Part shown: positions 1-64,000 of the stretch, in pieces
How the letters are laid out: every line of letters starts with the position of its first letter
Numbering within the stretch: the stretch's first letter is position 1
Source of the DNA: a virus
Reading direction: 5' to 3' (one strand)
Length of the DNA stretch: 64,000 nucleotides
Virus record (IMG/VR): IMGVR_UViG_3300045988_106448
Translations under genes and position numbers: made by a program
Notes under the pieces: model-generated
The model's input: the letters and a program-made list of their open reading frames with translations, nothing else
Told to the model about the DNA's origin: nothing
The model's database searches: none

Positions 1-28
1 TTTATATTCCATTAAAAAGGGAGCGTCT

Positions 29-403
29 TTGCTAACCCTTAGGACTTCTCAGTTTAACGTTGGAGTTAAAACCGGGTACGGGGTAACGAAGATTATAAAG
101 GCGATGCTCTCTAAGAGCGTGGGGTTAGGACAGGATGGTAAGCCGTTGAGGCTATATTTTTACAATATGGCACTCGGGGAAAGTTATTTGGTAGTAGTTC
201 CTCCTAGTGGTGCTCAATTTTCGCAGGATTTAAGTAAGAATATGATTTGGAATTATAATATTACCATGATTGCGATAGCACCTTTGGAACTTGTTGCCAA
301 CAAGAAAAATGCCAAGAGTTGGCTGATAAACAGTCTGGCGAATGCGGCTATTCAAACCGGAGTGAATGATTTAGCAACCAAAGTAACACGAGCGATACTA
401 TGA
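29..403 (+). CDS. hypothetical protein in baseplate module (possibly gpW/gp25-like, TTG start)
   Basis: 124-aa ORF. It is translationally coupled (ATGA overlap) to the next ORF, directly upstream of the baseplate J-like gene. I recognised no diagnostic motif. Confidence 0.3.
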   Translation: MLTLRTSQFNVGVKTGYGVTKIIKAMLSKSVGLGQDGKPLRLYFYNMALGESYLVVVPPSGAQFSQDLSKNMIWNYNITMIAIAPLELVANKKNAKSWLINSLANAAIQTGVNDLATKVTRAIL

Positions 404-1311
404 AAGCTGCAATGGAAATATTTAAGGACATCACGGGGTATGATATTAAATCGTACTTCGAAGATTTTGTGTTGCTTTGTAACACGTATTACCCGAATAT
501 AGTGGGTTATTACATGGGGCAAAATATTGATGTCAGGGATTCTTTTGGGCGGCTTGATGCCCTCCTAAAACAGTCAGAAGCGATTGAGCCTTTGTTTTAT
601 TTGAAAGCAAGCGGGTTCAGCACTCTTGATTCATGGGAATTGCTTGACGTGTTTACGGACTGCCAAACAAAACTGTGGACGATTAATAATTCCTCTCGTT
701 GGCTTCGCTCAGCCATTTTAGGGCGGTATGGGAATAATGTGGTTCTTGAAAGGGTTTTGAAGACCCGTGAGACCTTTGAAGACGTTGCTTCAGAGTTAGG
801 GTTGGATGACCCGCAAGATTCGTGGTTCAACATTGCCAAGAACAATTATGTTGAAGAGGAAGATTACACCGCTAATGACGGTGGAGGAATGTTTAAGATA
901 AACATTAGGCAGTCTGGAAACTTCGATATTCCAAATATTGTTGATAACTTGTCAACGGAAAAGATATTAGGAAAAGACATAAGCGTGGATTTTGGGTTTG
1001 TAAATAATGACCTTTTAACGGTGGAATTTAACGATGCCATACGGCAGACGTTTAACACGATTTTATCATCACTGAAGGGTTCAATTCCAGAGTTTCCAGA
1101 ATATGGTTTTCCTAATGATATGATAGGTTCTTCAATGAATGCTATTCAATATCCGACTATTTTCAAGCATTTGTTGAATATGTTCCAACGAGATGCGAGG
1201 TGGATAGAGGTGAATTTGATAGATTTGTACGCTAAAGATGATAACATATTTGTCAAATTGAGTGCCCGGACGGTAACGAATAATTATCTGGAAACAAATA
1301 TACAATTATGA
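400..1311 (+). CDS. hypothetical structural protein (baseplate module)
   Basis: 303-aa ORF overlapping its neighbours by 4 nt on each side. Position between a small gp25-sized ORF and baseplate J suggests a baseplate component. Confidence 0.35.
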   Translation: MKAAMEIFKDITGYDIKSYFEDFVLLCNTYYPNIVGYYMGQNIDVRDSFGRLDALLKQSEAIEPLFYLKASGFSTLDSWELLDVFTDCQTKLWTINNSSRWLRSAILGRYGNNVVLERVLKTRETFEDVASELGLDDPQDSWFNIAKNNYVEEEDYTANDGGGMFKINIRQSGNFDIPNIVDNLSTEKILGKDISVDFGFVNNDLLTVEFNDAIRQTFNTILSSLKGSIPEFPEYGFPNDMIGSSMNAIQYPTIFKHLLNMFQRDARWIEVNLIDLYAKDDNIFVKLSARTVTNNYLETNIQL

Positions 1312-2480
1312 TAACGAAATTAAACAATACAATCTCCTTCCTAAAGAATTTATGGGTGGAGACATTTCTAAACAAAACGGATAAAGTGTCAGATATCACT
1401 GACAATTCTGTTTTGAATGGAACGGCGTATGCTAACGCCAAGGTAGCGCAAAAGTGTTTGAAGGAGGTTGCCATTGTGGAGGCACAAATATTTCCGGAAG
1501 AGGCTTCGGGGGATTATTTGGATAGAGCGGCGAGTTTGTTTGGCGTACCGCCCCGGCGTGGAGCGTTAGGTTCCTCTACTTATATTAGAGTGTATGCTGA
1601 CCCCGGTACGACTTATACTGCCGGAACGAACGTGTTTGTTAGTTCAAGCGGCGTGCGTTTTCCTATTGAGGAATCTATGACTGTTGGCGATACCGGGTAT
1701 GGCTATGTGAAAGTAAGAAGCGAATCGTTAGGGGCGTTTACCAACGTGGACGCTAATAGTATCGTAACGTTGACCCCGGTACCAAGTGGTCACCATGAAT
1801 GCACTAACGAATATTATGCAATAGGTGGGCGTGATGAGGAAGATGATGAAACGTTCAGAATAAGAATATTGAATCATCAGAATATAAACGCCGAAGGCAC
1901 GTTGGAAAAACTGACGCAAGTGTTTTCCGCAGCTGATGATCGTGTGTTAAAGATTATGTTCGTCGGTGTGATGGAGGATTCTTTCTTGCACGTTCAAATC
2001 GCCACTCAAAACGGGCAGCAGCTTTCTTCACAAGAATTGCAGGTGTTGTTAGATGCAGCCACTCCCTATTTCGGTATCGGAGATATGATAGTGTCAGGGC
2101 GTTTAATGGGTATCAAATTGGAGAATGCCACGTGGTATGAAGTGGGTGGTAGTACCGGAGTAGATTTCCGATGTGAATTGGAAGCCGGGTATGACGTGGC
2201 TACTGTGCGCAAGAATATTCAGGTTGAGTTAACCAAGTATTTGGATTTTCGTTATTGGGAACCGGGTAAGAAAGTTGAATGGGATAACCTGTTAGGTATT
2301 GTTAAACGTACTGAAGGAGTGCGTTACGTGGCTGACGAGTATTTCTTACCACGTACAGATGAGTCCGTACCTGAATGGGAGTTACCCCGTATAAAGAAAT
2401 TTATCATGAGGAATTTAGATGGGGAAGTTCTTTTTGATGAGGAGGATGAGTTTTCTCCGGTGTTTTATCCCAGAAGTTAA
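1308..2480 (+). CDS. baseplate J-like protein (P2 gpJ / Mu gp47 family)
   Basis: 390 aa. Pattern FPEEASGDYLDRAASLFGV...AGTNVFV...GxxGNV....GG.DEEDDETFRIRIL is typical of baseplate_J family proteins. Confidence 0.6.
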   Translation: MITKLNNTISFLKNLWVETFLNKTDKVSDITDNSVLNGTAYANAKVAQKCLKEVAIVEAQIFPEEASGDYLDRAASLFGVPPRRGALGSSTYIRVYADPGTTYTAGTNVFVSSSGVRFPIEESMTVGDTGYGYVKVRSESLGAFTNVDANSIVTLTPVPSGHHECTNEYYAIGGRDEEDDETFRIRILNHQNINAEGTLEKLTQVFSAADDRVLKIMFVGVMEDSFLHVQIATQNGQQLSSQELQVLLDAATPYFGIGDMIVSGRLMGIKLENATWYEVGGSTGVDFRCELEAGYDVATVRKNIQVELTKYLDFRYWEPGKKVEWDNLLGIVKRTEGVRYVADEYFLPRTDESVPEWELPRIKKFIMRNLDGEVLFDEEDEFSPVFYPRS

Positions 2481-2559
2481 TGCCTAATTTTTAGACAAAA
2501 TGCCGTATATTTACAATGAAATAAGTTAAAATTGAGTTGCAAATATACGGTTTACGATT

Positions 2560-3033
2560 ATGATTATGGAGGTCAGGAATTTCAATATGCAGTGGTTAGC
2601 CGGGGCGGGAAGCACCTTATTAGGGGCATTCGCACCGATTCAGGATATGTTGATTGGGGTATTCATATTTATTGCCATTGATTTTGTCGTGGGGTGTATA
2701 GCCTCCTATAAACGGGCGAAACGCAGGAAGGTGAAATGGTACTTTGAAAGTGCTAAAGCGTGGAATACTATTTACAAACTAGCGTTTAGTTTAATAGCGG
2801 TTTCGTTGTCTTATTATTTGGATACTAAAATATTTGATTTCGTTGATTTGAAGTTGCCTAACATGGTAGCGGGCTTTGTATGTGGGACAGAATTTTGGTC
2901 GTTCTTGGAAAATGCAGGCGACATCAGCGAACATCCGGTGTTTTTGGCTATACGGAAGATAACAAAACGTAAGATTAACAGAGTAATAGAAGGGGATGAC
3001 CCAGAAATGAATCTTGATAACGATAAAAACTAA
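2560..3033 (+). CDS. holin (phage_holin_4_1 / TcdE-like family)
   Basis: 157 aa with 3 predicted TM segments. Has the AIDFVVG motif and the family-typical E..SFLENAGD segment, followed by a charged C-terminus. Confidence 0.55.
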   Translation: MIMEVRNFNMQWLAGAGSTLLGAFAPIQDMLIGVFIFIAIDFVVGCIASYKRAKRRKVKWYFESAKAWNTIYKLAFSLIAVSLSYYLDTKIFDFVDLKLPNMVAGFVCGTEFWSFLENAGDISEHPVFLAIRKITKRKINRVIEGDDPEMNLDNDKN

Positions 3034-3038
3034 GAGCC

Positions 3039-3497
3039 ATGGAAATATTAGTTAAAAGAACAGAATTTACCGACACCGCCACGATTGGCACTATGTATAT
3101 TGATTCTGCAAGAATCTGCGATACATTGGAAGACGCTCGTAGGGATTTACCCGCAGAGTGTCCTAATACCCCGAAAGGTGTTGTGTGTAAGTGTAAGGAA
3201 AAAGTTTACGGGAAGACTTGTATTCCGGCGGGGCGATACCGGGTTATTTGGAGGTATTCTCCTAAGTTTAAAAAGGAATACCCGGCTATTGAAAACGTAC
3301 CCCATTTTTTGGGGATATTGATTCACGCCGGGGCAAACGTTGATCATTCTGACGGGTGTATTTTGGTTGGAACCCGCACGCCTCGTCAAGAGAAACTCAG
3401 CCAACAATTCGTGGCTTCCACGAAAGTGAGTAGCATGGTGAAAGCTGCCATTGATGACGGTGAAGAAGTTTGGATTATTATAACAGAAGAAAGATGA
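3039..3497 (+). CDS. putative peptidoglycan hydrolase (L,D-peptidase-like HxxxxxxSDGCI motif), candidate endolysin
   Basis: 152 aa sitting between the holin and a spanin-like ORF. The HAGANVDHSDGCILVG segment resembles YkuD-type catalytic His/Cys motifs. The assignment is tentative. Confidence 0.3.
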   Translation: MEILVKRTEFTDTATIGTMYIDSARICDTLEDARRDLPAECPNTPKGVVCKCKEKVYGKTCIPAGRYRVIWRYSPKFKKEYPAIENVPHFLGILIHAGANVDHSDGCILVGTRTPRQEKLSQQFVASTKVSSMVKAAIDDGEEVWIIITEER

Positions 3498-4117
3498 AAG
3501 ATTTTGTATTAAAGCATTGGAAAATTATTCTTATCGTGTTATTAGCCGGGGCACTCTTTATAACGATAAGAACGGCTTCAAAGAATAAAAGCAAGTACCA
3601 GAGGGAACGCAATAATGTGGAAGCCTTGATGACGGAGTTGGAACATGAGAAAACGAAACGAGGCGAAGATGTTACCACAATACAGGAATTGCAATTGACG
3701 GTTTCAGAATTTAAGAAGTTACGTGCCGAAGATGTTAAACTGATAGAAGAATTAAAGATAAAACCACCTCAGATCAAAGAGGTGGTTAAAACTGTGGTAG
3801 AAACTAAGATTGTTTATAGAGATTCTTTAGTACAGGTTTCGCCCGGTAAATATGAATGGAATAAGGATACAAAATGGTGGACGGTAAATCAACAAATTGA
3901 TTTTAACGATAACCCTCCTATAAATAACTTTAAGATGACCACCCGTGACAGCCTCACGCACGTATTATACAAGGTGCCAAAATGTAAATTCCTTGGAATA
4001 CGTTTTGGAACAAAAGGCTACGAAATAAAGGTGATAAATCATAATCCTGACGGCACGATATTATACAATTCATGGATAAACGTGAGTAAGGATAAAACCC
4101 GTAGAAAAAGAGATTAA
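3470..4117 (+). CDS. spanin-like protein (N-terminal TM + coiled coil)
   Basis: 215 aa. N-terminal hydrophobic helix (ILIVLLAGALFITI), then a charged coiled-coil region (EALMTELEHEKTKR...). Sits immediately after the holin/hydrolase pair. Confidence 0.35.
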   Translation: MDYYNRRKMKDFVLKHWKIILIVLLAGALFITIRTASKNKSKYQRERNNVEALMTELEHEKTKRGEDVTTIQELQLTVSEFKKLRAEDVKLIEELKIKPPQIKEVVKTVVETKIVYRDSLVQVSPGKYEWNKDTKWWTVNQQIDFNDNPPINNFKMTTRDSLTHVLYKVPKCKFLGIRFGTKGYEIKVINHNPDGTILYNSWINVSKDKTRRKRD

Positions 4118-4118
4118 T

Positions 4119-6530
4119 ATGTCTACACTAGTATATAGAGATTATCCACGAATAGGTAAGGGATTTCGTATCTCTACCAACATCATTCCGGCGGCGGGCT
4201 TGATTCCGGTGTTACAAGCGGCTCGAGAAGGCAACCGGAATTTATATCGTTATTCGAAAGATGGCGGGCAGACTTTTACGGATTGGGAAATTTTAACAAC
4301 GACGACCCTTGCGGCGATGGGTGGCTTGCACGAGGCGTGCGAGTTGGTGGTGGATTACGTGACTGATCCCTATAAACGGGTGGAGTACCGTAGCCGCATG
4401 GCAACCCCGTTAGCCGATCCGTTATCTACCGTGATTTACGATAAGTCGGTTTTTAAACAGTTTTTTGAAAACAACGACCCTCAGGTGCTTGCGTGGGCTT
4501 TAAACGTGTTAGAGAAGTTATACGAGCCGGGTATCGTTCCGTTGTACATTAAACGGGATAACGAGGCAGACTACACGGCGTATTTCTTTGCTATAACTCA
4601 TTTCTTTGCGTTCATCGTGATTTATGCCCGCAAGTTTCGTTTTATTGAAAACGATGATTTTCTTATGCAGAAATTCATTGAAGGGTGGGGGTTAGTGTAT
4701 GAAAATATTGATACACCAGAGCAGCGCAGCTTCCTATTTAAGAACTGGATTAAGCAGTTTTCTGAAAGAGGAACGTTTCAAATCACTCAAAAACAAGCAG
4801 AAAATGAGGATGGTGAAATTATACGGCTTGACGGTGAGTTAAGAAGATTGGTAGGGTATTCCAAACCCAATGAATTCATATTTGGTGCGCTTGCGCCTCA
4901 GGATACAGGGTGGTGCATGGGATGGTCATCACCCACGTGGGATGGCACCGAAACGGTGAATGCGGTTTCAAAAGGGTATGATTTCGGACCAGATTATTCT
5001 GGGGATGCTTACAGTGATAAGATTACCTTCGGGGAAGAAACCATTACACTTCCTAAAGATGAAACTCCAGTTAATAACACCATTTTAACCGAAGAAGAAT
5101 GGTTACTTTATTTGGAGGGCAACGTGCCCCCCGGTTTGGAATTGTCTAACGTGGTGGGGGTTGGCAAACTTGAGGAATACCCTATCGTGGGTAGCGTGGA
5201 ACGTAAAATGATGGATAATCGTTACGTGCTAGTGCCAACAGGTTCGGGAAGATCGGGGGTTGATAGCCAAGCTGACACCACTAAAGTGATGGAAGTTTAC
5301 CGAGGATTGAATTATGAAATTACCGTTTGGGTGAAAGCGTTGAACGGTGATGAGTATGGAAATTCTTTACCGCAGAATATAGAATTTGGGGTTAACTGTT
5401 ATAACGGAAATATGCAGCTAAGGCAACAAGTTCGTTTGACAGATTTTCAAGCCACGAGTAGTTTCTTTTTAGGAGATCGGTACCAAAGTCCGTGTCTAGT
5501 GGCTAACAAGTGGTACAGGTTGAAGGGAATTATTTACAATATTGTGGAACTGAAAGATGAGGATTTGTATCTGAATTTCTTAAATGGTAGACCGTTGCGG
5601 TTTATAGAAGATATTCGGTACATGGCTCCCTATTTGGTTCAGAATAGAAGTGGAAACGTTTCCGATATCGCGATAGGGGGTATTGTTTTGAAGCCGTTGT
5701 CCTTACCATTCACGCAGGGGTATTTAGGACAAAAGAACGTTATAGCCATGTACGCTGAAATACGTTCAGCCCGTACTAAAGCCGATATAGAATCTTTTAT
5801 AAAAAGATATCTTGTAAGTTACAAGAACGTGGTTTCCGTAACGTGGTTGGATTGGGTGGTTCGGACGTCATGGTTCGCTACCTTCTACGTTTCTAACACG
5901 TATAACGGGGCTATGTTGGAAGGGGCGGAAGTAACTGTGACGGTTCGGGGAGGTGCGCAATTTGTAAACAGCACCGATGAGAATGGTTACGTGCGTTTTG
6001 AAGTGCCCGTTGATAGTATTATAGATTGGACGTGCGAGTACCGGGGTGTCACGAGTACCGGGTTTGAAACGATGAAATCTGATAAAGATGTTTACGTTAG
6101 AATGACGGTACCGTTGAACGTGTCTGTTGAGATCGTAGAGCCGGGCTTTGGTACGGTAGTAGTTACACCTGAGCCTCCACAGCGTTTGCCACGTACAGAG
6201 ATTAATTTGACGGCTACACCCGCACCGGGTTACGCTTTCTTACGTTGGGAAATTGCACCGGAAGGGGCTGTTGACACACGTAACCCCACGGTATATCAAT
6301 TAGGGGACGTTGATATTGACGTTAAAGCGATCTTTGAAGTTTCAGGATCATTATCATTCTCTCCGGCAGAAGTGGTTATACCGCAGGCGGGAGGAAGTAG
6401 CAGGTTGATTGCATCCTCTAATGTGAAATGGGCTATTGATCCGTTACCGGGTACATGGGTTTCCGTAACTCCGAGTAGTGGTGATGGTGGTGATACCCCG
6501 ATAGAAGTAGAAATTATTGAAGAAGGATAA
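4119..6530 (+). CDS. tail fibre / receptor-binding protein with Listeria-Bacteroides (InlB B) repeat and C-terminal BACON-like domain
   Basis: 803 aa. C-terminal region has TATPAPGYAFLRWEIAPEG (a Y.F.GW-type repeat) and a terminal segment (W.......WVSVTPSSGDGGDTPIEVEI) that resembles BACON. Confidence 0.55.
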   Translation: MSTLVYRDYPRIGKGFRISTNIIPAAGLIPVLQAAREGNRNLYRYSKDGGQTFTDWEILTTTTLAAMGGLHEACELVVDYVTDPYKRVEYRSRMATPLADPLSTVIYDKSVFKQFFENNDPQVLAWALNVLEKLYEPGIVPLYIKRDNEADYTAYFFAITHFFAFIVIYARKFRFIENDDFLMQKFIEGWGLVYENIDTPEQRSFLFKNWIKQFSERGTFQITQKQAENEDGEIIRLDGELRRLVGYSKPNEFIFGALAPQDTGWCMGWSSPTWDGTETVNAVSKGYDFGPDYSGDAYSDKITFGEETITLPKDETPVNNTILTEEEWLLYLEGNVPPGLELSNVVGVGKLEEYPIVGSVERKMMDNRYVLVPTGSGRSGVDSQADTTKVMEVYRGLNYEITVWVKALNGDEYGNSLPQNIEFGVNCYNGNMQLRQQVRLTDFQATSSFFLGDRYQSPCLVANKWYRLKGIIYNIVELKDEDLYLNFLNGRPLRFIEDIRYMAPYLVQNRSGNVSDIAIGGIVLKPLSLPFTQGYLGQKNVIAMYAEIRSARTKADIESFIKRYLVSYKNVVSVTWLDWVVRTSWFATFYVSNTYNGAMLEGAEVTVTVRGGAQFVNSTDENGYVRFEVPVDSIIDWTCEYRGVTSTGFETMKSDKDVYVRMTVPLNVSVEIVEPGFGTVVVTPEPPQRLPRTEINLTATPAPGYAFLRWEIAPEGAVDTRNPTVYQLGDVDIDVKAIFEVSGSLSFSPAEVVIPQAGGSSRLIASSNVKWAIDPLPGTWVSVTPSSGDGGDTPIEVEIIEEG

Positions 6531-6542
6531 TAAATAATTATT

Positions 6543-7937
6543 ATGAGTAAATTAAATATTTATCGGAACACATTCTTAGAGAAAGAGGAACTTGATCAGT
6601 TGGTCAAGTTCTCCACTCAGAATACGGCTTTAGAAGCCATTCTGTCGGCTTCTCTATCCTTTGGGCTTGTGTCTCCCGGTTCAAAACCGGGTGTGCCCTT
6701 TAGGGTTACGGTTTCCACTACATTTGGAACCGTGAACATTGCCGGGGGGTACGTGATCGGTCCGAATTACAAACCGTTTTACGTGCCGTCGCAGCAGAAT
6801 TTTGTCATTCCTAATGACAATCAGTACTATTGGATTAAGGTAGCGTATCGGTCAACCAACACGGAACCGGGGTACGCCGCTGTTGATGCCTCTGGTAACT
6901 TATCAGGAACCGTGAATTTTGCGGGCTTAGTTCGAGGTCAAAGTTCTGGTGTTGCCACGTGTATCAAATTTGTTAAATTTGATGAAGAGGGAAATCCAGT
7001 GGCAGTCTTGAATGACAAGGTTTATCAGGTAGTTGATATCGTGAATGACACGAATCTAGTGTTATCAAGCGGATACGCCTTCCAACCGGAACAACAATTG
7101 AAAGTCGTTATTTTGGGAAGTATGCCTATGGGTCGTAGGTTCACTGACGCTCAATTAGCGGGCGGCTTGTATCAATATGATTCTTACAAAATTAGTTTGG
7201 TACTGGAAACCACCACCGGAGTACAACCTCCTAAAGATGAAAACGAGTATTATATTGCTAGGGTACAAAATAACGGAGGATCGATAACGATTTTGGATGA
7301 GCGAGAGGAATTTTGGAATTTAGGTGGAGGAGGGACACCTTCGGAGTTGTTCACGTTAACGATTTTGCCAAACCCTACTGACGCCCGAGTAATCATTGAC
7401 GGAGTGGTTACTAACACCGTGACAGGTGTGAACGGGCGAACGGTTTCTTATTCCGTTTCAAAATCTGGTTATGTTACTAAAACGGGCACATACACGTTTC
7501 ACGGTACAGATGAAACTCTGACCGTGACGCTTGTGGAAGACCCAAATCCTCCCGTGGAGATTCAGGTGACTTGTCGTACTGAAACAGGTGACACCTCACA
7601 AGGTTCTATTCAGTTGAATAGTGGGAACAAGGTGGCTTCTGACACGCAATCAGCTATTGCGGGGATACCCCAGACGATAGAGGCATATCCGGCAGAAGGA
7701 TACGCTTTTGCCGCATGGTATCGTAACGGTGTGCAATGGAGTACAAACGTGCAGGAAAATCCAGTGTTAACGTCTGATACTACATTTGTAGCTTATTTTG
7801 TGCCTTCGGTTGGACATTATTGGGATTTTGAAGTGAAACTTCAGACACCCGTTGGAGGACAAACTCATGAATTATTAACTGTGCCTTCTGCTTCAGGAAC
7901 AGGAGAAGACGAAGGCGTGATGGTAAAAATAAACTAA
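6543..7937 (+). CDS. tail fibre-like protein with Listeria-Bacteroides repeat
   Basis: 464 aa. Contains EGYAFAAWYRNGVQWSTNVQENPVLTSDTTFVAYF (InlB B-repeat-like) and Thr/Val-rich beta-strand repeats. Confidence 0.5.
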   Translation: MSKLNIYRNTFLEKEELDQLVKFSTQNTALEAILSASLSFGLVSPGSKPGVPFRVTVSTTFGTVNIAGGYVIGPNYKPFYVPSQQNFVIPNDNQYYWIKVAYRSTNTEPGYAAVDASGNLSGTVNFAGLVRGQSSGVATCIKFVKFDEEGNPVAVLNDKVYQVVDIVNDTNLVLSSGYAFQPEQQLKVVILGSMPMGRRFTDAQLAGGLYQYDSYKISLVLETTTGVQPPKDENEYYIARVQNNGGSITILDEREEFWNLGGGGTPSELFTLTILPNPTDARVIIDGVVTNTVTGVNGRTVSYSVSKSGYVTKTGTYTFHGTDETLTVTLVEDPNPPVEIQVTCRTETGDTSQGSIQLNSGNKVASDTQSAIAGIPQTIEAYPAEGYAFAAWYRNGVQWSTNVQENPVLTSDTTFVAYFVPSVGHYWDFEVKLQTPVGGQTHELLTVPSASGTGEDEGVMVKIN

Positions 7938-7938
7938 G

Positions 7939-8508
7939 ATGCAATTATTCTACACAACGACAGCAGGTTACGATCAGCCCCAACCGAACCCCGGAGTTTC
8001 TTTGGGAGGTTATAAGTCTTCTACTCTAGTAGGAAATGATGACTTTGGAAATATTTTTGATGATATTTCTGTGATGGCGATTAAAAACGGCAGAGATGAA
8101 TACCGGGCTATTATCTTGCGTAACAGTTATAATCAAGAAGTAACAGATGTGACGATAAAGATGGTGGTTCCAGAGGATGCGATTTGCACCTTTAAAATGG
8201 CGACAACCGTATTAAATGGTAAGGACAAGTATAACAAACCGTTTATGGAGAATGTGATGTCTCCTACCAATAAACCATTTAACGCACAGTTTGTGGAAAT
8301 GGTAGACGGTGCGGAATTACTGATTCCTTCCATGCAACCCGGTGAGGAAGTAGGTATTTGGATTGGCAGGCATATTGATGTTGAAAAAGCCCGGTTACAA
8401 TATGAAACGGTGGCTGAAAAAGATCCAGATGACCCGACAGGTAGAAGATATCGACCTGTAACATTCCCTACCGTTGAAAGTGTTGACGTGGAAATAGGGT
8501 GGAACTAA
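7939..8508 (+). CDS. hypothetical structural protein
   Basis: 189-aa ORF directly following the fibre genes. No recognisable motif. Confidence 0.3.
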   Translation: MQLFYTTTAGYDQPQPNPGVSLGGYKSSTLVGNDDFGNIFDDISVMAIKNGRDEYRAIILRNSYNQEVTDVTIKMVVPEDAICTFKMATTVLNGKDKYNKPFMENVMSPTNKPFNAQFVEMVDGAELLIPSMQPGEEVGIWIGRHIDVEKARLQYETVAEKDPDDPTGRRYRPVTFPTVESVDVEIGWN

Positions 8509-8513
8509 AGGTA

Positions 8514-8540
8514 TGGCGGGGCGACCCGCCTTCCTTAAAA
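8514..8540 (+). terminator. hairpin ggcggg-gcga-cccgcc followed by a T-containing tract
   Basis: 6-bp GC stem directly after the stop of 7939..8508. It lies inside the 5' end of the tracked ORF 8499..9188, which argues for a later start for that ORF. Confidence 0.35.
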
Positions 8541-8546
8541 TTAAAA

Positions 8547-9188
8547 ATGATTATGTTATATGATGAAGAAACTACTATAAAGATTGTTCTTCGATGTTAT
8601 GAATATCTCCAGATTAGAATGCGGGTACAACCTCGTTCTATAAACATGAAGACTCAGCAGCATCAAAAGTGGGTGAAGAAGTTTATCGCTAAACTGCCAC
8701 CTTCTGCCGGGGCTGATTTTATTTGGGACTTTTTATTGTTTCAGTTTTATATGTACGCCCGGCAAACACATAAGCAACCCCCTCTATGCTCGTGGTTTTT
8801 AATGCAGGAAGCGTGGAGAAGATATGAAGAGTATGAAGAAGGAGCGTTTTATTATTCTCGACTGTGGGGGTCAGAACAGAAATTCAGTTGCCCCGTTAAG
8901 AGCCACACGTATACCCCGGTAAAGCAAGAAGTTTTAGATAAGGAAAGACTGAGAATGTCAAGAATTTCTGGACCGAATTTTTGTGTTGCCAAGTATGGGG
9001 AAAAGGCATACGTTGAAGGTAGTGAAATGTGTGATAAATGTCCTTTTGAAAAGACGTGTTACACGTTGTTTTGCAACGAGGGTAATTTGTATCACAAATT
9101 AGAACAACTTCCTAATGATGTTTCTGGGAACGTGAAGTTGAGACCCGTTAATTCAAGCATAGCAGATTATGGAGAAGAAGATTTGTAG
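8547..9188 (+). CDS. hypothetical Cys-rich protein (start revised to internal ATG)
   Basis: The tracked ORF 8499..9188 begins inside a terminator-like hairpin. The internal ATG at 8547 (MIMLYDEE) follows an A-rich leader. The protein has several Cys pairs (CDKCPFEKTC). Confidence 0.3.
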   Translation: MIMLYDEETTIKIVLRCYEYLQIRMRVQPRSINMKTQQHQKWVKKFIAKLPPSAGADFIWDFLLFQFYMYARQTHKQPPLCSWFLMQEAWRRYEEYEEGAFYYSRLWGSEQKFSCPVKSHTYTPVKQEVLDKERLRMSRISGPNFCVAKYGEKAYVEGSEMCDKCPFEKTCYTLFCNEGNLYHKLEQLPNDVSGNVKLRPVNSSIADYGEEDL

Positions 9189-9555
9189 CAAATGCGGACG
9201 TGAAAAGTACATCGTAAATAAAACGAAGTGCTTGTGCGATGAATGTAATTACAAGCGTTTGCACAATGGTTTGACACGATTTGAGATTGCCCGGCTACGG
9301 CAACAAGCCAAACCACCCAAGAAAAAGAAACCCACGGGTGAATTAGATCTCTTTAAAGAGATTTGGGCGGAACGCCCGCATATTTGTACCAAATGTGGGA
9401 AGCCTCTCGGTGCGACGTTAAAACCGATCTTTTTTAGTCACATAAAATCGAAAGGGGCTTACCCCGAATTGCGGTTAATGAAAACAAATATAGAACTCGT
9501 GTGTGCTGAATGTCATCAGATTTATGAATTTGGCTCACGGAAAAACTTACAATAA
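9169..9555 (+). CDS. HNH endonuclease (Zn-ribbon + HNH motif)
   Basis: 128 aa. CSKCG...CLCDEC zinc ribbon, plus HICTKCG....FSHIKSKGAYPELRLMKTNIELVCAECH, an HNH-type H-N-H arrangement. Lies upstream of TerL, as in HNH-assisted packaging systems. Confidence 0.6.
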   Translation: MEKKICSKCGREKYIVNKTKCLCDECNYKRLHNGLTRFEIARLRQQAKPPKKKKPTGELDLFKEIWAERPHICTKCGKPLGATLKPIFFSHIKSKGAYPELRLMKTNIELVCAECHQIYEFGSRKNLQ

Positions 9556-9567
9556 AAGATTACGTAT

Positions 9568-9963
9568 ATGGCATTATTAGATGATAATTTTAGCGCAGAC
9601 GTGTTAATGAGAATTTGTCGAATTTTAGGTGCACCTAAAGTGGCAGATTTAATAGACTTTCGGGAAGATGTACCTGAAGCACGTTTGAAGAAAGCGATTA
9701 ACGGGTTTACTGATAGACTGGAACAAAAGTTTAAATCTAAATTGTTCACGTTTAGGGATAGGGAAAAACAAAGCGTTATTCGCTATTTTATTGTTAGCTT
9801 TAAAGAAGGGGAATCAATAGAGGGGGAACCGATGATAATCATTAACGATTTCAAGGAGGGCATTAAGGCTGATAAGAATCCTGTGTTAGATTTACAGCTA
9901 GTTTATGACGATATAGAAGATCGTGATAAAGATATTGAGGATTTAAAATTTTTACTAAAATAA
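9568..9963 (+). CDS. hypothetical acidic protein
   Basis: 131-aa ORF. No motif recognised. Confidence 0.3.
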   Translation: MALLDDNFSADVLMRICRILGAPKVADLIDFREDVPEARLKKAINGFTDRLEQKFKSKLFTFRDREKQSVIRYFIVSFKEGESIEGEPMIIINDFKEGIKADKNPVLDLQLVYDDIEDRDKDIEDLKFLLK

Positions 9964-9970
9964 TTTTGTT

Positions 9971-10624
9971 ATGGACACAACAGTAAAGTACATTATTTGT
10001 GCCGATGTAGAGTCTGGTGGGCTCCCGAATAAGAACAAAAAGGCTTTTGACGATGTAGCACTCGCCGAGGTGGCTATGGTGGTAGTAGATTGTATTAATT
10101 TGGAAATTGTTACCGAATACAATGCGATTATCGCTCCTTATAAAGATGGGCTTGAATACTCTCCACAGGCTGAGGAAGTGCATGGATTGTCAGTTCAGCA
10201 CCTAACTGAAAATGGGGAAGACATCAAAACCGTGTACAAGGAAACGAAAGCCCTTCTCAAGAAATACGCCAATAAGAGAATAGGTGCTATTCTAGCCGGG
10301 CATAATTTTCAACTCTTTGATATTCCATTTTTTGAAGGTATGTTTGCCTTTAATAATGATGATTTGTGGGAATACGTGAAGTTTGTTGAAGATACCATGA
10401 AATTGAGTTGGTACCGGGGTTTGGAACAAGAGAATTACAAATTGGGAACGTGCTGTCGCAAAGAGGGTGTTGAATTGGTAAACGCTCACCGGGCGTTAGC
10501 CGATACCCGTGCGAATGCCGAATTACTTATCAAATATTTACAAATTTTCAGAGGGGACGGCGTGGCTAATACCGCCCCGGTTGAAGTGAAATCAAGGTTT
10601 AGAGAAACTTTTCAAATTGTGTAA
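9971..10624 (+). CDS. DnaQ-like 3'-5' exonuclease (DEDDh)
   Basis: Exo I: ICADVESGG. Exo II: AGHNFQLFDIPFF. Exo III: AHRALADTRANAELL. Confidence 0.7.
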   Translation: MDTTVKYIICADVESGGLPNKNKKAFDDVALAEVAMVVVDCINLEIVTEYNAIIAPYKDGLEYSPQAEEVHGLSVQHLTENGEDIKTVYKETKALLKKYANKRIGAILAGHNFQLFDIPFFEGMFAFNNDDLWEYVKFVEDTMKLSWYRGLEQENYKLGTCCRKEGVELVNAHRALADTRANAELLIKYLQIFRGDGVANTAPVEVKSRFRETFQIV

Positions 10625-10627
10625 GAG

Positions 10628-12727
10628 ATGATAAGATTTAATGAGGATGGGAAGCTGTCGCATAAGCAGCTTGACGCCGTTTTCAACACCACATTCAACG
10701 TCCTGGAGGCTCTCCCTACCAAGGCGTTGAATCAACTGTTGGACGGGTATGGCGGTGATGTCGATGAAATGATGAACGAGATATTTAAGCAAACGAATCA
10801 GGTGCTTAATTTAAACCATACCTTAGAAACCGAACGTCTTCAGTACGTTGATTGTCTTACGGAATCAATGGATGAAACGTTAAAGGTGAAATCTTACAAT
10901 TATTTCAAGACGACCATGCTGCCTTCCTTTAGACAAGGGTGGAGAAATTTAGAGTGGGGTAATATGGTGCAGTTATATCCTAGTAGTGCGTACCTTGCCG
11001 CTCGTTCACATGGAAAGTGTTTTATTGCGGGCACTCCAATTTTAATGGCAGATTTCACGGTTAAGAACGTGGAGGACATTTACCCCGGCATGGAAGTAAT
11101 GGGGATAGATTACACGCCTCGTAAAGTGCTTACCCGACATATAGGTGAGGGGCAAATGTTTAGGGTAGAACAAGAGAATGGCATCCCCTACGTGGTGAAT
11201 TTCTGGCACGTGATGTGTTTGTATGACACCAAGAAGAAAGCGTATGTGGAAATGCCGATGAACGAGTTTTATAAATACCCGGTAAAGAAGCAGCGTCGTT
11301 TTCAGGGGTATCGGGTATTTAGTCCGGACACACCAATCTTTGAAAAGAGTGATATTAGAGTGACTTGCATTGGTAGGGATTCTTATTACGGTTTCATGAC
11401 AGATGGTGATCATTTGTTCCAATTAGAAGATGGAACAGTGGTGCATAATTCTTACGAGTTTTGTTACGCCTTTCCATTGTGGAGGCTGTACACCTACAAA
11501 CGCCCCACGTTCATGAGGGCGGACACTCCCGATAATAAGAATCGTCAAGAAACTTGTATTATTACTAATACGGAAAAGTTGGGTAAGGAGCATATTGATA
11601 AAATTGCGGAGGAAATTAAAATTAATGATGCTCTAGGCTATCGTATTAACCCGAACGGAAAGGCGTCACTTGCTGCCACGGGTATAGAGGGGGAGAACGG
11701 TACGAAATTGCACTTGCGTGGAAAGGATGGGTTTATTCGTGGTTTGCACGTGGGGGCGGCGGTGAGCGATGACTTACCTGACGAATCCAGTATATACAGT
11801 TTGGAACAGCGTGAGAAATTGATTGATTTGTTCAACGGTACGATTTCACCTATTGTTGAGCCATACGGGTATAATCTTGTGGATGGAACCCCGTATCAAG
11901 AGAATGACCTTTACGCTAAGCTGAAAGAAGACCCCAAGTTTAAAGTATTCGAATACCCGGCAGTCTTTCCTGATGGACGTTTGCTCGCTCCCGACCGTTT
12001 CACGTTTAAGAAATTGATGGAGGAAAAACAATCATTGGGAACTATGGTGTTTAGCCGTGAGTATTTGGTTGTGCCAATCAGTGACGATAGTACGATATTC
12101 CCGTGGGAAATTCTTATGCGTAGCACGTATGGAATGGAAAAGTATATGTTAGTGAATAACATAGAATCTTTTCCTATTAAACTAGCCAAAGTAGTGATTG
12201 GGTGCGACTTTGCTGTTTCCGGTAACGTGGGGGCGGATTACACTTGTTATTCCGTTTGGGGTAAAGATTTGCTAGGGAATTATTATCTCCTATATATTTA
12301 TCGTGAAAAGGGGCTTTCTCATAACGAACAGTTGAATAAAATAATGCAGCTAGACCGTAGCTTTAAACCAAGCGAAATCGTAGTAGAAAATAACGGTTTC
12401 CAAAGCATACTTGCGGATATGGCACGTCAACAGGGTATTAGAAATATTACACCATTTACCACCACAGCCGGAAATAAGAAAGACTTACGTACTGGGTGGG
12501 TGTCGTTGGCAGCGTTGTTCGAGCGTGGGGCGATAAAATGCCCGTGGCATACCGATAGCCGTAAACAGGTCGAGCAAATGTTCGGGGAATTCAATAGTAT
12601 TGCATTTCGTCCGGACAAGGGAACGCTAGAAAGTATTAGCGGGCATGATGATACTGTGTCATCGGCGTTTATGGCTATTAACAAGTTGAGAGAGGGAACT
12701 ATTAGAGTAGTAGTAGATTCAATTTAA
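10628..12727 (+). CDS. terminase large subunit, interrupted by a mini-intein in Walker A
   Basis: Walker A is AARSHGK|S, split by the intein. The C-terminal RNaseH-like nuclease motifs are present (VIGCDFAVSGNVGADYTCYSV, GHDDTVSSAFMAI). Confidence 0.7.
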   Translation: MIRFNEDGKLSHKQLDAVFNTTFNVLEALPTKALNQLLDGYGGDVDEMMNEIFKQTNQVLNLNHTLETERLQYVDCLTESMDETLKVKSYNYFKTTMLPSFRQGWRNLEWGNMVQLYPSSAYLAARSHGKCFIAGTPILMADFTVKNVEDIYPGMEVMGIDYTPRKVLTRHIGEGQMFRVEQENGIPYVVNFWHVMCLYDTKKKAYVEMPMNEFYKYPVKKQRRFQGYRVFSPDTPIFEKSDIRVTCIGRDSYYGFMTDGDHLFQLEDGTVVHNSYEFCYAFPLWRLYTYKRPTFMRADTPDNKNRQETCIITNTEKLGKEHIDKIAEEIKINDALGYRINPNGKASLAATGIEGENGTKLHLRGKDGFIRGLHVGAAVSDDLPDESSIYSLEQREKLIDLFNGTISPIVEPYGYNLVDGTPYQENDLYAKLKEDPKFKVFEYPAVFPDGRLLAPDRFTFKKLMEEKQSLGTMVFSREYLVVPISDDSTIFPWEILMRSTYGMEKYMLVNNIESFPIKLAKVVIGCDFAVSGNVGADYTCYSVWGKDLLGNYYLLYIYREKGLSHNEQLNKIMQLDRSFKPSEIVVENNGFQSILADMARQQGIRNITPFTTTAGNKKDLRTGWVSLAALFERGAIKCPWHTDSRKQVEQMFGEFNSIAFRPDKGTLESISGHDDTVSSAFMAINKLREGTIRVVVDSI
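11018..11449 (+). mobile_element. mini-intein (Hint domain, 144 aa, no homing endonuclease domain) within the TerL P-loop
   Basis: Block A: CFIAGTPILMADF. Block B: VLTRH. Blocks F/G: GFMTDGDHLFQLEDGTVVHN, followed by the +1 Ser. Removing it restores Walker A as AARSHGKS. Confidence 0.65.
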
Positions 12728-12733
12728 AAGATT

Positions 12734-14314
12734 ATGAGTAAGAAAGTTGATGCCATTCTAAGCCCCACATTTGTCGAAGAAATGATGCGATTAGCATTCG
12801 CGAATAGAGAGTTCGCTAGGCTTGTCACGTCAAATATTGATTTAAGCAATTTCCCTAGGGAGTTAGGTGGCTGTAAAGCCATGTTAAAAGTATTGAATGA
12901 CAATATGAAGAACGGTCGCCATGCGACGTTCGGCATGGTTGAGATGGCTTATAGCAATAAAGAGGATGTCCTCAAAAAGATAAAGGATGTACAGGCGTTA
13001 CCCGTGCCAGAGGTAGAACCGATGGTGGATCAACTTGAAACCTTCCTAAAACGTCAGACGTTTGTTGCCACGCAACATGAAATTTCTGATATGTATAACG
13101 AAGGTAAACAAGAAGAAGCGATGGCGTTATTGGAGAAACGAATGATAGAAATCAATAGTTTCTCCCTAACTAAAGACAACGGGCAGTTTAGGCGTGTGTA
13201 CAGGGATTTTGATAAGAATATTAATACCATAGCCGCAAAAGCGGAAGACGAAACTCGTCGTTCGAAAATGCCTATCGGTATTACAACTATTGATGAGATT
13301 ACCGATGGGGGTATCCCCCGTCAGGACACGGTGTTAATGATCATGCGATCCGGTGTTGGTAAATCAACGGCGTTGAAATACATAGCGTGGTATAACACGG
13401 CGATAGCCCATAACCACGTTCTTCACGTGCAGTTAGAGGGTGGAGCGGATGAAGCGGTGGTAAAGTTTGACCAGATGATTGCCCATACCACCTATTCCAA
13501 AATTATGCGTGGTGATTTAACTGAGGAAACCCGGCTACGGGTGAAAGGGTTGATTAACCGGGCAAACCTTGTGAATAGTGATATTGACGTTTACGCCACG
13601 GAAGAGTTACTAGACCTCACGATTGGTGATCTAGTGCAGGTTATAGAGGATTACAAAAAGGAATACGGGTTTTACCCTGACCTCCTAACGTTGGATTCTA
13701 TAGACTTGTTATTGACGGGTGAAAGCCGCAAAATAGACTACGATCCCAACTTTATAAAATACCGCTTGCAAAAGTGTGCCCAACGGTTAAAAGATATTGC
13801 TAAGAAGTACGACATGGTTGTCGTGACAGCAACCCAAACCGGAGACGTGCCGTTTGAAGTATGGAACGATCCTAACCGGGTTATTACCCGTGCCAATACC
13901 GAAGGCGACCGTACATTGGTTAAGCCATTTTCATTCGTGTTAACGGGTAACGTTACGCTAGAGGAAGGAAAGAATAACATGATGCGGTTGTATTTTGATA
14001 AAATGCGTAATTACAAGAACAACGGTATTATAGTTAGAATTCCAACGAATTACGAGAATGGTTTCTTCTATGATATGGCACGTTCTTCTACATTGGAAAC
14101 CGTGTTGGACGTTTCAGCGTTAGAGAAACTAGAACGCCGGGGTAAAAATAAGGAAAGAGGGGTCAAAGAGGAGCGAGTAGAGATTCAACCGGGAGTGTAT
14201 GGCAGTAAGGTTGCCGACGGTGCGCCCGTGTCTAAAAGAGACTCTAGCGACGTTGTAGACGAACGTACCATGAAGGAATCATTTAAGGATTGGAATAAAC
14301 GCAATAGAAAATGA
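12734..14314 (+). CDS. DnaB-family replicative helicase
   Basis: RecA-like core LMIMRSGVGKSTALKYIAW....LHVQLEGGADE aligns with the DnaB Walker A and H2 region. N-terminal helical domain is present. Confidence 0.6.
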   Translation: MSKKVDAILSPTFVEEMMRLAFANREFARLVTSNIDLSNFPRELGGCKAMLKVLNDNMKNGRHATFGMVEMAYSNKEDVLKKIKDVQALPVPEVEPMVDQLETFLKRQTFVATQHEISDMYNEGKQEEAMALLEKRMIEINSFSLTKDNGQFRRVYRDFDKNINTIAAKAEDETRRSKMPIGITTIDEITDGGIPRQDTVLMIMRSGVGKSTALKYIAWYNTAIAHNHVLHVQLEGGADEAVVKFDQMIAHTTYSKIMRGDLTEETRLRVKGLINRANLVNSDIDVYATEELLDLTIGDLVQVIEDYKKEYGFYPDLLTLDSIDLLLTGESRKIDYDPNFIKYRLQKCAQRLKDIAKKYDMVVVTATQTGDVPFEVWNDPNRVITRANTEGDRTLVKPFSFVLTGNVTLEEGKNNMMRLYFDKMRNYKNNGIIVRIPTNYENGFFYDMARSSTLETVLDVSALEKLERRGKNKERGVKEERVEIQPGVYGSKVADGAPVSKRDSSDVVDERTMKESFKDWNKRNRK

Positions 14315-15357
14315 AATACGATAAGGATGCCATAATTGCTGAATTTAACCTTGTTAAGTTCGGAACCCAAGGTTGGTTGACCAACCGGAATATGGAATGT
14401 CCTTTTTGTGGAAGAACGGGTAAGTGGGGGATTATTTTTAACGAGAGCGGTATTGCAACGTTTCACTGTTGGAAATGCCCCCGCAAAACCTCCCTATACG
14501 AATTTCTAAAAAAGCTAAATAAAACCTCCCTAGCTAAAAAGACGTTTGTTCCAAACACGGCTAAGGACTTGGACAAGTGCCCTCGGCTTGATGCGGAAAT
14601 TCAAATGGATAAGGCAAATTGGATGGAAGAGGAAGAATCGGAAGAATTTAAAATTACCCCGGTTTCGTTGCCATTGAGGCTAAAACCTTTAGTTCACGAT
14701 GCTTATTTGGACGGTCGTGGTTTTAAGGAATGCCATTATAAAGAATTTGAACCCTCCTATACAGATTCACCGTTAAACCCCAAGTTGCAGAATTACATTA
14801 TCTTTAAGATAAAGATAGATGGCATTCCAGTGGCATGGTGGGCGAGAAGTAGAAATAGTAAGGAATGGCACAAGGCTAATCTGGAAGCGTATAAACGGGG
14901 AGAAGCTGATTTGGTTTTACGGTATAGAAACTCGGAAACGAATTTTCAGGACTTACTAGGCGGGTATGATGATATTATTGAAGGTAAAACGGAAACGGTT
15001 ATTATAGTGGAAGGTATCTTTGATAAGATAAATATTGATAACCTGTTAGGTCTTTCCGAGGTCGATGATATCAAATGTTGTTTCACGTTCGGTAATAATA
15101 TAGGGCGGGGGCAAATAGAGGCGATGCGCCGTAAGAAAGTTAAGACGGTTATTCTCTTATATGATTACGGCACGATAAACGAAAGTAAGGAAACGGCGTT
15201 TAGAATGAGAGATGTATTTGAGCAAGTGTACGTGACCGCTATACGGCAGGAGGGAGTTGATCCGGGTAATATTACGTTGGAATATTTAGAAGAAGTTTTA
15301 ACCCAAGCGACAGACCCTATAAACTTTTATGCGAATAAAGTGGAAGTAAAATTTTAA
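14311..15357 (+). CDS. DNA primase (Zn-finger + TOPRIM)
   Basis: N-terminal CPFCG....HCWKCPRK zinc ribbon. TOPRIM-like IIVEGIFDKI and LLYDYGTINE motifs. Confidence 0.55.
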   Translation: MKYDKDAIIAEFNLVKFGTQGWLTNRNMECPFCGRTGKWGIIFNESGIATFHCWKCPRKTSLYEFLKKLNKTSLAKKTFVPNTAKDLDKCPRLDAEIQMDKANWMEEEESEEFKITPVSLPLRLKPLVHDAYLDGRGFKECHYKEFEPSYTDSPLNPKLQNYIIFKIKIDGIPVAWWARSRNSKEWHKANLEAYKRGEADLVLRYRNSETNFQDLLGGYDDIIEGKTETVIIVEGIFDKINIDNLLGLSEVDDIKCCFTFGNNIGRGQIEAMRRKKVKTVILLYDYGTINESKETAFRMRDVFEQVYVTAIRQEGVDPGNITLEYLEEVLTQATDPINFYANKVEVKF

Positions 15358-15360
15358 GGT

Positions 15361-15831
15361 ATGGAAAACGAATATCGTATTAGTCACGAACAGTTCCTAA
15401 TTAATCTTCAGTTAGAGTACCTAACTCATAGATTAAGATCATTGATTTACCGAACAGCGTCTTACGCTCAGGTGGCGGCAGATATAGCATCTAAGAAAAG
15501 ATCGAAGATAGAGGATTTGGGAAAGAAATTTGGGATACGGACAATCTTTAGTCCGGGCTTTGACGTATTAGGGTTTGTAAACTTATATTTCTGGTCGGGG
15601 CGGGGTTTACCGCACTTCCAATATAAGGATGAGGAACAAAGAAGAGTACAAGGTAATTATGACAAATGGTATATTTTGTTTCGTGGAACACGAGTGAAAT
15701 ATAAAGGCAGGAGAACCGAAGTTGTTTCGAATAATCCTGTCCGGAAAGAGGTAATCGTCAAGACTCTTTCTGGCAATCAATTGGCGAAATATAGTGAATT
15801 AACAATTAAAAAAGATTTCGAATGGATTTGA
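15361..15831 (+). CDS. hypothetical protein
   Basis: 156-aa ORF. No motif recognised. Confidence 0.3.
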   Translation: MENEYRISHEQFLINLQLEYLTHRLRSLIYRTASYAQVAADIASKKRSKIEDLGKKFGIRTIFSPGFDVLGFVNLYFWSGRGLPHFQYKDEEQRRVQGNYDKWYILFRGTRVKYKGRRTEVVSNNPVRKEVIVKTLSGNQLAKYSELTIKKDFEWI

Positions 15832-16076
15832 AAATTGTAAACCACAGTACACATGAATTGCCCGTGTACAAGACAAAAGATTCGGCAGGAGCCGATTTAA
15901 GAGCGTTCTTACCTGAAGAGAAAGTTATTTACCTGCAACCGGGGGAACGTCGATTAATCCCTACTGGATTACACATGGCTATTCCGGAGGGGATGGTAGG
16001 ATTTATTTGCCCTCGTAGCGGTATGGCGGTAAAACAAGGTTTGACCGTTATTAACGCTCCGGGAGTAATAGACGCT
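15822..16076 (+). CDS. dut: dUTPase, exon 1 (N-terminal motifs I-III)
   Basis: SAGADLRA, IPTGL and CPRSGMAVKQGLTVINAPGVID match dUTPase motifs. The frame runs into a stop 7 codons after the conserved GVID. Exon boundary is approximate (+/- 3 nt). Confidence 0.7.
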
Positions 16077-16946
16077 AAACTTTTAATGACTGCCTAAGAT
16101 GTATCAAAGGTTCTTTATATTAATTTTGGTAACTTTGCATTCAAATAATAATGCTATGGGGAAATTTGATAGAGAACCAAATTGTCAATGTCCAATTTGT
16201 GGAATTAAAATGTGGGTTAAACCTTCTTCTTTAAGAAAGGCGAAACATGGGGTTTGTTGTTCTATGGAATGTTCTAGGAAATTACGTTCAAATTTTATGA
16301 CAGGTGTAGGGAATCATCAGTTTGGGTTGACAGGAAATTTGAATAGTTCCTTTAAACATAATGAGAAAATAAATTCGGCAGGTTATGTTATGGAAAATGT
16401 TCCTGGACACCCTAAAGGTGGAAAAATTCGAGAAAGGTCTAAAACAACTTATATTTTGAAACATAGATTAATTATTGAAAGAAATTGTGAAAAGTTTCCT
16501 CAAGAATTATTTGAAAATATAGGGGGTTGGATAGTTTTAAAAGATTGTTATGATGTTCACCATATAAATGAAGACAGAACTGACAATCGGTTAGAAAATC
16601 TTGAAATTTTAACTCGAGGTAAACATACTGCAATCCACAATTTAGAAAAGACAATTATAAGAGATGATACTACGGGTAGAATAATTGGTGTCTTTAAACG
16701 AGGTGAATTGCTGGGAAGTCCAGAGGTGGATAATCAGCAGCCAAGCATTAGTAGTAATACTTTTGAAGGTTCAACGACTAACAGCCGAATCCAAACAGAT
16801 AATGCTGAGGATAGTAATGCTGACACGAGTGCCTCGCCCCTATTTATAGGGTGAAGATATAGTCTGAACTTTGCAAATAACCTAAAAGTAAAGCAAAGAA
16901 ATAATAGGATAAAGAGCCTATTAGTGTAACAACTCCACATAAATTG
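16077..16946 (+). mobile_element. putative group I intron carrying an HNH homing endonuclease ORF, inserted in dUTPase
   Basis: The ~870-nt insertion sits exactly between dUTPase motif III (GVIDA) and motif IV (DYRGDVGV). Exon 1 ends in T and the last intron nucleotide is G, as in group I introns. The insert is AT-rich relative to its flanks. Confidence 0.55.
16099..16854 (+). CDS. HNH homing endonuclease (HNH_3-type), intron-encoded
   Basis: 251 aa. Cys-rich N-terminal part, then DVHHINEDRTDNRLENLEILTRGKHTAIHN (HNH motif). Confidence 0.65.
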   Translation: MYQRFFILILVTLHSNNNAMGKFDREPNCQCPICGIKMWVKPSSLRKAKHGVCCSMECSRKLRSNFMTGVGNHQFGLTGNLNSSFKHNEKINSAGYVMENVPGHPKGGKIRERSKTTYILKHRLIIERNCEKFPQELFENIGGWIVLKDCYDVHHINEDRTDNRLENLEILTRGKHTAIHNLEKTIIRDDTTGRIIGVFKRGELLGSPEVDNQQPSISSNTFEGSTTNSRIQTDNAEDSNADTSASPLFIG

Positions 16947-17141
16947 GATTACCGTGGAGACGTGGGTGTGCCTCTAATTAATTTGGGACAGGACGTTGAG
17001 AAAATTGAAGATGGCGACCGTGTGGCACAAATTGTTTTCGTGCCATTCGTGCAGGCGAATTTTCAGGTGGTAGCAACCGAAGCTGATCTTGGAGAAACTG
17101 AACGTGGTCAAGGAGGATTTGGACATACCGGGAAGAATTGA
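16947..17141 (+). CDS. dut: dUTPase, exon 2 (motifs IV-V)
   Basis: DYRGDVGVPLINLG, DRVAQIVFVP and the C-terminal RGQGGFGHTGKN arm motif. The tracked ORF starts at TTG 16944 only because the frame happens to be open there. Confidence 0.7.
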   Translation, partial: DYRGDVGVPLINLGQDVEKIEDGDRVAQIVFVPFVQANFQVVATEADLGETERGQGGFGHTGKN

Positions 17142-17185
17142 TAAAGATTTTGTCCAAGATATTAAACTTTTAAGACAAAAGTAAG

Positions 17186-17193
17186 TATATTTG
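17186..17193 (+). promoter_or_regulatory. Bacteroidetes-type -7 promoter element TAtaTTTG
   Basis: Matches TAnnTTTG 46 nt upstream of the 17239 start codon. Confidence 0.4.
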
Positions 17194-17238
17194 TATATCG
17201 AAACATGAATTACAGTTTTAAATAAATTAAAGAAGATT

Positions 17239-17943
17239 ATGGCAAACGCATTAGCAACTAGAGTAAAATTCCGTAAGTATTCGGCAGAGCAACTTCAGAA
17301 CGTTATCAACAATGAGGAATCAAACGAAGTAGAAATTCAGGTAGCGACAGAGTTATTGGAAAAGATGGGTGGAGCACCCGCACCCAAAGAAGCCCCGGTA
17401 GCCCCCGCAAAGAAAGAGGCTCCGAAGGTAAAGAAAGCCCCGGCTCCTAAAAAGGAAGAACCGAAAGCTGAGAAAGAAGACAAGGCTGAAAAGGAGTTAC
17501 CCGCTGACAAGTCACCGGAAGCGGCTGCAAAACGTCAGAACAAAAAGACAACGGAATACGTTTCGGATGAACAATTGACTCCGGCAGAACAAGCCCGCTT
17601 AGACAAGGCTGAAAAGGAGTTTGATGAACGCCAGAAAAACCGGAAAACCCCTTCCAAGTCTGACAAAACGATGAAGGAGAAGGCTCCTAAGACTGAAAGA
17701 GCAACCAAGCGTGAAAATCTTGAGGAATCAAACGAAGTACCGGGCTTGAAGGTTGGTAGCCAAGTAACCTTGAAAGAAGGTTCCGAGGTAGGTACGATTA
17801 CCCGTGTATATCTATCTTCGGATGGTAAAGAGAAATGTATGGTGAAGTTTGGTGATGCCAAACCAATCAAGAAGCGTGTGACGGCTGTGGAACTCGCAGA
17901 AGAAGCTAAACCGAAAGCCGCCCCGAAAAAAGCTAAGAAATAG
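17239..17943 (+). CDS. Lys/Ala/Pro-rich histone H1-like DNA-binding protein
   Basis: 234 aa. Long low-complexity AP/KK/E tracts (APKEAPVAPAKKEAPKVKKAPAPKKEEPKAEK) and a basic C-terminal tail (KPKAAPKKAKK). Confidence 0.4.
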   Translation: MANALATRVKFRKYSAEQLQNVINNEESNEVEIQVATELLEKMGGAPAPKEAPVAPAKKEAPKVKKAPAPKKEEPKAEKEDKAEKELPADKSPEAAAKRQNKKTTEYVSDEQLTPAEQARLDKAEKEFDERQKNRKTPSKSDKTMKEKAPKTERATKRENLEESNEVPGLKVGSQVTLKEGSEVGTITRVYLSSDGKEKCMVKFGDAKPIKKRVTAVELAEEAKPKAAPKKAKK

Positions 17944-18674
17944 TGAGCCCCACTATATATCTAGTCAAAGGTATTTCAGGAAGTGGCAAATCAACAAGGG
18001 TTTACCTATTCTTGGAATACCTTGAATCATTAGGGCTAGAATTGACACCCTTTAAATTTAAAACACTTGACGGAAAAGAAAAGGAAGTAGGAGTTTATTG
18101 TGAGGATTTGGATTTGATTTTCGTTGGGAAGTGGTACGAAAATGGCGGTGTACGCCGTTGGCAGGGGCACGACAGTATGACGGGGCGGTTATGTCATTCT
18201 GAAGGGCTTAGCTACTTCCTAAAGAGTGTTGCACAAAAGGGTCACAGTGTTGTTTTGGATGGTGCGGGTACGACGGCAACATGGCGGCTTAGACCCAAAT
18301 TCCTATTTGAGGACAACGGGTTTAAGAGTATTGTTCATATACGGTATGATTACAAGCCGGAGCAGTTGCAAGAATATTATGACCGGATCGAATACCGTTC
18401 TGGCGAGCCTCCCAAGGGGGATAGTATGTGGCGTAAAAGTAAAACCTTCCTACATGACTATCAAAAGGCTGTAGAAGAGGCTAAGATGGTTGTATCGGCA
18501 GGTTGCCACGTGTCTTTACATGATGAACCATACGATACCCCGGTTTACGATTTGGGTGTTAGAATTTTGGAGCACGTGGGTTTGGAAGACGTGCAAGATG
18601 AGTTCATCGCTTATTGTCAAAATTCAGATTATCTAATTAAAAACTCCTTTAATGAATTCCAGAAAATAAAATGA
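17943..18674 (+). CDS. P-loop kinase (AAA_33 / polynucleotide- or nucleotide-kinase-like)
   Basis: Walker A LVKGISGSGKST near the N-terminus, 243 aa. Candidate nucleotide or DNA kinase. Confidence 0.45.
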   Translation: MSPTIYLVKGISGSGKSTRVYLFLEYLESLGLELTPFKFKTLDGKEKEVGVYCEDLDLIFVGKWYENGGVRRWQGHDSMTGRLCHSEGLSYFLKSVAQKGHSVVLDGAGTTATWRLRPKFLFEDNGFKSIVHIRYDYKPEQLQEYYDRIEYRSGEPPKGDSMWRKSKTFLHDYQKAVEEAKMVVSAGCHVSLHDEPYDTPVYDLGVRILEHVGLEDVQDEFIAYCQNSDYLIKNSFNEFQKIK

Positions 18675-19459
18675 AATTTCGAGGGCGTATATATTGTATA
18701 GAATGTACTGTAAATCATAAGTGGTATATTGGTCAAACTTCTAGAAGTTTACAAGTTCGGATGAATGGGCATATCAAGTTAGCTCTGAGGGGAGGGGAAT
18801 TTGCTTTAAGTCGTGCTATACGAAAATACGGCGTTGAAAACTTTGTAATCGAGGAAATCATGTGGGTTGAGGCTCCTAATAAACATTCTCTAAAACAGAA
18901 ACTCGATTTTCTGGAACGCCATTTTATAGCCCGTTACGACACGAAACATACGGGCTATAATATGACGGAAGGAGGAGAAGGTGTATTAGGAATTCAATTT
19001 GATGAAGAGTCTAGAATAAAAATGTCTGAATCTGCTAAAAATAGATGCGATGAAAATTTTAGAAGAAGACAATCTATTGTTGCTAAACGTTTATGGCAAA
19101 AGGAATCTTTTCAAAAGTTAAGGTCAGAAGCCGCCCATTTGAATTTATTAAATAAAGAAGTTCAGAAAAAGATGGGTTTGGCTCGCCGAGGATTAAAGTT
19201 TACTGAAGAGCATAAGAAGAAAATAGGTTTAGCCGTAAGCGGGGAAAGGAATGGTATGTATGGGAAAAGCCACCCAAAAGAATTTATTGAAAAATTTACT
19301 AAGAAAGTTTATCAATATACTCCAGAGGGGGTTTTAGTGAAAGAATGGTTTTCTATTATTGATATTAAAAGAGAATTGAAAATAGGCAGAAAATGTTTAA
19401 AGAAAGCTATTGCAAATCAATTTATTTATCATGGTTATATTTGGAAATTTAAAAGATGA
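18671..19459 (+). CDS. GIY-YIG homing endonuclease with NUMOD3-like repeats (free-standing)
   Basis: GIYCIEC...KWYIGQTSRSL.R...H gives the GIY-YIG motif. Repeated EEHKKKIGLAVSG / RNGMYGKSH NUMOD-like DNA-binding modules. AT-rich relative to flanks. Confidence 0.7.
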   Translation: MKFRGRIYCIECTVNHKWYIGQTSRSLQVRMNGHIKLALRGGEFALSRAIRKYGVENFVIEEIMWVEAPNKHSLKQKLDFLERHFIARYDTKHTGYNMTEGGEGVLGIQFDEESRIKMSESAKNRCDENFRRRQSIVAKRLWQKESFQKLRSEAAHLNLLNKEVQKKMGLARRGLKFTEEHKKKIGLAVSGERNGMYGKSHPKEFIEKFTKKVYQYTPEGVLVKEWFSIIDIKRELKIGRKCLKKAIANQFIYHGYIWKFKR

Positions 19460-20454
19460 AAAAGAATAAAATTATTCCAGTCCCTAACGAAAATTTTCAA
19501 TATTATTTGTATTGGATTACTAAAAGAATGGAAATTTTTTGGAACAAATACGAGGGTAAACCCGCCCCATGGACGGACGATCCTATATTACAAAAATATA
19601 AATTTTGTAATACGTACAGGTGCCTCGACAGAGTTAGTCAGTACCTGTTGAGCCACGTGATTTACAACGGTAAGGATTACGAACCGGAAGATATGTTTTA
19701 CCGCATATTGTTGTTCAAACATTTTAACAAGATAGAAACATGGGAAGCGATTGAAAAAGAATTAGGGGATATTACCCTTAATGTGGAATTAGAAGACATT
19801 GCCAAATGTCTTGATGATATGGTAAAACGAGGCATTACCATTTATGGAAGTGCTTATATTATTAATTGTTGTTTCTACCAATTACCGGAGTATTCCTACA
19901 TGAAGGGGATGTCTAAACACCGGGCACACTTTAGCGTGTTTCAACGTGAAATTTTTGACAACGGGCATATTTATGACTTCCTAGACGCACAGTCATTAGA
20001 GGAGTTGTTTTGGGTATTCCGTAAGATGAAAATATACGGGGACTTTACGGCACAACAATACGCCATTGACATGAATTACAGCCCTCTGTTTGACTTTAAC
20101 GAAAATGATTTTGTTATAACCGGACCGGGTTCAATTCGAGGAATTGAGAGGACTTTTCAGAATGCCCGTGGGTGTGATTACGTGGGTGTGATGAAATGGG
20201 TTCTTGCCCATTTTACGGAGTTGATGTATGAACAAGAAAAGGAGAAAGGTTTCACATTTCGTCCACTTCCTAATCGTATGCCCACGTTGATAGACTTGCA
20301 AAATTGCTTCTGTGAAACGGATAAATATTTGCGGGGTGCCGGGGTTGAAACAGAAGGATTAAAAGTGAAAGGCGAGCGGATTAAACACACTTACGAGGCG
20401 AACCGTAATAAAATTAAATACACGTTGCCACCTAAGTGGAATGTGAAACTTTAA
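19456..20454 (+). CDS. hypothetical protein (332 aa) in the nucleotide-modification neighbourhood
   Basis: No motif I can assign by eye. Translationally coupled to the downstream ThyA-fold gene. Confidence 0.3.
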   Translation: MKKNKIIPVPNENFQYYLYWITKRMEIFWNKYEGKPAPWTDDPILQKYKFCNTYRCLDRVSQYLLSHVIYNGKDYEPEDMFYRILLFKHFNKIETWEAIEKELGDITLNVELEDIAKCLDDMVKRGITIYGSAYIINCCFYQLPEYSYMKGMSKHRAHFSVFQREIFDNGHIYDFLDAQSLEELFWVFRKMKIYGDFTAQQYAIDMNYSPLFDFNENDFVITGPGSIRGIERTFQNARGCDYVGVMKWVLAHFTELMYEQEKEKGFTFRPLPNRMPTLIDLQNCFCETDKYLRGAGVETEGLKVKGERIKHTYEANRNKIKYTLPPKWNVKL

Positions 20455-21521
20455 TTTCAAGAACCATGTTTTTACAAGCTGAAAATTTAAACGAGGCATT
20501 TATTTGCCTTTGTCAAGAACTATTTTATCACGGCGAAGACGTGACCCGGCGTGGCTTTAAATGCCGGGAAATTCCTCGAGCGGTGTTAGTGGAAATTACC
20601 AATCCAGTAGACCGTTATGTGCGTGTGCCAGAGCGCAAATGGAATAAGGTGTTGGGGTGGGTTGAATCCCTATGGATCGCTCGTGGGGATAATGCTTTAG
20701 AAATGCCTGCTGCCTATGTTAAGAACCTGAAGAATTTCAGTGATGACGGCATACACATGAGAGCCGGGTACGGTCCGAGATTCAGACATTATGGGGATAA
20801 CGGGGAATTTAAACCATTGTTTAATCTTCCTATTTCAACAGGATTTCCCGTTGACCAACTTAGATTTGTCATTGAAAAATTTAAGGAGGACATTGACACA
20901 CGGGAAGCGGTGGTTACTATTCATGACCCTGTAATGGACGATTTCGGTCCCGTAGATAACAGTGGGGTGGCTCCTGTTTTACGAACAAAGGACACTCCAT
21001 GCACCCGGTCAATTCATTTCATGATTGTGAACGGTGCGATGAATTGCTACGTTGACATTCGGAGTAATGATGTTGTATGGGGCTTTAGTGCCGTGAACGT
21101 GTTTAACTTTACGTTAATGCAGGAATACGTCGCCGCTCTGGTAGGCGTGCCCGTGGGTAAGTATTACCACAAGGCTGATAACTTGCACGTGTATGAAAAC
21201 TTCTTACCGTTGGTGGAGGAGATTGCCAAGAAGTACACGGGTAACGAATACCCTTCTGGAACCCGGTTCGCTTACAAACCCTCCTACAAAACTCTTCAAG
21301 AGTTTGATGCTTACATAGGTAAACTCAGCACCTTCGAAGAATTGTGTAGAGGGAAGAAAGTTCCGGCAGAAGAATTGGAAGTGATACTTAGAACCTTTAC
21401 CGATGACTTATTTAACGATTGGGCTAAAGTGTTCTTCACCTACTGGACTAAACACCCGGTAGAGTTTACCAATCCGTTGTTAAACGAAATATTTTGTTTT
21501 GATGAATTACGAGAAAATTGA
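20436..21521 (+). CDS. thymidylate synthase-fold enzyme (ThyA or dUMP hydroxymethylase-like)
   Basis: Aligns to the ThyA core: PCTRSIHFMIV..NCYVDIRSNDVVWGFSAVNVFNFTLM....ADNLHVYEN against PCHAFFQFYV...[25 protein letters not shown]...GDTHLYSNH. The catalytic Cys and the uracil-specifying Asn are conserved. The protein is about 100 aa longer than ThyA. Confidence 0.65.
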   Translation: MECETLISRTMFLQAENLNEAFICLCQELFYHGEDVTRRGFKCREIPRAVLVEITNPVDRYVRVPERKWNKVLGWVESLWIARGDNALEMPAAYVKNLKNFSDDGIHMRAGYGPRFRHYGDNGEFKPLFNLPISTGFPVDQLRFVIEKFKEDIDTREAVVTIHDPVMDDFGPVDNSGVAPVLRTKDTPCTRSIHFMIVNGAMNCYVDIRSNDVVWGFSAVNVFNFTLMQEYVAALVGVPVGKYYHKADNLHVYENFLPLVEEIAKKYTGNEYPSGTRFAYKPSYKTLQEFDAYIGKLSTFEELCRGKKVPAEELEVILRTFTDDLFNDWAKVFFTYWTKHPVEFTNPLLNEIFCFDELREN

Positions 21522-22041
21522 CATCCTATTAGGGATGAAGGATATCCAAAGGCTACCAAATACCCCCCACCACCGGGGGTATAACCTTTTGGAACATGGT
21601 TTGGTAGTTGGAATGTTATTCCGGTGGTTCGCTTCAGAAGAGAACGTGGCGTACGACATTAACGTGTTTGACAAGGTTCTCCTACATGATTTCGTTGAAA
21701 GCGTCACGGGGGATTTAAACGCTTGTGTTAAGAAGTTTAACGATAAGACAGCCAAGGCGTGGGACATTATTGAATTTGAAATATGCCACGGCAACCCGGT
21801 ACTCGCCCCCTATTCTGATCAGGAAATAAAGAAAGCCATGACGGATCAGCAATATCGTCTATTTAAAATGTGCGATTATCTTGATTTGTGGATTTTCTGC
21901 CGGAACGAAATGGCGTTGGGAAACCGAGCGCAAAAGTTGGTTAAATGTTTGTCTAACTGCGAAAAGCTATTGGCTCACTATTCTCATGAATGGGCTGAGT
22001 TTAAAAGCATCGCTAAATTCATGAAACAATATGAAGGGTAA
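21499..22041 (+). CDS. HD-domain 5'-deoxynucleotidase (YfbR-like)
   Basis: H..EH....LLHDFVESVTGDL....D arrangement, typical of YfbR-type HD phosphohydrolases. Confidence 0.55.
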   Translation: MMNYEKIDILLGMKDIQRLPNTPHHRGYNLLEHGLVVGMLFRWFASEENVAYDINVFDKVLLHDFVESVTGDLNACVKKFNDKTAKAWDIIEFEICHGNPVLAPYSDQEIKKAMTDQQYRLFKMCDYLDLWIFCRNEMALGNRAQKLVKCLSNCEKLLAHYSHEWAEFKSIAKFMKQYEG

Positions 22042-22711
22042 AGTTATTGGGTTGGTAGGTGTAATTGGTAGTGGAAAAAGCTATACTTTAAAACGTCTTA
22101 AAGAGGAGGCTTCCAACACCTCCAGATTATTTATAGAAGGTGACTTTAGTGAAGGTATTCGTCAATTTATCATGAACATTTACGTGGGTAATGACGTGCC
22201 GATAGATGTGAATGGTGGAGCGTATGCCAAATGGAAGGCACATCCTAATGAAATTGCGTTACCCGTGTTTAGAGATGATGCCGGGAATTTATCATGCGGT
22301 ACGATTACCGGGCGCAAACTACTTCAACGGGTTGGAGAGTACATGAAGGCGATGGCAGGTAATGACGTTTGGGCTAAGTGGACGAAGACAGACGTTATGC
22401 GGGCATATAACAAGGCTTGTCTGATTTACCCCACGGCTAAGATTGAAGAAATGACAATTACTTTCGGGTCGGTGCGTTTCTTATGTGAAGCCCAAGTGGT
22501 TTTTGACGTGGCAACCCTTACCGATAAAGAACCCGTGATTATCTTTTGCAACCACAAGTCAGATTCCTACGAGTTGAATGATCACGTTAGTGAAGCATTT
22601 GCTCGGCACTTTGTTGATTTGGGTTACAAGGACGGTCAAGACATTACCGCCGAGGTACGTAGATTATTATTAAATTCAGAAAAGGATGAAAGATTTTCTA
22701 GCATATCTTGA
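22031..22711 (+). CDS. P-loop nucleotide kinase-like protein
   Basis: N-terminal Walker A VIGLVGVIGSGKSYT, 226 aa. Size and context suggest a dNMP/nucleotide kinase. Confidence 0.45.
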   Translation: MKGKVIGLVGVIGSGKSYTLKRLKEEASNTSRLFIEGDFSEGIRQFIMNIYVGNDVPIDVNGGAYAKWKAHPNEIALPVFRDDAGNLSCGTITGRKLLQRVGEYMKAMAGNDVWAKWTKTDVMRAYNKACLIYPTAKIEEMTITFGSVRFLCEAQVVFDVATLTDKEPVIIFCNHKSDSYELNDHVSEAFARHFVDLGYKDGQDITAEVRRLLLNSEKDERFSSIS

Positions 22712-25700
22712 GAGAAATTTAATGGATTATACCCTGATATCAGATTACGTTGTTGATATCGGGGGTAAGACATTCGAGTTATACAAGCCCGCTCATGATG
22801 GAGCGTTATTCGATGACGACTTTAATTTCGTGGGGATTCCCGCTAATCCTGACCGGGCTTCGGTAGAGGAATCGTCTACGGAAACTGAATGTGATTTTTA
22901 CGCTTACCGTTTCGGTGGGGTGTGGTATATGCTACCACGAGGAAAAGAGAACGAGGTAAAATTGATTCGGTTAAAATACGTGGGTGCGGCACTTCAGGAA
23001 GTTCCTACACGGGTATTTCTGGGGGTGCATGGTCAGTACGAAATGATGTCCGGGTCAGGCACGTATAAAGAATGGTGCCAGAAGGCGAAGTTTTTAGGGG
23101 TTCACACGTTAGGTATCTGTGAGAAAAACAGTTTAGCCGGGGCGTTAAAATTCCAAACGGAATGTATCGCTGCCGGGTTAAAGAGCGTGATTGGAATGGA
23201 GTGCAGCGTGTATGATGAACCAAACGATTATGCTTTCACGGCTAAGGTGTACGCTCGCAATGAAAAGGGATGGAAGGACTTGTTGACAATAAACAAGTTT
23301 ATAAATTGTGACAATCCTAAATATATAGGAGTTGCCGACTTTCGGAATATTACTCGTGGCAATAATGATCTTGTGGTATTTTTAGACCCCAAGGCGTTGG
23401 ACTATGACAAGATTGGAATGTTGGGTATTGCGGGGATTACCAATTTATACCAATTAGACCCGGCTATATACACCGCCGAAAAGCGTGACGAGTGGTACTT
23501 GAAGAATCTTAAAAAGTTCTTTCATGACAAGTCGCTGACAGCCGTGGCGGCTATTGATGCGTGGTATTTGGATGAAGAATACAGTTGTATTCGACCTCGG
23601 TTACACAGCATGGGGAACACGATAGCCTATGCAAGTGAGAATCAGTATTTCAAATCAAACGATGAATACTTGTTAGAATTGTCAGAGTTATTCCCTAAAA
23701 CTGATGAAGGGTTCGAAATGGCGTATAACAAATTCATGGATGCGATAGACGTGTTGGAAAACGTTGCCGAGGCGATTACCTTTACCATAGACGTCAAGAA
23801 ACGCCACTTACCCCACTACAAAATGACAAAGGAGGAGGCGGCAGAGTTTGACAACAATGAGGATCTCTTTTGGTCTCTTATAGACAAGGGGCTTGAGGCT
23901 CATCCTGACTTAATTGAGGATTGGGGTGAAGAGGTTATTATGGAGCGTATTGAGAGGGAAGTGGGGGTTATAAAGCTAGGTGAAGCGATTGATTACTTTT
24001 TAATCACGTGGGACATTATCAATTGGTGCCACCGTAACGGTATCATGACGGGGATTAGTCGTGGGAGTGCCGGAGGTTGTTTGGTATCATATCTGTTGGG
24101 TATTACCAAACTTGATCCCATGCGGTATGACTTACTGTTCGAGCGTTTCTTGAATGCGGGTCGTGTGAAGGTTTCCCTACCTGATATTGACTGTGATTAC
24201 CCCGGTGAAGACCGTCCTCGTGTAAAGAAGTACATGGAGGAACGTTACGGGTGGAAACAGGTGTGTTCGGTAGGAACGTACAGTGCTCTACAATTACGTG
24301 CGGCTCTTAAAGCCTTGTCACGGGTGTACGGTTTGCAATTCAAGGACGTTAACGACATGATGAAGTTGTTTGACGTGAAAGACCGTAAGCCGGAAGACCT
24401 GTTTAAGATAGCGTGTGCCCACCCCGTTGTTAAACACTTTGTCAAGGAACACCCGGATTTGATTAACGAAGCGATGCTCGTGATGCCCGCACCGTTGGCG
24501 CAGTCTATTCATGCTTGCGCCATGATGGTATTCCCAGATGAAAACGATATGTTTAGATGGGTGCCTATTCGTAAACAGGGGGACGAGTACGTTACCGAAT
24601 GGGAAGGTGGTGAGATGGATGCAGCCGGGTTCTTGAAAGAAGACGTGCTAGGGGTGAAACAGTTTGACAAGTTTCAGGACATGGTACGTTTGATTAAAGA
24701 ACATGAAGGTGTAGACCTTGATATTTTTAGCGTGCCGTTGGATGACCCTGAAGTGTACGCCTATTTCCAAAATGGGTGGAATGAAGATAACTTCCACTTC
24801 GGCAGTAACGGGCTAACCGGGTATTGCAAGCAAATGAAGCCTGAAAATATAGAGGACTTGATTGCGGCTATATCCCTGTACCGCCCCGGTGCGATGGAGA
24901 ACAACTTCCATAATGAATACGTGTTGCGTAAGGAGGGCACTAACAAGGTAGAGTATTTCGTTGGTACGAAAGATATTCTTAAGAATACGTATGGAGTGTT
25001 CGCTTATCAGGAACAGATCATGCAGTTATGCCGAGAGTTAGGAGGGTTGTCATTGGTGGAAGCAGATGACGTGCGTAAAGCGATGGTGAAGAAGAAGTAC
25101 GAGGCGTTACAGCAATACAAGGAAAGATTTATTCCCTATTACCGGGATAACTACGGCGTTAGCCAAGAATACAGCGAGAAGGTGTGGGATGCCATTGACA
25201 AGGCTTCAACGTACTTGTTTAACCGTAGCCACGCCGCCGCCTATGCCATTACCGGATACATTTCCCAATGGATTAAGGTGCATTATCCGATAGAGTATTG
25301 GTCGGTAGCGTTTAAATACGCCCAAGACTTTGATTACCCCCGGTACATTGCGGAAATTAATAAGACGGGGGTCTGCACGGTGCGTCCTGTGGATATTAAC
25401 TTGTCGGCGTTGGATGTTACCATTAACTTTAAAGAAAAGGCTCTGTATTGGTCTATAACCGGAATAAAACAAGTAGCGGAAAAAGCCGCAACCCAAATTT
25501 TAAAAGAGCGTGAAGAGAATGGTGATTACTATTCGTTGGATGATTTCGTGGTTCGGCATAAATGGAAGGGTTCGGCGGTTAATAGCCGTATCATACGAAA
25601 CCTAATTTTAGCGGGGGCGTTTGACAAGTTGGAAAACGTGCAGGAACCTTCAGATCGTATTGATTTGTTGATTAATTTCTTAGGTTCTACTAATACCGAA

Positions 25701-26171
25701 ATTAAAGATGATGACCCGGTACTTGAAGGGGCTGACAAGCACATGGGAGATGCGTGGTGGTGGGCACTCATGCAAAAGAAAGTGTCCGGGTTGGCATTCT
25801 TTGATTATCGTGGCATTTACGAACGATACGGTGGGGGACAATTCCCGCCCGAGTACGTGTATTCTGAAATAGAGGAGTGTCAAGGTGAAACCCTTCCTAA
25901 CGGTAATCAGGTTATTGTAGCCGGGTTCGTTACGGAGTTTGAACTTAAGAAGACACGTAAGGGCGAAATGATGTGTAAAATACTGTTGGAAAATAATTAT
26001 GACTTCCTAGAAGTTATGGTATTCCAATCAGAGTTTGAAACATTAAGGGACTACCTGACCGGGCGTGGGGACATCATCATGCTGAATGGCTCGATAGCGT
26101 ATGATAAACGCAAGGAAGTAAACATTTTAAGGGCGAATTTCGAAACGAATATCGTCACTTTAACGTTATAA
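22686..26171 (+). CDS. dnaE: DNA polymerase III alpha subunit (DnaE-type, PHP domain)
   Basis: N-terminal PHP domain (FLGVHGQYEMMSGSGTY...HTLGICEKNSLAGALKFQ....LKSVIGMEC). Pol III alpha palm/fingers motif NRSHAAAYAITGYISQWIKVHYP. 1161 aa. Confidence 0.8.
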   Translation: MKDFLAYLERNLMDYTLISDYVVDIGGKTFELYKPAHDGALFDDDFNFVGIPANPDRASVEESSTETECDFYAYRFGGVWYMLPRGKENEVKLIRLKYVGAALQEVPTRVFLGVHGQYEMMSGSGTYKEWCQKAKFLGVHTLGICEKNSLAGALKFQTECIAAGLKSVIGMECSVYDEPNDYAFTAKVYARNEKGWKDLLTINKFINCDNPKYIGVADFRNITRGNNDLVVFLDPKALDYDKIGMLGIAGITNLYQLDPAIYTAEKRDEWYLKNLKKFFHDKSLTAVAAIDAWYLDEEYSCIRPRLHSMGNTIAYASENQYFKSNDEYLLELSELFPKTDEGFEMAYNKFMDAIDVLENVAEAITFTIDVKKRHLPHYKMTKEEAAEFDNNEDLFWSLIDKGLEAHPDLIEDWGEEVIMERIEREVGVIKLGEAIDYFLITWDIINWCHRNGIMTGISRGSAGGCLVSYLLGITKLDPMRYDLLFERFLNAGRVKVSLPDIDCDYPGEDRPRVKKYMEERYGWKQVCSVGTYSALQLRAALKALSRVYGLQFKDVNDMMKLFDVKDRKPEDLFKIACAHPVVKHFVKEHPDLINEAMLVMPAPLAQSIHACAMMVFPDENDMFRWVPIRKQGDEYVTEWEGGEMDAAGFLKEDVLGVKQFDKFQDMVRLIKEHEGVDLDIFSVPLDDPEVYAYFQNGWNEDNFHFGSNGLTGYCKQMKPENIEDLIAAISLYRPGAMENNFHNEYVLRKEGTNKVEYFVGTKDILKNTYGVFAYQEQIMQLCRELGGLSLVEADDVRKAMVKKKYEALQQYKERFIPYYRDNYGVSQEYSEKVWDAIDKASTYLFNRSHAAAYAITGYISQWIKVHYPIEYWSVAFKYAQDFDYPRYIAEINKTGVCTVRPVDINLSALDVTINFKEKALYWSITGIKQVAEKAATQILKEREENGDYYSLDDFVVRHKWKGSAVNSRIIRNLILAGAFDKLENVQEPSDRIDLLINFLGSTNTEIKDDDPVLEGADKHMGDAWWWALMQKKVSGLAFFDYRGIYERYGGGQFPPEYVYSEIEECQGETLPNGNQVIVAGFVTEFELKKTRKGEMMCKILLENNYDFLEVMVFQSEFETLRDYLTGRGDIIMLNGSIAYDKRKEVNILRANFETNIVTLTL

Positions 26172-26187
26172 ACGTAAATAAAAGATT

Positions 26188-26724
26188 ATGGAAATACTCG
26201 TGCATTTTAACGGAGTACCCGTTACGTTACAAACAAACGGTTTCGAAGACCGTATAGACATTGACCGTTTAACTTCAATTGATTATGGTAATCTTTACGG
26301 AGAAGCCGTGACAGTTAGTGCCCTCTTGAATAAAGTGGGTATGTTACGGGCAGAAGCCGAAAAGACCATGAACGAAAAGAAGTTGGAGAAGGAGATTTAC
26401 GAAGCTGACTTGCGCCGTATGTGGCGGCGTGAAGCCAACCGTAACCAAGGGCGGTTTACGATAGAAGGGGAGGAAATTAAATTGTCTGAGAAGGCGTTGG
26501 ACGAAGCGGTAATCCTCGATGAGGAATATCAGAAGATAGCCCTAGAGCATATTGAAGCCCAAAAGAATTTTAATATGCTTGATGCGTTATTGTGGGCGGT
26601 TCAGGACAAGTCTAGAAAATTGAATAATGTTTTAAAACCTGTAACTCCTACGGAATTTCTTAACGAGTTAGTGGAGGGAGCCGTAAATAGTTTTACAATA
26701 ACTAGGAAAGGTTTTAACCGTTAA
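26188..26724 (+). CDS. hypothetical protein
   Basis: 178-aa ORF with a charged, coiled-coil-like middle region. Confidence 0.3.
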   Translation: MEILVHFNGVPVTLQTNGFEDRIDIDRLTSIDYGNLYGEAVTVSALLNKVGMLRAEAEKTMNEKKLEKEIYEADLRRMWRREANRNQGRFTIEGEEIKLSEKALDEAVILDEEYQKIALEHIEAQKNFNMLDALLWAVQDKSRKLNNVLKPVTPTEFLNELVEGAVNSFTITRKGFNR

Positions 26725-26735
26725 CAAAAAGAATT

Positions 26736-27041
26736 ATGGCAACAGTACATGAAATTAATTTTGACGAATACATTCAGCTAGACGATGTCTATTTTGTGAA
26801 GCCTTGCGAAAATGCAAGAGAGAGATTTGATTTATTTGAATTGAAGGAGGCTTCTAATGCAAAGCGTTACCCGGATGGTAAGATGGATGATGTAGCCTAC
26901 GGCTTGACATTAGAAGGTTGTATTGAGCGGGTATGTCACATAAGAGCACAGGAAGACAATACGGAATTGGAAGGTTATTTAAACAAGTTGCGAGAAGTAA
27001 ATAAGGAAATTAGAGAAACATTGATTGATTATTGTAAATAG
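26736..27041 (+). CDS. hypothetical protein
   Basis: 101-aa ORF. Confidence 0.3.
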   Translation: MATVHEINFDEYIQLDDVYFVKPCENARERFDLFELKEASNAKRYPDGKMDDVAYGLTLEGCIERVCHIRAQEDNTELEGYLNKLREVNKEIRETLIDYCK

Positions 27042-28473
27042 AAAAATTATGGCATTTGACAGAAACCAATGGAAGGCAGCTTCACTTGATACGGTGAAGA
27101 AAACTGTAAAAGAAGGTAAACAACATGACACGTTCTTCGGGAACCGCAGTGGCAACCGTGCGAACTTTTACAAGAATGAAGATGGCGTGGTAGTGAAACG
27201 TGTACTCCCACCGCACAAACCGGGGGATTCCCCATACGTTCCCTCTATGACCGCTCAGTTGGAGTGTGAAGTGGAAAAGTATGACAAGGAAGGTAAAGTT
27301 ACCGGAAAGGAAGTCGCTAACAAGAAAATTTTCATCGCTACTCTTCATGGTGGTTACGAGAAAGACCCGATTGAAGAATACATTCGCCGAGTGTACATGA
27401 AGGCAGATGAGAACTACCAAGACAAGGAGGAAAAGGCAAAATTCTTAGCCCCTGTTACCGGGTACAGAATTAAAAGTTCTGGGAAGTGGGTATGGGGTAT
27501 TAAACCTCGGTTGGAGTACGTTTGTTATATGTACATCAACAAAGAGATATACCGGGATACTTTTGACCCGAAACTGATGGAAGCACTGAACCGTGAATCT
27601 GAGAAATTGTGCGCCCAAAACGAGGACGAAACGGCAATTGATATGTTCAGTGATCCGACCACGGGTTTCCCTATTCAATGGGATCAATTCAAGGATGACA
27701 AGGGTAAACGGCAGGTAGATATCAAACCGTTACCGTTGAAACGTAACGAAACGTGGGACGAGTATTTCGAGAAACATCAGGTGCCGGATGCAGTTCTTGA
27801 TAAGTTGATGGAAATGAAGAGCCTGAAAGAATTGTACGTGAATTGCTACCGCAAACGTGACTTTGAATTGGCTTTGGACGGTTTGAAACGTTTTGACGAC
27901 AAGAACGGGTACGGTATATTTGCAGACGATGAATTCCTTGATTTCATCGAGGACATGGCTGCACAGGTAGAGGCAAACGAAGGAACTCAACCTGAGGAGG
28001 GTGCTGCCGATGATCTACCGTTTGAGGAAGTGCCTGAAAAAGAGGAAAAGAAGAGTGCCCCGGTTGCTAAAGTCCCTGCAAAGAAAGCCCCGACGCCTGC
28101 CAAGAAGAAAGCAGAACCTACCGATGAGGAAAAGTTGGCTATCGTGAATGTGGAATTCGTGCGGCAGTACGGTGATGACTACGCTGAATTAGAATTAGAG
28201 GGTGAAGAACTTGAGGAGGCGTATCAATTGGCTATCAAACACGAAGACCTCGGTTATGACATTGACCATGTACCGGGTTGGGATCAACCGGAGGAAGAGC
28301 CAGAACCTGAAGAGGAGCCCGCTCCAGAACCTCCTAAAAAGACACCGGGTAAGAAAACCACGGCAGCAGCCGCCCCGGTTACACCCCCGGCAAACGCTAA
28401 CAGTAGCGATGGCAAACGGGCAGCAGATAAGATACGTGAGATGCGTGAAAGACGTAAACAACAACAGCAGTAA
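27025..28473 (+). CDS. putative ssDNA-binding protein (gp32-like) with acidic/PK-rich C-terminal tail
   Basis: N-terminal region has the FYKNEDGVVVKRVLPPHKPGDSPY...H pattern reminiscent of T4 gp32. Acidic block EEEPEPEEEP then a basic tail. Sits in the replication module. Confidence 0.35.
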   Translation: MIIVNRKIMAFDRNQWKAASLDTVKKTVKEGKQHDTFFGNRSGNRANFYKNEDGVVVKRVLPPHKPGDSPYVPSMTAQLECEVEKYDKEGKVTGKEVANKKIFIATLHGGYEKDPIEEYIRRVYMKADENYQDKEEKAKFLAPVTGYRIKSSGKWVWGIKPRLEYVCYMYINKEIYRDTFDPKLMEALNRESEKLCAQNEDETAIDMFSDPTTGFPIQWDQFKDDKGKRQVDIKPLPLKRNETWDEYFEKHQVPDAVLDKLMEMKSLKELYVNCYRKRDFELALDGLKRFDDKNGYGIFADDEFLDFIEDMAAQVEANEGTQPEEGAADDLPFEEVPEKEEKKSAPVAKVPAKKAPTPAKKKAEPTDEEKLAIVNVEFVRQYGDDYAELELEGEELEEAYQLAIKHEDLGYDIDHVPGWDQPEEEPEPEEEPAPEPPKKTPGKKTTAAAAPVTPPANANSSDGKRAADKIREMRERRKQQQQ

Positions 28474-28483
28474 GAACGCAGGG

Positions 28484-28512
28484 AGCCCGTCTAACAAACG
28501 GGCTTCTTTAAC
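28484..28512 (+). terminator. rho-independent terminator (agcccgt-ctaacaa-acgggct + TCTTTAAC)
   Basis: 7-bp stem plus U-rich tail directly after the 27025..28473 stop. Confidence 0.5.
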
Positions 28513-28521
28513 TTCCTTAAT

Positions 28522-29556
28522 ATGGGTAAACAAGCGATAGCGATAATAAGTACCGATAAACACCTGAACGAAAACAACGCATTAGAACTTCTTGATCTTG
28601 CGGATCAGGAAATAAATCTGGCGCATGAATTAGGTGTTAATACGGTGATATGGCTAGGGGATATCTTTGATTCCCGTATTAGCCAACGACAAGAATTGCT
28701 CACGTGCCTTGACCAGATGTTGGATATGTATGCGGATGCTGATCTTTCATTGATTTGCATACCCGGCAACCATGACAAAACGGATTACGAGGCGGATGAA
28801 AGTTTCCTAACTCCGTACCGTCACCACCCTAATTTTGATTTAATAGAAACCCCGCAGGCACGGGTAATTGAAGGTATTGATTTTGATTTCGTGCCCTTTT
28901 ACAGTCAGGACGTGTGGTTAAAGAAGTTTGCCACGTTGACACCCCCGGCGGGTAAGAAATCCGTACTGTGTAGTCACACGGCGGTTCAGGGTTCTATTAA
29001 TAATGACGGGCGTGAAGTGAGTAGTAAGATTAAATTGAAACTCCTGACCAAGTACGGCAAAGTGTTTTTAGGGCATTACCACAACGCACAACAACCGGGA
29101 GCCACGGTGTTTCACCTACCGAGTACTCGACAAAATAATTTCGGTGAAGATGACGAAAAGGGTTTTACCGTGCTGTACAGTGACCTCTCAACAACGTTGG
29201 TAAAGGGTCAATTTAAGCCGTACAAGACGATAGCGTTGGAAGCCTCTACCGTTACCCCCAAACAGTTAAAAGAACTGTCTGAGACCGATACAGAGGAGTG
29301 TAACGTGCGGGTAGTTTTAACGGGTACACGAGAGGATGTGAAATCTATCAACAAGAAAATGTTAGAGCAGAAAGGTATCGTTATAAAAACCAAGTATGAT
29401 GACATAGAAGTTGTGGAAACCGAAGAGGTTGAAGTGCTGCAAGAACTTTCTGGAAGCGATTTAAAGGAGAAATTTAAAACCTTTTGCGAAGAGAAAGGGT
29501 ACGAGTATGAAGAAGGCTTTAAACTATTAAAAGAAGTAATGAAATGGCAGGAATAG
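28522..29556 (+). CDS. sbcD: SbcD/Mre11-like nuclease
   Basis: Calcineurin-like phosphoesterase motifs: TDKH, WLGDIFDSR, GNHD, GHYH. Confidence 0.7.
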   Translation: MGKQAIAIISTDKHLNENNALELLDLADQEINLAHELGVNTVIWLGDIFDSRISQRQELLTCLDQMLDMYADADLSLICIPGNHDKTDYEADESFLTPYRHHPNFDLIETPQARVIEGIDFDFVPFYSQDVWLKKFATLTPPAGKKSVLCSHTAVQGSINNDGREVSSKIKLKLLTKYGKVFLGHYHNAQQPGATVFHLPSTRQNNFGEDDEKGFTVLYSDLSTTLVKGQFKPYKTIALEASTVTPKQLKELSETDTEECNVRVVLTGTREDVKSINKKMLEQKGIVIKTKYDDIEVVETEEVEVLQELSGSDLKEKFKTFCEEKGYEYEEGFKLLKEVMKWQE

Positions 29557-30503
29557 AAGATTTAGTAAATAATTTACAAAAGAAGTTCGGTAAAGAAACC
29601 GTGGTAACTGAACCCGCTGACGTGGACTTTTGTTCATCCGGTTCTATGGGATTGGATTTGGCGTTGGGCGGTGGCTACGCTTTCGGGCGTATTATAGAGT
29701 TACGTGGGTTTGAATCTTCCGGCAAAACTACTCTAGCGCTGCACGCCATACGAGAAGCACAAAAGGCAACCGGAAAGGCGGTTGTTTACGTTGACCGTGA
29801 GAACGCTTTGGATTTAAATTACGCTTCCTCTATCGGGGTAGACGTAGACCCGTCCAAATTCATCTTATGTCAACCCGACACGGCTGAGGAATGTCTCGAG
29901 GTGGTGCGGGAAGTAATTAAATCGAAAGACATTTGTGCGGTCGTGGTGGATAGCGTGGCAGCCATGTTTCCTAAATGCTATTTGGACGCTGACGTGGGTG
30001 ACGCCAAGATGGGGGTTCTCGCTCGTTTGATGTCCGCATGGTTACCGGGTTTCGTTGGGGATATGAAATCCAATAATATATTAGGGATATTCATTAACCA
30101 ATACCGTGAGAAGATTGGCGTCTTTTACGGTGATCCTACCACCACCCCCGGCGGTAAATCTTTGGGTTATTACGCCTCTCAGATTATTACCATAGCCAAG
30201 TCTGGAACGGTGGGTGATAAGGGTGAGGAAACTGCCATACACGTGAAATTGAAGGTGGCTAAGAACAAGGTTGCTCCTCCCCTACGGACGACTGAATTTG
30301 ATATTCGCTTTGGAGAGGGTATTGACAAGCTGTCGGAACTCATAACGTTGGGAACTGAAAAGGAAGTTATCACTCGTGCGGGGGCTTTCTACCGTTTTGG
30401 TAATACCACGTTGGGTCAAGGGGCTGAACGTGCCCGGCAGTATTTGAAAGAACACCCTGACACGGCAAAGAAAATAGAGGAAGCAATTCTTAAAACGATT
30501 TAG
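29544..30503 (+). CDS. recA: RecA-family recombinase
   Basis: GSMGLDLALGGGYAFGRIIELRGFESSGKTTLALHAI...AVVYVDRENALD....VDVDPSKFILCQPDTAEE....VVDSVAAMFPK is collinear with bacterial RecA. Confidence 0.8.
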   Translation: MAGIEDLVNNLQKKFGKETVVTEPADVDFCSSGSMGLDLALGGGYAFGRIIELRGFESSGKTTLALHAIREAQKATGKAVVYVDRENALDLNYASSIGVDVDPSKFILCQPDTAEECLEVVREVIKSKDICAVVVDSVAAMFPKCYLDADVGDAKMGVLARLMSAWLPGFVGDMKSNNILGIFINQYREKIGVFYGDPTTTPGGKSLGYYASQIITIAKSGTVGDKGEETAIHVKLKVAKNKVAPPLRTTEFDIRFGEGIDKLSELITLGTEKEVITRAGAFYRFGNTTLGQGAERARQYLKEHPDTAKKIEEAILKTI

Positions 30504-30504
30504 T

Positions 30505-32505
30505 ATGAATTTGGTTTATTTACGTTTAGAGAATTTCCTGTCATTTAAAGAACTGTACCATGAATTTATTTCTGGTGCGGTTCTGGTACAGGGTAAGAAT
30601 CTCACCGAAATAGAAAGCAAGGAAACGAACGGGGCGGGTAAGAGTAGCATGGGCGCAGCCATAGCCAAAGCCGTTCTTGATAACGCCTTGCGTAAACAAG
30701 TCGTCGATGCCGATCTCATAACGTGGGGCGAAGAGGAGGCGCACATTTGGCTCGCCATGTACTGCCCGATCCGTAAGCAGACGTTAGAGATACATAGAAC
30801 GCTCCGTGTCAAGGGTGGGGCATCGTTGGAGTTAAAAGTAAATGAAGCCCGTGTTCAGGTGGCGACCCTTAAAGACGGCAACAATTACATTCTAAATTGG
30901 ATAGGGATAACTTCTGAGGATTTACGGAATTATTACTTTATCAATAAGGAGAATTTCAAGTCATTTGTTTCTTCATCGAACACCGATAAACTTTCCCTAA
31001 TAAGTAGGTTTATCAAAGCAGATGCCCTTGACGAAGTTGATGATATCGTGAAAGCCAAGAACGCCCCCATTAATGAACAAATAGAGGCGGCGTTGGTAGA
31101 GGTCAACACGGTACAGGGTGAATTAAACGCTTACACCACCCAATTAGAGAATGAGAAAGGGCGTGATCTCGAGGCAGAGCGTGACCAACAAATGCAGTCT
31201 TACATAGATAGAGTGGAAGATATCGCTACCGAGTTGGAACGCCACCAGAAGGACATTGAAAATTGTAACTTAGCGATAGAGGAATCTAACAAAACGATTG
31301 CCAAAGCCCAAGAAACTATTGACGTTACAAACAAGAAATTATCCAAGTTAGAATCTATTTCTTTTGAAGAGAAATACAGTGCCATTGATAAAGAACGTGC
31401 CACGGCAGATAAGGCTCTTGCGGAAGCCCGGCAGGAAATCAACGAGGTTAAGAATTTAGGGTTGGAATGTGAAGCGGAGATTAAACAACTTGAAACCTTC
31501 CTAAAAGGTGCTATCACGTGTCCTAAATGCGGGCATCATTTCGTACCAGATTCGGACGTGGAACTTACGGTGGAAGAGGCACAAGCTAAGATACGTGAAA
31601 ACAGGGAAGCCCAAACCCTAGCCGAAGTTGACATGGAAGAACTCAACGATCAGTTCAAAAAGTTGGCTGATCGGGTGGCAGAATTTGATAAGAAGTTTGT
31701 CAAGGTGCGCTCCGAAGAGCAAGAGAATGTTTCGGCGATGCGTGAAGTTCAGAAGTTGATAAGCCAATTAAAAGGTGATGTTGACCGTAGCAACGCCCGC
31801 ATAAAGATGTATCGTGCGCAAATTGCTGATAATGAAAAGAAGATTAGCAGGTGCGCCGAGGAGGCAGATTACATTGAAGCGCAGGCTAACAAGTTGGAAA
31901 GCCAACCCCTAATCAATCCTCGTGTTGATGAACTGGAAGAACAAATTGCGCTCGCCAACGTAAAACTAAAGAAGCGTGAGAAAACGGTGGACGCTTACCG
32001 TGAACTCGTGGCTAAGAACACGCAGTGGGGGCTAAGATTGAAAGAGTTTAAGATGTCTTTGGCTGTGGAACAGTTAAAGATTATTCAGAACTTCGCGAAT
32101 CGTTCCCTACAACAGCAAAAGTCTGAACTACGGGTGGCAATAGAGGGATTCAAGAAGGATTCAAAGGGGAAGGTTAAAAGTGAAATCACGGTGTACGTGA
32201 TTAACGGGGACGGTGAATATAAATCTTTCTGGTCTTTTAGCGGTGGCGAGCGTGCCCGTATTGAGATATCGTTAATCATAGCGATGGCGGAAATGATAAA
32301 CAGCACGAACAAATGGGGAGGGTTACACTTCTTGCAAATTGATGAAGTGTTAGAAGGTACTGACCCGTTAGGGCTTTCCCTATTGGTAGAATCTTTATCA
32401 GATTTCACGTACCCGATTTACATCATAAGCCATGTTATGAATATAAAAACAGGAGTGAAAACATTAACAATTGTAAAGGAGAAAGGATACAGTTATGTTG
32501 AGTAA
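30505..32505 (+). CDS. sbcC: SbcC/Rad50-like ATPase
   Basis: Walker A NGAGKSS. Long coiled coil with a central CPKCGHHF zinc hook. Signature SGGERARIEISL. Walker B LHFLQIDEV. Confidence 0.75.
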   Translation: MNLVYLRLENFLSFKELYHEFISGAVLVQGKNLTEIESKETNGAGKSSMGAAIAKAVLDNALRKQVVDADLITWGEEEAHIWLAMYCPIRKQTLEIHRTLRVKGGASLELKVNEARVQVATLKDGNNYILNWIGITSEDLRNYYFINKENFKSFVSSSNTDKLSLISRFIKADALDEVDDIVKAKNAPINEQIEAALVEVNTVQGELNAYTTQLENEKGRDLEAERDQQMQSYIDRVEDIATELERHQKDIENCNLAIEESNKTIAKAQETIDVTNKKLSKLESISFEEKYSAIDKERATADKALAEARQEINEVKNLGLECEAEIKQLETFLKGAITCPKCGHHFVPDSDVELTVEEAQAKIRENREAQTLAEVDMEELNDQFKKLADRVAEFDKKFVKVRSEEQENVSAMREVQKLISQLKGDVDRSNARIKMYRAQIADNEKKISRCAEEADYIEAQANKLESQPLINPRVDELEEQIALANVKLKKREKTVDAYRELVAKNTQWGLRLKEFKMSLAVEQLKIIQNFANRSLQQQKSELRVAIEGFKKDSKGKVKSEITVYVINGDGEYKSFWSFSGGERARIEISLIIAMAEMINSTNKWGGLHFLQIDEVLEGTDPLGLSLLVESLSDFTYPIYIISHVMNIKTGVKTLTIVKEKGYSYVE

Positions 32506-32549
32506 TTACAATTATAAAGGATATGACGAACCCCTAACCAATTATAACT

Positions 32550-33056
32550 ATGAACCGCAATTCTGATAATTGGACTGTGATAGGGGTTGATCCCGGTAAG
32601 GAAGGGTATTTCACCGTGATGAAGAAATCGGGTATAACTCAATACCCGATGCCGAAGGTGGGTAAAGAGATTGACCCCCATGCTCTAGGCGAGTTAATTA
32701 CCAATCTTTCATGCGAGTGTGACCCTAATAATAGCATCGTGGTTATAGAGGACGTACACGCCATACACGGGTCAGCGGCACAAGCCACGTTCAATTTCGG
32801 ATTCGTGTGTGGTATGATTCGTTTGGGGTTCATCATTTGTGGTATGCCGATCGTTATGGTAGCCCCCAAGAAATGGCAGAAGGAAATGTACGAGGGAATA
32901 AAAGCGAACCCCGACAAGAAGGTAATGTCCGTGCTTGCGGCTAAACGCCTGTTCCCTCAGCAGAATCTTTTGAGAACGCCCAACTGCAAGAAACCCGATG
33001 ATAACCTTACGGATAGTTTGTTAATAGCTGAATACGGAAGGAGGCATTACCTATGA
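32550..33056 (+). CDS. ruvC: RuvC-like Holliday junction resolvase
   Basis: VIGVDPGKEG, VVIEDVHAI, FNFGFVCGMI and C-terminal DDNLTDSLLIAEYG match the RuvC catalytic motifs. Confidence 0.6.
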   Translation: MNRNSDNWTVIGVDPGKEGYFTVMKKSGITQYPMPKVGKEIDPHALGELITNLSCECDPNNSIVVIEDVHAIHGSAAQATFNFGFVCGMIRLGFIICGMPIVMVAPKKWQKEMYEGIKANPDKKVMSVLAAKRLFPQQNLLRTPNCKKPDDNLTDSLLIAEYGRRHYL

Positions 33057-33397
33057 AGTACGTGTTAATGTGTAGAAATCAAATGTGTGCAGTATGTGAC
33101 ATTCCGGTGGAAACGCCACCGTACAAGATGAAGTACGACAAACGTAAGGGTAAAATGGTTCCCTACCTTGACACGCTTGAGGTATGTTCTATTTGCGGTG
33201 AGCCCTTGCGTTTTATGGAGGAGGAAACAACTATTCCGGAGTTTGGTGTAAATGGCTTTAAGAGCCTACCAGACGACAAAAAACGTGAGATATTACGTAA
33301 ACGGTTTGACAAGGATATGCGGACGGGCGGTAGCGAAGAGAAAGAGATGCGTAAAAGAAGTGCAATGAATAAATTTTTAGGAAGAGATGGGAATTAA
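33053..33397 (+). CDS. hypothetical Zn-ribbon protein
   Basis: 114 aa. CxxC...CxxC arrangement (CAVCD...CSICG). Confidence 0.3.
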   Translation: MKYVLMCRNQMCAVCDIPVETPPYKMKYDKRKGKMVPYLDTLEVCSICGEPLRFMEEETTIPEFGVNGFKSLPDDKKREILRKRFDKDMRTGGSEEKEMRKRSAMNKFLGRDGN

Positions 33398-34106
33398 AGT
33401 TTTAAGCCTTTTTGATGGCATTTCATGTGGTATGCTCGCGCTTCAACGGGCAGGAATAGAAGTTGATACTTATTATGCTAGCGAAATAGATGAATATGCT
33501 TTAAAAATTAGCCAACATCATTTTCCAGAAATTATTCAATTGGGTAATGTTGAAGAGTGGCAGAATTGGAATATTCCATGGGGTGAAATAGATTTATTGT
33601 TAGGAGGAAGTCCATGTCAAGGGTTTTCTAAAGTGGGTTTAGAGTTAAATTTTAATGATCCTCGTAGTAAATTAGTATTTGAATTTGCTGATATATTGGA
33701 TCATATTAAGCAGTACAATCCTCATGTTTTATTTTTATTAGAAAACGTTAAAATGAGGGAAGAATGGGCTGATATTATTTCCCAATTAGTTGGGGAAACT
33801 TATGAAGTTTACAATTCGGCTTTAGTATCTGCCCAAAACAGAGTAAGATATTATTGGTTTAATTGGGAATCTGCCACAGTACAAGATAGAAAAATTTGCC
33901 TGAAAGATATAATTCCGGATGCAGCTAGAAATAAAGCCAGAACAGTTCGTGTGAAAGGGGATGGGGTGAAATGGGGTGATAAACATGAATGGGATAGAGC
34001 CAACCCCGATAGAAAATACACGATGGAAGAATTAGAAATGTTGCAAACACTTCCTATTAAATACACCGATGTAGGAGGGGGCATGGTAAACGTCGTAAGG
34101 CAATAG
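33387..34106 (+). CDS. DNA (cytosine-5)-methyltransferase, frameshifted near C-terminus
   Basis: Motif I LFDGISCG, motif IV GGSPCQGFS, motif VI LLENV, motif VIII QNRVRYYW. The conserved motif X (AIGNCWTVDMIVEIFKMI) is in a different frame (34088..34156) after an A3 homopolymer. AT-rich gene. Confidence 0.65.
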   Translation: MGIKVLSLFDGISCGMLALQRAGIEVDTYYASEIDEYALKISQHHFPEIIQLGNVEEWQNWNIPWGEIDLLLGGSPCQGFSKVGLELNFNDPRSKLVFEFADILDHIKQYNPHVLFLLENVKMREEWADIISQLVGETYEVYNSALVSAQNRVRYYWFNWESATVQDRKICLKDIIPDAARNKARTVRVKGDGVKWGDKHEWDRANPDRKYTMEELEMLQTLPIKYTDVGGGMVNVVRQ

Positions 34107-34157
34107 GCAATTGTTGGACGGTAGATATGATTGTTGAAATTTTTAAAATGATTTAAT

Positions 34158-34475
34158 ATGATAACTAAAGAAATTTTTGATACCTGTAAAGGGGTCGTTA
34201 AGAATGCTGGCGTGAACCTGTTACTTCTCGACGTGTTTGGGGAAGTAAAGATTTACGTTGTGAATTTCGTGGTGTTAAAAACCCGTGAGAATCGTTATCA
34301 CGAAGTACGTGATGCACAGGATGTAACATCCATTATTCATACCATTGACAGGTTTGCCACCGGGTTGACAAACATGAAATTCATGGATAAAATTCAGTCC
34401 ATTCCAATGGAAAGTTTCAAATTCGGCACCGATAATTATATCTGGATGACAAAGGTAACTGAGAGTACACGGTAG
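34158..34475 (+). CDS. hypothetical protein
   Basis: 105-aa ORF. Confidence 0.3.
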   Translation: MITKEIFDTCKGVVKNAGVNLLLLDVFGEVKIYVVNFVVLKTRENRYHEVRDAQDVTSIIHTIDRFATGLTNMKFMDKIQSIPMESFKFGTDNYIWMTKVTESTR

Positions 34476-34502
34476 GGAGATTTATCCCTACTTTCTTTGT
34501 TG
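34472..34502 (+). terminator. rho-independent terminator (gtaggga-gatttat-tccctac + TTTCTTTGTTG)
   Basis: 7-bp stem and T-run immediately after the stop of 34158..34475. Confidence 0.5.
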
Positions 34503-34507
34503 TCTGG

Positions 34508-34515
34508 TAAATTTG
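34508..34515 (+). promoter_or_regulatory. Bacteroidetes -7 element TAaaTTTG upstream of ligA
   Basis: TAnnTTTG match 37 nt upstream of the ATG at 34552. Confidence 0.4.
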
Positions 34516-34551
34516 TGGTAGCTTTACAGCGTTAAAACAAATAAGCAAAAG

Positions 34552-36528
34552 ATGAAAAAGTCAGAAATAAAAGAATTACGTGAAACTTTGATAGGGCTAA
34601 ACGAAGCCTATCGGGAAGGCGAACCATTGGTATCAGATTTAGAATATGATGCGCTCGTGGAGCAGTTGCGTGACGCATCTCCTAACGATGAGTTTTTCAC
34701 TAAAGGTATTGTCGAAGAGGCTACCGATCGCATGGAGAAGTTACCGTTACCCATGTACAGTCTTGAAAAGATAAAGACTATTAAAGACCTGTGCAAGTGG
34801 TTACAAAAGATGAAGGCTGCTGGGAGCGAAATGGTTGTGTTGATGCCCAAGTTTGACGGGATCAGTTTATTATGTAATGAAACTGATTCTGGAATGTTTC
34901 AAGCATGGACACGTGGCGACGGGGTAGAAGGGCAACGTAGCGACGCTCATTTTTCGCACATGGATAATGGAATATTGGAGGTTGAACACACATCCATGCA
35001 CACGTGGGGGGAAGCCATAATGCCCAAGATAACATTTTCGCATTTAAAAGAGAACGCTTCAGATTTTACTTATAAGAACGCCCGTAATATGGTAGCAGGA
35101 ATGTTTAATTCTCCTACCGGATGGCAGAACAGTTATATCATGGATGTTGATTACGTTCGTTACGGGTGTGATTTACCAGAAGACAAGAATCAACAGCTTG
35201 TAAAGTTGCGTTCTGAATTTGATAACGTGTCAGATTCAATAGAGGTGGAAATTGACAAGCTGTTGTTAGCCGCCACGAATAATTTATTAAGTGATTTCAT
35301 TGATAACACGGCTTATCCTAGATTCAATAAGAAATACAAGATTGACGGTATCGTGTTTGAAGTGAACGAGTATGCCGTTAAGGAAAAGCTAGGACGCCTT
35401 CCTAACGGCAACCCGGCATACTCCATAGCTTTCAAGCGTGAAGAATGGTGTGACGTGTATCAAACACGTGTTGATCACATAGAATACGGGGTTGGTAAAA
35501 CGGGCGTCATTAACCCAGTTATCATCATAGAGCCGGTAGAGATGGACGGGGCAACCGTTAGCCGGGCAACCGCCTACAACATGAATCAGCTTATGGAGCG
35601 GCACATTTGCCGAGGGGCGTTAATTGAAATTATCCGGTCAGGCGACGTTATTCCTAAGCACTTGCAAACGTTAGAGTACAACGATTGGCAGTACGAAAAG
35701 ATGATGGATGAAATAACCGAGTGTCCGTCATGCGGTAAGTTGTTGCATTGGGATGAGAATCATGTACACATGGTTTGTAAGAACCCCTATTGCAAGGAAA
35801 GACGCATCAGTGAAATAGTGTACTTCTTCCGCACGTTAGGGTGTGAAGAGTTTGCAGAACCTACCGTTCGTAAGATGTTTGATGCCGGGTGGATTACCGA
35901 GTTATCAATTCTGGAAGCGTCTAAAGAACAGATGCAAGAACTTTTAGGAGATGCCACGGGGGCAACCGTGTTCGACCAAATTGGAAAAGTGGTTAATGGA
36001 GGAATTCCATACGCCCGTGTGCTGACAGCCTCTAACGTGTTTGGAGGGGTAATCGCCGAAACGTTGTGTCAAAAAATCATTGACGGGTTGCCAGAGGATT
36101 ATCAACAGTGGTTAGAAACCGGGCTACCGTTAGAAGGGGTTAACGCTCGTCAGCAATTGATAGATGCCATTACTCAAATAAAGGGTATTGGAGAAGCGTA
36201 TGCCACGGCATTTGTTCACGGATTACACAAGTTCCTATTGAAACCGTACCGAAGTTTGTTCTTGATTTCCTATTTCTCAAGCACGGGTGTCGTTCCGGTG
36301 GCTGAAAATCAGATGCACGTGTGCATGACCGGGTTTAGAGATAAACAATTGGAGGAAGCGTTGAAAGCCCAAGGACACGTCGTGTTGAACGGTGTAACCA
36401 AGGAATGCGACGTGTTGGTAGTGAAAGACCTGAATAGCACGTCATCCAAAATGACAACCGCTAAACAACGAGGAATCCGAATCGTAACTAGGGAGGAGTT
36501 TGAACGTGAGATATTGGTACAAAAATAA
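34552..36528 (+). CDS. ligA: NAD-dependent DNA ligase (LigA)
   Basis: N-terminal Ia domain (LRETLIGLNEAYREGEPLVSDLEYDALVEQLR). Adenylation motif MPKFDG. CPSCG...C Zn finger. HhH region. C-terminal BRCT-like segment. Confidence 0.85.
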   Translation: MKKSEIKELRETLIGLNEAYREGEPLVSDLEYDALVEQLRDASPNDEFFTKGIVEEATDRMEKLPLPMYSLEKIKTIKDLCKWLQKMKAAGSEMVVLMPKFDGISLLCNETDSGMFQAWTRGDGVEGQRSDAHFSHMDNGILEVEHTSMHTWGEAIMPKITFSHLKENASDFTYKNARNMVAGMFNSPTGWQNSYIMDVDYVRYGCDLPEDKNQQLVKLRSEFDNVSDSIEVEIDKLLLAATNNLLSDFIDNTAYPRFNKKYKIDGIVFEVNEYAVKEKLGRLPNGNPAYSIAFKREEWCDVYQTRVDHIEYGVGKTGVINPVIIIEPVEMDGATVSRATAYNMNQLMERHICRGALIEIIRSGDVIPKHLQTLEYNDWQYEKMMDEITECPSCGKLLHWDENHVHMVCKNPYCKERRISEIVYFFRTLGCEEFAEPTVRKMFDAGWITELSILEASKEQMQELLGDATGATVFDQIGKVVNGGIPYARVLTASNVFGGVIAETLCQKIIDGLPEDYQQWLETGLPLEGVNARQQLIDAITQIKGIGEAYATAFVHGLHKFLLKPYRSLFLISYFSSTGVVPVAENQMHVCMTGFRDKQLEEALKAQGHVVLNGVTKECDVLVVKDLNSTSSKMTTAKQRGIRIVTREEFEREILVQK

Positions 36529-38167
36529 GAATTATTTTCACGTCGGTTTCGACTACGATGCCGCCCTCGTGCAACAGGTAAAAAAGTTCACGGGGGCGCA
36601 ATACAATCCGGCGAATAGAGAATGGTCAGTTCCATTCTCTTTATCCGTTTTAGCCCCGTTTAAAAAATGGCTAGAGGAAAACGGGTTTACCGAGGGCGTT
36701 GTTTACCGACCCTCACAGCGTGTTTTAGAGTACCAAGAGCCGGAGGCTGTAATTACCCCGGAGGATGTGTTGCAAGCCTGTAAAGAGATCGGTTTGACCC
36801 GTACACCACGGTATTACCAAGCCGAGGGCGTTGCCTACATGATTAATCACGGTAATTGTATTAACGGGGACGACTGTGGGTTGGGGAAGACGGCACAGCA
36901 AATAATCACCATTGAATTGTTGAACGCTTTTCCGGCTCTTATTATCGTTCCGGCTTCGGTGAAATACAACTGGAAGAAGGAATGGGCTAAGTGGAATCCA
37001 AATCGAACCGTGGGGGTAATAGATAGTAAGAAACGCAAGAACGCCCCCGATCCGTGGTCGAATGACGTGGTAGTTATCAATTATGACATATTGGGAGAAA
37101 GGGGTTTGGACACTCCTAAAGCCAAGCACCCCCAACTTCTCAAGAAATATTGGGGTGCCTGCGCTTTTGATGAGATTCACTTTCTAAAGTCAGAGAAGGC
37201 GTTGAGAACTAAAATGGCTAAGAAGATAGCCGCCAAGATAGAGAACGTGTGGGGGCTTACCGGAACTCTTACCCAGAAACGCCCGGCTGATCTTATACAA
37301 CCGTTTAAGATAATACGGCGGTTTAAAGATATATTCGGGGATTCCATGGAATTCAAATTCAGATATTGCAACGCCAAGAAAACCATATACGGGTTTGATA
37401 TTAGCGGGTTCAGTAATCTTGAAGAACTCCACGAATTGTTACGCATGGGTGGGTATATACGGCGTAACAAACGAGATGTGCTTGACGAGTTACCACCGTT
37501 AGTCACGACAACGATAGATGCTCCTATTTCTAATTTGAAAGAATACAAGAAAGCCGAAGATGACCTCGTTGCTTATTTGGAGAAGATAGATATCAACAAG
37601 GCTAACAGTGCCATAAACGCCCCGCATCTGGTGATGATGCAAACGTTGAAACGGCTTAGTGTGGAAGGCAAAATGAAATTCGTGGAGGGGTACATTAAGG
37701 ATTGGCTCGAAGCCAACGAGGATAGCCCGTTGCTCGTGTTCGGGGTGCATAGGGAACCATTGCAACGTTTGGCAGCCATGTTTAAAGCCCCGGTAATACA
37801 AGGGGGAGTAGACGGTAAGAAGAAGCAGCAAATAGTAGATGAATTCAGTCAAGGGAAACATCGAGTTCTATTTGCCAACATCAAGTCGGCGGGCACGGGT
37901 ACGGATGGTCTTCAGGAAAATTGTAGCAACCTCCTATATATAGAACTTCCAGATTCCTATTCAGATATAGAACAGGTTAATTCCCGGTTGGAGCGTATGG
38001 GGCAAAAGGGCAGCATTAACGTTACCCGTCTTCTATGCCCGGACACCATAGACGTTCAGATGAATGAAATGATGACTGATAAGAGTTTAGTTATGGGAGT
38101 TATAAACCGAGGGGAGAGTGAAAACGTATTGTTATTGCACAAGATATTAAAAAGCAAACAGAAATGA
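36500..38167 (+). CDS. SNF2-family DNA-dependent ATPase/helicase
   Basis: YYQAEGVAYMI....GDDCGLGKTAQ (motif I), DEIHFLKS (motif II), and a C-terminal helicase domain (GTGTDGLQ..., QVNSRLERMGQ). Confidence 0.7.
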   Translation: MNVRYWYKNKNYFHVGFDYDAALVQQVKKFTGAQYNPANREWSVPFSLSVLAPFKKWLEENGFTEGVVYRPSQRVLEYQEPEAVITPEDVLQACKEIGLTRTPRYYQAEGVAYMINHGNCINGDDCGLGKTAQQIITIELLNAFPALIIVPASVKYNWKKEWAKWNPNRTVGVIDSKKRKNAPDPWSNDVVVINYDILGERGLDTPKAKHPQLLKKYWGACAFDEIHFLKSEKALRTKMAKKIAAKIENVWGLTGTLTQKRPADLIQPFKIIRRFKDIFGDSMEFKFRYCNAKKTIYGFDISGFSNLEELHELLRMGGYIRRNKRDVLDELPPLVTTTIDAPISNLKEYKKAEDDLVAYLEKIDINKANSAINAPHLVMMQTLKRLSVEGKMKFVEGYIKDWLEANEDSPLLVFGVHREPLQRLAAMFKAPVIQGGVDGKKKQQIVDEFSQGKHRVLFANIKSAGTGTDGLQENCSNLLYIELPDSYSDIEQVNSRLERMGQKGSINVTRLLCPDTIDVQMNEMMTDKSLVMGVINRGESENVLLLHKILKSKQK

Positions 38168-38192
38168 CACAACAAATAAAAACGATTTAGTT

Positions 38193-38402
38193 ATGGTGTA
38201 CGAAAAAGGAGAACTAATAAAACTTGTCATAGATGGTCGATCTATGATGGTAGAACTTAAATCTTGCTTGGTAGCGGAAATACACGCACAGCAAGTGCAT
38301 CCTATTGAAGAAACTACGGAACAGAAACAACCGGAGGCGATTGACCCCAACGCCAACAATGCGGATTTCAATCAATTCCTAAAACGTAATGGACTCGCCT
38401 AG
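38193..38402 (+). CDS. small hypothetical protein
   Basis: 69-aa ORF. Confidence 0.25.
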   Translation: MVYEKGELIKLVIDGRSMMVELKSCLVAEIHAQQVHPIEETTEQKQPEAIDPNANNADFNQFLKRNGLA

Positions 38403-39090
38403 TCGGGTAACGATATGGACGGACGGTAGTTGTACCACCAAGGGGGATCGCCGTGGGGGCTACGGGGTTTATTGCGTTTACGACGATACTGAAATTACCG
38501 TTCGACACGGGTTCTGGAATACCACCACTTCCCGTATGGAAATGATGGCGTTGTTAGAAGCGGTTAGTATGATCAATCCGATCGTTCCTACTGATGTTAC
38601 CGTGTACAGTGATAGCCAATTCGTGGTAAACGCTTTTAACGAGGGGTGGCTCAAGAAGTGGAAGTTGATTTGTTGGAGCGGGGTGAAGAATAGGGAATTG
38701 TGGCAGCAAATTGACGCCACTATAACGGCACGCCCCCACATGAAACTCACGATGGTATGGCTGCGGGGGCACGGTTCAAATCTTGAGGATGATATCGTGT
38801 TCGGTAACAACGTGGCGGATGCTCTTGCTAATTATAAGGATCAGGAGAAGTGGGAACAGGATTTGGATTTGGTGGGGTACAGTTGGTTTCATCATGCGAG
38901 TTCAGATTGCGTGTTCATAGAAAAGACCAACCGATACGAAGAGATGAACAAAATGGGGGATGTTGTTCCATTGGGCAAATGCAAGCGGGCAACGTTTGAA
39001 GAATTGTTTGACGTGGTAAATGGAACCTTTCTATTCGAATCGTTTTACAATGGCACGTTAACGATTGATTACACCGTTAAAAATATTTAG
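38389..39090 (+). CDS. rnhA: ribonuclease H (RNase HI-like)
   Basis: VTIWTDGSC, LLEAVS, VTVYSDSQFVVNAFNEGWLKKWK, GHGSNLEDD and NNVADALA match the RNase H catalytic motifs. Confidence 0.75.
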   Translation: MDSPSRVTIWTDGSCTTKGDRRGGYGVYCVYDDTEITVRHGFWNTTTSRMEMMALLEAVSMINPIVPTDVTVYSDSQFVVNAFNEGWLKKWKLICWSGVKNRELWQQIDATITARPHMKLTMVWLRGHGSNLEDDIVFGNNVADALANYKDQEKWEQDLDLVGYSWFHHASSDCVFIEKTNRYEEMNKMGDVVPLGKCKRATFEELFDVVNGTFLFESFYNGTLTIDYTVKNI

Positions 39091-40552
39091 TATGGCAGAA
39101 TTAGACAAGTATAAACAGGCGATAGTGGATTGCTATCGAAATACTAACAAGAATATATTTGTTAGTGCGACGGCGGGGTCAGGAAAGACGTTTACCTTGT
39201 GTCAGTTAGCGAAGATAACCCCTCCTATCAAGTCATTGATATTTCTGGCGTTTAACAAGTCAATAGCGGAAGAATTGGCTCAACGTTTACCACGTACCGT
39301 GAAATCTTCCACGTTGCATTCATGCGCTCTGTCTTCATTGCGTTCAGCGTTTAAAATGGATTTCGTGTTGAGTGAAGCCAAGAATTATAACATGGCGATG
39401 GAACAAATACGGTTTCCCGGTATTCATCGTAAGCGTTTGCCGGGCGTTATAATGAAGGTATGCAAGTTGTATGATTTGATGCGTTTCAACCTCTCTAGCG
39501 ATCTCGTAGAGGATAATATTGCGTTAGGTGAACGTTACGGTTTAGACGTTGACGAACTGATCGCACAGAAGGCGGTAGAGCTCCGTAACCTTAATAATAG
39601 GATAGCCGATCAATACTTTGACGGTGGGTGCCGGGGTAAACTCGTGATTGATTTCACCGATATGCTTGATTTGGCTGTGCGTTACATAGATGATAAGGAT
39701 TTCAAACAGTACAATATCGTAATGTGTGATGAGATTCAGGATATATCGCCGTTACAGTACGCACTGATAAGAAAGCTGAAAACACCACGGGGGCGTTTGA
39801 TAGGAGTGGGAGACCCGAAGCAAAGTATTTATAGTTTCATGGGTAGTAATCTAGATTCACTTCATGCCATACGTACCGCTCCTAACACGGTGGAACTTCC
39901 GTTATCAATGACTTACCGTTGCGCTCGAGCCATTGTGGATGAAGCTAACAAGGTATTTCCAGACAGTATAGAGGCGGCACCGGGGGCGAACAAGGGAGCT
40001 ATTATGGAAGGGAAGGTATCAGATGCGTTGGAAGGGGATTTCGTGTTATGCCGCAATAACGCCCCGCTCGTAGACGCTTTTATAACGTTGCTTCGACAAG
40101 GTAAGAAATGCAGTATTTTAGGGAAGGAATACGGCGATGAATTGGTCTCCCTAATAGACAGTGTTGACGATATTCTAGATTTTGAGGATATGCTGAATAA
40201 CCTCGAAGCCAAGTTAGCACGTAAAGGTATAAAGAACCCTACACGTTGCGAAGTGTACGATAAGTTGGAAGATAAAGTAAACGTGTTGATTAGCCTGTAC
40301 GAATACTTTGGTAGTCTTGAAATAGTACGTAGGAAAATTTACGATATTTTCGTGGAAAACAATACTAGTAAAGGAATCACTCTTTCAACTATTCATAAAT
40401 CGAAAGGTTTGGAGGCTAAACGTGTATTCTTCCTGAGACCCGATTTGCTTCCTAGCCCCTATGCGGTAACGGAGTTGGAACAATACGCTGAAAAATGTTT
40501 GCGTTTTGTAGCTGTAACGAGGGCAAAAGAGTCCCTCATTTATTGTGAATAA
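39065..40552 (+). CDS. UvrD/PcrA-like SF1 helicase
   Basis: Motif I FVSATAGSGKTFTL, motif II CDEIQDISPLQ, motif VI VAVTRAKESL. Confidence 0.75.
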   Translation: MITPLKIFSMAELDKYKQAIVDCYRNTNKNIFVSATAGSGKTFTLCQLAKITPPIKSLIFLAFNKSIAEELAQRLPRTVKSSTLHSCALSSLRSAFKMDFVLSEAKNYNMAMEQIRFPGIHRKRLPGVIMKVCKLYDLMRFNLSSDLVEDNIALGERYGLDVDELIAQKAVELRNLNNRIADQYFDGGCRGKLVIDFTDMLDLAVRYIDDKDFKQYNIVMCDEIQDISPLQYALIRKLKTPRGRLIGVGDPKQSIYSFMGSNLDSLHAIRTAPNTVELPLSMTYRCARAIVDEANKVFPDSIEAAPGANKGAIMEGKVSDALEGDFVLCRNNAPLVDAFITLLRQGKKCSILGKEYGDELVSLIDSVDDILDFEDMLNNLEAKLARKGIKNPTRCEVYDKLEDKVNVLISLYEYFGSLEIVRRKIYDIFVENNTSKGITLSTIHKSKGLEAKRVFFLRPDLLPSPYAVTELEQYAEKCLRFVAVTRAKESLIYCE

Positions 40553-40577
40553 GTTATAAAAGTTAGATATAATAATT

Positions 40578-41003
40578 ATGGAAAAAGTAGAAAAGCAAAC
40601 CCCGGCGGATTTATTCGTGATGATCCCAAGGGTGAAACAAATTACACGGGAGAAGAGTAAAACGACTTTCACACTGCTGAAATGTGCCAACATTCCACAA
40701 TTCGAAGGTGTCCTTCCTACTAAGGAAATTTTACAAACCCATTTTGCAACCCAACGGGTGAAAATGGAGATTGCCAAAAGGGATAAAACAGAATACATAC
40801 CTCAACCCTTGTATCTTGAAATAGAAAGTGGTATATTTGTAGAGTTAATGGAAGCCATTAACAAAAAACAACCACAATTTAAATCAGCAAGTGACGGGCA
40901 TAGTATTTGTTTAACTTTAGGAAATAATATGCCGTGTTGCATAATGCTTCCCCAACAGGAAGCAAAAGAAGTTTGTAATGAACCTTTAAAAGAAGAAGAA
41001 TGA
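40578..41003 (+). CDS. hypothetical protein
   Basis: 141-aa ORF. Confidence 0.3.
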   Translation: MEKVEKQTPADLFVMIPRVKQITREKSKTTFTLLKCANIPQFEGVLPTKEILQTHFATQRVKMEIAKRDKTEYIPQPLYLEIESGIFVELMEAINKKQPQFKSASDGHSICLTLGNNMPCCIMLPQQEAKEVCNEPLKEEE

Positions 41004-43345
41004 TTACAGTAGACAGTAGACCCACCGTGGGAGAGTATATCTTTTTAAGCAAGTATTCTCAGACCTTTGGTGGTAAAAAGGAAACATGGAACCAAGCGGT
41101 TAACCGGGTTATGAATATGCACGTCAAGCAATATCGTAACCGGATAAAGCCGCAAGATATGCCCGAATTTTTAAGCCTGTTCGAAAAGGCTTATAAACTG
41201 TACCACGATCAGCGCATTCTGGGGGCGCAACGTGCGTTGCAATACGGGGGTGAGTTAATGACCGAGAAGGTCGCTCGTTTTTACAATTGCACGATGTCCC
41301 ATTGTAACCGGGTAGAATTCTTTGAGGAAGCCATGTATCTCCTATTATGCGGTTGCGGGGTTGGGTATAGCGTGCAGAAGAAACACACCGAACAGCTACC
41401 CGTGCCGAAAGGATTTAACCATACCGTTCCAAACGAAAAAGTTGTATGTCCTGACACCATAGAAGGATGGGCGATGTGCGTGGGCACGTTGATGAAGGCG
41501 TATTACTACGGTGATGCCGAACCTGACTTTGACCTTTCCCTAATTAGGAAGAAAGGGGCTTACATACGTGGGGGATTTCGTGCTCCAGGACCGGAACCTC
41601 TTCGTCAGGCTTTGGATAAAATGAAAAGTATCTTAGTGAAGATCAAGGGGCGCAAGCTAACACCGTTTGAACTCCACTATTTGATTTGCATATTTGCCGA
41701 TAGTGTTGTGACCGGGGGCGTGCGTCGTAGTGCGATGATAGCCTTGTTTGACGCCGATGATAACGAGATGGCTACGTGCAAGACGGGCAGTTGGATGAAT
41801 GAAAAGAAAGAATTATGCCGTAGCAATAATTCGGCTGTGATTCTTCCTAACACGCCCAAAGAATTGTTTGATAAAATATTCAAATCCACCAAGGCATACG
41901 GGGAACCGGGCTTCGTGTTCTTGGATGATCCAGATTACGCCGTGAATCCCTGTGGGGAAGTTGCCACCCTACCCATGTTCTTCGATCAGGAAACCTGTGA
42001 ATGGAAGTCCGGTTGGGGATTCTGTAACCTTGCGGAAATCAACGGGGGTAAAGTTAAAACGGTGAAAGACTTCCATGAAGCCTGTGAAGCCGCCGCCGTG
42101 ATATGCACGTTGCAGGCAGGTTACACGAATTTCAAGGTATTGTCACGGTGGTCACAGAAGATTGCCGAGCGTGATGCCCTCATTGGAGTGGGAATCACGG
42201 GGTTATGTGAGAATCCAGACATTTTATTTGATCCGGACGTTCAGCGTGAAGGGGCTGAAATCGTGGTGGCGACTAACAAGAAAGTGGCAGAACTTATCGG
42301 CATTAACCCGGCGGCACGATGCACGGTAGTGAAGCCGTCCGGTAATAGTTCACAATTGTTAGGAACTCTATCTGGGATAACACCGGGGCACGCACGTCAT
42401 TACATTCGGCACGTGCAAGCCGCCGATACGGAACAGGCGTTGCAAGCGTGGGAAGAAACCAATCCAGAATGCGTTGAACCTAGCGCATGGGCACCCGACC
42501 GAGAGAAAGTATTGGCGTTCCCCGTTACCCTCCCTAAGAACGCTTTATTGAGAGAAAATCTTTCCGCCGTGGAGTTCTTGAAGTTGGTGTTATTAACCAA
42601 GAACAATTGGATAGAATACGGAACCAACTTCGATCACCCGCAAACTCAGTACAACCCCAAACTTAGAATGAACGTTTCCAACACGTGTACCGTTAAGGAA
42701 CACGAATGGGACGAGGTACGTGAATTCCTGTGGGCACATAAAAGTGAGTTCGGCGGGGTGAGTCTTCTTTCCTACTACGGTGATTTGGACTACCCGCAAG
42801 CCCCTTATACGGAAGTTCTTGATGAACATCAATTGGCTGAACGTTACGGTGCGGGTGCGATTCTTTCAAGTGGTTTAGTAGTGGATAGTAAAGACGTGTT
42901 CAAGGACGTGTGGGAAGCCTGTAACGCTGCGATGGGATTGGCTCCTAAATTGCTTGAACTGACAGACAAGGAGATTAGCGAGTTCATCGTTAAGCACATC
43001 AAGAACGGTAAGTTCCTAATGGAGATTGACGGCGTGTGCTTCTCTGATGTTAATTGCGTGGTGGATCACTTGCGTCACAAGGTGGAAGCACGTCTGGATT
43101 GGATTCGTAGGTTCAACAGTTTCGCAGAGAAATACATGGGTGGAGATCGGCAGTTAACCGCCTACTGTTTGAAACACGTGAACGCATACCACAAGTGGCA
43201 ACACATTTGTCGTTTCCAGAAGGTGGACTATTCTAACATAGTTTGGGAGCAACCGTTGAAGGAAGCGGGCAGTGAGATTGCAGCGGCGTGCAGTGGCGGC
43301 GTCTGCGAATTTCTCGCCCCCCCCAGAAGTGAAATAAATTGGTAA
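41000..43345 (+). CDS. ribonucleotide reductase large chain (likely class II, B12-dependent, monomeric type)
   Basis: Active-site NPCGEVATLP and CNLAEING motifs. C-terminal Cys pair (CSGGVCEF). No obvious ATP cone, and no NrdB-like partner in the window. Confidence 0.65.
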   Translation: MITVDSRPTVGEYIFLSKYSQTFGGKKETWNQAVNRVMNMHVKQYRNRIKPQDMPEFLSLFEKAYKLYHDQRILGAQRALQYGGELMTEKVARFYNCTMSHCNRVEFFEEAMYLLLCGCGVGYSVQKKHTEQLPVPKGFNHTVPNEKVVCPDTIEGWAMCVGTLMKAYYYGDAEPDFDLSLIRKKGAYIRGGFRAPGPEPLRQALDKMKSILVKIKGRKLTPFELHYLICIFADSVVTGGVRRSAMIALFDADDNEMATCKTGSWMNEKKELCRSNNSAVILPNTPKELFDKIFKSTKAYGEPGFVFLDDPDYAVNPCGEVATLPMFFDQETCEWKSGWGFCNLAEINGGKVKTVKDFHEACEAAAVICTLQAGYTNFKVLSRWSQKIAERDALIGVGITGLCENPDILFDPDVQREGAEIVVATNKKVAELIGINPAARCTVVKPSGNSSQLLGTLSGITPGHARHYIRHVQAADTEQALQAWEETNPECVEPSAWAPDREKVLAFPVTLPKNALLRENLSAVEFLKLVLLTKNNWIEYGTNFDHPQTQYNPKLRMNVSNTCTVKEHEWDEVREFLWAHKSEFGGVSLLSYYGDLDYPQAPYTEVLDEHQLAERYGAGAILSSGLVVDSKDVFKDVWEACNAAMGLAPKLLELTDKEISEFIVKHIKNGKFLMEIDGVCFSDVNCVVDHLRHKVEARLDWIRRFNSFAEKYMGGDRQLTAYCLKHVNAYHKWQHICRFQKVDYSNIVWEQPLKEAGSEIAAACSGGVCEFLAPPRSEINW

Positions 43346-43349
43346 TACA

Positions 43350-43371
43350 GGGAACCGGATATCCGGTTCCC
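43350..43371 (+). terminator. perfect 9-bp palindrome gggaaccgg-atat-ccggttccc after the RNR stop (weak U tract)
   Basis: Perfect inverted repeat 5 nt after the stop at 43345. The following sequence is only moderately T-rich. Confidence 0.35.
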
Positions 43372-43413
43372 ACGTTATAATAACACGCAAGACTAATTAA
43401 AACGATATAATAA

Positions 43414-45027
43414 ATGGACATTAAAGTATTATTTGACGATTCAGCCCGTGAAGGCTTGTATGAAGGGGTGAAACAAATTACCCGTGCCGTGGCTTCTACA
43501 CTCGGACCGAAAGGACACACGGTTATCATTGATAAAGGTTATGGCATTCCCCACGTGACCAAAGACGGGGTAACGGTGGCTCGTGCCTTTGATACGGATG
43601 ACACCGTGGCTCGCATGGGTGCAACCCTCGTTAAGATGGCAGCCGCTAAAACGTGTGACGAAGCCGGAGACGGTACCACTACCGCCACCATTCTTACGGA
43701 AGCTCTCATACGGTTAGGGATGGAAAAGATGCACCTCGTGAAAAATCCACAACAATTTAAACGAGGAATTGAACGTGCTTGTGAAGAGGCGGTAGCCTTC
43801 ATTGACAATTTGAAATATGAAATCGATCCTACGGATTTTACCCGGTTAGAACAAATTGCTACCATTTCAGCGAATGGAGACGTGGAGATAGGAAAGGTAA
43901 TTACCGGGGCTATTCAACAAGTGGGCAACGATGGGATCATCACCGTGGAAGAAGGTGATAACTCTTCTGAGATAACGGTTGATATCACGACAGGATTCCA
44001 ATGGTCAAAGGGGCTTGTCAATCCCTATTTCGTAACCGATCGAGAACGTATTGAATGCGTGTTAGACAATCCATACGTTCTAATACTAGGGCAGAAAGCC
44101 AATTACCCGCAAGAAATTCTTCCGGTGGTTCAAACCGTGTACACCGCTAAACGTAGTTTACTTATTGTCGCTCCAGACGCCTCTAACGACGTCATAAAGT
44201 TCCTCGTAACGAACATTGCCAAGGAAAACGGGTTAAAGGCTTGCTTCGTTAAAGCCCCCGGCTATGGACAGGTTCAGAAGGATATGTTGGAAGACCTAGC
44301 CGTGAAGATGGGCGGTAAGGTGGTTGGAGGGGAATCCGCTCAAACCATTGAACAACTAGGTACAGATTGGTTAGGTGAATGTGATAGAGCGGTTGTCACC
44401 TCTACTCAAACCACCCTAGTTGGAGGGGCGGGTACCGAAGAGGAAATTCAAACCCGTGTCAAGGCTATCAAGAACCAGATTGATGACACCTCTAACACCT
44501 TTGATAAAGAGAAGTACCGTGAACGCATTAGCAAGTTAACCGGGGGAGCCGCCGTGATACACGTTGGAGCCACTAGCGAGGTTGAGATGAAGGAACGCAA
44601 AGACCGAGTAGACGATGCCATAGCCGCCACACGTGCAGCCATTGACGAGGGCTACGTGCCGGGTGGAGGTATGATGCCATATCAGGCAGCACAATATCTA
44701 ACGGGTTGGACAACCAATACCACGGAGGATGAACGTGTGGGAATTGAAGTGGTAATCGGGGCTTTACGTGCACCTTTCCGTCAATTGTGCATGAATGCCG
44801 GGGTAAACCCTGATAAATACGAAGCGGTAATAGAAACCAAAATCGGAAGTGAGTGGCGCAAGGGGATTGACTTTTCTTCCATGTGCATCGTGAATTTGTT
44901 TGAGATTGGGGTAATTGACCCCGTTAAGGTTACACGCCTTGCGTTGCAGAACGCCGTGAGCGTTGCCATACAGTTCCTAAATACTTCGTGTGTTATGGCT
45001 GAGCCGCCTAAAGACAAGAAGTCATGA
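43414..45027 (+). CDS. groEL: GroEL-type chaperonin (Cpn60)
   Basis: 537 aa, collinear with GroEL: ASTLGPKGHTVIID, DGVTVARAF, AGDGTTTATILTEALI, the apical domain, then a C-terminal hydrophobic tail. Confidence 0.9.
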   Translation: MDIKVLFDDSAREGLYEGVKQITRAVASTLGPKGHTVIIDKGYGIPHVTKDGVTVARAFDTDDTVARMGATLVKMAAAKTCDEAGDGTTTATILTEALIRLGMEKMHLVKNPQQFKRGIERACEEAVAFIDNLKYEIDPTDFTRLEQIATISANGDVEIGKVITGAIQQVGNDGIITVEEGDNSSEITVDITTGFQWSKGLVNPYFVTDRERIECVLDNPYVLILGQKANYPQEILPVVQTVYTAKRSLLIVAPDASNDVIKFLVTNIAKENGLKACFVKAPGYGQVQKDMLEDLAVKMGGKVVGGESAQTIEQLGTDWLGECDRAVVTSTQTTLVGGAGTEEEIQTRVKAIKNQIDDTSNTFDKEKYRERISKLTGGAAVIHVGATSEVEMKERKDRVDDAIAATRAAIDEGYVPGGGMMPYQAAQYLTGWTTNTTEDERVGIEVVIGALRAPFRQLCMNAGVNPDKYEAVIETKIGSEWRKGIDFSSMCIVNLFEIGVIDPVKVTRLALQNAVSVAIQFLNTSCVMAEPPKDKKS

Positions 45028-45248
45028 GCCAAAAACAAATCGGACCGGGAGACATTTGTCGTATCCGCCACAATGAAAGCGGACACCACTTTCCTGAAAA
45101 CACGTTAGTGGTAGTGAAAGAATGCTACCCACGGTTTTCAGAGTTTCCCACCCGGTTCAAGGTGGCAACTCGTAAAGAATGGTGGTACGTGGTATTAGAA
45201 GATTTAACCCTATTTGCCAAAAACAAAGATGAAGATGGCGAATACTAA
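45024..45248 (+). CDS. hypothetical protein (not GroES-like)
   Basis: 74-aa ORF coupled to groEL. No resemblance to the GroES mobile-loop architecture. Confidence 0.3.
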   Translation: MSQKQIGPGDICRIRHNESGHHFPENTLVVVKECYPRFSEFPTRFKVATRKEWWYVVLEDLTLFAKNKDEDGEY

Positions 45249-45259
45249 ACAAAAAGATT

Positions 45260-45742
45260 ATGCTAAATTTTGAAGTAAGGACAAAAAGATTAATCGTTAC
45301 TGAGAGTAACAGATACAAGACAATCAAGGAAACCCGTTTGTTTCAGGGGGAAAACTATTCGGAAGTAGAAATGAAAGCCCTCGCCCACATGGCTGAGCAT
45401 TTTCCGGGTGAGGACATTAAAATAGTGAAGATTACCCAAAGTAAGATCACCGATATAAGTGTGGAAGGCACGGGTAACATTTTGTACAAATCCAAGGTTA
45501 CAACCATTGAAACCTCTGATAGTGGAAAAGACATCAAGACCTCCTATTACATTTTGGTGGATGCCAACACCATTGAAGAAGCTACGGAAAACGTTCAACA
45601 TTACATTGATGGATGGGCGTTCGGTGCTGACATTAACAAGATAGAGGAAACCAAACTCGTTGAAGTAATCGTGAATCCGGGCACTGAGGAACCTGAAGAA
45701 CAGCCAGAACCCACCCCTAAAAAGAAGGGTAAGAAGAAATAG
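45260..45742 (+). CDS. hypothetical protein with Lys-rich C-terminus
   Basis: 160-aa ORF ending in PKKKGKKK. Confidence 0.3.
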   Translation: MLNFEVRTKRLIVTESNRYKTIKETRLFQGENYSEVEMKALAHMAEHFPGEDIKIVKITQSKITDISVEGTGNILYKSKVTTIETSDSGKDIKTSYYILVDANTIEEATENVQHYIDGWAFGADINKIEETKLVEVIVNPGTEEPEEQPEPTPKKKGKKK

Positions 45743-45784
45743 TTTTCATTAGCCCCGTTCCGGCGGGGCACAATACAATACGCC

Positions 45785-46255
45785 ATGAATAATTTAATGT
45801 ACAATTTACTCGGATTCGGTCTGGTTGCACTTATCGGATATATAGTTATTTATTGTAAAAAGAATCGTAGACGGTGGCGGTGTAAACGTGTGAAACGGTA
45901 TCTGTTAAGACACCCTTCTAACGGGGTTCCTTCAGAATTCTTCATCAACGCTTTGGAACGTAAATTAAAGGATATACGAATAGACGAGTTCTCAGATAAA
46001 ATACGGTTAATGAAATATTCGCAGTATTCTTTTAATATCTGGTGTCAAAATGGCGTGTTACACACGTCGTTGGTGTACCCTTTCGGTAATATGAAGTATA
46101 GGAATACTCAACCGTTCCTTCGAACACCCGAAAGGGAAATAATGGCGACCCGTGAGGTTGATAAAGAGATACGGATGTTATATCAAATGGATGGGGAACC
46201 CGAATGGAAAGTGGTAACTCAATTAATGAATTGCGGAATATACTGTATGAAATAA
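45785..46255 (+). CDS. hypothetical membrane-anchored protein
   Basis: N-terminal TM helix (LLGFGLVALIGYIVIYC) followed by a basic stretch. Confidence 0.3.
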   Translation: MNNLMYNLLGFGLVALIGYIVIYCKKNRRRWRCKRVKRYLLRHPSNGVPSEFFINALERKLKDIRIDEFSDKIRLMKYSQYSFNIWCQNGVLHTSLVYPFGNMKYRNTQPFLRTPEREIMATREVDKEIRMLYQMDGEPEWKVVTQLMNCGIYCMK

Positions 46256-46256
46256 T

Positions 46257-47762
46257 ATGGCAGAAACAAAGGAAAAGAGGGTATGTACCCAAGAGGATAA
46301 AGACCGGATCATGCGGGATGCTCCAGATTACATTCTGGAGTCAACCGATATGATTAAAGACCTTTATTTGGCTAGCGAATGGGCGAAAGAGAAACGTGAT
46401 CTCAGTGAGGAGCGTTACTTTACCCTCCTAATCAATGAAGGTCTCGATGATGAACGTACCATTGAGATAGACTTCCAACAAACGGTAAACGTTAGTGCCT
46501 ACGTGAAAACGCACGGTGGAGATTTGGAAGCGGTACGCAAGGCGAATGGAAAACGTTTGGCATACCTGCGGTTAGACCGGGCGTATCAAAACGCCGTCTT
46601 GGAATTAAACAAGGCGTTAGGAAAGAAAACCCACCGAGCACGTAACATCGTGGATTACACGGGTACGATTCTGGAATTGTTTGGTAAGTTCTACACGGTG
46701 AATGACGTTGCCAAAGTGATGGGTAAGGAGTACCGCATCAAGATTCCAGAAGAAGAACTTAAGAAGTTTTACGTTGACAACCGTGATTTAATCAGTCGCC
46801 GTCGTGCTGAATACATCCTACAAAACAAAGATTTTCGTATAGCAACGGAAACCGGACGTTTGGAAGTGCTTAACAAGTTGCTAATAGATGCTGAATTGAA
46901 GAATAAGGCACAAGGGGGTGGAAACACCGAACTCGCTAACCTTATCATTCGTATCATCGAACAGGCACGTAAGGAAGTCAAGGGTAACGAAATCAAGATG
47001 ACCGTTGACGGTCGAATAGACATCAATGCCACTCTACACGCCGAAGGTAACATTAACTCCGCTATGGCACAACTATCCGTTAACGCCCTTGTGATAGGAT
47101 TAACAGCCGCAAAAGCCGGGCTTAACCCCGCCGTGCTTATAGGGCAGTTGGCTAACAGTTGGTACAAGCAATTTAACGGATTCAACGGTAACGTCATGGA
47201 TGGAACCACGGTTGAATTACCGAGTGCCCTTATACGCAGTTACGATTGGGGTAAGATAGAAACGGCTTCCCAAAAATTTATAGATGAATTCACTCCTATT
47301 ACTGACGTGACGGAGGAGAAGGAAGAAGCCAAAGCTATGACGGCTGAAGAACGCCGTAAACAGATGCTTCAACGGTTGAAAGCAATAAAGGAAGCCAAAC
47401 GGGTGGAGGACGAACGTGCCAACCCGGTAACACCCGACGACACGGGTTTAAACGTGCTCACCGAGGGCGTGGTATTGCAACCCACAGACCCAACCGTTGA
47501 GGAGCCGACAGGGGAGTTTCCTATCGACTACGACCTTAATAAAAAGTACCGCCAACAAAAAGGTATGTACATAAAAGGGGCGATAGGGGAGTCTATCGCT
47601 CGTCACAAGCAAGCAAAGGAAGAGGGTGAAGTAAACATACTGAAGGATGAAGCCCGTCGCAAAAAAGAGGCTGCACGACAGCGCAAAATGCGAAGGGAAA
47701 AGAAGAAGCGGGAACAGGAGGAAAAGAAGAAGGGTAAGAAACCAGAAGATAGCGAAGAATAA
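46257..47762 (+). CDS. hypothetical protein with coiled-coil and highly basic C-terminus
   Basis: 501-aa ORF. Internal hydrophobic segment. C-terminal K/R/E-rich low complexity. Confidence 0.35.
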   Translation: MAETKEKRVCTQEDKDRIMRDAPDYILESTDMIKDLYLASEWAKEKRDLSEERYFTLLINEGLDDERTIEIDFQQTVNVSAYVKTHGGDLEAVRKANGKRLAYLRLDRAYQNAVLELNKALGKKTHRARNIVDYTGTILELFGKFYTVNDVAKVMGKEYRIKIPEEELKKFYVDNRDLISRRRAEYILQNKDFRIATETGRLEVLNKLLIDAELKNKAQGGGNTELANLIIRIIEQARKEVKGNEIKMTVDGRIDINATLHAEGNINSAMAQLSVNALVIGLTAAKAGLNPAVLIGQLANSWYKQFNGFNGNVMDGTTVELPSALIRSYDWGKIETASQKFIDEFTPITDVTEEKEEAKAMTAEERRKQMLQRLKAIKEAKRVEDERANPVTPDDTGLNVLTEGVVLQPTDPTVEEPTGEFPIDYDLNKKYRQQKGMYIKGAIGESIARHKQAKEEGEVNILKDEARRKKEAARQRKMRREKKKREQEEKKKGKKPEDSEE

Positions 47763-47788
47763 AGGGGGCGAAAGCCCCCTCTTTTGTT
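47763..47788. terminator. bidirectional rho-independent terminator (agggggc-gaaa-gccccct flanked by T-runs on both strands)
   Basis: 7-bp GC-rich stem. CTTTTGTT follows on the + strand and TTTATTCTTC on the - strand. Sits between the convergent 46257..47762 (+) and dps (-) genes. Confidence 0.65.
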
Positions 47789-48275
47789 AGTTGCCCGCCG
47801 GGGTAACGTTGTAGGAACGATTCATCCACGCTTCTTTTTCCATGGATTCTATCATGTCTTCCAGAAAATTCAGGGTAGCCAAATCATTTTCAGGAATCTG
47901 AGCGTGAATATCACGAATAACACGCACCATTCTGTCCCAGTCATCCCTAATGTGTTTCCACATATCAATTTCCTGTGGAACGGCTTCCGTCATGGAAAAT
48001 TCTGGAATATGGTTATGGCTTAACATGGCTTCCATACTTCCTAACGGGCGGTGACCCAAAGCCCGTACACGTTCAGCCACGTCGTCAACTCGTTCGATTT
48101 CCGCCTCGTATAACTTTAACATGGCTTCATGATATGAACCAAATGATTCTCCTACCACGTTCCAATGGAACTGCCACGTCTTGAGCATCAAGGTAAAATG
48201 GTCAGCGAGTAAACCATTCAATAATTTAGCACTCCTTTCAAGTTCTTCAGGAGTTAATCCGGTATTAATACTCAT
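47787..48275 (-). CDS. dps: Dps-family ferritin-like DNA-binding protein
   Basis: LLADHFTLMLKTWQFHWNVVGESF...H....E.......D..AERVRALGHRPLGS...E matches the Dps four-helix ferroxidase pattern. Start revised to the MSINTGL ATG (161 aa). Confidence 0.7.
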   Translation of the reverse strand: MSINTGLTPEELERSAKLLNGLLADHFTLMLKTWQFHWNVVGESFGSYHEAMLKLYEAEIERVDDVAERVRALGHRPLGSMEAMLSHNHIPEFSMTEAVPQEIDMWKHIRDDWDRMVRVIRDIHAQIPENDLATLNFLEDMIESMEKEAWMNRSYNVTPAGN

Positions 48276-48418
48276 AATTAAAATGATTAGATTGTTTATA
48301 AACAAATAATATACGGTAATGACAAAATAAAGTTTGTAACCTTGTAACAAAATATTTTCACCCCACGTATTAGTATTGTGTTTATCACATAATAGTTTTA
48401 GGGTTTATTGTTTGTCAT

Positions 48419-48448
48419 GGATGAGCCAATCGGCTCATCCTCTTTTTG
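48419..48448 (+). terminator. hairpin ggatgagcc-aatc-ggctcatcc + TCTTTTTG in the dps upstream region
   Basis: 9-bp perfect stem plus a T-run. Its position upstream of dps means it could equally be an operator or insulator. Confidence 0.4.
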
Positions 48449-48494
48449 AATAATAAAATATCCGCAATATCTTGCACACCTAAAATATTTACCC

Positions 48495-48502
48495 TATATT
48501 TG
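48495..48502 (+). promoter_or_regulatory. -7 promoter element TAtaTTTG
   Basis: 28 nt upstream of the ATG at 48530. Confidence 0.4.
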
Positions 48503-48529
48503 CATTACAAACTAATAAACAATAAAACA

Positions 48530-49015
48530 ATGAAAACTCCAGAACAAATTATCGTAAATGTAACTGATAAAACACAGTGGACGTTAACACGTATTAATTC
48601 CATTCCTACAATGGAATGCTCGATTAAGGTACCGTATAATAACACTGAATATACTATATTCAGTACAAGTGAACAAATTCATGATTGCCAGATAGCCTAT
48701 ACGGGACGTTCTTTGATTGAGAGGGGTTGGGAAATTTCAGTCACCCTTTATCATCCCCATGCGGCGGGGCGTTACCGGGTTTTATTTATCGTACAGCGTC
48801 CAAACGGTAAAGAATGTTCTCAATATGGTTTACTTGTAGATTACGATGGGCGTTGTCCGCTTATACTCACGGGTGTAAATTTGGTTACAGGGAAGAAAGT
48901 GGGCGGACCTCAAGCGGTGAACATGGCCATTACTATGGAAGCGTTATTTAGCGAATTATTTTGTAAACCTAGGAGAAACGGACTAACTATCCTCCCTAAT
49001 CCACGTATGCTATAA
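48530..49015 (+). CDS. hypothetical protein (start revised to MKTPEQ)
   Basis: The tracked ORF 48446..49015 begins inside the promoter/terminator region. The internal ATG at 48530 follows the -7 element. Confidence 0.35.
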   Translation: MKTPEQIIVNVTDKTQWTLTRINSIPTMECSIKVPYNNTEYTIFSTSEQIHDCQIAYTGRSLIERGWEISVTLYHPHAAGRYRVLFIVQRPNGKECSQYGLLVDYDGRCPLILTGVNLVTGKKVGGPQAVNMAITMEALFSELFCKPRRNGLTILPNPRML

Positions 49016-49048
49016 CACAGTTAAACAATATATAAGAAATCCAGAATT

Positions 49049-49399
49049 ATGTTAGACTTAAAGATTTTTGCTCAAGAAGAGATTGAAGACCTAGTGAAAG
49101 GAGATATCGTTTGTTATCCGGAAGCGATGCAATTTATAATGACCCGGTTAGAGTGTACGGAAGAGGAGTTGAGGGTGGTTAAGCCTCAACACAAGCCCAC
49201 CACGCCAACAGACATCGAAGCGTGGTTCCCTAACGAACCCGATGAACCCCTAATGATTTGGGAAGTACCCGGTTATGACGCTGAATTAATAGAGATACAT
49301 TACCGGGGTGTGAGCCTGATTGGCTTGCGTGACGAGTGTCCCTACATGGTTTATATGAACGTAAAAGATTTGCAACATGAGAAACAAAATGTAGCGTGA
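49049..49399 (+). CDS. hypothetical protein
   Basis: 116-aa ORF. Confidence 0.3.
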   Translation: MLDLKIFAQEEIEDLVKGDIVCYPEAMQFIMTRLECTEEELRVVKPQHKPTTPTDIEAWFPNEPDEPLMIWEVPGYDAELIEIHYRGVSLIGLRDECPYMVYMNVKDLQHEKQNVA

Positions 49400-49435
49400 A
49401 GTTTGTAGTTTTCATATAGTTTATAGTTTAGTGAA

Positions 49436-49471
49436 GCGTGCCGGGTGAATAACATTCGGCACGCATTTTTA
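49436..49471 (+). terminator. rho-independent terminator (gcgtgccg-13 nt loop-cggcacgc + ATTTTTAC)
   Basis: 8-bp stem and T-run after the 49399 stop. Confidence 0.5.
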
Positions 49472-49504
49472 CGGATGTTTCCTTGTGGTTTTAAATATAA
49501 TGCT

Positions 49505-49512
49505 TACATTTG
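49505..49512 (+). promoter_or_regulatory. -7 promoter element TAcaTTTG
   Basis: 25 nt upstream of the ATG at 49537. Confidence 0.4.
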
Positions 49513-49536
49513 CATAAACAATAAAAACTAAACAAG

Positions 49537-49824
49537 ATGGAAACACAGAACGAACACTTACAAGAATTTAAATTTAGTACCGGGGTAAAACCCTACATTC
49601 ACACCCCGCAGGCTCCAATCTCCAATCCGTATGAATACGTGGATGGTAACGGCGTGAAAATAATTCTATTTTATTGTACTGACGTGCCGGAAGGCGCAAC
49701 CTTCTTATTCGCTAGTAGCAACCCCAATTGTCCAGAAGGCGAAGCTAACAACGTTATTGTTAGAAGAATTATAAAGGGTGGATTGGCGAGTGAATACGCC
49801 TATTTCAGAATAAACAAACAATGA
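49537..49824 (+). CDS. hypothetical protein
   Basis: 95-aa ORF. Confidence 0.3.
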   Translation: METQNEHLQEFKFSTGVKPYIHTPQAPISNPYEYVDGNGVKIILFYCTDVPEGATFLFASSNPNCPEGEANNVIVRRIIKGGLASEYAYFRINKQ

Positions 49825-49830
49825 ATTCCT

Positions 49831-50433
49831 ATGGCAACACAAGATAAAGCTATCTTATTGAAGATAAAGAAAGTGAAAGCCCTAGCGGAACAGGGCGTGA
49901 GCGGTGAAAAGGAAGCCGCCCAACAACTTTTAGAGAGGTTATGCGCCCGGTACGGCATCACCCTAGAAGAGTTAAACGAAGGTGAAGCCCGTCGGGTATA
50001 TCATTTCCACGTTCGTACTTCCGTTTACAAATTATTCTTACAAGTGTTCACTCACCTGTACGGGGTTGGTGACAGATTTCGTAACGAAGTAAAGGTGTAC
50101 CAAGCAAAGAACGGTCGTGACATTCAGGTGTCGTTCACTCCTACCGAATACATAGAATTTAATATCTTCTTCGAATGGCACAGGCAAAACTATCTGAAGG
50201 AACGCCGCCGAATGCGTGAAATATTTTACAGTGGGTATCTTGAAAAACATAAACTCTACCCGTGTAAAACTGATGAGGATTTCGATAAAATGTGGGAAGA
50301 AAAGAAGAGTAAGAAAGATTTATGGGAAGAAATGATGGCGGTGAGTGCCATGACTAAAATGATGACGGATGCCACGTTCCACAAGCAAATAGGAAGCGAA
50401 GAAAATTCTTACGGGGAAGATGACGAAGATTAA
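49831..50433 (+). CDS. hypothetical protein
   Basis: 200-aa ORF. Confidence 0.3.
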   Translation: MATQDKAILLKIKKVKALAEQGVSGEKEAAQQLLERLCARYGITLEELNEGEARRVYHFHVRTSVYKLFLQVFTHLYGVGDRFRNEVKVYQAKNGRDIQVSFTPTEYIEFNIFFEWHRQNYLKERRRMREIFYSGYLEKHKLYPCKTDEDFDKMWEEKKSKKDLWEEMMAVSAMTKMMTDATFHKQIGSEENSYGEDDED

Positions 50434-50467
50434 TCCCTATTTTCTTTGCCGTTTACAAAGTAAACAC

Positions 50468-50475
50468 TACATTTG
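50468..50475 (+). promoter_or_regulatory. -7 promoter element TAcaTTTG
   Basis: 33 nt upstream of the ATG at 50508. Confidence 0.4.
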
Positions 50476-50507
50476 TAGCAGTAATAAACACTAAAACAGT
50501 AAACATT

Positions 50508-50762
50508 ATGACAACAATTCAAGATTTATTAAGTATTTGGGATGATAATTCTGAAGCCATAGAACAAATACAAGAATGTTTATGGGAAGCCGAAGACATT
50601 ATTAATGAAAAATACGGTTCGGATGTGGAGGTTGAGGTTGAAGAAGTAGACGAAGGTGAATATGAAATCGTAATTGAGGGCTGTACAGCAGAAATCCAAG
50701 AAGAACTTCTTGAAGAAGCCACGAATTACGCTTCAGAAAATTATCCTGAATTATTCTTCTAA
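50508..50762 (+). CDS. small acidic protein
   Basis: 84 aa, Glu/Asp-rich (EVEVEEVDEGEYEIVIEG). Confidence 0.3.
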   Translation: MTTIQDLLSIWDDNSEAIEQIQECLWEAEDIINEKYGSDVEVEVEEVDEGEYEIVIEGCTAEIQEELLEEATNYASENYPELFF

Positions 50763-50764
50763 TT

Positions 50765-51370
50765 ATGGATGCTAAAGAGGTGGATGCTGCCCTAGTAAAA
50801 GAGGCACTCGATGGGAGCCAAAAGGCATACGAAAAACTATTCAATAAATACCGCTATTCCTTGCGGTATTCAATTTTACAAATTGTGAGGGATGAGGAAA
50901 CCGCCAACGATTTACTCATGGAATCTTTTAGTAGAGCCTTTCTAAACCTGAAACGTTACACTACGGATTTCGCCTTTAGTACATGGTTATTCCGCATAGG
51001 GGTAAACTGTGCGATAGATTATAAACGCAAGCACGGGCGGGTAGTGATGTGCCGTATAGAACAGGACGATCCCGATAGGGAAGACCGCCCGATGTTCGTT
51101 ATTCCTGACCCTGACCGTACCCCGGCGGATGCTGCCATACAAAGACAACGTGTCGATTTAGTGCGAGGCGTTATCGCACAATTGCCGGAACCTTTCTACA
51201 CTATGGTTCACCTACGGTACATAGACGGGTTTGCCTATGATGAGATAGCCGATGAGTTAGACGTGCCGTTAGGCACCGTTAAAGCCTCGCTACACAGGGC
51301 GAAACAATTGTTGTGGGAACGCCTCGCTGAAGACAAAAGGTATAAGGAGATACTAACCGAGGAGATATAA
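50765..51370 (+). CDS. sigma-70 family (ECF-like) RNA polymerase sigma factor
   Basis: Region 2 (YRYSLRYSILQIVRDEETANDLLMESFSRAFLNL....STWLFRIGVNCAIDYKRK) and region 4 HTH (YIDGFAYDEIADELDVPLGTVKASLHRAK). Confidence 0.7.
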   Translation: MDAKEVDAALVKEALDGSQKAYEKLFNKYRYSLRYSILQIVRDEETANDLLMESFSRAFLNLKRYTTDFAFSTWLFRIGVNCAIDYKRKHGRVVMCRIEQDDPDREDRPMFVIPDPDRTPADAAIQRQRVDLVRGVIAQLPEPFYTMVHLRYIDGFAYDEIADELDVPLGTVKASLHRAKQLLWERLAEDKRYKEILTEEI

Positions 51371-51418
51371 GTGCGTATATACATGGCATAGTAATTAACA
51401 ATTAAATATAATAGAATT

Positions 51419-51844
51419 ATGACAGAAACAATTTTATTGACCATTTTAGGCACGTTGCTCGTGTTATGGGTAACGTTACACGTGTACCAAAGGCGTAAAC
51501 GTTTAAACTTTAGGAAACGTTTTCTTGAAGCCATTACTGACATGATGGCGTTCCCTACCAAGGAAATAGCCGTGTGCGGGCAGAAATACCTCGTGTCATT
51601 CGTGTGCCCGCCCAATCCGGATGCTTATAATGTGTTTACTGATTCTTCTTTAAAAGAATATCAAGAAGAGATAGATGAAGATAAAAACGACTACACGTGG
51701 GGAGTGTTCTGCGGGGCTGACATGGCTGCAATAGAAACATTCATAAGTTACAATCCAGACGTTACCGTGTTAAACATACCGACGGAGCAAATGAAAGTGA
51801 ATTTCCCCAAGAGAGCGATGTACAAGGTAGTGAAAATTAAATAA
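51419..51844 (+). CDS. hypothetical membrane protein
   Basis: N-terminal TM helix (ILLTILGTLLVLWVTL). 141 aa. Confidence 0.3.
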   Translation: MTETILLTILGTLLVLWVTLHVYQRRKRLNFRKRFLEAITDMMAFPTKEIAVCGQKYLVSFVCPPNPDAYNVFTDSSLKEYQEEIDEDKNDYTWGVFCGADMAAIETFISYNPDVTVLNIPTEQMKVNFPKRAMYKVVKIK

Positions 51845-51851
51845 CGAGGGG

Positions 51852-52175
51852 ATGAATACCGTGGCGAAAGAACAAACCAAATTCGTGATGAGCAAAATGC
51901 AAATCCCAATACCTTCAGTGATAGAAGAATTAATTAGAAAACGTTACGCCGATTCCCCCGTGTTACACGTGGGTGTAACCATACAACGGGACGCCATTAG
52001 CCGGGATGGCGTGCCCGCATTGTACACCGTTAGTGACGTTGACCCGCTCCTATTGTTGGAGGAAATAAGGGACATTATTAACAATAAACGCCTCGATTTA
52101 GCCGACAAAATTATGGACGTGCACAAGGTATTACAGAAAATAGAAAAGACGCATGAAGCAAGTAAAGGTTATTAG
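51852..52175 (+). CDS. hypothetical protein
   Basis: 107-aa ORF. Confidence 0.3.
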   Translation: MNTVAKEQTKFVMSKMQIPIPSVIEELIRKRYADSPVLHVGVTIQRDAISRDGVPALYTVSDVDPLLLLEEIRDIINNKRLDLADKIMDVHKVLQKIEKTHEASKGY

Positions 52176-52527
52176 TATTGGTAGTTCTCCAAATTATGAA
52201 CAGGTGAACCACATACAAGAGTTGCTAAACACGGGATGGGAAATACAGGCTTGTACTAGCACGTATATTTTACTCATCTTAGAATCCACAGATCGAGTTC
52301 AAGAACTAGAACCTACCACTTTCAAAGAACGGTTGCAGATAGAGGAACAGGAGCTAAACATCAAGCTAACAAAACTCACACGGTTTCTAGACAAAACGTT
52401 CCTAACCGAGGACACGAAATTAGACCCTACACAGCTTGAATTAATGGTTGCTCAACAGCAACACATGGAACAATACCTAACAATATTGCACGAAAGAATG
52501 AAACTATTGGGCATCCCCACCGTATAA
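52153..52527 (+). CDS. hypothetical protein
   Basis: 124-aa ORF with a coiled-coil-like C-terminal half. Confidence 0.3.
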   Translation: MKQVKVISIGSSPNYEQVNHIQELLNTGWEIQACTSTYILLILESTDRVQELEPTTFKERLQIEEQELNIKLTKLTRFLDKTFLTEDTKLDPTQLELMVAQQQHMEQYLTILHERMKLLGIPTV

Positions 52528-52570
52528 TTCCGTACTGTTTTCATATTTATTAGATAATTAATATTTCTTG

Positions 52571-52599
52571 CCGCTCCCATGTCGGGGGCGGTTTTATTA
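52571..52599 (+). terminator. rho-independent terminator (ccgctccc-atgtc-gggggcgg + TTTTATTA)
   Basis: 8-bp stem (one G-U pair) and U-tract about 45 nt after the 52527 stop. Confidence 0.5.
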
Positions 52600-52783
52600 T
52601 GGTTGCCATTTTGGCGACCGGAAATAAGGCGTTTTAAGGGATTATTACGCCGTGGTAATACCCCAACATTACCACATATTACAGTACCTTAAACGGGCTA
52701 ACAATCGGTAAACAAAACGGGGATGTTATATTGGGGAAGGGAAATAGAGGTTGCGGCGGTTGCACCATACCACTACCAACAAC

Positions 52784-52810
52784 AAAAACACCGGGGTATA
52801 TACCCCGGTG
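52784..52810 (-). terminator. rho-independent terminator for the minus-strand gene (caccgggg-tatata-ccccggtg, T5 on minus strand)
   Basis: Perfect 8-bp palindrome. AAAAA to its left on the + strand becomes a U-tract on the minus strand. Lies downstream of the 52869..53171(-) stop. Confidence 0.5.
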
Positions 52811-52868
52811 CAAACACTATGTAAAACAAACCAAACAATAAATTCCTATTTTAGTGACCAGAAATAGA

Positions 52869-53171
52869 TTATTTAACCACTTCCATTTCTTTATTAAATT
52901 CAAAATTACTGATTACTTGCCATTTTAGCAAATTGTTTGAATGCACTTCAACCATTAACCAATCACCCACGAATATATCGTATTCATCTTTATTTATATC
53001 CGTTAAAACTAAATCGGGGTTGGGAAAATGGGGGTCACAGTCTATTTCTACCGTGGTAAAGTTGGGTTCAAAATTCTTTACCCATTCTTGCAGTTCTTCA
53101 AGGTTCTTTCCGTCGTACTGTATGGCGTACATTGTAACGGGGTTTTTCGGTTTTACTTGTAATAGTTTCAT
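52869..53171 (-). CDS. hypothetical protein
   Basis: 100-aa ORF with terminator and promoter-like signals at its two ends. Confidence 0.35.
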   Translation of the reverse strand: MKLLQVKPKNPVTMYAIQYDGKNLEELQEWVKNFEPNFTTVEIDCDPHFPNPDLVLTDINKDEYDIFVGDWLMVEVHSNNLLKWQVISNFEFNKEMEVVK

Positions 53172-53262
53172 GGTTTCGTATTTTAGGGATGGGAAATTGT
53201 AACTTTTAGCCCGTGCACAACGTTACACGGGTACAAATGTAGTAACTAAACAAGGTAACAAT

Positions 53263-53502
53263 ATGTTATGTAGAGCAATTTTAAGCGTGCCTAACAGCCC
53301 CGCAAACCGGATTAGGCTAAGTATGTTACAAAACACGGGAACGATTGAACCCCCCGTTTTACACGCCGACGGGAACACTTACACGGTAGTAACCACCACC
53401 GCCAACGTGCCGGACGGCGTGCGTGCCCGTGCCAAATGGTTACGGGAACTAAGCCTGTACGGGGCTAAAGTGGTAGACCACATGAGCCCTAAACACGGGT
53501 AA
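53263..53502 (+). CDS. hypothetical protein
   Basis: 79-aa ORF followed by a hairpin terminator. Confidence 0.3.
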   Translation: MLCRAILSVPNSPANRIRLSMLQNTGTIEPPVLHADGNTYTVVTTTANVPDGVRARAKWLRELSLYGAKVVDHMSPKHG

Positions 53503-53503
53503 A

Positions 53504-53535
53504 GGGTGCGTTATACAGCGCACCCGGTTTGTATC
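53504..53535 (+). terminator. hairpin gggtgcg-ttatacag-cgcaccc + GGTTTGTATC
   Basis: 7-bp stem directly after the 53502 stop. Confidence 0.4.
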
Positions 53536-53555
53536 ATGGAGAACCGAAATAGGGG

Positions 53556-53843
53556 TTATAACAGGTTTGTTGCGGCGTAATAATGTGGGTACCTTCCTAA
53601 TTGCGTGTTGCAATTGTAGCTCGTGAATGCGTTCACCATGCTATCAAACGGCACGTTATCGCATTCCTTTGCATTCGTCGTGTACAATAAACCCCACGGA
53701 GTATTTATGTTCATTCGGCACGGTAACAAGTGTATTTCATGCCCGGCGTTGTACAACCGTTTTGCAACGGTTTTGTTCACTTGCTTTACCTGTACTTTCT
53801 TGCCGTACACGGTAACGGTTAAGATTTGGTTCTTGTGTAACAT
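53556..53843 (-). CDS. hypothetical protein
   Basis: 95-aa ORF. Confidence 0.3.
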   Translation of the reverse strand: MLHKNQILTVTVYGKKVQVKQVNKTVAKRLYNAGHEIHLLPCRMNINTPWGLLYTTNAKECDNVPFDSMVNAFTSYNCNTQLGRYPHYYAATNLL

Positions 53844-53879
53844 GGCTTTTGTATTTTGGGTGTGGGAAATAGGGTTAAT

Positions 53880-54431
53880 TTACAGGTTACAACCGGGCAC
53901 GTAGGTACGCAAACGGTAACTATATCGTTTTCTAAAGTTGCTTATTTCGGCTTGCAATTTGGCGGCGGCTTGCCGTACTTCGTCATATTGGCGCATATCC
54001 CGCCGCACTTCGTCAACCTTGTCTAATAGTTGTAATTGCGTGGTGGTAATGTTTTCCACGGTTGCGGGGGCGTTTACACGTTGCGTGTCCTTATCTATGG
54101 CTATAATGGCTTTTGCCGTGTCGTCAGTAACGTACCCCGTTGTGTAGTAACCGTTGCGGTCGGGGCTGCTAGCACGGTAGGCACGGTTTTCGCCGTCATA
54201 AACTGTAAGCGCAACGCCGTTATAATTACCCCAATCTAATCGTACTATTATATTTTGGGTGGGATGCACACGCTTTATCTCGCCATCTATGGCTTTCAGC
54301 AAACGTGCGTTTAATACCTTGCCGTTAAAACTTGCTTTTATTTCCTGTTTGGCAACGTTTAATATTTCAACTTGTGTTTCGTAAACCTTTATTTGTGCGG
54401 CGCACATTGCGCAAAATACCGTGTAATTCAT
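53880..54431 (-). CDS. hypothetical protein
   Basis: 183-aa ORF. Confidence 0.3.
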   Translation of the reverse strand: MNYTVFCAMCAAQIKVYETQVEILNVAKQEIKASFNGKVLNARLLKAIDGEIKRVHPTQNIIVRLDWGNYNGVALTVYDGENRAYRASSPDRNGYYTTGYVTDDTAKAIIAIDKDTQRVNAPATVENITTTQLQLLDKVDEVRRDMRQYDEVRQAAAKLQAEISNFRKRYSYRLRTYVPGCNL

Positions 54432-54480
54432 AATTGCTTGTTTTTAGAGGTTAAACATTGGATTTGCCGTGTGCAGGCGG

Positions 54481-55119
54481 TTAAGCCTGCACGGGTACTA
54501 AAGCGGTTGTTTCAACGGTTTCCGGGGCGGTTTCCGCAACCACAACGCCGGGGTTATACGTTTGTAGTGCCGGGTGCATTTCGGCAACGGGTACCAACCC
54601 CAAAGCCTTGTTAGCACGTGCAATTTTGCGGTTTAGGCTCGCAATGCGCTTGCGTATTGCTTTAGCTTCGGGCTTGCTTAACGCCTTGTATTCCTCGGTT
54701 GCAACGAAAGCGGTTTTTTGTTCCAGTTCGGCGGTGTACATGGTCAGGCGGGTTTGTGCGTCGGGGCGTTTCGTGCCCGTGGCGGCTTTTTCCTTTTTGG
54801 CTTTCGGTGCCTTCTTTGGTTGCGGTTCTGCAACGCAACCGGGGTTGCTCTTAACAAATACCGTGTAGGCGGCGCACATTTCGGCGTACATGGTTCCTAA
54901 TTTGGCTTTACCTAGTTTAACGTTAGGTTTATTCTTGGGTAGTGCCTCGGCGGTTGGGTTAATGGCGGTTAAGGTGTTGTACACGGCTAACACTTCCTTT
55001 AGTAACAATTGCGCCGGGGTTTTCATTGGGTTTTCAAGTATTTCAGTGTTTACACTGTAAGCGTTTACAACTACGTTTTCAACTTGTTTTGCGGTGGTGT
55101 TTTCAACTTGTGTTTTCAT
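54481..55119 (-). CDS. Lys/Ala-rich histone-like protein
   Basis: 212 aa with low-complexity KKAPKAKKEKAATGTKRP and AKAIRKRIASLNRKIARANKA tracts. Confidence 0.35.
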   Translation of the reverse strand: MKTQVENTTAKQVENVVVNAYSVNTEILENPMKTPAQLLLKEVLAVYNTLTAINPTAEALPKNKPNVKLGKAKLGTMYAEMCAAYTVFVKSNPGCVAEPQPKKAPKAKKEKAATGTKRPDAQTRLTMYTAELEQKTAFVATEEYKALSKPEAKAIRKRIASLNRKIARANKALGLVPVAEMHPALQTYNPGVVVAETAPETVETTALVPVQA

Positions 55120-55248
55120 AATGTTTAGTTTTTAATTGTTTATTGTTTGTTTTGGGTGGGGGCTTTGTGCCCCCTGTTTGTTATTACAAATGTACAACTT
55201 TTATTTGTATCTGCAATGAAATTTAAGATATTTTCTTAATAATTTCGG

Positions 55249-55836
55249 TTATTCAAGCGTTATCCTGTAATAGGTTTCCAATACCCGTGCGAAAATGGCA
55301 TTAATAGCGGGTGAAAACGCTTTTACAAGAGTATTCTCGAGCAAGTACGTTTCCTCAAAGTACTCCCGCAATAATTGTACTCCCATGCGGAGATCGGCGG
55401 CATCCGTGCAACAAAAGTACGGGAAAATAAAGTTTACAATATAATTGGCAGCGGGCGAAAAATCACCATGCCCCGGGGCGAACACGGGGTTTGTACCTAA
55501 TTGCGCTTGTAAAGCCGTTGTAATGGTGTTTACCGCTTGTTTGGTGGCGTACAAATCTACCCGCCTGTTAAGCAAATAAGGCGTTAAGCGTTTACGCACG
55601 TAATTAGCCGGGGTAACGGGGTACCCGAGCGGGCACAGTACCACGCTATTCGGAGTTACCCGTATTAGGGTGTACGGCACGGGGCATTTACCGTGCACAA
55701 AATACACCGCCATACCGGGTTGAATTAAGGTTTGCAAAGCGTAGGCAAATGTAGGGAGTTCCCCCTTAACGGGTGCGGTTGCGTTGTTTATAACTTGTTG
55801 CGGGTTAAACGTGTTTAGGGTGTTGTATGTTGCCAT
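55249..55836 (-). CDS. hypothetical protein
   Basis: 195-aa ORF. It is the last convincing minus-strand gene before the ORF-free region. Confidence 0.35.
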   Translation of the reverse strand: MATYNTLNTFNPQQVINNATAPVKGELPTFAYALQTLIQPGMAVYFVHGKCPVPYTLIRVTPNSVVLCPLGYPVTPANYVRKRLTPYLLNRRVDLYATKQAVNTITTALQAQLGTNPVFAPGHGDFSPAANYIVNFIFPYFCCTDAADLRMGVQLLREYFEETYLLENTLVKAFSPAINAIFARVLETYYRITLE

Positions 55837-56545
55837 TTTATTTAAGTTTTAAAGGTTATTACTGTTTGTTACCGGGGCTAGCCCCGTTGTGTTATTTGCA
55901 TATACAAATATAATACAATTATTTGGTACTACAATAAGTTAGCACAATTAATTCAACTTTTAGGGCTTATTTATATCCATTATAAACAATTCCAGCGGGT
56001 AGCGGCTATTGTATAACCGGGGGTTATTGGTTATGCGGATTAGGTATAACAAAAAGTTATTCTTAATATTATTGCAGCCGTTAAGGCTGCATATACAGGC
56101 GTGCCACCTATACGGGCACACGGGGGTCGTATAGCCCGGTAGGGGCGTTATTGGGGTGTAAAGGGTGTAACAGGTAGGCGGGGTATATTGGGACGTGCCG
56201 TGGATACCAAAACGAGCGGGAATTAATTTTGCTCCTAGCCAACCGGGGTAAAAATATTTTGGGGCATAACTTTTGGTTATCGGGGTATAACTAAAAGTTA
56301 TAGGAGTAAGGGGTAACGGACGTGGAGGGGGCGTGGTAACTACACGTACCCACAGGGGAATAGGGTGGGAACGAATGCGGGGTTGCCCCTGACAGGGGGT
56401 TATATTAGGGAATGGAATTGGTTTTGGGCGGTACCCGATAAAAACATTTTGGGCAACCCACAGCCCGATAGGGCTACGCATACAGGGGCTAGTAATAGTA
56501 TAGGGTAATAGGGTACACGGGTATCGAGGGGAGGTGTACGGGGTG

Positions 56546-56680
56546 TTTTGAGGGGTGCGGTTTAGGGTAGTTTGAGAGGTTGATAGGGTGTTACGGGCGG
56601 GGTTGATAGGGTAATTTGAGCGGTTTGGTTTAACCGCTAGGAACGTTTTTACGAGTGGTTATTTGGGGTATTTTGAGCGG
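56546..56680 (+). repeat. iteron-like repeats TTTGAG(N)GG x4 and TTGATAGGGT x2
   Basis: ttttgagggg (56546), tttgagagg (56571), tttgagcgg (56615), ttttgagcgg (56671). ttgatagggtg (56580) and ttgatagggta (56603). Confidence 0.5.
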
Positions 56681-56928
56681 TTTTGTTGCGGGCGTGTTTC
56701 CCAATACTAGCGCCAAAGCACGCAACACCCTCCCAATCCTTCCCCACTCAACCGCCCTGTAACCCCGCCAACAAGTCTCCACAGTTTACCCCCGTCCATT
56801 ACCCCTCTACCCTATGCCCGTGCCATGCCCCACGGTTATACTGATAACGTGCGGGCTTGTGTGTAGTTGGTGGGTGCGCTGCGTGTCCACGGCGCACCCG
56901 TGGAATGCGTGTGCCCGGTTTACAGACT

Positions 56929-57022
56929 GTAAGCAAAACCACCGCAAAAAGTTACAAATTGTAATCATTGCTAGGTATTACAATATATAAGCAAAACGGG
57001 TCATTTTGATTACAAATTGTAA
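56929..57022 (+). repeat. direct repeat (~59-bp period) of gtaagcaaaac...N12...TTACAAATTGTAA, each copy with a 13-bp palindrome
   Basis: taagcaaaac at 56930 and 56988. The perfect palindrome ttacaa-a-ttgtaa sits at 56952 and 57010, in an AT-rich island inside the C-rich arm. Confidence 0.55.
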
Positions 57023-57868
57023 GTTTAGGGATAAAATACGGATGCGGTTTTACCCGCCAAACATAGCCCCTAACAGATCGGAGAGAGTGTCACGGAGGGG
57101 TACACCACCCCCTCCCCCGGAGATCATGAACGTCGTGTAAATCCGGAAGCTACAATAGACGGCGTAAAGGGCTCGTGGAGGCAAAGAAAGGAACCTCCCC
57201 GAATAAAACCCCCGAGAGCAACCTCCTAATCCTATACAGACATTATAGAGATCTCCAAGAAACCCCTGACTCCCATCCCTAATCCCATTGAAACACGTCA
57301 GTCATTTGCAGTAGAACCCCTGAGAATAATCCTCAACCTCCTCCCCCGAAAACCAACCCCAACAATATATCTGGAGAACCCCTTGTCGAAACCCTGATAC
57401 CTACCCCTGCCTCTATTACCCCATGTAGCCCTATACCCCTACCCCATGTCATCAGTATCCAAAACACATTTTCTTTTTGTGATAACCTACTCCACCCCCG
57501 GATGATTACACGTGGAGAATCCTAGCGTCGATAAATCCTAAAACCGAATTTTCAAATTTTTAGAAATTCCGCCTGATCCGAAATTGTCATTTACCGATTT
57601 CACGGATGGTGTTGGAAGTCGGCTCGGTAGATGACACGCTTCTCCTACACACCCCTCTCCACGCCTCTTTTCGTCTAGAAAGAGAATAACACGGGTGTCG
57701 ACACGTGGACATACTGTTTGTCCACGGTGAAATAACGGATTCACTCTGAAGTCACATCGGTAATTGGGAACGTGATAGGAACCCTCCTATCGAATTCCTA
57801 TACCCCTCCCCGCACCACTATCGTTCCCGTCAGAATATCATATCATCGACAGATTTTCCTATCCAAAA

Positions 57869-58570
57869 TTGCAACTCTCCACGTCGACACGGCGTATAGG
57901 GGTTGTATTTAATCGCCTGTTGGCACTAACACTTAAAACGAGAAAGATTATGACAGACAATCAAGCACTCAATCTTGGCATGGCAATGCACCTCCTATTC
58001 AACTCTCTAAGCTACGGTCGCGACATCGTAAACAAATCCATGGAATGCCACAGCCATGACCGTAACAACACGGTCACGATCAACTACTCCTTCATCGGTG
58101 GACACCTCACTATCAATTGGGTCACCGTGGGTGATAACAGAGATGACGACATGACCATTGCTCTGCGACGGATGGTTGCCACACTCGAGGATGGGGAGGA
58201 CTCTACCACGCCCCTGTTCAACATCGATCGATGCAACGGTCTTTACAATAGTCCATTCCACACCCTAGCGGATGACGAGAAGGAATGGGCACGTGAAACC
58301 ATAGCAAATCACAACACCACGTATCAGCAGTGTTCACTTTCTATCATCGGTCGTGGACTGCCTCCGAGCACGCCAAAACATTCCCCCACGTTGACACCTT
58401 CCTATTTACAGCATCAACGCATGAAACTTGCCACGAAACTCTATTCCCAATTCCTCAGTGAGTACACGGGTTCGATCGCTGACGTGGAGGATGACAGCAA
58501 GAAATTGGCATCCGTAGCCGTGGCATCGGCTGATATACTTATCAACCAACTTAAATCTCAGGAATCATGA
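57869..58570 (+). CDS. hypothetical protein (first gene after the noncoding region)
   Basis: 233-aa ORF preceded by an AAAGATTATG start context. Confidence 0.35.
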   Translation: MQLSTSTRRIGVVFNRLLALTLKTRKIMTDNQALNLGMAMHLLFNSLSYGRDIVNKSMECHSHDRNNTVTINYSFIGGHLTINWVTVGDNRDDDMTIALRRMVATLEDGEDSTTPLFNIDRCNGLYNSPFHTLADDEKEWARETIANHNTTYQQCSLSIIGRGLPPSTPKHSPTLTPSYLQHQRMKLATKLYSQFLSEYTGSIADVEDDSKKLASVAVASADILINQLKSQES

Positions 58571-58845
58571 CAAATCATCAAATTCAAGAAAATTTTACAT
58601 TTCCTCAGGAAACATATCAGGCGATTGGCGTGACGTACTATCGCAAGATACCCCCACGGGGCACTATAACCGGACCGATAATAGTATCAGCGTGGGTAAC
58701 GGTGAAAACGAAGTACCAACTGAACTCCCTATTCATCACTGAACTCGCACGAGAACAGATTCCAGACTTCGATAGATTATTTCATCCGGAAAGTTATAAC
58801 ACCCCGGCGGCAAACGAACGTTTAACTCGATTACATCTGTTGTGA
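58567..58845 (+). CDS. hypothetical protein
   Basis: 92-aa ORF, ATGA-coupled to the upstream gene. Confidence 0.3.
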   Translation: MTNHQIQENFTFPQETYQAIGVTYYRKIPPRGTITGPIIVSAWVTVKTKYQLNSLFITELAREQIPDFDRLFHPESYNTPAANERLTRLHLL

Positions 58846-58983
58846 TATGGACGCTAAAAATTTTCGCAAGCAATTGATAGAAGTGGTTCAGTTCCTAATC
58901 CTTGGATTAATCCTAGTTCTAGGCGGCATGGTGATAGGCTTCGTTTTCGTGAAGGGCATGGACATTTTAATAGGTTTTAGATA
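58846..58983 (+). CDS. small membrane protein (45 aa, not in the ORF track)
   Basis: Reads MDAKNFRKQLIEVVQFLILGLILVLGGMVIGFVFVKGMDILIGFR, a single TM helix. Coupled to the next ORF (TAATG overlap at 58981-58986). Confidence 0.3.
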
Positions 58984-59235
58984 ATGAGAAAGAGAAATAG
59001 ACGCCTTACCCCTGATGACATTCAGCAAATCATCGTGTTTGGCTGCATGATAATCGGCATAATTGTCACTCACCTATTCTACACGCCGTGGTCAGAAATA
59101 TTTAACGAACACCCGTTCTTCACGGCGTGTTGGGGCATCATCGTGTACACGTTCGCTGGATTGATATTCGGTGAAGTGGTAGGCATCATCCTATGGTTGT
59201 TTTATGACTGCATAACTGATGATAGTATTGATTAA
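58984..59235 (+). CDS. small two-TM protein, paralog family member 1
   Basis: 83 aa, two hydrophobic helices, PWSEIF motif, acidic C-terminal end (ITDDSID). Confidence 0.4.
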   Translation: MRKRNRRLTPDDIQQIIVFGCMIIGIIVTHLFYTPWSEIFNEHPFFTACWGIIVYTFAGLIFGEVVGIILWLFYDCITDDSID

Positions 59236-59256
59236 TAACAAGAAAAAGGAAAAATA

Positions 59257-59496
59257 ATGGAAAATGGATACAAAGACCTCGGTATAAAAACGTTCGCATG
59301 GTGCTGGATCATCTGTGCCATTATCGGTAACATGATAATGTTACCGTGGAGCGAAATATTCGCCGGACAGCACTCCCTACTCGACATCGTGTGGAATGTT
59401 TTCGTCATCAGCTTATGTAGCTTTTTCGTGGCGGTAGCCCTTGCGATATTTATCGACATACTGTGCGAAGATGATGATGGTACAAGCGGTTATTAA
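59257..59496 (+). CDS. small two-TM protein, paralog family member 2
   Basis: 79 aa. Shares the PWSEIF motif with the previous ORF. Acidic tail CEDDDGTSGY. Confidence 0.4.
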   Translation: MENGYKDLGIKTFAWCWIICAIIGNMIMLPWSEIFAGQHSLLDIVWNVFVISLCSFFVAVALAIFIDILCEDDDGTSGY

Positions 59497-59508
59497 TAAA
59501 TAAAGATT

Positions 59509-59715
59509 ATGAAAATAGATTGGGTTTTCGTTAGATACATTACTATCGGCATCGTGGCTGGAATACTCGTGTTTAACGGCATAGGAGAAAACGTATGGAG
59601 ACTAGAAGAGCCTCCCTATTTATTTCTAACCGGGCTGTCAGCGTTGGGCGGCTTCTTCGGGTGGATGTTTGGATATATTGCTTATGATTCTAAAGATGAT
59701 AATTATGACTACTGA
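59509..59715 (+). CDS. small two-TM protein, paralog family member 3
   Basis: 68 aa. Has GGFFGWMFGYIAYDSKDD, the Gly-rich GW motif plus acidic tail. Confidence 0.4.
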   Translation: MKIDWVFVRYITIGIVAGILVFNGIGENVWRLEEPPYLFLTGLSALGGFFGWMFGYIAYDSKDDNYDY

Positions 59716-59932
59716 AAAGAAATTTATATTTGTAGGAGCCGTGGTGGGCTTCATTCTAGTACTGTTAATCATACTGATCCCTATGTGGTATTGCGCTGAG
59801 GATTTGCATGATAGTGAACAGCTAATTAAACTATGCACGGGAACGGCGGTTTTCGTGGTGTTGGGAGCGTTCTTTGGCGGATTTGGAGGTTGGGGCTTGT
59901 ACGATATGATGACCGATGATTCTTTAAACTGA
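59706..59932 (+). CDS. small two-TM protein, paralog family member 4 (start taken at MTTEKK)
   Basis: Has GAFFGGFGGWGLYDMMTDDSLN. Its start overlaps the stop of the previous ORF (ATGACTACTGA). Confidence 0.35.
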
Positions 59933-59938
59933 TGAATT

Positions 59939-60145
59939 ATGAAGAAGAAAAATTACTCGTTAGCGGGGCTAATTATAGGGCTCGTATTCATTAACGCTCT
60001 GTTTATTCCTATATGGTTTATCACGGACGATTGGCAATATGACACCAACAAATTATTCAAATTGATTTATGGCATGATTATCATGAATCTAGGATTCGGA
60101 GCGTTAGGTTTGGTTGCCGGGTGGGGGTTGAGCCAGGATGATTAA
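59939..60145 (+). CDS. small two-TM protein, paralog family member 5
   Basis: 68 aa. Has GFGALGLVAGWGLSQDD. Confidence 0.4.
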   Translation: MKKKNYSLAGLIIGLVFINALFIPIWFITDDWQYDTNKLFKLIYGMIIMNLGFGALGLVAGWGLSQDD

Positions 60146-60203
60146 TTATTGAACCAGAATTTTAGGATGTTTCCTTGGGATTCCTATTTTTACCGCTAAC
60201 TTT

Positions 60204-60815
60204 GTGGCGTTAACTAATAAGACAAACATTATGAGAACAGTCAAAGACAATTTTTCAAAGGTACGTAGAATTTATCTATGCAGTAACTCACGGCTAAAGA
60301 TGCCTTTTGAAAAGGCGATACAACAAATCAGAGCGGTTGATTCTGATGCTGAAATCATTAATATTTCGGATTATCAACGTAAGGAAATAAAATCGCTTGT
60401 TGCTAATTACGATGAAGTTGTGTTAATATCAGACAATTTAAAAAGCATGAACACGGCGGGTGTAACCTTCCTATTATTGGAACAGAATTACTCTACTGGG
60501 TATTTCTTTGACATGATAGATAAAATTATGTATCTTTCCGAGGATGATGCTGTTTTCTTCGAAAAGTACTATTATTTACAAAATTCTATCCAGATGGAAA
60601 AGAATCATGTAAACGATGGCATTAATTCATTTTATCTATCATCTGGAAGTTTCCACACGTTATATGCTTGCGTGTATGACCTTGATAATATCAATGAAAA
60701 CACGAAAAACAATTTATTCAGTTTTATTGAAGACCCTCGTGAAGTTTATCTGATACCCTGCCGTGACGTTTCAGATTTAACAGTATTAGCAAATTTTGAA
60801 AATTACGATAAATAA
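60204..60815 (+). CDS. hypothetical protein (AT-rich island)
   Basis: 203-aa ORF, conspicuously AT-rich with Asn/Tyr/Ile-rich coding. Confidence 0.3.
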   Translation: MALTNKTNIMRTVKDNFSKVRRIYLCSNSRLKMPFEKAIQQIRAVDSDAEIINISDYQRKEIKSLVANYDEVVLISDNLKSMNTAGVTFLLLEQNYSTGYFFDMIDKIMYLSEDDAVFFEKYYYLQNSIQMEKNHVNDGINSFYLSSGSFHTLYACVYDLDNINENTKNNLFSFIEDPREVYLIPCRDVSDLTVLANFENYDK

Positions 60816-61107
60816 AATTATGTCAGGAGTACACATTTTATATCAGAAGAGTTGCCGTTGCGTTGAAGCGATACAGTATGACGGGAAAAACGGCAGGGAC
60901 ATTAACAAGTGGCTCAAGGAATCTACCAATGGAGCCGCCGTGGTGGCGTTCGACGAAGTCGACGTTGAGATTATCATTAATGACGGAGAAGACCGCCTCC
61001 TCCATGCTATACCGGGCGATTGGGTGGTATATGAAGAATGTCCCATTGGTAGCACTCCAGAAGTATGGGTGATGCCTAACGTGGATAGAGTAGAACATTT
61101 TAAATAA
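60796..61107 (+). CDS. hypothetical protein
   Basis: 103-aa ORF. Confidence 0.3.
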   Translation: MKITINKIMSGVHILYQKSCRCVEAIQYDGKNGRDINKWLKESTNGAAVVAFDEVDVEIIINDGEDRLLHAIPGDWVVYEECPIGSTPEVWVMPNVDRVEHFK

Positions 61108-61115
61108 CATGAATT

Positions 61116-61505
61116 ATGACAAAGCCTTATTACATGAGACCGAAACCCACGACAGTTCCTTCCAATATGAACGCATGGGTTGACCTGCAAAGTTTCTGTG
61201 TTCATCGTGTGTCACACACGGCAGAGAAGCAATCCCGTTTCCTATGTCGCCTCGGTACTGATGGCACCCCGTGTAAACACGTGAATTGTCCTCTGAAAGA
61301 CGTTCAGCTAGGCACGGACAACCTCGAGAAACTGTATCAAGAAATGCTAAGCATCGAGGAAGAGTTCGTGAGTTATGACCCCGCTACCGGAAAGCGTAAT
61401 AACGCCAGACCGATAGCACTGAAACACATGACGCATGATCCTATCATCATGAAGCAATTGAAAGCCTACATTAAGATACGGAAGGAGGATGTCGATGAAT
61501 CGTAA
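61116..61505 (+). CDS. hypothetical protein
   Basis: 129-aa ORF with several Cys/His residues (CVHRVSH...C..C.H.NC). Confidence 0.3.
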   Translation: MTKPYYMRPKPTTVPSNMNAWVDLQSFCVHRVSHTAEKQSRFLCRLGTDGTPCKHVNCPLKDVQLGTDNLEKLYQEMLSIEEEFVSYDPATGKRNNARPIALKHMTHDPIIMKQLKAYIKIRKEDVDES

Positions 61506-62046
61506 AGAACTCGTAGCCGCTCTTAAACAGTTGGTAATACAAAGACCAGATTATCGTATCGTTGCAACGCCCTTGGCGTCCACGTGGCTAAGCCCGGAAA
61601 TGAATCCGGTGTTAACTTATCCCTATCGTGCTCCTAACTTTAAAGAAATTTCCAAGTACATCATAGAAATATGTAATAAATTGGGTGTAGGATTTGGAAC
61701 GTCCAAAATTCCTTCCGGTGGTGAATTGCTTGCCAGATGGGAGTTCGACATGACGCCTTTCGACGTAATTGATAAGAAAGACTATATCGAAAACATGATA
61801 CGTTGCCTCCTACCAGAATGTCGCATTAAAATGCACTATCAGTATAGTTCCACGTTCACGGGCATCGTAGTTGGGGTACGTGATGATTGTTTGCAGTTAA
61901 ATGTCATTAAAGATAATGATCAGATGTTTTACGGTGAGGTTTCCATGAGGGATATTGAAGATATCGATTTGGAACATGGGAAGGTAGCGTTACTTCCAGA
62001 TGCCATTATTAGTTTGACGGCACTTGAACGATTAAGATATATGTGA
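61489..62046 (+). CDS. hypothetical protein
   Basis: 185-aa ORF. Confidence 0.3.
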   Translation: MSMNRKELVAALKQLVIQRPDYRIVATPLASTWLSPEMNPVLTYPYRAPNFKEISKYIIEICNKLGVGFGTSKIPSGGELLARWEFDMTPFDVIDKKDYIENMIRCLLPECRIKMHYQYSSTFTGIVVGVRDDCLQLNVIKDNDQMFYGEVSMRDIEDIDLEHGKVALLPDAIISLTALERLRYM

Positions 62047-62086
62047 GATTTTACGGATAAATCCTTGCACTCCTAATTTAAGGTGT

Positions 62087-62094
62087 TACATTTG
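62087..62094 (+). promoter_or_regulatory. -7 promoter element TAcaTTTG
   Basis: 22 nt upstream of the ATG at 62116. Confidence 0.4.
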
Positions 62095-62115
62095 TACTAT
62101 AAACACTGAAAAACT

Positions 62116-62586
62116 ATGAAGAAATTCAAATTGCAGACGATAACCATAGAGGGGGTAGACGGTACAACCCACACCCTACAAATGACCTCTCTTAGATACT
62201 CTCAAAGCGGTGAAGTTACAATAGTGGGGCAGTTAACCGACCAATCCAGTATTGATTACATAAACGAGCCGTTGGACATTCCAAAGGGCAAACTTCGCCC
62301 GACCATGTGGTGCAGCGCACTAGTACGGTTTAATCTAGACGGCGTTCGTAGGACTGCCGCCATAACGCATACCACGTGCCGGGCGTGGCGTATCATCAAT
62401 CTGGATTTAGGAGTGGCATGGGTTCCGGCGAACGCTTTCAGATGGTCAGAATCCTCTAAACAATTCATTCTTAACCCCGGTTACGAACCTGATTTCACTA
62501 CGGATGTTGCCGAAGGTATGATGCAATACCCGTATCGTATGGAAGTTGAATCCGAGGAATTACGTTACGATTATAAAATAGATTAA
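62116..62586 (+). CDS. hypothetical protein
   Basis: 156-aa ORF. Confidence 0.3.
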   Translation: MKKFKLQTITIEGVDGTTHTLQMTSLRYSQSGEVTIVGQLTDQSSIDYINEPLDIPKGKLRPTMWCSALVRFNLDGVRRTAAITHTTCRAWRIINLDLGVAWVPANAFRWSESSKQFILNPGYEPDFTTDVAEGMMQYPYRMEVESEELRYDYKID

Positions 62587-62587
62587 T

Positions 62588-63154
62588 ATGGTTAAAGCAA
62601 TACGTATTACAAGCCTGTACGGAGTTGACCCTCATGACCCTCCTATTACAGAAAGTAAATCTTTTGAAACCGCTTCTACAATTGAAGAATTAGGACAGAA
62701 GTTGACAGGGATTTACGCATCAATGTATCGCCAACATTTTCAATGGGATTTGATTCTTAGAGATGACTATCGTATCATTCATGTTATTGGTACAGAATCC
62801 ACTTTTATTAACCCCACAAGCAAAACAGGTTCGGGTTGCCATTTAAAAATTTCTGATTACTTCTTAATTATAGGAGAAGAAGATATCTATTCAGATACGA
62901 ATGCTTGTGCTGAAGAAATTGCTGAAAAAGAAGAAGAGGAATATACAAAAGCATATCAAAGAGAAGTAAAACGAATAGCAGAAGCCTGTAACGAAATTAA
63001 CCAGAACGAAGAGGCTCGTAGTTGGGCTGAATGGTGGATTGATAAGCATACACCATGGATAGGTGAATTAATGCTAAAAGGAAGTTTTCACGACCTCCTA
63101 ACAGAAGTTATTATGAACGTTTATAAAAGATTGAAAGATGTGGATCAAGATTAA
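62588..63154 (+). CDS. hypothetical protein
   Basis: 188-aa ORF. Confidence 0.3.
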   Translation: MVKAIRITSLYGVDPHDPPITESKSFETASTIEELGQKLTGIYASMYRQHFQWDLILRDDYRIIHVIGTESTFINPTSKTGSGCHLKISDYFLIIGEEDIYSDTNACAEEIAEKEEEEYTKAYQREVKRIAEACNEINQNEEARSWAEWWIDKHTPWIGELMLKGSFHDLLTEVIMNVYKRLKDVDQD

Positions 63155-63491
63155 TGGAACTCCGGTGCAAGCCATGGACATTGAAGAAGTTTGTGTTTTT
63201 AATTGGTGGGACACAAAGCGTGTGTTAAACATGGATGCCTTTACACTGGAGGAATTTGAAACCAAATATCCAAACCACATGACTTCTTATTTCGTGGTTG
63301 TTTACATGAAGCCACAATCTACTGGAGTTAATTCGTGGTCGAGAATGAAATATTTCTCAAAGCCTTTTCCAACACGTTGGGAAGCGGAACAAGTACGTGA
63401 TGAACTCCTAACCAAACTGAATACGATAGAAGTTCAAATAGAAAACTTTAGTATTAACCCAAGACCAAAACAAAATGACATCGAAAATTGA
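63138..63491 (+). CDS. hypothetical protein
   Basis: 117-aa ORF. Confidence 0.3.
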   Translation: MWIKINGTPVQAMDIEEVCVFNWWDTKRVLNMDAFTLEEFETKYPNHMTSYFVVVYMKPQSTGVNSWSRMKYFSKPFPTRWEAEQVRDELLTKLNTIEVQIENFSINPRPKQNDIEN

Positions 63492-64000
63492 ACCTATGAA
63501 CTCAGCCCGGCTTAAACCCTTCAAAGCGTGGATGCTCACCTTTGAATGGCTCACGATAGTGGTCGTGGTTATTATTCTTACGATGATCGCTCGATCGTGT
63601 GAGGAAGAACACATGGAATCATTATTTGCCGAATACGATGCCCCGGTAATAAATACTGATAGCCTGTCTTTGGCTGATAGCGTGTACACGTGTATTTTCT
63701 TGCTTAGGATAGAACACCCTGACATCGTGATGGCACAATGTATAGAAGAAAGCGGAGGATTTACTTCCCTACTGTTTAAAGAGGGAAACAACTGTACCGG
63801 AATGCGTGTACCCGCTCAACGCCCAACGTTAGCAACCGGAGCACTATACAATCATGCCCGTTTTGCCTCGTGGCGGGAATGCCTAGCCGATTACGCTATT
63901 TGGCAAAGCATTTATGCCCGTGGGCTAACAAGGGAGGATTATCTGGCTTATTTAGACCGTGTTTACGCCGAGAAGAAAGGGTATAGCGAAAGACTGAAGA
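63475..64000 (+). CDS. peptidoglycan hydrolase with glucosaminidase (FlgJ-like) domain and N-terminal signal-anchor, 3'-truncated by window edge
   Basis: Not in the ORF track because it runs off the end. N-terminal TM segment WLTIVVVVIILTMIA. The catalytic region has AQCIEESGGFTSLLFKEGNNCTGMRV, matching the Glucosaminidase motif Q.ALESGWG.S.L....NN.FGIK. Confidence 0.55.
   Translation, partial: MTSKIEPMNSARLKPFKAWMLTFEWLTIVVVVIILTMIARSCEEEHMESLFAEYDAPVINTDSLSLADSVYTCIFLLRIEHPDIVMAQCIEESGGFTSLLFKEGNNCTGMRVPAQRPTLATGALYNHARFASWRECLADYAIWQSIYARGLTREDYLAYLDRVYAEKKGYSERLK

Follow-up and report, generated by a model that had tools for sequence, protein, structure and literature searches.

A mini-intein very probably interrupts the terminase large subunit (TerL) of an uncultivated, gut-type phage of about 113 kb, whose host is probably a member of the Bacteroidota. 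In the window (the whole 64,000-nucleotide stretch of viral DNA analysed here, IMG/VR record IMGVR_UViG_3300045988_106448), the element is a class-1-type mini-intein of 144 amino acids (16.9 kDa), corresponding to residues 131–274 of the precursor and nucleotides 11018–11449 of the forward strand, on which all features described below are located. It belongs to the PI-SceI/Prp8-like 'Hom_end-associated Hint' family and interrupts the TerL P-loop, in frame, between Lys130 and Ser275. The evidence for it includes a match to the Pfam family PF05203, the predicted fold and a corresponding gap in relatives. From its intact catalytic residues and a dN/dS of 0.013, we infer that it splices autocatalytically.

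The terminase host gene

The terL gene (nucleotides 10628–12727, including the stop codon) encodes a 699-residue precursor with a predicted mass of 80.2 kDa, from which splicing would release the 16.9 kDa intein and leave a TerL of 555 residues and 63.3 kDa. These values agree with the masses of about 80 and 64 kDa given in the initial annotation of this DNA, and the assignment of the open reading frame to TerL made there is also borne out: residues 280–690 match phrog_38, 'terminase large subunit' (E = 3e-46, 159 bits), and residues 524–686 (nucleotides 12197–12685) match Pfam Terminase_6C (E = 5.7e-11). Alignment with intein-free relatives (alignment A1) delimits the N-extein (residues 1–130, nucleotides 10628–11017), whose last seven residues open the Walker A motif. 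The C-extein (residues 275–699, nucleotides 11450–12724) comprises the remainder of the ATPase domain and an RNase H-like nuclease domain.

The architecture is thus that of an N-terminal ATPase followed by a C-terminal RNase H-like nuclease. The nuclease domain matches PDB entries 5tge and 5m1f, and the PDB matches of the ATPase domain include the ATPases of T7 and P22. A Walker B-like segment, AAVSDDLPDE (residues 377–386, nucleotides 11756–11785), in which Asp381, Asp382 and Asp385 are invariant, aligns with the 'iiADDV' region of T7 gp19. Motif III, or C-motif, is G420-T-P (nucleotides 11885–11893), the 'GTP' of which aligns to 'GTPQTE' in T7 gp19. The host protein is a T7-like terminase large subunit.

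TerL homologues form more than 100 clusters on phage contigs of about 100–120 kb, the homologues listed being the best 120 of about 1,200. The TerL proteins that match most closely come from an unannotated faecal contig (57.6%) and from the Bacteroides phages DAC19-23 (36.7%). In a megablast search, none of 50,697 phage records matched the terL gene; the phage therefore has no close cultured or deposited relative. We also weighed, and discarded, an overlapping antisense gene at nucleotides 11042–11422: the open reading frame contains four stops in a 79%-identical relative (L006).

Insertion into the Walker A motif

The N-terminal part of the Walker A motif, A124-A-R-S-H-G-K130 (nucleotides 10997–11017), combines with Ser275 (TCT, nucleotides 11450–11452) to fit the pattern [AG]x4GK[ST]. 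The resulting AARSHGKS had been described as a 'perfect Walker A'; it does conform to the pattern, but its first position is Ala, not Gly. Within alignment A1, Arg126, Gly129 and Lys130 are invariant, and the +1 position is Ser or Thr in 17 out of 17 sequences, intein-bearing or intein-free. Ser275 would hence have two roles, as the C-extein nucleophile and as the final residue of Walker A.

The comparison with intein-free proteins places the insertion precisely. In relatives that are 58–66% identical, the gap is exactly the intein segment, and the sequence ..LAARSHGKS[YF]EF.. runs uninterrupted across the Lys–Ser junction. In alignment A1, the segment is cleanly missing between GK and S/T from ten intein-free homologues. 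The initial annotation had named a normal TerL subdomain in intein-free relatives as the finding that would overturn the intein assignment, and these ten sequences display the opposite. More broadly, R-x-x-G-K-[ST]-[YFW]-[EQ] is uninterrupted in 25 of the 27 intein-free proteins among the matches listed. After in silico splicing, the match to phrog_38 spans the junction (residues 67–546, 177 bits, E = 2e-51).

Pfam Terminase_6N starts at Walker A in the protein spliced in silico, as a weak match (E = 0.097), and no Pfam ATPase-domain family scored above threshold even with in silico splicing. The profile of the intein-free relatives aligns 'lasrssGks' with T7 gp19 (4bij), weakly at 2.8 bits for the stretch; the matches of Walker A, Walker B and motif III to T7 gp19 are colinear. 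For an intein-free homologue (P0121), too shallow an alignment left the ATPase domain of the AF2 model unreliable and unusable (residues 63–339 have a pLDDT below 50). Support for the Walker A assignment therefore comes from the pattern, from conservation and from the weak but colinear alignment with T7 gp19. As judged from the sequence, the insertion site is the 'classic' GK–S/T P-loop intein site, between the Lys and the Ser/Thr of Walker A. Because Lys130 and Ser275 lie 144 residues apart in the precursor, it is sound to expect that ATPase activity would depend on splicing.

Splicing motifs and predicted fold

At 432 nucleotides, the intein segment amounts to 144 codons and keeps the frame of the 699-residue open reading frame. 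It opens with TGT (Cys, nucleotides 11018–11020) and closes with GTG CAT AAT (Val-His-Asn), ending at nucleotide 11449; its C-terminal end, ..DGDHLFQLEDGTVVHN, is followed directly by Ser. The position and length first reported for the insert are exact, as are its Cys start, its His-Asn end before Ser and the two terminal sequences. Block A (CFIAGTPILMADF, nucleotides 11018–11056) contains the putative nucleophile Cys1 (Cys131 of the precursor) and aligns to CFAKGTNVLMADG of PI-SceI; Cys1, Thr6 and Met10 of this block are invariant in 84 distinct mini-inteins. Block B is N61-F-W-H64 in intein numbering (nucleotides 11198–11209) and lies within the stretch aligned to both Pfam and Prp8 (query residues 1–73). 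Asn61 and His64 are invariant in the 84 distinct relatives and agree with the (T/N)xxH form of this block. The histidine motif noted previously is therefore present, although it is NxxH and not 'TxxH-like'. Blocks F and G (YYGFMTDGDHLFQLEDGTVVHN, nucleotides 11384–11449) provide Asp129, the penultimate His143 and the terminal Asn144, in alignment with ..YYGITLSDDSDHQFLLANQVVVHN of PI-SceI; the F/G region aligns to ..DHQFLLANQVVVHN of the same protein, with the Asp, His and Asn all in place. Here Gly125, Phe126, Asp129, Asp131, His132, His143 and Asn144 are invariant among the 84 distinct relatives.

The family assignment is well above background. PF05203 (Hom_end_hint) matches the intein with 50.4 bits (E = 3.8e-13), its cutoff being 32.1, and a profile of the intein family matches PI-SceI (E = 2e-17), with the N- and C-terminal splicing regions both aligned, and the Prp8 inteins (E = 2e-14). 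The AF2 model of the intein (pLDDT 96.1, pTM 0.88) is one compact Hint domain. Foldseek relates this model to the Prp8 intein 6mx6 (E = 1.7e-13, TM 0.85) and to domain I of PI-SceI (E = 6e-11, TM 0.83); its top 50 PDB matches are inteins, BIL domains or hedgehog Hint domains, and the best are almost all inteins. These matches and the predicted fold support the reading of the insert as a Hint/intein domain. They also uphold its description as a mini-intein: only Hint families were matched in Pfam across the 144 residues, which form a single domain, there is no endonuclease domain between blocks B and F, and the length falls within the range of about 130–200 residues expected of a mini-intein. 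All six-frame fragments of at least 60 residues in the window were scanned with two queries, a mini-intein family HMM and the second intein of a related genome (L001, see below); beyond the known site, neither a further intein nor a free-standing LAGLIDADG gene was found.

BIL domains are Hint domains located outside the conserved regions of variable proteins, many of which are secreted; they usually lack the combination of a His-Asn end with a +1 nucleophile, and cleave rather than splice. We rejected a BIL identity for the insert, which occupies the best-conserved motif of an essential enzyme and ends in His-Asn followed by Ser. BIL structures also fit the model less well (TM 0.65–0.69) than the Prp8 intein (0.85) or PI-SceI domain I (0.83).

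Selection, descent and a second intein site

The intein and its counterpart in L001 differ by 16 synonymous changes and 1 non-synonymous change, giving the dN/dS of 0.013, compared with 0.008 for the exteins. The intein is under strong purifying selection. Pairwise distances of intein and exteins are correlated (r = 0.95), with the intein evolving about 1.5 times faster: it co-diverges with TerL, by vertical descent. Among the matches listed, it is present in every TerL with at least 70% extein identity.

L001 and L002 (about 98% identical in nucleotide sequence) carry a further intein in TerL, an exact insertion of 1263 nucleotides (421 codons) with LAGLIDADG motifs. Its site corresponds to the position between nucleotides 11887 and 11888 of the window, in the C-motif, and is unoccupied in the window.

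History of the endonuclease

The P-loop site itself is polymorphic. Empty, mini and full-length LAGLIDADG alleles occur there in 96–98% identical DNA of sister genomes, and one sister lineage has empty, 138-residue and 349-residue alleles in near-identical DNA. The full-length relatives have about 205 extra residues with LAGLIDADG motifs, located at the loop after residue 101. Because full-length LAGLIDADG alleles share the site in related TerLs, loss of an endonuclease appears more likely than never having had one, and the probable ancestor of the mini-intein of the window is a LAGLIDADG-containing intein at the P-loop site. The full-length P-loop alleles found represent a diverged subtype, at about 60% distance from the window intein, and no endonuclease-bearing full-length form of its own subtype was found among the matches listed.

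The opposite history, in which the mini-intein never had an endonuclease and the full-length alleles arose by later LAGLIDADG invasion of its loop, is possible, although we consider it the weaker candidate. Among the matches listed, minis make up 119 of the 122 intein-bearing clusters, and the other three, all full-length, are of the diverged subtype. In addition, the endonuclease loop is flanked by two strands (residues 95–101 and 107–128), both intact in the model of the mini, so the alignment is compatible with insertion as well as with deletion. Against this history, the family is an endonuclease-associated Hint family whose nearest solved relative is PI-SceI, and linker lengths differ between minis of the window type and those typified by P0105, a 138-residue mini. 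A full-length allele 94–97% identical to that mini (P0106) provides the most direct comparison: P0105 is missing the LAGLIDADG core and has further small deletions, differences that look like decay after loss. We rejected P0105 as a simple deletion of P0106, the ends being 94% identical and the middle containing several gaps and about 60 unalignable nucleotides; the direction of change stays inferred.

Proposed splicing pathway and alternatives

We propose that TerL would be translated as an 80-kDa precursor in which the ATP-binding loop is split. The Hint domain would fold and promote an N–S acyl shift at Cys1, and attack of the thioester by Ser+1 would give a branched intermediate. Cyclisation of Asn144, aided by His143, would then free the 16.9-kDa intein, and an O–N shift would yield a 63-kDa TerL with a contiguous P-loop, AARSHGKS. 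Only this spliced product would hydrolyse ATP and package DNA, the precursor presumably being inactive. Devoid of an endonuclease, the intein would not home by itself; it would persist by vertical descent, because a change that impairs splicing, or an imprecise deletion, would kill an essential gene.

It is very improbable that the insert is a decayed, non-splicing remnant in a dead terL or in a TerL that tolerates 144 additional residues in its P-loop. In favour of this reading, the element lacks an endonuclease, and decay is expected at that point of the homing cycle. Against it, a Walker A motif is unable to bind nucleotide while its Lys and Ser are held apart, as follows from established knowledge of such motifs. 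The dN/dS of the intein, together with the invariance of Cys1, Asn61/His64, Asp129, His143, Asn144 and the +1 Ser/Thr in 84 sequences at about 55–100% identity, also argues against such decay, and the gene is the sole terL found in the window of a phage that recurs as contigs of about 100–118 kb in many samples. It is scarcely credible that TerL normally has this segment as a lineage-specific subdomain and that no mobile insertion is involved: its fixation in all close relatives (at least 70% extein identity) among the matches listed is set against relatives only 58–66% identical that lack exactly these 144 residues with an otherwise unchanged junction, against the three alleles (empty, 138 and 349 residues) of one sister lineage, and against the occurrence of the same Hint family in DnaB, in PIF1 helicases and in many other proteins.

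An intein that splices may also have been co-opted as a conditional switch, responding to redox, temperature, DNA or procapsid cues so as to time the activation of the packaging ATPase, with selection acting on regulation too. We regard this as unlikely. Long retention without an endonuclease, under purifying selection nearly as strong as that on the exteins, would fit such a role, as would the all-or-none control afforded by the P-loop position, and conditional splicing of P-loop inteins has been proposed in work to which Kelley et al. refer (2016, PMC5050341). Yet the present data fit simple entrapment in an essential site equally well, and intein-free members of this phage family manage without the element, which is therefore dispensable for TerL function as such. 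The more specific proposal, that the intein has long been kept as a domesticated switch and is not merely trapped, with redox at Cys1 or a procapsid or DNA cue gating P-loop assembly so that the ATPase is active only late in infection, seems to us quite unlikely.

Implications

As a genuine splicing mini-intein, the reading we prefer, the element is of a kind already well known, at a kind of site already well known, and it does not change the current understanding of inteins. Its value lies partly in annotation: the TerL of this abundant uncultivated phage family is a 555-residue protein with an intein interruption, and if the intein is left unannotated, TerL-based phylogenies and filters on length or domains are distorted. 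A Bacteroidota-type gut phage lineage would also join the phages with a splicing-dependent packaging motor. The natural series is unusually complete: the P-loop site occurs empty, with a mini and with a full-length intein, and the C-motif site with and without an intein in 98% identical genomes. It could serve studies of intein gain, endonuclease loss and fixation. Were the intein a switch after all, this would be a natural system for the whole intein homing cycle and exaptation. Finally, protein engineers may take an interest in a natural 144-residue mini-intein that is flanked by Lys (−1) and Ser (+1).

Comparison with known systems

PI-SceI, the VMA1 intein of S. cerevisiae, is the best sequence match among solved structures and a member of the same PF05203 family, with blocks A, F and G aligned (CFAKGTNVLMADG; YYG..D.DH.F.L....VVHN). 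At 454 residues it includes a LAGLIDADG endonuclease and a DNA-recognition region, whereas the window element is a 144-residue splicing core only. PI-SceI also resides in a eukaryotic nuclear gene, in a different host protein, and its +1 residue is Cys, compared with Ser for the window intein. The closest fold is that of the fungal Prp8 mini-inteins of Cryptococcus neoformans and C. gattii (6mx6, 6mwy; TM 0.85, 26% identity over about 140 aligned residues). These are of similar size, were crystallised in forms without an endonuclease domain and match in sequence through block B, which is TxxH in the Prp8 intein and NxxH here. Their host, however, is a eukaryotic spliceosome factor, and the homology is remote only.

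Among phages, the C-motif inteins of TerL6-f (Kelley et al. 2016) resemble the second polymorphic site of the window's close relatives, being located in the ATPase coupling (C) motif. TerL genes of crAss-like phages carry one or two Hint inteins, which were found via their endonuclease domains and are of the 'Hint-Hop' type (Yutin et al. 2021, PMC7886860). The resemblance is that of a gut-associated phage TerL with a Hint intein; the nearest TerL matches of the window phage do not identify it as crAss-like.

The same P-loop site is occupied in the mycobacteriophage TerL1-a, as the comparison with known terminase inteins suggested by the initial annotation reveals. TerL1-a has splicing-competent inteins between the P-loop Lys and Thr, the 'classic' insertion (Kelley et al. 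2016, mBio, PMC5050341), and splicing is needed there for ATPase activity (Kelley et al. 2016, PMC5050341). Both systems share the Walker A site, with an invariant Lys preceding a Ser/Thr that serves, or would serve, as +1 nucleophile. They differ in the +1 residue (Thr there, Ser here), in terminase lineage (Terminase_1 there, a T7-like TerL with a Terminase_6C nuclease here) and in phage, an actinophage there and a gut-type phage with Bacteroidota-phage affinities here. The window element is an endonuclease-free PF05203 mini-intein, and the likeness drawn here is one of insertion site.

Position and boundaries of the intein

The terminase large subunit gene (terL) is an open reading frame (ORF) of 699 codons (10628..12727, + strand) that is interrupted by a 144-residue mini-intein (11018..11449, +; precursor residues 131–274). 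The initial annotation, which had proposed this element in the Walker A P-loop, is correct overall, in observation and in interpretation. DNA reading and translation show that its coordinates are exact: 432 nt, or 144 codons in frame, run on the + strand from Cys131 (TGT, 11018–11020) to a C-terminal Val-His-Asn274 (GTG CAT AAT, last base 11449), followed by the +1 residue Ser275 (TCT, starting at 11450). The motifs it quoted, CFIAGTPILMADF and ..DGDHLFQLEDGTVVHN followed by Ser, are both found in the translation, and removal of residues 131–274 yields ..YLAARSHGK-SYEFCYAF.., restoring the P-loop. The spliced TerL generated in silico has 555 residues and 63.3 kDa; with a precursor of 80.2 kDa and an excised piece of 16.9 kDa, also computed from the sequence, the sizes of ~80 and ~64 kDa given previously hold. 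Insert and exteins have the same G+C content (0.431 each), and composition therefore gives no sign of recent foreign origin.

Insertion into the terminase P-loop

The ORF matches phrog_38 of PHROGs ('terminase large subunit', E = 3e-46) and the Pfam Terminase_6C nuclease domain (E = 5.7e-11). The phrog_38 match begins only at residue 280 in the unspliced precursor; once the insert is removed in silico, it spans residues 67–546, across the junction, and rises from 159 to 177 bits. The spliced query retrieved TerLs of 550–562 residues (58–66% identical over 96–100% of the query) in which the Hint domain is absent. In a multiple alignment, these intein-free TerLs show one clean gap coinciding exactly with residues 131–274, and their sequence is uninterrupted (..LA[AS]R[SAG][HS]GK[ST][YF][EQ]..), with R-x-x-G-K-[ST]-[YFW]-[EQ] matched in 25 of the 27 intein-free TerLs among the matches listed. 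The exact gap and the continuous motif rule out that the insert is a normal TerL subdomain shared with intein-free relatives, the alternative that the initial annotation had itself raised.

A profile of the intein-free relatives matches solved TerL nuclease domains (5tge and 5m1f) and, for the ATPase domain, T7 gp19 (4bij) and P22 TerL (8dgc). In the T7 gp19 alignment, the Walker A stretch (lasrssGksyelsyafplwrly) is paired, '..vvaDDlpde..' lies opposite '..iiADDV..' and 'GTPyse' opposite 'GTPQTE'; the Walker A stretch by itself is weak (2.8 bits), and is colinear with the significant Walker B/motif III stretch. The consensus [AG]x4GK[ST] is fitted by A124-ARSH-G129-K130/S275 (the slash marks the insertion point), and three of its residues, R126, G129 and K130, do not vary across the family. 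The ATPase domain is unreliable in the AlphaFold2 model of an intein-free homologue, and the assignment of the insertion site as the Walker A P-loop of TerL therefore rests on sequence evidence.

Intein family, fold and proposed splicing

The insert scores 50.4 bits against Pfam Hom_end_hint (PF05203; cutoff 32.1), and phmmer against solved structures matched the PI-SceI and Prp8 inteins. A profile built from 22 relatives improves the match to PI-SceI (E = 2e-17), aligning the N-terminal 54 and C-terminal 31 residues (..YYG..D.DH.F.L....VVHN) on either side of the PI-SceI endonuclease, and matches Prp8 inteins through block B (E = 2e-14). AlphaFold2 run on the 22-relative alignment gives a single all-beta domain (mean pLDDT 96.1, pTM 0.88), for which the best Foldseek matches in the PDB are Cryptococcus Prp8 inteins (E = 1.7e-13, TM 0.85, 26% identity) and PI-SceI domain I, then the gp41-1, DnaB, DnaE, RecA and GyrA inteins and, more distantly, BIL and hedgehog Hint domains. 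When 1.84 billion representatives were searched exhaustively, related Hint domains turned up in 5,378 proteins, the nearest outside the TerL cluster being only 36–45% identical and residing in DnaB helicases, a PIF1-like helicase and others; the element is thus part of a large, widespread intein family.

Invariant residues in 84 distinct mini-inteins of relatives include C1, N61, H64, D129, D131, H132, H143 and N144. The insert has the complete class-1 catalytic set, with Ser as the +1 nucleophile. Of the TxxH-like block B described initially, the His stands (H64), whereas the Thr position is the invariant N61, making it NxxH. A 906-residue TerL relative carries a full-length intein at the same site that ends ..DGTIVSN/S, with Ser replacing the penultimate His, a natural block G variant within the family.

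By established intein chemistry, Cys131 would undergo an N–S acyl shift, trans-esterification onto Ser275 would follow, Asn274 would cyclize with the assistance of His273, and an O–N shift would create the K130–S275 peptide bond. The Walker A lysine and serine bind the ATP phosphates and Mg2+. Because they lie 144 residues apart before splicing, the unspliced precursor should be inactive as a packaging ATPase.

Endonuclease history and allelic states

As annotated, this is a mini-intein that lacks an endonuclease: the 144 residues match only Hint families in Pfam and form one compact domain. Among the matches listed, 119 of the 122 intein-bearing clusters at this site have minis of 138–144 residues, and three have full-length forms of 345–356 residues with LAGLIDADG motifs (PF14528, PF05204). 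One sister TerL lineage presents all three allelic states as DNA at the GK/S site, with flanks 96–98% identical: empty (contig L005; TerL P0121, 554 residues), mini (L004; 138 residues, P0105) and full-length with LAGLIDADG (L003; 349 residues, P0106). Both splicing-domain ends of the L004 mini and the L003 full-length form are ~94% identical in nucleotides; the ~650-nt LAGLIDADG core is gone from the mini, with more small gaps and a ~60-nt unalignable junction, and no single clean deletion would turn the P0106 form into the P0105 mini.

The window's mini has a longer linker, EFYKYPVKKQRRFQGYRVFSPDTPI, which aligns with the residues directly upstream of the first LAGLIDADG motif in full-length forms. 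Of the two histories initially left open, an endonuclease lost or never possessed, this alignment and the allelic series favour loss, and we consider it probable that the element derives from an endonuclease-bearing ancestor. Both observations also fit the reverse order, in which an endonuclease later invaded a mini-intein, so that an element that never had one is compatible with them; among the retrieved relatives, the window's own intein subtype was not seen in full-length form.

A second site in the same gene lies between bases 11887 and 11888 (TerL G420/T421, VDG/TPY), in the ATPase coupling (C) motif, and is empty in the window. In two related contigs (~98% identical over window positions 7633–15727), exactly 1,263 nt are inserted there (4261–5523 in L001), encoding a 421-residue LAGLIDADG intein (PF14890 and PF14528; CVAPDT...IVSHN/T) that is presumably homing-competent. 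The phage type is therefore polymorphic for this intein. The natural allelic series, including the second, currently empty site, is the most useful by-product of the analysis.

Selection and inheritance

Compared with L001, the intein has 16 synonymous changes and 1 non-synonymous change (dN/dS 0.013) and the exteins have 33 and 1 (dN/dS 0.008). Across 118 intein-bearing TerLs, pairwise intein and extein distances correlate (r = 0.95), the intein evolving ~1.5 times faster, and the intein is present in every listed match with at least 70% extein identity. Such a pattern marks an element that is fixed in a clade and vertically inherited, kept functional because splicing failure would inactivate an essential gene.

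Synonymous divergence from L001 is about twofold higher in the intein (16/85.5 sites) than in the exteins (33/348.3; Fisher p = 0.02); chance, differences in codon constraint, or co-circulating phages swapping intein alleles could each account for the excess. An antisense ORF of 126 residues inside the intein (11042..11422, −) stays uninterrupted in the contigs with 98% identity but contains four stops in a 79%-identical relative, so it is probably no gene.

Genomic neighbourhood and likely host

The placement of terL (within 9971..15357) is unusual, among replication genes and not beside portal or capsid genes: an RNase T-like exonuclease (9971–10624) lies immediately upstream, and a DnaB helicase (12734–14314) followed by a primase (14311–15357) immediately downstream, an order conserved in all six related contigs. 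The window also encodes an SNF2 helicase, a full, intein-free DnaE-type Pol III alpha (1,161 residues; 22686..26171), GroEL (43414..45027), an NAD-dependent ligase (34552..36528) and a ribonucleotide reductase (41000..43345). About 1 kb upstream of terL, a Cys-rich ORF of 128 residues (9169..9555, +) has a borderline HNH match (PF01844, 20.4 bits; cutoff 21.4) and zinc-ribbon matches. HNH proteins encoded beside terminases are known to act as packaging accessories; this ORF could be either such an accessory or a free-standing homing endonuclease.

The nearest TerL among deposited phages is on an unannotated human faecal contig (57.6%), followed by the intein-free TerLs of Bacteroides thetaiotaomicron phages DAC19–23 (36.7%). 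The nearest DnaE matches (30–39%) are from phages of Tenacibaculum, Cellulophaga, Chryseobacterium and Bacteroides, all Bacteroidota, and a host in this phylum is likely. Contigs of 100–118 kb from many samples carry a TerL identical or nearly identical to this one.

Comparison with known terminase inteins

An intein in the TerL P-loop is of a kind already known, and the finding, though solid, is an ordinary one in this field. In mycobacteriophages, inteins are most often hosted by TerL, TerL inteins splice efficiently and the TerL6-f site is located in the C-motif (Kelley et al. 2016, PMC5050341); Delta-group crAss-like gut phages typically carry one TerL intein and sometimes two (Yutin et al. 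2021, PMC7886860). The window's intein differs in its TerL lineage, which is T7-like, in its phage group, in its family, which is PI-SceI/Prp8-like, and in its endonuclease-free state.

Follow-up and report, generated by a model that had tools for sequence, protein, structure and literature searches.

A segment of 870 nt within a phage dUTPase gene (positions 16077–16946 of a 64,000-nt viral DNA, hereafter the window) is, on the sequence comparisons below, very probably a mobile group I intron lodged in the codons of motif III (probability about 0.92). An earlier note on this DNA had suggested a group I intron from the letters alone. Its reading is supported by a match to the Rfam model RF00028, by a fold that covaries among 23 introns and by an intron-less allele (L010) from a close relative. 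The features are collected in Table 1.

The dUTPase locus and its intron-less alleles

The sequence, the ORF list and Pfam agreed that an insert of about 870 nt encoding an HNH protein breaks the dUTPase gene, as the earlier note had claimed. Its exon coordinates, 15822..16076 and from 16947 onward in one frame, were correct; exon 2 stays in the frame of exon 1 because the insert is a multiple of three (3 × 290 nt). Its placing of the insert between motifs III and IV did not stand. Motif III itself is split (GVIDA/DYRGD, the slash marking the insertion point), where we take G-V-I-D-A/D-Y-R-G-D to be motif III in the usual dUTPase numbering. The exon 1 ORF starts at ATG 15822, passes the last exon base (U16076, T in DNA) and adds six further codons (KLLMTA) before an in-frame TAA, at which translation of unspliced RNA ends. 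The gene callers reported three fragments at this locus. The joined exons encode a 149-aa protein that matched the Pfam dUTPase profile PF00692 end to end (97.7 bits, profile positions 4–129 of 129). Two further claims were borne out by the sequence: the insert is AT-rich (33.2% G+C, compared with 45–48% in the exons and 43.0% in the window), and it is bordered by the bases of a group I splice site, T at the end of exon 1 and G16946 at its own end.

Comparison with intron-less dut alleles, which the earlier note had recommended, located the junction exactly. P0001 (L010) encodes an uninterrupted dUTPase of 149 aa with 97% amino acid identity in the same gene neighbourhood, and has the predicted junction without a gap. 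P0002, whose protein is 88% identical to that of the window, likewise has an uninterrupted GVIDADYRGD. Removal of the insert restores an unbroken, conserved reading frame colinear with both alleles. The joined exons aligned to L010 without gaps (427/450 nt identical), and 13 of the 23 mismatches fell within CDS positions 198–267, around the junction at 255.

A diverged relative that carries the intron, L011, was nearly identical to the window over a tract of 1013 nt, with three mismatches (16533, 16831 and 16834). Outside this tract the identity was about 76%, most flanking 100-nt bins lying at 60–90%. We interpret the tract as the intron with exon flanks that were apparently co-converted. An intron-less allele (L010) thus stands beside two intron-bearing ones (the window and L011) whose exon flanks are common to both bearers, which is the signature of a mobile element. 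The same insertion site is also occupied in dUTPases of only ~29–63% identity.

Table 1. Features of the interrupted dUTPase gene in the window (A2, alignment of homologous introns; a slash within a sequence marks a splice junction or a strand boundary)
Feature	Position	Strand	Description and basis
dUTPase exon 1	15822..16076	+	85 codons; motifs I, II and first half of III, ...NAPGVIDA; ORF list, Pfam, L010 alignment
P1 5' strand	16070..16076	+	AGACGCU, last 7 nt of exon 1; pairs with 16687-16693 GGUGUCU
Group I intron (predicted)	16077..16946	+	870 nt, 33.2% G+C; intron-less allele, P1/P10 covariation, terminal G, RF00028
In-frame TAA	16095..16097	+	Exon 1 frame, 6 codons into the intron; sequence, ORF list
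HNH homing endonuclease ORF (predicted)	16156..16854	+	232 aa from ATG 16156; mechanical ORF from ATG 16099; stop TGA 16852-16854
HNH catalytic motif region	16549..16626	+	DVHHINEDRTDNRLENLEILTRGKHT; HNH_3 residues 151-176; invariant in three-way alignment
Internal guide sequence	16682..16693	+	UAAUU/GGUGUCU; P10 strand 16682-16686, P1 3' strand 16687-16693
Ribozyme core and 3' domain	16699..16922	+	Rfam alignment; own structure on A2
P3	16699-16703/16832-16836	+	A2 structure
P4	16709-16714/16734-16739	+	A2 structure
P5	16719-16722/16727-16730	+	A2 structure
P6	16740-16742/16768-16770	+	A2 structure
P6a	16746-16753/16758-16765	+	GUAA loop; A2 structure
P7	16774,16776-16780/16860-16865	+	Bulged C16775; A2 structure
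P7.1	16782-16785/16819-16822	+	Inner helix 16789-16792/16809-16812; A2 structure
P8	16838-16843/16846-16851	+	A2 structure
P9	16869-16874/16893-16898	+	A2 structure
P9.1	16903-16908/16917-16922	+	A2 structure
Terminal guanosine (omega G)	16946..16946	+	3' splice site; sequence
dUTPase exon 2	16947..17141	+	DYRGDVGV...RGQGGFGHTGKN; second half of motif III, motifs IV and V; stop 17139-17141
Tract near-identical to L011	15969..16981	+	Intron, 108 nt of exon 1 and 35 nt of exon 2
Predicted ligated junction			...AATAGACGCT/GATTACCGTGG...; GACGCU/GAUUAC; 870 nt shorter than DNA
L010-type intron-less site			...GGTTATTGATGCC/GATTACCGTGG...; longer form GGGGGTTATTGATGCC/GATTACCGTGGTGAC

The ribozyme fold and the predicted splice sites

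The search with an Rfam group I covariance model that the earlier note had advised gave a match above the gathering score. RF00028 (Intron_gpI) aligned to 16647–16888 over its entire length (model positions 1–253 of 253), with 58.7 bits against a gathering score of 50 and E = 2.6e-12. It was the sole Rfam match in the window in both search modes, corresponding to one detectable group I intron. A P3–P9.1 core folded with covariation support. Across 23 distinct homologous introns (alignment A2), 93.9% of the cells in the P1/P3–P9.1/P10 structure were paired, compared with 31–43% in controls with slid partners. Compensatory changes on both sides were seen in 42/68 pairs; the covariation score was 0.376 versus 0.136 in shuffles, and 0/500 shuffles reached the former value. 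The covarying helices were P3, P5, P6a, P7 (A-U to G-C), P7.1a, P8, P9 and P9.1, and P2 is absent from the fold. The window copy has standard pairs throughout every helix of this structure, and its invariant core segments are unchanged. The introns L009, L013, L015, L022, L023, L031 and L035 entered the alignment without a P1 5' strand, as the 5' splice site of the capsid-gene intron in L009 could not be placed confidently. Rfam's own placement of P1/P2 (16651–16690) contains several non-standard pairs and was rejected. The Rfam alignment is poor at these positions because the true P1 5' strand, the exon end used by the covarying P1, lies ~610 nt upstream.

At the 5' splice site, P1 closes with a U16076•G16687 wobble, and U•G was found in 15/16 alleles with letters there. 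The two P1 strands change together across the dUTPase alleles (AGACUAU with GUAGUCU, UGACUCU with GGAGUCA, AGACUGU with GCAGUCU, AGACUCU with GGAGUCU), giving double changes in 6/7 pairs. P10 is formed by UAAUU (16682–16686) and GAUUA (16947–16951), the first five nucleotides of exon 2. It also covaries (GAUUA with UAAUU, GGUUA with UAACU, AAUU with AAUU), and P1 and P10 together follow the exon codons in six allele types. A 7-nt P1 alone would be statistically uncompelling, with 41 sites within 1.6 kb pairing at six or more of the seven positions; its assignment therefore rests on the covariation and the junction. Copies of the dUTPase intron that lack an ORF (251–389 nt) have a simple P1 hairpin adjoining P3. 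In three of them (L021, 251 nt; L024, 282 nt; L033, 305 nt), a plain hairpin is made up of the guide and the end of the exon. All homologues hosted by dUTPase genes have a G immediately before exon 2, at the 3' splice site.

From these features we infer the catalytic steps and splicing in vivo. In the pre-mRNA, AGACGCU would pair with GGUGUCU to form P1, the U•G pair marking the 5' splice site, and the core would fold directly downstream of the guide. Bound at P7, an external guanosine would attack after U16076. UAAUU would then pair with the first five nucleotides of exon 2 as P10, and the freed 3'-OH of exon 1 would attack after the terminal G16946. The expected product, ...GAC GCU/GAU UAC..., would encode the unbroken 149-aa dUTPase.

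The HNH protein and the rival explanations

The ORF inside the insert (16099–16854, 251 aa) matched Pfam HNH_3 at residues 151–176 with 31.6 bits against a cut-off of 24.8; both the motif and the ORF are intact. The protein has 78% amino acid identity to the ORF of the L007 intron and 48% to crAssphage gp35, the conservation beginning at MGKFDREPNC. Both of these proteins retain the pattern DVHHIN...N..NL..LTR..HT.IHN. A PDB search with the HNH protein returned no similar solved structure by sequence, only unrelated proteins at chance level (E ≥ 0.017). The P1 loop holds the body of the ORF, whose final ~55 codons are shared with P3–P8 and whose stop falls in J8/7. A protein search with this 55-aa core-encoded tail found 26 short hypothetical ORFs of 55–96 aa, a number that does not gauge the frequency of the lineage. 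Since the ORF overlaps the catalytic core, translating ribosomes could disrupt its folding, which counts against the intron reading. In a co-infected cell, dUTPase alleles without the intron would presumably be nicked or cut by the enzyme close to the insertion site; when the damage is repaired from an intron-bearing copy, the intron and short stretches of the adjoining exons would be copied in.

The gene might instead be split by a free-standing homing endonuclease gene with no RNA splicing, its pieces being made separately and either assembling or remaining non-functional. T4-like phages are known to have genes that are split in this way. Exon 1 does end at its own stop (91 aa), an ORF from TTG 16944 (~65 aa) covers exon 2, and free-standing endonucleases occur in the genome, such as the GIY-YIG/NUMOD3 protein at 18671–19459. 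However, the break lies inside catalytic motif III and a complete group I ribozyme separates the pieces. Its guide sequence pairs with exactly both exon ends and covaries with the exon codons of other alleles. Moreover, the ORF-less copies still interrupt dUTPase genes, which is sensible only if the RNA is removed. The earlier note had also thought a split gene unlikely; with a complete core and matching P1 and P10 present, it is not needed, and we consider it extremely improbable. It is also very unlikely that the insert is a group I intron that has lost splicing and left dut a pseudogene in this phage. Intron copies can decay, as the A·A mismatch in P3 of L011 indicates, and the endonuclease ORFs of the L003 and L016 copies are truncated. 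In the window, by contrast, the helices and invariant segments are preserved, the HNH ORF is intact, and the exons are free of stops and frameshifts, their protein being 97% identical to that of the intact allele.

An insert whose length is a multiple of three, in frame with the exons, would also suit an intein or a group II intron, and this phage has an intein elsewhere (Hint domain in the terminase ORF at 10628–12727). Both readings were ruled out. The in-frame TAA six codons after exon 1 excludes an intein; Pfam gave HNH_3 only on the insert ORF, with no Hint domain, and the Rfam search of the window gave RF00028 only, with no group II intron model.

Meaning and comparison with known introns

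With the insert taken as a group I intron, the correct annotation is one joined 149-aa dUTPase CDS and an intron-encoded HNH gene; the three-fragment gene calls would suggest a phage without a working dUTPase. The dUTPase probably supplies the thymidine-hypermodification pathway encoded next to it (ThyA-like and 5-hmdU kinase genes). The known workings of group I introns are unchanged by this case, which adds no new mechanism.

A homologous intron is already annotated in the dUTPase gene of crAssphage (Carjivirus communis, BK010471), as KP06_gp34, 'Dut dUTPase, contains intron insertion', and KP06_gp35, 'intron-encoded HNH endonuclease'. The insertion was reported in only nine contigs (PMC7551546). 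The window intron adds to this known kind, and its novelty is lower because the homologue was annotated at the same site. Our searches of the literature for introns in the dUTPase genes of other phages gave the crAssphage case alone, and those for the ribozyme fold or splicing of the crAssphage intron found no paper describing them. Both introns lie at the same point, one codon after the motif-III aspartate (G-x-[IL]-D-x/x-Y-R-G). They share a homologous core (85% nucleotide identity over window positions 16690–16870), the same guide sequence and P3 layout without P2, and homologous HNH endonucleases (45–48% amino acid identity), the tail of gp35 also reading through the core. RF00028 scored 65.9 bits on the crAssphage intron in E-value mode; gathering mode gave no match on the crAssphage loci, which is a filter artefact.

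The two introns differ in length (870 nt in the window, 1016 nt in crAssphage) and, through compensating changes, in P1 (AGACGCU with GGUGUCU in the window, AGACUAU with GUAGUCU in crAssphage). An additional Cys-rich repeat stands at the N-terminus of the crAssphage HNH protein only, and the ORF of that protein ends 13 nt further on, in the 3' strand of P7. Local identity between the host dUTPases is only ~29%. Genes of the window specify a DnaE-type polymerase, a Baseplate_J protein, GroEL and 5-hmdU kinases; its phage does not look crAss-like, and the two hosts of the intron look unrelated.

The same intron family occurs in at least 20 IMG/VR dUTPase loci. The crAssphage dUTPase intron, earlier known from few contigs, is therefore part of a widespread lineage found in more than one phage family of gut Bacteroidota viromes. 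When positions 14000–19000 were searched for near-identity against the phage collection without this phage, only the 185-nt intron core matched. We put forward a tentative reading in three parts, which we think somewhat unlikely to hold in all of them together. One intron lineage may have spread horizontally between unrelated Bacteroidota phage families (crAss-like, and DnaE-encoding and baseplate-bearing), always targeting the motif-III codons of dUTPase. The endonuclease gene in the P1 loop would be obligatorily dual-coding with the core, the HNH, GIY-YIG and LAGLIDADG proteins of sister introns reading P3–P8 in the same frame. Endonuclease translation and ribozyme folding would then exclude each other and be coupled in time. 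For work on the homing cycle, the lineage supplies natural copies with an ORF, with a decayed ORF and with none, along with clear putative co-conversion tracts.

Phage group I introns with homing endonucleases are well known from td, nrdB and nrdD/sunY of T4 and from the DNA polymerase of the SPO1 family, with the HNH nicking enzyme I-HmuI. Further group I introns lie in nrdE/nrdF of Bacillus (PMC2248736). Like these, the window intron interrupts a conserved catalytic motif, that of an essential enzyme of DNA-precursor metabolism, has an in-frame stop just inside the intron and bears extra helices between P7 and the P3 3' strand (P7.1/P7.2), as in subgroup IA; we expect it to be IA-like. A further likeness, predicted in the window, is homing by means of an HNH or other endonuclease, in which the exon flanks are co-converted. 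Compared through the shared Rfam model only, the window intron differs in its dUTPase host gene and in the absence of P2. Its ORF is looped out from P1, not from P6a, P8 or P9.1, and continues through P3–P8.

Gut Bacteroides/Phocaeicola phages with group I introns include the crAss-like Delta and Zeta groups (PMC7886860) and the Jug jumbo phages, in which 37/76 predicted introns were confirmed as spliced by metatranscriptome reads (PMC12880540). The introns described there lie in MCP, PolB, primase, TerL and nrdD, whereas that of the window, the only one detectable there, lies in dUTPase. The window also carries the intein in its terminase (TerL) ORF and the free-standing GIY-YIG/NUMOD3 ORF. 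Its phage resembles the Delta, Zeta and Jug phages as one of the gut Bacteroidota phages dense in group I introns, inteins and HNH, GIY-YIG and LAGLIDADG endonucleases.

The interrupted dUTPase gene and its exact junction

The earlier note described a dUTPase gene (dut) split into in-frame halves 870 nt apart by an AT-rich insert that encodes an HNH_3 endonuclease. This description held (see the feature table). The 870 nt separating the two parts place exon 2 in frame with exon 1, and the joined 149-aa product matched the Pfam dUTPase family across the entire profile (97.7 bits). Past T16076, the exon-1 frame runs for 6 further codons into a TAA at 16095-16097. The G+C content of the insert is 33.2%, as compared with 45-48% for the exons and 43.0% for the window. 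The sequence also confirmed the final T of exon 1 (T16076) and the final G of the insert (G16946). The placement of the insert between motifs III and IV had to be corrected: GVIDA/DYRGD constitutes motif III in the usual numbering, and this motif is itself cut (slashes mark junctions here and below).

Features of the window
Feature	Coordinates	Strand	Remarks
Large terminase ORF	10628-12727	+	699 aa; Terminase_6C at residues 524-686; Hom_end_hint (Hint) at residues 131-200
dUTPase exon 1 ORF	from ATG 15822		...NAPGVIDA reached at T16076 (sequence, ORF list)
Insert ORF	16099-16854		Pfam HNH_3, 31.6 bits (cut-off 24.8)
dUTPase exon 2	restarts 16947; stop 17139-17141		DYRGDVGV...RGQGGFGHTGKN (sequence)
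5-hmdU DNA kinase genes HMUD2, HMUDK_hel; thymidylate-synthase-like ORF (361 aa)	17943-18674, 19456-20454; 20436-21521	+	beside dut
Free-standing GIY-YIG/NUMOD3 homing endonuclease gene	18671-19459	+	between HMUD2 and HMUDK_hel
Pol III alpha; Baseplate_J; GroEL-type chaperonin	22686-26171; 1308-2480; 43414-45027	+

The comparison with intron-less dut alleles, proposed in the earlier note, settled the boundaries. A search with the joined protein yielded two uninterrupted 149-aa dUTPases, P0001 (97% identical over its full length) and P0002 (88% identical). P0001 lies on contig L010, among the same neighbours as in the window (156-aa gene, dut, 234-aa gene, HMUD2). The joined exons aligned to the L010 gene without gaps (427/450 nt), with GVIDADYRGD in both; therefore, the insert is exactly 16077-16946.

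Ribozyme fold and comparative test

The group I covariance model of Rfam (RF00028) matched 16647-16888 (+) with 58.7 bits (E = 2.6e-12; gathering score 50), which locates the core in the 3' third of the insert. No other Rfam match appeared anywhere in the 64-kb window, whether gathering thresholds or permissive filters were used. The P1/P2 positions of the model were poorly aligned on the insert. The actual guide sequence is UAAUU/GGUGUCU at 16682-16693, 5 nt upstream of P3. Its GGUGUCU forms P1 with AGACGCU, the last 7 nt of exon 1 (16070-16076), giving a U16076•G16687 pair at the splice site. UAAUU forms P10 with GAUUA, the first 5 nt of exon 2 (16947-16951), and G16946 is the last base of the intron.

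Scanning IMG/VR twice for exact matches to conserved words of the core returned 33 loci, and two more, L010 and the diverged relative L011, were added through protein look-ups. At least 20 IMG/VR loci are dUTPase genes with the break at a common position, G-x-[IL]-D-x / x-Y-[RK]-G. Across the dUTPase-hosted loci, the guide sequence varied together with the codon preceding the splice site. P10 tracked exon 2 likewise (GAUUA/UAAUU, GGUUA/UAACU, AAUU/AAUU).

Exon ends and guide sequences of dUTPase-hosted introns
Loci	Exon end	Guide sequence
Window, L011, L024	AGACGCU	GGUGUCU
L007	AGACGCU	GGCGUCU
crAssphage	AGACUAU	GUAGUCU
L016, L019, L027	UGACUCU	GGAGUCA
L017 group	AGACUGU	GCAGUCU
L033	AGACUCU	GGAGUCU

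Four copies of the dUTPase intron lack an ORF (L021, 251 nt; L024, 282 nt; L033, 305 nt; L016, 389 nt). In three of them (L021, L024 and L033), an ordinary hairpin made of exon end and guide sequence directly adjoins P3; the body of the HNH ORF in the window is therefore an insertion in the P1 loop, with no P2.

With the ORF loop taken out, 23 distinct introns were aligned, and P1, P3, P4, P5, P6, P6a, P7, P7.1, P7.1a, P8, P9, P9.1 and P10 were drawn on the alignment. Pairing was found in 93.9% of the cells, as compared with 31-43% when the partners were slid by 1-3 columns. Both-sided changes occurred in 42 of the 68 pairs, and the covariation score of 0.376 (0.136 in shuffles) was attained in 0/500 shuffles. 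P4, P6 and most of P7 do not vary and are thus uninformative. The outer P7 pair alternates between A-U (11 sequences) and G-C (12 sequences) across a bulged base. An extra helix pair lies between P7 and the 3' strand of P3, a position that we infer to be that of P7.1/P7.2 in subgroup IA introns.

Splicing, the endonuclease and mobility

The Rfam match, the covarying P1/P3-P9.1/P10 fold and the exact junction in the intron-less allele bear out the earlier group I reading: the dUTPase gene carries a genuine group I intron that encodes an HNH homing endonuclease. The complete ribozyme between the halves, the guide sequence that fits both exon ends, and the ORF-less copies, which still interrupt dUTPase genes, all contradict the idea that a free-standing endonuclease splits the gene. 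An intein is excluded by an in-frame stop codon, and Pfam detected no Hint domain in the insert. A group II intron is likewise excluded, with no group II match by Rfam in the 64-kb window. A splicing-dead intron is unlikely, judging from the intact helices, exons and HNH ORF of the window.

Splicing would follow standard group I chemistry, as the fold implies. P1 would present U16076, and exogenous guanosine bound at P7 would attack the 5' splice site. P10 would then align exon 2 for attack by the exon-1 3'-OH after G16946, and ligation would give GAC GCU/GAU UAC. Ribosomes entering unspliced RNA would be halted by the TAA in the exon-1 frame.

ATG 16156 is the most likely start of the HNH ORF, since MGKFDREPNC is where conservation with L007 (an IMG/VR locus with a homologous intron ORF) and crAssphage begins. 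The ORF continues through P3-P8 to a UGA at 16852-16854 in J8/7. Consequently, the ribozyme sequence dictates the last ~55 residues of the protein, making this tail its best-conserved part; tail translation and core folding should be mutually exclusive. Intron-less alleles would presumably be cut or nicked near ...GATGCC/GATTAC....

Loci L004, L005, L006 and L009 carry the core lineage of window 16694-16854 outside dUTPase and with different endonucleases: a LAGLIDADG enzyme within a DnaB-like helicase gene at L004, a GIY-YIG enzyme within a class-II-like RNR gene at L005, and variant HNH enzymes within capsid-like genes at L006 and L009. All four ORFs continue through the core and share the tail ELL..P..NQQPS..EGSTTNSR..SNADTS. 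The tail frame is open in most copies, ORF-less ones included, and one other frame is closed by the UGA in G-UGA-AUUG.

L011 carries the intron of the window, in surroundings where most 100-nt bins are ~60-90% identical. Across 15969-16981 (the intron with 108 nt of exon 1 before it and 35 nt of exon 2 after it), just 3 positions differ. The gene upstream of dut is 98.7% identical to that of intron-less L010, whereas 13 of the 23 dut mismatches to L010 are confined to a stretch from 57 nt upstream to 12 nt downstream of the junction. Homing with co-conversion of exon flanks would leave both patterns, and the intron is probably active and recently mobile. Two changes in L011, G to A at 3729 and U to A at 3732 (window 16831 and 16834), reflect either early ribozyme decay or an assembly error. 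The second puts an A·A mismatch into P3 (CGAGG/CCACG), by which this copy may be decaying.

Other elements were noted in the window. Window ~18600-19320, around the GIY-YIG gene, is 97-100% identical to L011, as compared with ~71-90% for neighbouring DNA. In intron-less L010, the two kinase genes lie side by side, followed by a GIY-YIG gene. This region looks like a second recently mobile element. The Hint domain in the terminase ORF points to an intein inside TerL.

The phage and the crAssphage intron

Because the 5-hmdU kinase and thymidylate-synthase-like genes adjoin dut, the gene content suggests a pathway in this phage from dUMP to hypermodified thymidine, for which the dUTPase would provide the precursor. 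RecA and an NAD-dependent ligase are also encoded. The best phage relatives of its DnaE-type Pol III alpha are Tenacibaculum phage Larrie and Cellulophaga phage phiST (39% aa identity), versus 30% for Bacteroides DAC phages. Among the phage collection records, no DNA-level relatives were found apart from the intron core. Judged by this gene content and by its Baseplate_J and GroEL genes, the phage does not look crAss-like, and is apparently an uncultivated member of the Bacteroidota phages outside that group.

The sole near match to window 14000-19000 in the phage collection was 185 nt of intron core, 85% identical to Carjivirus communis (prototype crAssphage) and crAssphage LMMB. The region is annotated in BK010471 as 'Dut dUTPase, contains intron insertion' and 'intron-encoded HNH endonuclease', and the split has been described in nine contigs (PMC7551546). 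Rfam in gathering mode gave no match on the crAssphage dUTPase intron (L001/L002), so default-filter scans can miss introns of this lineage; with laxer filters and less sequence searched, 2946-3202 scored 65.9 bits (gathering score 50). The crAssphage HNH protein is 45-48% identical to that of the window, whereas local identity between the host dUTPases is only ~29%. Bacteroidota phages that appear unrelated thus carry one intron lineage at the same site of dUTPase.

Gut Bacteroides phages commonly carry group I introns with homing endonucleases (PMC7886860, PMC12880540), and metatranscriptomes confirmed splicing of predicted introns in Jug phages (PMC12880540). The homologous intron annotated in crAssphage was already known; mildly new are the cross-family distribution, the P1-loop ORF reading through the core, and how clearly the co-conversion tract stands out.

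Follow-up and report, generated by a model that had tools for sequence, protein, structure and literature searches.

A cluster of overlapping phage genes in the 64,000-nucleotide stretch of viral DNA analysed here (the window) probably encodes the nucleotide and DNA part of a pathway for thymidine replacement and hypermodification based on 5-hydroxymethyl-deoxyuridine (5-hmdU), the most likely reading being that thymidine is replaced by 5-hmdU and that this base is then phosphorylated and processed in DNA. Such anti-restriction modification is of a known type, but it would be present here in a reduced form, without the usual transferase. The genes from 17239 to 26171, all on the + strand, overlap one another or have abutting ends and therefore form one operon. 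Pfam and PHROG searches gave a significant family match for each ORF of the cluster, and four of its genes belong to PHROGs common to phages with experimentally determined hypermodified thymidines. A hypermodification cluster had been proposed in an initial annotation of this DNA; all of the ORFs described there were present at the coordinates it gave, and the family-level searches that it suggested came out in favour of its reading, which is thus supported at the level of gene families.

Relatives carry these genes in the order Lys/Ala-rich protein, kinase, PF18723 protein, ThyA-like enzyme, HD protein, P-loop protein and DnaE, and this synteny is kept across relatives of 40-99% identity, with homing endonucleases coming and going around the cassette. 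As the order is still kept at about 40-48% protein identity, the cluster is no chance grouping. The operon ends with a DnaE-type replicative polymerase (22686..26171), whose orthologues have PHP, DNA_pol3_alpha and HHH_6 domains, and opens with a Lys/Ala/Pro-rich protein of 234 amino acids (17239..17943), for which no Pfam or PHROG family was found; its stop codon overlaps the kinase start, and orthologues lie at the same position directly upstream of the kinase in three related loci (L009, L012 and L015). The nearby class II RNR, DnaE and C5-MTase genes mentioned in the initial annotation are also present.

The kinase ORF (17943..18674), previously put forward as a candidate 5-hmdU DNA kinase, matched PF18747 (1.9e-24) and phrog_4409 (1.4e-22), has the P-loop GISGSGKST, and aligned full-length (residues 5-228) with ViI gp243 by BLASTP (24% identity, E 6e-21). 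ViI gp243 is itself in phrog_4409 (6.7e-174), and tblastn matches to the kinase are annotated as 'P-loop nucleotide kinase2' in Ackermannviridae. Both ViI gp243 and the kinase domain of SP10 gp186 have been shown to phosphorylate 5-hmdU in DNA (Lee 2021, PMC8989533). By family assignment ORF 17943 is a member of the HMUD2 5-hmdU DNA kinases, and is neither a dNMP kinase nor a dephospho-CoA kinase. The second P-loop protein named in the initial annotation (22031..22711) does have a kinase fold, but its candidacy as a 5-hmdU DNA kinase (5-HMUDK) was ruled out, as it had no match to PF18747 or PF18748 in Pfam; it is instead a small protein of NMP-kinase fold, matching phrog_139 'dNMP kinase' at 2.8e-9 over residues 1-127 only. 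Its AF2 model (pLDDT 93.2) retrieved only generic APS-, TMP- and PSTK-type kinases in Foldseek (E 1e-4 to 1e-2), and its gene position is conserved in all relatives. We predict a 5-hmdUMP/dNMP kinase, a role which the fold fits but does not prove.

The ThyA-fold enzyme (20436..21521), a predicted dUMP hydroxymethylase, matched PF00303 (Thymidylat_synt, 1.4e-17) and phrog_5131 (7.7e-61), a PHROG to which M6 gp58 and SP10 gp188 also belong. As first described, it keeps the catalytic Cys (Cys189) and the uracil-specifying Asn (Asn221), which occupies the position of the Asn in thymidylate synthase (TS) and of an Asp in the cytosine-specific MilA, and its extra residues form a C-terminal extension of about 95 amino acids. 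Against the PDB it matched the CMP hydroxymethylase MilA at 3.8e-20 and TS at about 5e-8, and its best phage matches were SP10 gp188, SPO1 gp29 (34% identity, E 7e-34) and M6-like and ViI-like proteins, some carrying a dUMP hydroxymethylase annotation. The suspicion that this is no plain thymidylate synthase is thus borne out by these comparisons, in which the enzyme groups with the dUMP hydroxymethylases of hmdU phages. The gene that follows (21499..22041) encodes the expected YfbR-like HD-domain 5'-deoxynucleotidase (PF12917, 7.4e-15; phrog_6047, 7.2e-13), which shares its PHROG with M6 gp59 (2.1e-91); 19 of its 20 phage matches by tblastn were from Pseudomonas and Bordetella phages, those listed being M6/YuA-like. 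It is predicted to deplete dTMP or dTTP.

The 332-aa protein encoded between the kinase and the ThyA-like enzyme (19456..20454) is not the orphan it was taken for, matching PF18723 (1.2e-79; 'HMUDK_hel' in Pfam, formerly aGPT-Pplase clade 1). Searches of the window, and of the remainder of a 113-kb genome nearly identical to it, detected neither the proven amino acid:DNA transferase (AADT) family, PF18724, nor any PLP, radical-SAM, FAD or acetyltransferase tailoring enzyme. Since this transferase and all of the tailoring enzymes were not detected, the system is, as judged by gene content, the minimal kinase plus PF18723 version, as in SP10. The protein is an orthologue of M6 gp55 and of the C-terminal domain of SP10 gp186, and falls with both in phrog_2396. 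It has a helix-hairpin-helix (HhH) glycosylase-like fold which is closest to AADT, with no sequence similarity to AADTs detectable by profile-profile comparison. From phages to bacteria 21 residues are invariant, including the polar D42, N52, R55, D58, K154 and D205 and those of a C286-E287-x-x-K290 motif. No biochemical activity has been published for the family, and M6 gp55 is dispensable for formation of the M6 intermediate in lysates.

Among the cultured phages examined, PF18723 was found in lineages with 5-hmdU-derived thymidine modification; its presence was checked directly in M6, SP10 and Ackermannviridae relatives of ViI, and an aG/PT-PPlase paralogue, of a clade not typed here, is listed for PhiW-14 and ViI (Lee 2018, Table 3). 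Among seven genomes compared, aG/PT-PPlases were restricted to hypermodifying phages (Lee 2018). PF18723 occurs together with AADT in M6 and in two metagenomic loci (L019 and L082), and is fused to a glycosyltransferase in two others (L015 and L020). The closest cellular relatives, with 39-47% identity to the phage protein, lie in bacterial islands with an adjoining ThyA-like or radical-SAM gene and an Nmad2-like gene (matched to a Pfam-typed Nmad2 of locus L023), together with a small protein that appears TIR-like by eye and sometimes an integrase-like ORF, also recognised by eye. Only 1 of the 80 loci examined from the closest bacterial-genome relatives had a 5-HMUDK within 6 kb, and therefore phosphorylation of the substrate may be dispensable for this family.

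Upstream of the operon, the split dUTPase of the initial annotation was recovered as two ORF pieces (15822-16097 and 16944-17141) separated by a group I intron (16077..16946), which matched Rfam RF00028 at 16647-16888 (58.7 bits against a gathering threshold of 50 bits, E 3.2e-13) and contains an HNH homing-endonuclease ORF (16099-16854; HNH_3, 1.2e-7). The intron limits were set by blastn against an intron-less allele in a 99% relative (L009:7237-7686); the intron is missing there and in L006. Joining exon 1 (15822..16076; Pfam dUTPase, 6.8e-10) to exon 2 (16947..17141; 5.7e-12, profile positions 71-129 of 129), all on the + strand, restores a 149-aa dUTPase. No dCMP deaminase was seen. A free-standing GIY-YIG/NUMOD3 homing endonuclease gene (18671..19459; GIY-YIG 5.6e-6, NUMOD3 3.2e-6, phrog_314 4.7e-26), which the initial annotation had not listed, lies between the kinase and 332-aa genes. 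Four relatives (L004, L005, L010 and L012) have no endonuclease at this site, their kinase and PF18723 genes overlapping or abutting, and the first three of these have a different GIY-YIG gene after PF18723.

In the pathway proposed from these homologies, the dUTPase would supply dUMP, which the ThyA-fold enzyme, with its Cys189 and uracil-type Asn221, would convert to 5-hmdUMP instead of dTMP; the small P-loop kinase and a host NDP kinase would take this to 5-hmdUTP, and the HD nucleotidase would remove thymidine nucleotides. The DnaE polymerase, which would need to accept 5-hmdUTP, would make DNA with 5-hmdU replacing T, and the HMUD2 kinase, by homology to ViI gp243, would phosphorylate 5-hmdU within the polymer at its hydroxymethyl group, yielding 5-PmdU. 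The PF18723 protein may then flip out the modified base and act by covalent catalysis through Cys286, which would attack C6, expel the leaving group and leave an exocyclic methylene, a role suggested by the fold class it shares with the AADTs and by its conserved Cys-Glu-x-x-Lys motif. As no PF18724 transferase or PLP, radical-SAM, FAD or acetyltransferase enzyme was detected in the genome, the methylene would react directly: with hydride, thymine would be restored at the kinase-targeted sites, or, with a small cellular nucleophile, the product would be a simple adduct not yet described. Such modification would be expected to protect the phage DNA from host nucleases during replication and/or once packaged.

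It is possible, although we hold this tentatively, that PF18723 is the specific enzyme restoring thymine within the polymer from (phospho)hydroxymethyl-dU, so that the phage would replicate with 5-hmdU but package DNA with mostly or partly ordinary T, possibly as a 5-hmdU/T mosaic. M6, SP10, PhiW-14 and ViI all turn part of their 5-hmdU into T by an unknown enzyme (PMC5889632), and all four are associated with PF18723 (M6, SP10 and the relatives of ViI) or with the untyped paralogue (PhiW-14 and ViI). The coexistence with AADT noted above argues that PF18723 is not redundant with it, M6 gp55 is not required for the hypermodified product, the AADT intermediate yields thymidine if given a hydride donor, and no further modification enzyme was found in this genome (taken as the near-identical 113-kb one). 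However, the argument is one of co-occurrence alone, the 332-aa protein shows no evident reductant-binding domain, the benefit of a full round trip to T is not evident and the bacterial homologues usually have no kinase nearby. That PF18723 is instead a group transferase, attaching a nucleophile (amine, hydroxyl or thiol) to the methyl group of thymine and so providing a second, AADT-independent route to hypermodified thymidine, seems rather unlikely, despite its AADT-like fold and invariant Cys-Glu motif. SP10 makes alpha-glutamylthymidine with the kinase-fused PF18723 as the only aGPT-Pplase-type domain listed for it (Lee 2018, Table 3), and the first prediction for this family was a transferase of that kind (Iyer 2013, cited in PMC8989533), but the SP10 transferase has not been identified and the 896-aa SP10 gp185 is uncharacterised, with no Pfam match. 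Moreover, M6 and ViI virion DNA contains only one hypermodified base plus T even though both PF18724 and PF18723 are present, and therefore PF18723 adds no second detectable adduct in those phages.

A non-catalytic role, in which PF18723 is a DNA-binding or base-flipping partner that sets the site specificity of the kinase and the final base is 5-hmdU and/or 5-PmdU, would account for its present name in Pfam ('5-hmdU DNA kinase, helical domain'), the fusion to a kinase in SP10 gp186 and the overlapping or abutting genes of relatives free of the homing endonuclease, and the glycosyltransferase fusions resemble a targeting module serving varied catalytic partners. We consider it improbable, given that the invariant residues, polar ones included, form an active-site-like pattern, that PF18723 is not needed for activity of the kinases, the isolated SP10 kinase domain among them, and that a kinase is so rarely near the bacterial genes. 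A cassette directed at competing DNA and not at the phage's own genome, like bacterial anti-phage systems, is very improbable. The DefensePredictor work (PMC13092281) newly implicates thymidylate-synthase and 5-hydroxymethyluracil-kinase domains in validated E. coli anti-phage systems, names dNMP-kinase and NMAD domains in the Fig. 3 legend (co-membership in one system is not implied) and reports predicted systems with an aGPT-Pplase domain, and the closest cellular PF18723 relatives do lie in the islands described above. Here, however, the genes are inside a replication operon, between dUTPase and DnaE, in a lytic-type genome; the whole lineage keeps the cassette and, with it, the HD enzyme that would deplete thymidine nucleotides, and the window contains no Nmad2 or TIR-like gene. 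Ordinary nucleotide metabolism, with a thymidylate synthase, two dNMP kinases and canonical DNA, is scarcely credible. For the 361-aa protein Pfam does go no further than the general Thymidylat_synt family, and PHROG gives the labels 'thymidylate synthase' and 'guanylate kinase', but the kinase has matches to both ViI gp243 and the curated family of 5-hmdU DNA kinase 2, the match of the ThyA-like protein to a hydroxymethylase is better by 12 orders of magnitude than that to any TS, PF18723 in the cultured phages examined goes with lineages of 5-hmdU-derived modification, and an HD nucleotidase like M6 gp59 would counteract dTMP synthesis.

Among the closest known systems, the bacterial anti-phage systems (DefensePredictor, Science 2026) and PF18723 islands use the same enzyme families, and in the islands the PF18723 gene is followed by a ThyA-like gene with the same overlap as in the phage, but their contexts are cellular and island-type (with an integrase-like ORF in some loci), with no adjacent replication genes and 5-HMUDK only in the single locus mentioned, and their reported or predicted role is defence. 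PaMx11 gp46 (PUGT), a 5-PmdU glycinyltransferase (PDB 8Z2M/8Z2N), belongs to PF18724, the one family with demonstrated group transfer to 5-PmdU; the 332-aa protein is outside this family, with 8% identity to gp46, no profile-profile similarity and C-E-x-x-K-Y in place of the AADT motif E-T-x-x-C-K-W. The SPO1/SP8-type 5-hmdU phages of Bacillus, whose gp29 dUMP hydroxymethylase is among the best ThyA-like matches, share the pre-replicative logic of hydroxymethylase, nucleotide kinase and thymidine-nucleotide hydrolase. Salmonella phage ViI gp243 ('kinase 2') has the same Pfam family, PHROG and P-loop context as the kinase described here but, at 304 aa, has a longer C-terminus, and ViI has an HMUD1-type kinase (gp67), a serine:DNA transferase (gp247) and a PLP enzyme (gp226) scattered around its genome.

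The cluster of the YuA-like Pseudomonas phage M6 (gp51-gp59), which makes 5-(2-aminoethyl)-dU (Lee 2018, Lee 2021), has the same order of kinase, PF18723, ThyA-like dUMP hydroxymethylase and HD hydrolase (gp54-gp55-(gp56)-gp58-gp59), the last three in the same PHROGs as their counterparts here. Its kinase, however, is of the HMUD1 type (PF18748), with no BLAST similarity to the HMUD2 type (PF18747), and it has a glycine:DNA transferase (gp51, PF18724), a PLP decarboxylase (gp52), a radical-SAM isomerase (gp53) and an Nmad5 protein (gp56), none of which were detected here. The Bacillus phage SP10 (gp186-gp188) differs in its host, in having its HMUD1 kinase and PF18723 as a single 637-aa fusion protein, and in having a second kinase (gp218) and the large gp185, called radical SAM by Lee 2018. 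It resembles the present cluster in that kinase and PF18723 adjoin a dUMP hydroxymethylase-like gene with no second aGPT-Pplase-type gene listed, and by this analogy SP10 is the closest precedent for the AADT-less version.

The plus strand carries almost all genes of this phage DNA as far as 47.7 kb, and from 17239 to 26171 each called ORF overlaps or abuts its next neighbour. Pfam and PHROG searches assigned, in order along this strand, a 5-hmdU DNA kinase of the HMUD2 family ("5-hmdU DNA kinase 2", 17943-18674; PF18747, E = 1.9e-24; phrog_4409), a GIY-YIG/NUMOD3 homing endonuclease (18671-19459), a PF18723 "HMUDK_hel" protein of 332 amino acids (19456-20454; E = 1.2e-79; phrog_2396), a protein of thymidylate synthase fold (20436-21521; PF00303, 1.4e-17; phrog_5131, 7.7e-61), a YfbR-like HD 5'-deoxynucleotidase (21499-22041; 7.4e-15; phrog_6047) and a P-loop protein (22031-22711), followed by DnaE. 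The initial annotation had described the dUTPase as split, and it does lie in two pieces upstream of this cassette with a group I intron between them; this and the Pfam and PHROG assignments mean that the ORFs and families noticed at 17943-22711 had been correctly recognised. The 332-amino-acid protein had been taken for an orphan, which was wrong as it belongs to the named family PF18723. Judged by homology and gene order, this is a real and well-supported cluster of predicted thymidine-modification genes in an unstudied phage lineage, and a general 5-hmdU-based modification pathway probably operates in the phage. The 6-kb region had no blastn match among 50,697 phage records, suggesting a lineage without a cultured close relative. 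Scans for sigma-70 promoters and for terminators gave hits at chance level only, and a tRNA scan found no tRNAs. The first gene of the overlapping series (17239-17943) encodes a conserved Lys/Ala/Pro-rich protein of 234 amino acids with a small C-terminal domain and no family match. In every close relative it shows translational coupling with the kinase gene, and its product might serve the pathway by binding DNA.

Two P-loop kinases had been proposed for the cluster. The first, at 17943, falls clearly within the HMUD2 5-hmdU DNA kinase family, scoring 86.8 bits against PF18747 (cut-off 25) and matching ViI gp243, the activity of which has been demonstrated experimentally, at E = 6e-21 with phrog_4409 common to both; PDB sequence searches with it returned nothing useful. 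ViI gp243, M6 gp54 and the kinase domain of SP10 gp186, all from phages with characterised hypermodified thymidine, each add one phosphate to 5-hmdU in DNA (PMC8989533). The second protein (22031-22711) could be placed only in a generic NMP-kinase fold: it matched phrog_139 ("dNMP kinase") at 2.8e-9 over residues 1-127, its N-terminal half, only; a PDB sequence search was of no use, and a PDB profile search gave gluconate kinase at 5.6e-4 and nothing else; Foldseek gave generic NMP-kinase-fold proteins only; and tblastn found no match in the 50,697 phage records. PF21448 is present in some of its homologues. No link to T4 gp1 or the T4-type dNMP kinases was found by tblastn of the phage records, by PDB profile search or by Foldseek.

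The 361-amino-acid ThyA-like protein is most likely, from homology and context, a dUMP hydroxymethylase, a prediction made because it groups with hydroxymethylases and is found together with a 5-hmdU DNA kinase; on homology, it would be the source of 5-hmdU in this phage. It shares phrog_5131 with M6 gp58 and SP10 gp188, matches M6 gp58 at E = 3e-31 in direct comparison, and has as its best phage matches SP10 gp188 (annotated as dUMP hydroxymethylase in AB605730), SPO1 gp29, proteins of M6-like phages and a ViI-like "deoxyuridylate hydroxymethyltransferase". When it was used as a query against solved structures the CMP hydroxymethylase MilA scored 3.8e-20, compared to about 5e-8 for true thymidylate synthases. 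The catalytic cysteine and the uracil-specifying asparagine that it had been said to retain were both located in alignments: Pro-Cys189 and Arg-Ser-Asn-Asp209-212 align with the catalytic motifs of thymidylate synthase, and Asn221 aligns with its uracil-reading Asn, where MilA has Asp. The C-terminal extension (about 95 amino acids) gave no alignment with its M6-type counterpart and resembles that of the ThyA-like neighbours of bacterial PF18723 genes.

The 332-amino-acid protein scored 268.1 bits against PF18723 (cut-off 25), over profile positions 3-275 of 281, has phrog_2396 in common with M6 gp55 and SP10 gp186C, and matches M6 gp55 directly at E = 5e-18. It has the all-helical, HhH-glycosylase-like fold and the conserved C-E-x-x-K-Y motif of the family, of which an alignment of M6 gp55, SP10 gp186C, metagenomic phage and bacterial members contained 21 invariant positions, including D42, N52, R55, D58, K154, D205, a G-x-G...G stretch and C286-E287-x-x-K290, this last group lying in the last long helix. 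The phage annotation under one of its matches retains the earlier family name, aGPT-pyrophosphorylase clade 1, and the Pfam name HMUDK_hel is most likely explained by SP10 gp186, in which an HMUD1 kinase is fused to PF18723. The initial annotation had drawn an analogy with pathways that include a pyrophosphorylase-type transferase. PF18723 is the former aGPT-Pplase clade 1 and has a fold like that of the amino acid:DNA transferases (AADTs; PF18724, formerly clade 2), and the protein is not a member of PF18724. It was rejected as an AADT, having no PF18724 match, no significant BLASTP match to M6 gp51 and an hhalign probability of 0.5%; only the fold, and not the sequence, is common to the two. 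In AADTs a helix at a similar position carries an essential Glu and, four residues further on, an essential Cys (...EVETVLCKWK... in M6 gp51), and members of PF18723 have Glu or Gln at the same -4 position relative to their Cys, a likeness which suggests covalent cysteine chemistry in PF18723. A PDB sequence search with the 332-amino-acid protein gave nothing useful, and no paper assigning an activity to PF18723 was found in the literature to August 2026.

Neither a PF18724 domain nor any PLP, radical-SAM, FAD, acetyltransferase or glycosyltransferase domain was found among the scanned window ORFs, which comprised nearly all plus strand ORFs of at least 90 amino acids and the larger minus strand ORFs at 47.8-56.5 kb. 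A profile of M6-type AADTs run against six frames of the window also gave no match; this profile is too narrow, missing ViI gp247, and the case for the absence of an AADT is thus built on the Pfam PF18724 model, which is sensitive enough to pick up a divergent AADT in L019, a relative further removed. The contig IMGVR_UViG_3300045988_093070 (113,242 bp) is near-identical to the window, with 99% identity over the cluster, and the whole of its part outside the window was covered: the 38 ORFs of at least 150 amino acids scanned there held no PF18724 and no tailoring enzyme, and gave structural proteins, a NUDIX protein, a PNK-phosphatase and a DUF2400 protein. Within the limits of detection, this lineage thus has the kinase and the PF18723 protein alone to act on DNA. 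In known systems (Iyer 2013; Lee 2018, 2021) tailoring enzymes (PLP decarboxylase, radical-SAM isomerase, FAD lyase, acetyltransferase) are not always present. The DUF2400 protein (261 amino acids; PF09674, 1.2e-62), encoded about 3 kb past the window end in the larger contig (L046:4847-5632), had no match in PHROG or the PDB and nothing was found on it in the literature.

Relatives with PF18723 identities of 82%, 70%, 64% and approximately 45% preserve the core arrangement of Lys/Ala-rich protein, kinase, PF18723, ThyA-like, HD, P-loop and DnaE genes. The GIY-YIG gene lies between the kinase and PF18723 genes in the window, in the related contig L006 (9394-10011) and in the 99% relative L009; a different GIY-YIG gene follows PF18723 in three others (L004, 7625-8479; L005; L010), and L012 has none. 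A single kinase-PF18723 gene split by a homing endonuclease was considered and rejected: relatives without an endonuclease at this site keep a kinase gene and a PF18723 gene that overlap or abut directly but are distinct. The dUTPase intron is a group I intron (Rfam RF00028, 58.7 bits against a threshold of 50, at 16647-16888), and the intron-less allele of L009 sets the plus-strand exons at 15822-16076 and 16947-17141 and hence the intron at 16077-16946, carrying an HNH ORF (16099-16854). Joining the exons restores a 149-amino-acid dUTPase, the length found uninterrupted in L009; the gene is likewise uninterrupted, at 148-149 amino acids, in L006 and L012. In L004 and L005 two dUTPase pieces lie about 300 nt apart, and no gene was called between them. 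A C5 cytosine methyltransferase gene (33387-34106; 239 amino acids) matches only the N-terminal half of its Pfam profile (positions 1-157 of 324), and in relatives a similar gene, of 229 amino acids, is found elsewhere, adjoining the dUTPase. In some genomes DnaE and the terminase have acquired inteins or extra ORFs by insertion. The large terminase (10628-12727) has a Hom_end-associated Hint (intein-type) domain and is 699 amino acids long in the window compared to 1120 in L009 (780-4142), which must have a larger or additional insertion; DnaE is intact in the window (22686-26171; 1161 amino acids), has an Intein_splicing domain in L004 (10785-15086) and L005 (1433 amino acids), and is interrupted by a 273-amino-acid ORF in L009 (13231-17803). 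The genomes of this lineage are rich in selfish elements within essential genes.

Work on homologues elsewhere has shown that HMUD-type kinases give 5-PmdU (phosphorylated 5-hmdU) in DNA and that SPO1, SP10 and M6-type phages replicate with 5-hmdU derived from a ThyA homologue. By analogy, the ThyA-like enzyme would make 5-hmdUMP, which the P-loop protein and host NDK would convert to the triphosphate, and the HD enzyme would remove thymidine nucleotides; DnaE would then put 5-hmdU into DNA, where the HMUD2 kinase would phosphorylate it. In the most speculative step, Cys286 of the PF18723 protein might generate an exocyclic methylene intermediate, which would then be resolved. We tentatively propose a natural minimal system in which only the HMUD2 kinase and PF18723 work on 5-hmdU DNA, PF18723 being catalytic and acting through its cysteine on the (phospho)hydroxymethyl base, and in its most interesting version this would be the long-sought activity turning 5-hmdU to thymine in the polymer.

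That PF18723 forms thymine from 5-hmdU in DNA is possible, and well short of probable; that it makes a new adduct is a rather doubtful reading. The thymine-forming role is placed slightly above the adduct because known phages that carry PF18723 alongside an AADT have T and a single hypermodified base only, and because the enzyme converting 5-hmdU to T in DNA is unknown (PMC5889632). M6 gp55 could be omitted from lysate experiments with the product still being formed (PMC8989533). A purely accessory role for PF18723 is unlikely. A role of the cassette in defence or exclusion, of which more is said below for bacterial relatives, we regard as very unlikely in the phage, and ordinary dTMP synthesis as highly improbable, with the ThyA-like protein scoring best against hydroxymethylases and standing beside an HMUD2 kinase. 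The probabilities attached to these narrower readings overlap with that of the general pathway. If the thymine-forming proposal is true, the phage replicates with one base and packages another, and the same PF18723 enzyme, paired with a ThyA-like gene, underlies widespread bacterial islands.

Among more distant phage loci, L015 (8462-10975), identical to L020, has an N-terminal group-1 glycosyltransferase fused to PF18723 (837 amino acids; about 48% PF18723 identity), with no HMUD2 kinase seen by BLAST, and L016 (195-1838) has an N6/N4 methylase fused to an HMUD2 kinase; such fusions point to different chemistries acting on one and the same base. L018 and L019 carry the complete combination of kinase, amidoligase, GNAT, GATase, AADT and PF18723, and L023 carries Nmad2, PF18723 and radical SAM. 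Counting one genome per bacterial species, there are at least 477 bacterial relatives of PF18723, some in complete Bacteroidales, Paludibacter and Alistipes chromosomes, and the best 80 are 38-47% identical. In 28 of these best 80 loci a ThyA-like gene lies directly downstream, overlapping as in the phage, and a radical-SAM/SPASM gene is adjacent in 20; Nmad2 together with a protein of about 160 amino acids, which by eye looks TIR-like, was found in 34 and 5-HMUDK plus AADT in only one. These neighbour counts tie PF18723 most tightly to its ThyA-like partner, not to the kinase. A module of the TIR-like-looking protein, Nmad2, PF18723 and either ThyA-like or radical-SAM/SPASM recurs across these loci (L082-L161), which are mostly Bacteroidales chromosomes and MAGs (for example L099:4834-7958, L113:4849-7979 and L087:6001-9347); it is sometimes adjoined by an integrase-like ORF (by eye) and almost never by a 5-hmdU kinase. 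The DefensePredictor study includes validated E. coli anti-phage systems newly implicating thymidylate-synthase and 5-hmdU-kinase domains, and a figure legend in it adds dNMP-kinase and NMAD domains; the study also predicts further systems with an aGPT-Pplase domain (PMC13092281). The bacterial module may be related to these nucleotide-modification defence systems. The same toolkit is in use on the bacterial side too.

A Bacteroidota host for the phage is suggested by its gene content taken together, namely a GroEL-type chaperonin (43414-45027), a ferritin-like protein (47787-48350, minus strand), an ECF-type sigma factor (50765-51370), a crAss001_48-like protein (52153-52527), DUF4494, Listeria-Bacteroides repeats, DUF5675 and DUF6549. 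The phages in which thymidine hypermodification is understood are few and infect Proteobacteria or Bacillus, and the cluster puts the pathway into a large uncultured phage lineage with genomes of about 100-113 kb, in the simplest version seen, kinase plus PF18723 without transferase or tailoring enzymes. Such a two-protein system, free of confounders, offers a clean test of the role of PF18723 and of 5-hmdU-to-thymine conversion. Restriction enzymes may fail to cut the DNA of these phages, which might also give anomalous results when sequenced or cloned.

The pathway type is already known, and it is the minimal make-up that is unusual. The M6 locus comprises gp54 (HMUD1 kinase), gp55 (PF18723), gp56 (Nmad5), gp58 (ThyA-like) and gp59 (YfbR-like HD), with gp51 a PF18724 "ADDT"; the gene order of gp54-gp59 is as in the window, and gp59 shares phrog_6047 with the window HD protein. 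The clade-2 proteins M6 gp51, ViI gp247 and PhiW-14 gp109 are amino acid/amine:DNA transferases (PMC8989533). SP10 gp185 (L002:1652-4342; 896 amino acids) is a radical-SAM protein according to Lee 2018, yet had no Pfam match at E ≤ 0.001, and is a candidate for the SP10 glutamyl transferase. M6, SP10 and those ViI-like phages that were checked all have PF18723 alongside the kinase. In SP10 the two are fused in gp186 (HMUD1 kinase-PF18723), followed by the ThyA-like gp188, and as Lee 2018 gives no second aGPT-Pplase for this phage, SP10 provides a precedent for the AADT-less version of the pathway.
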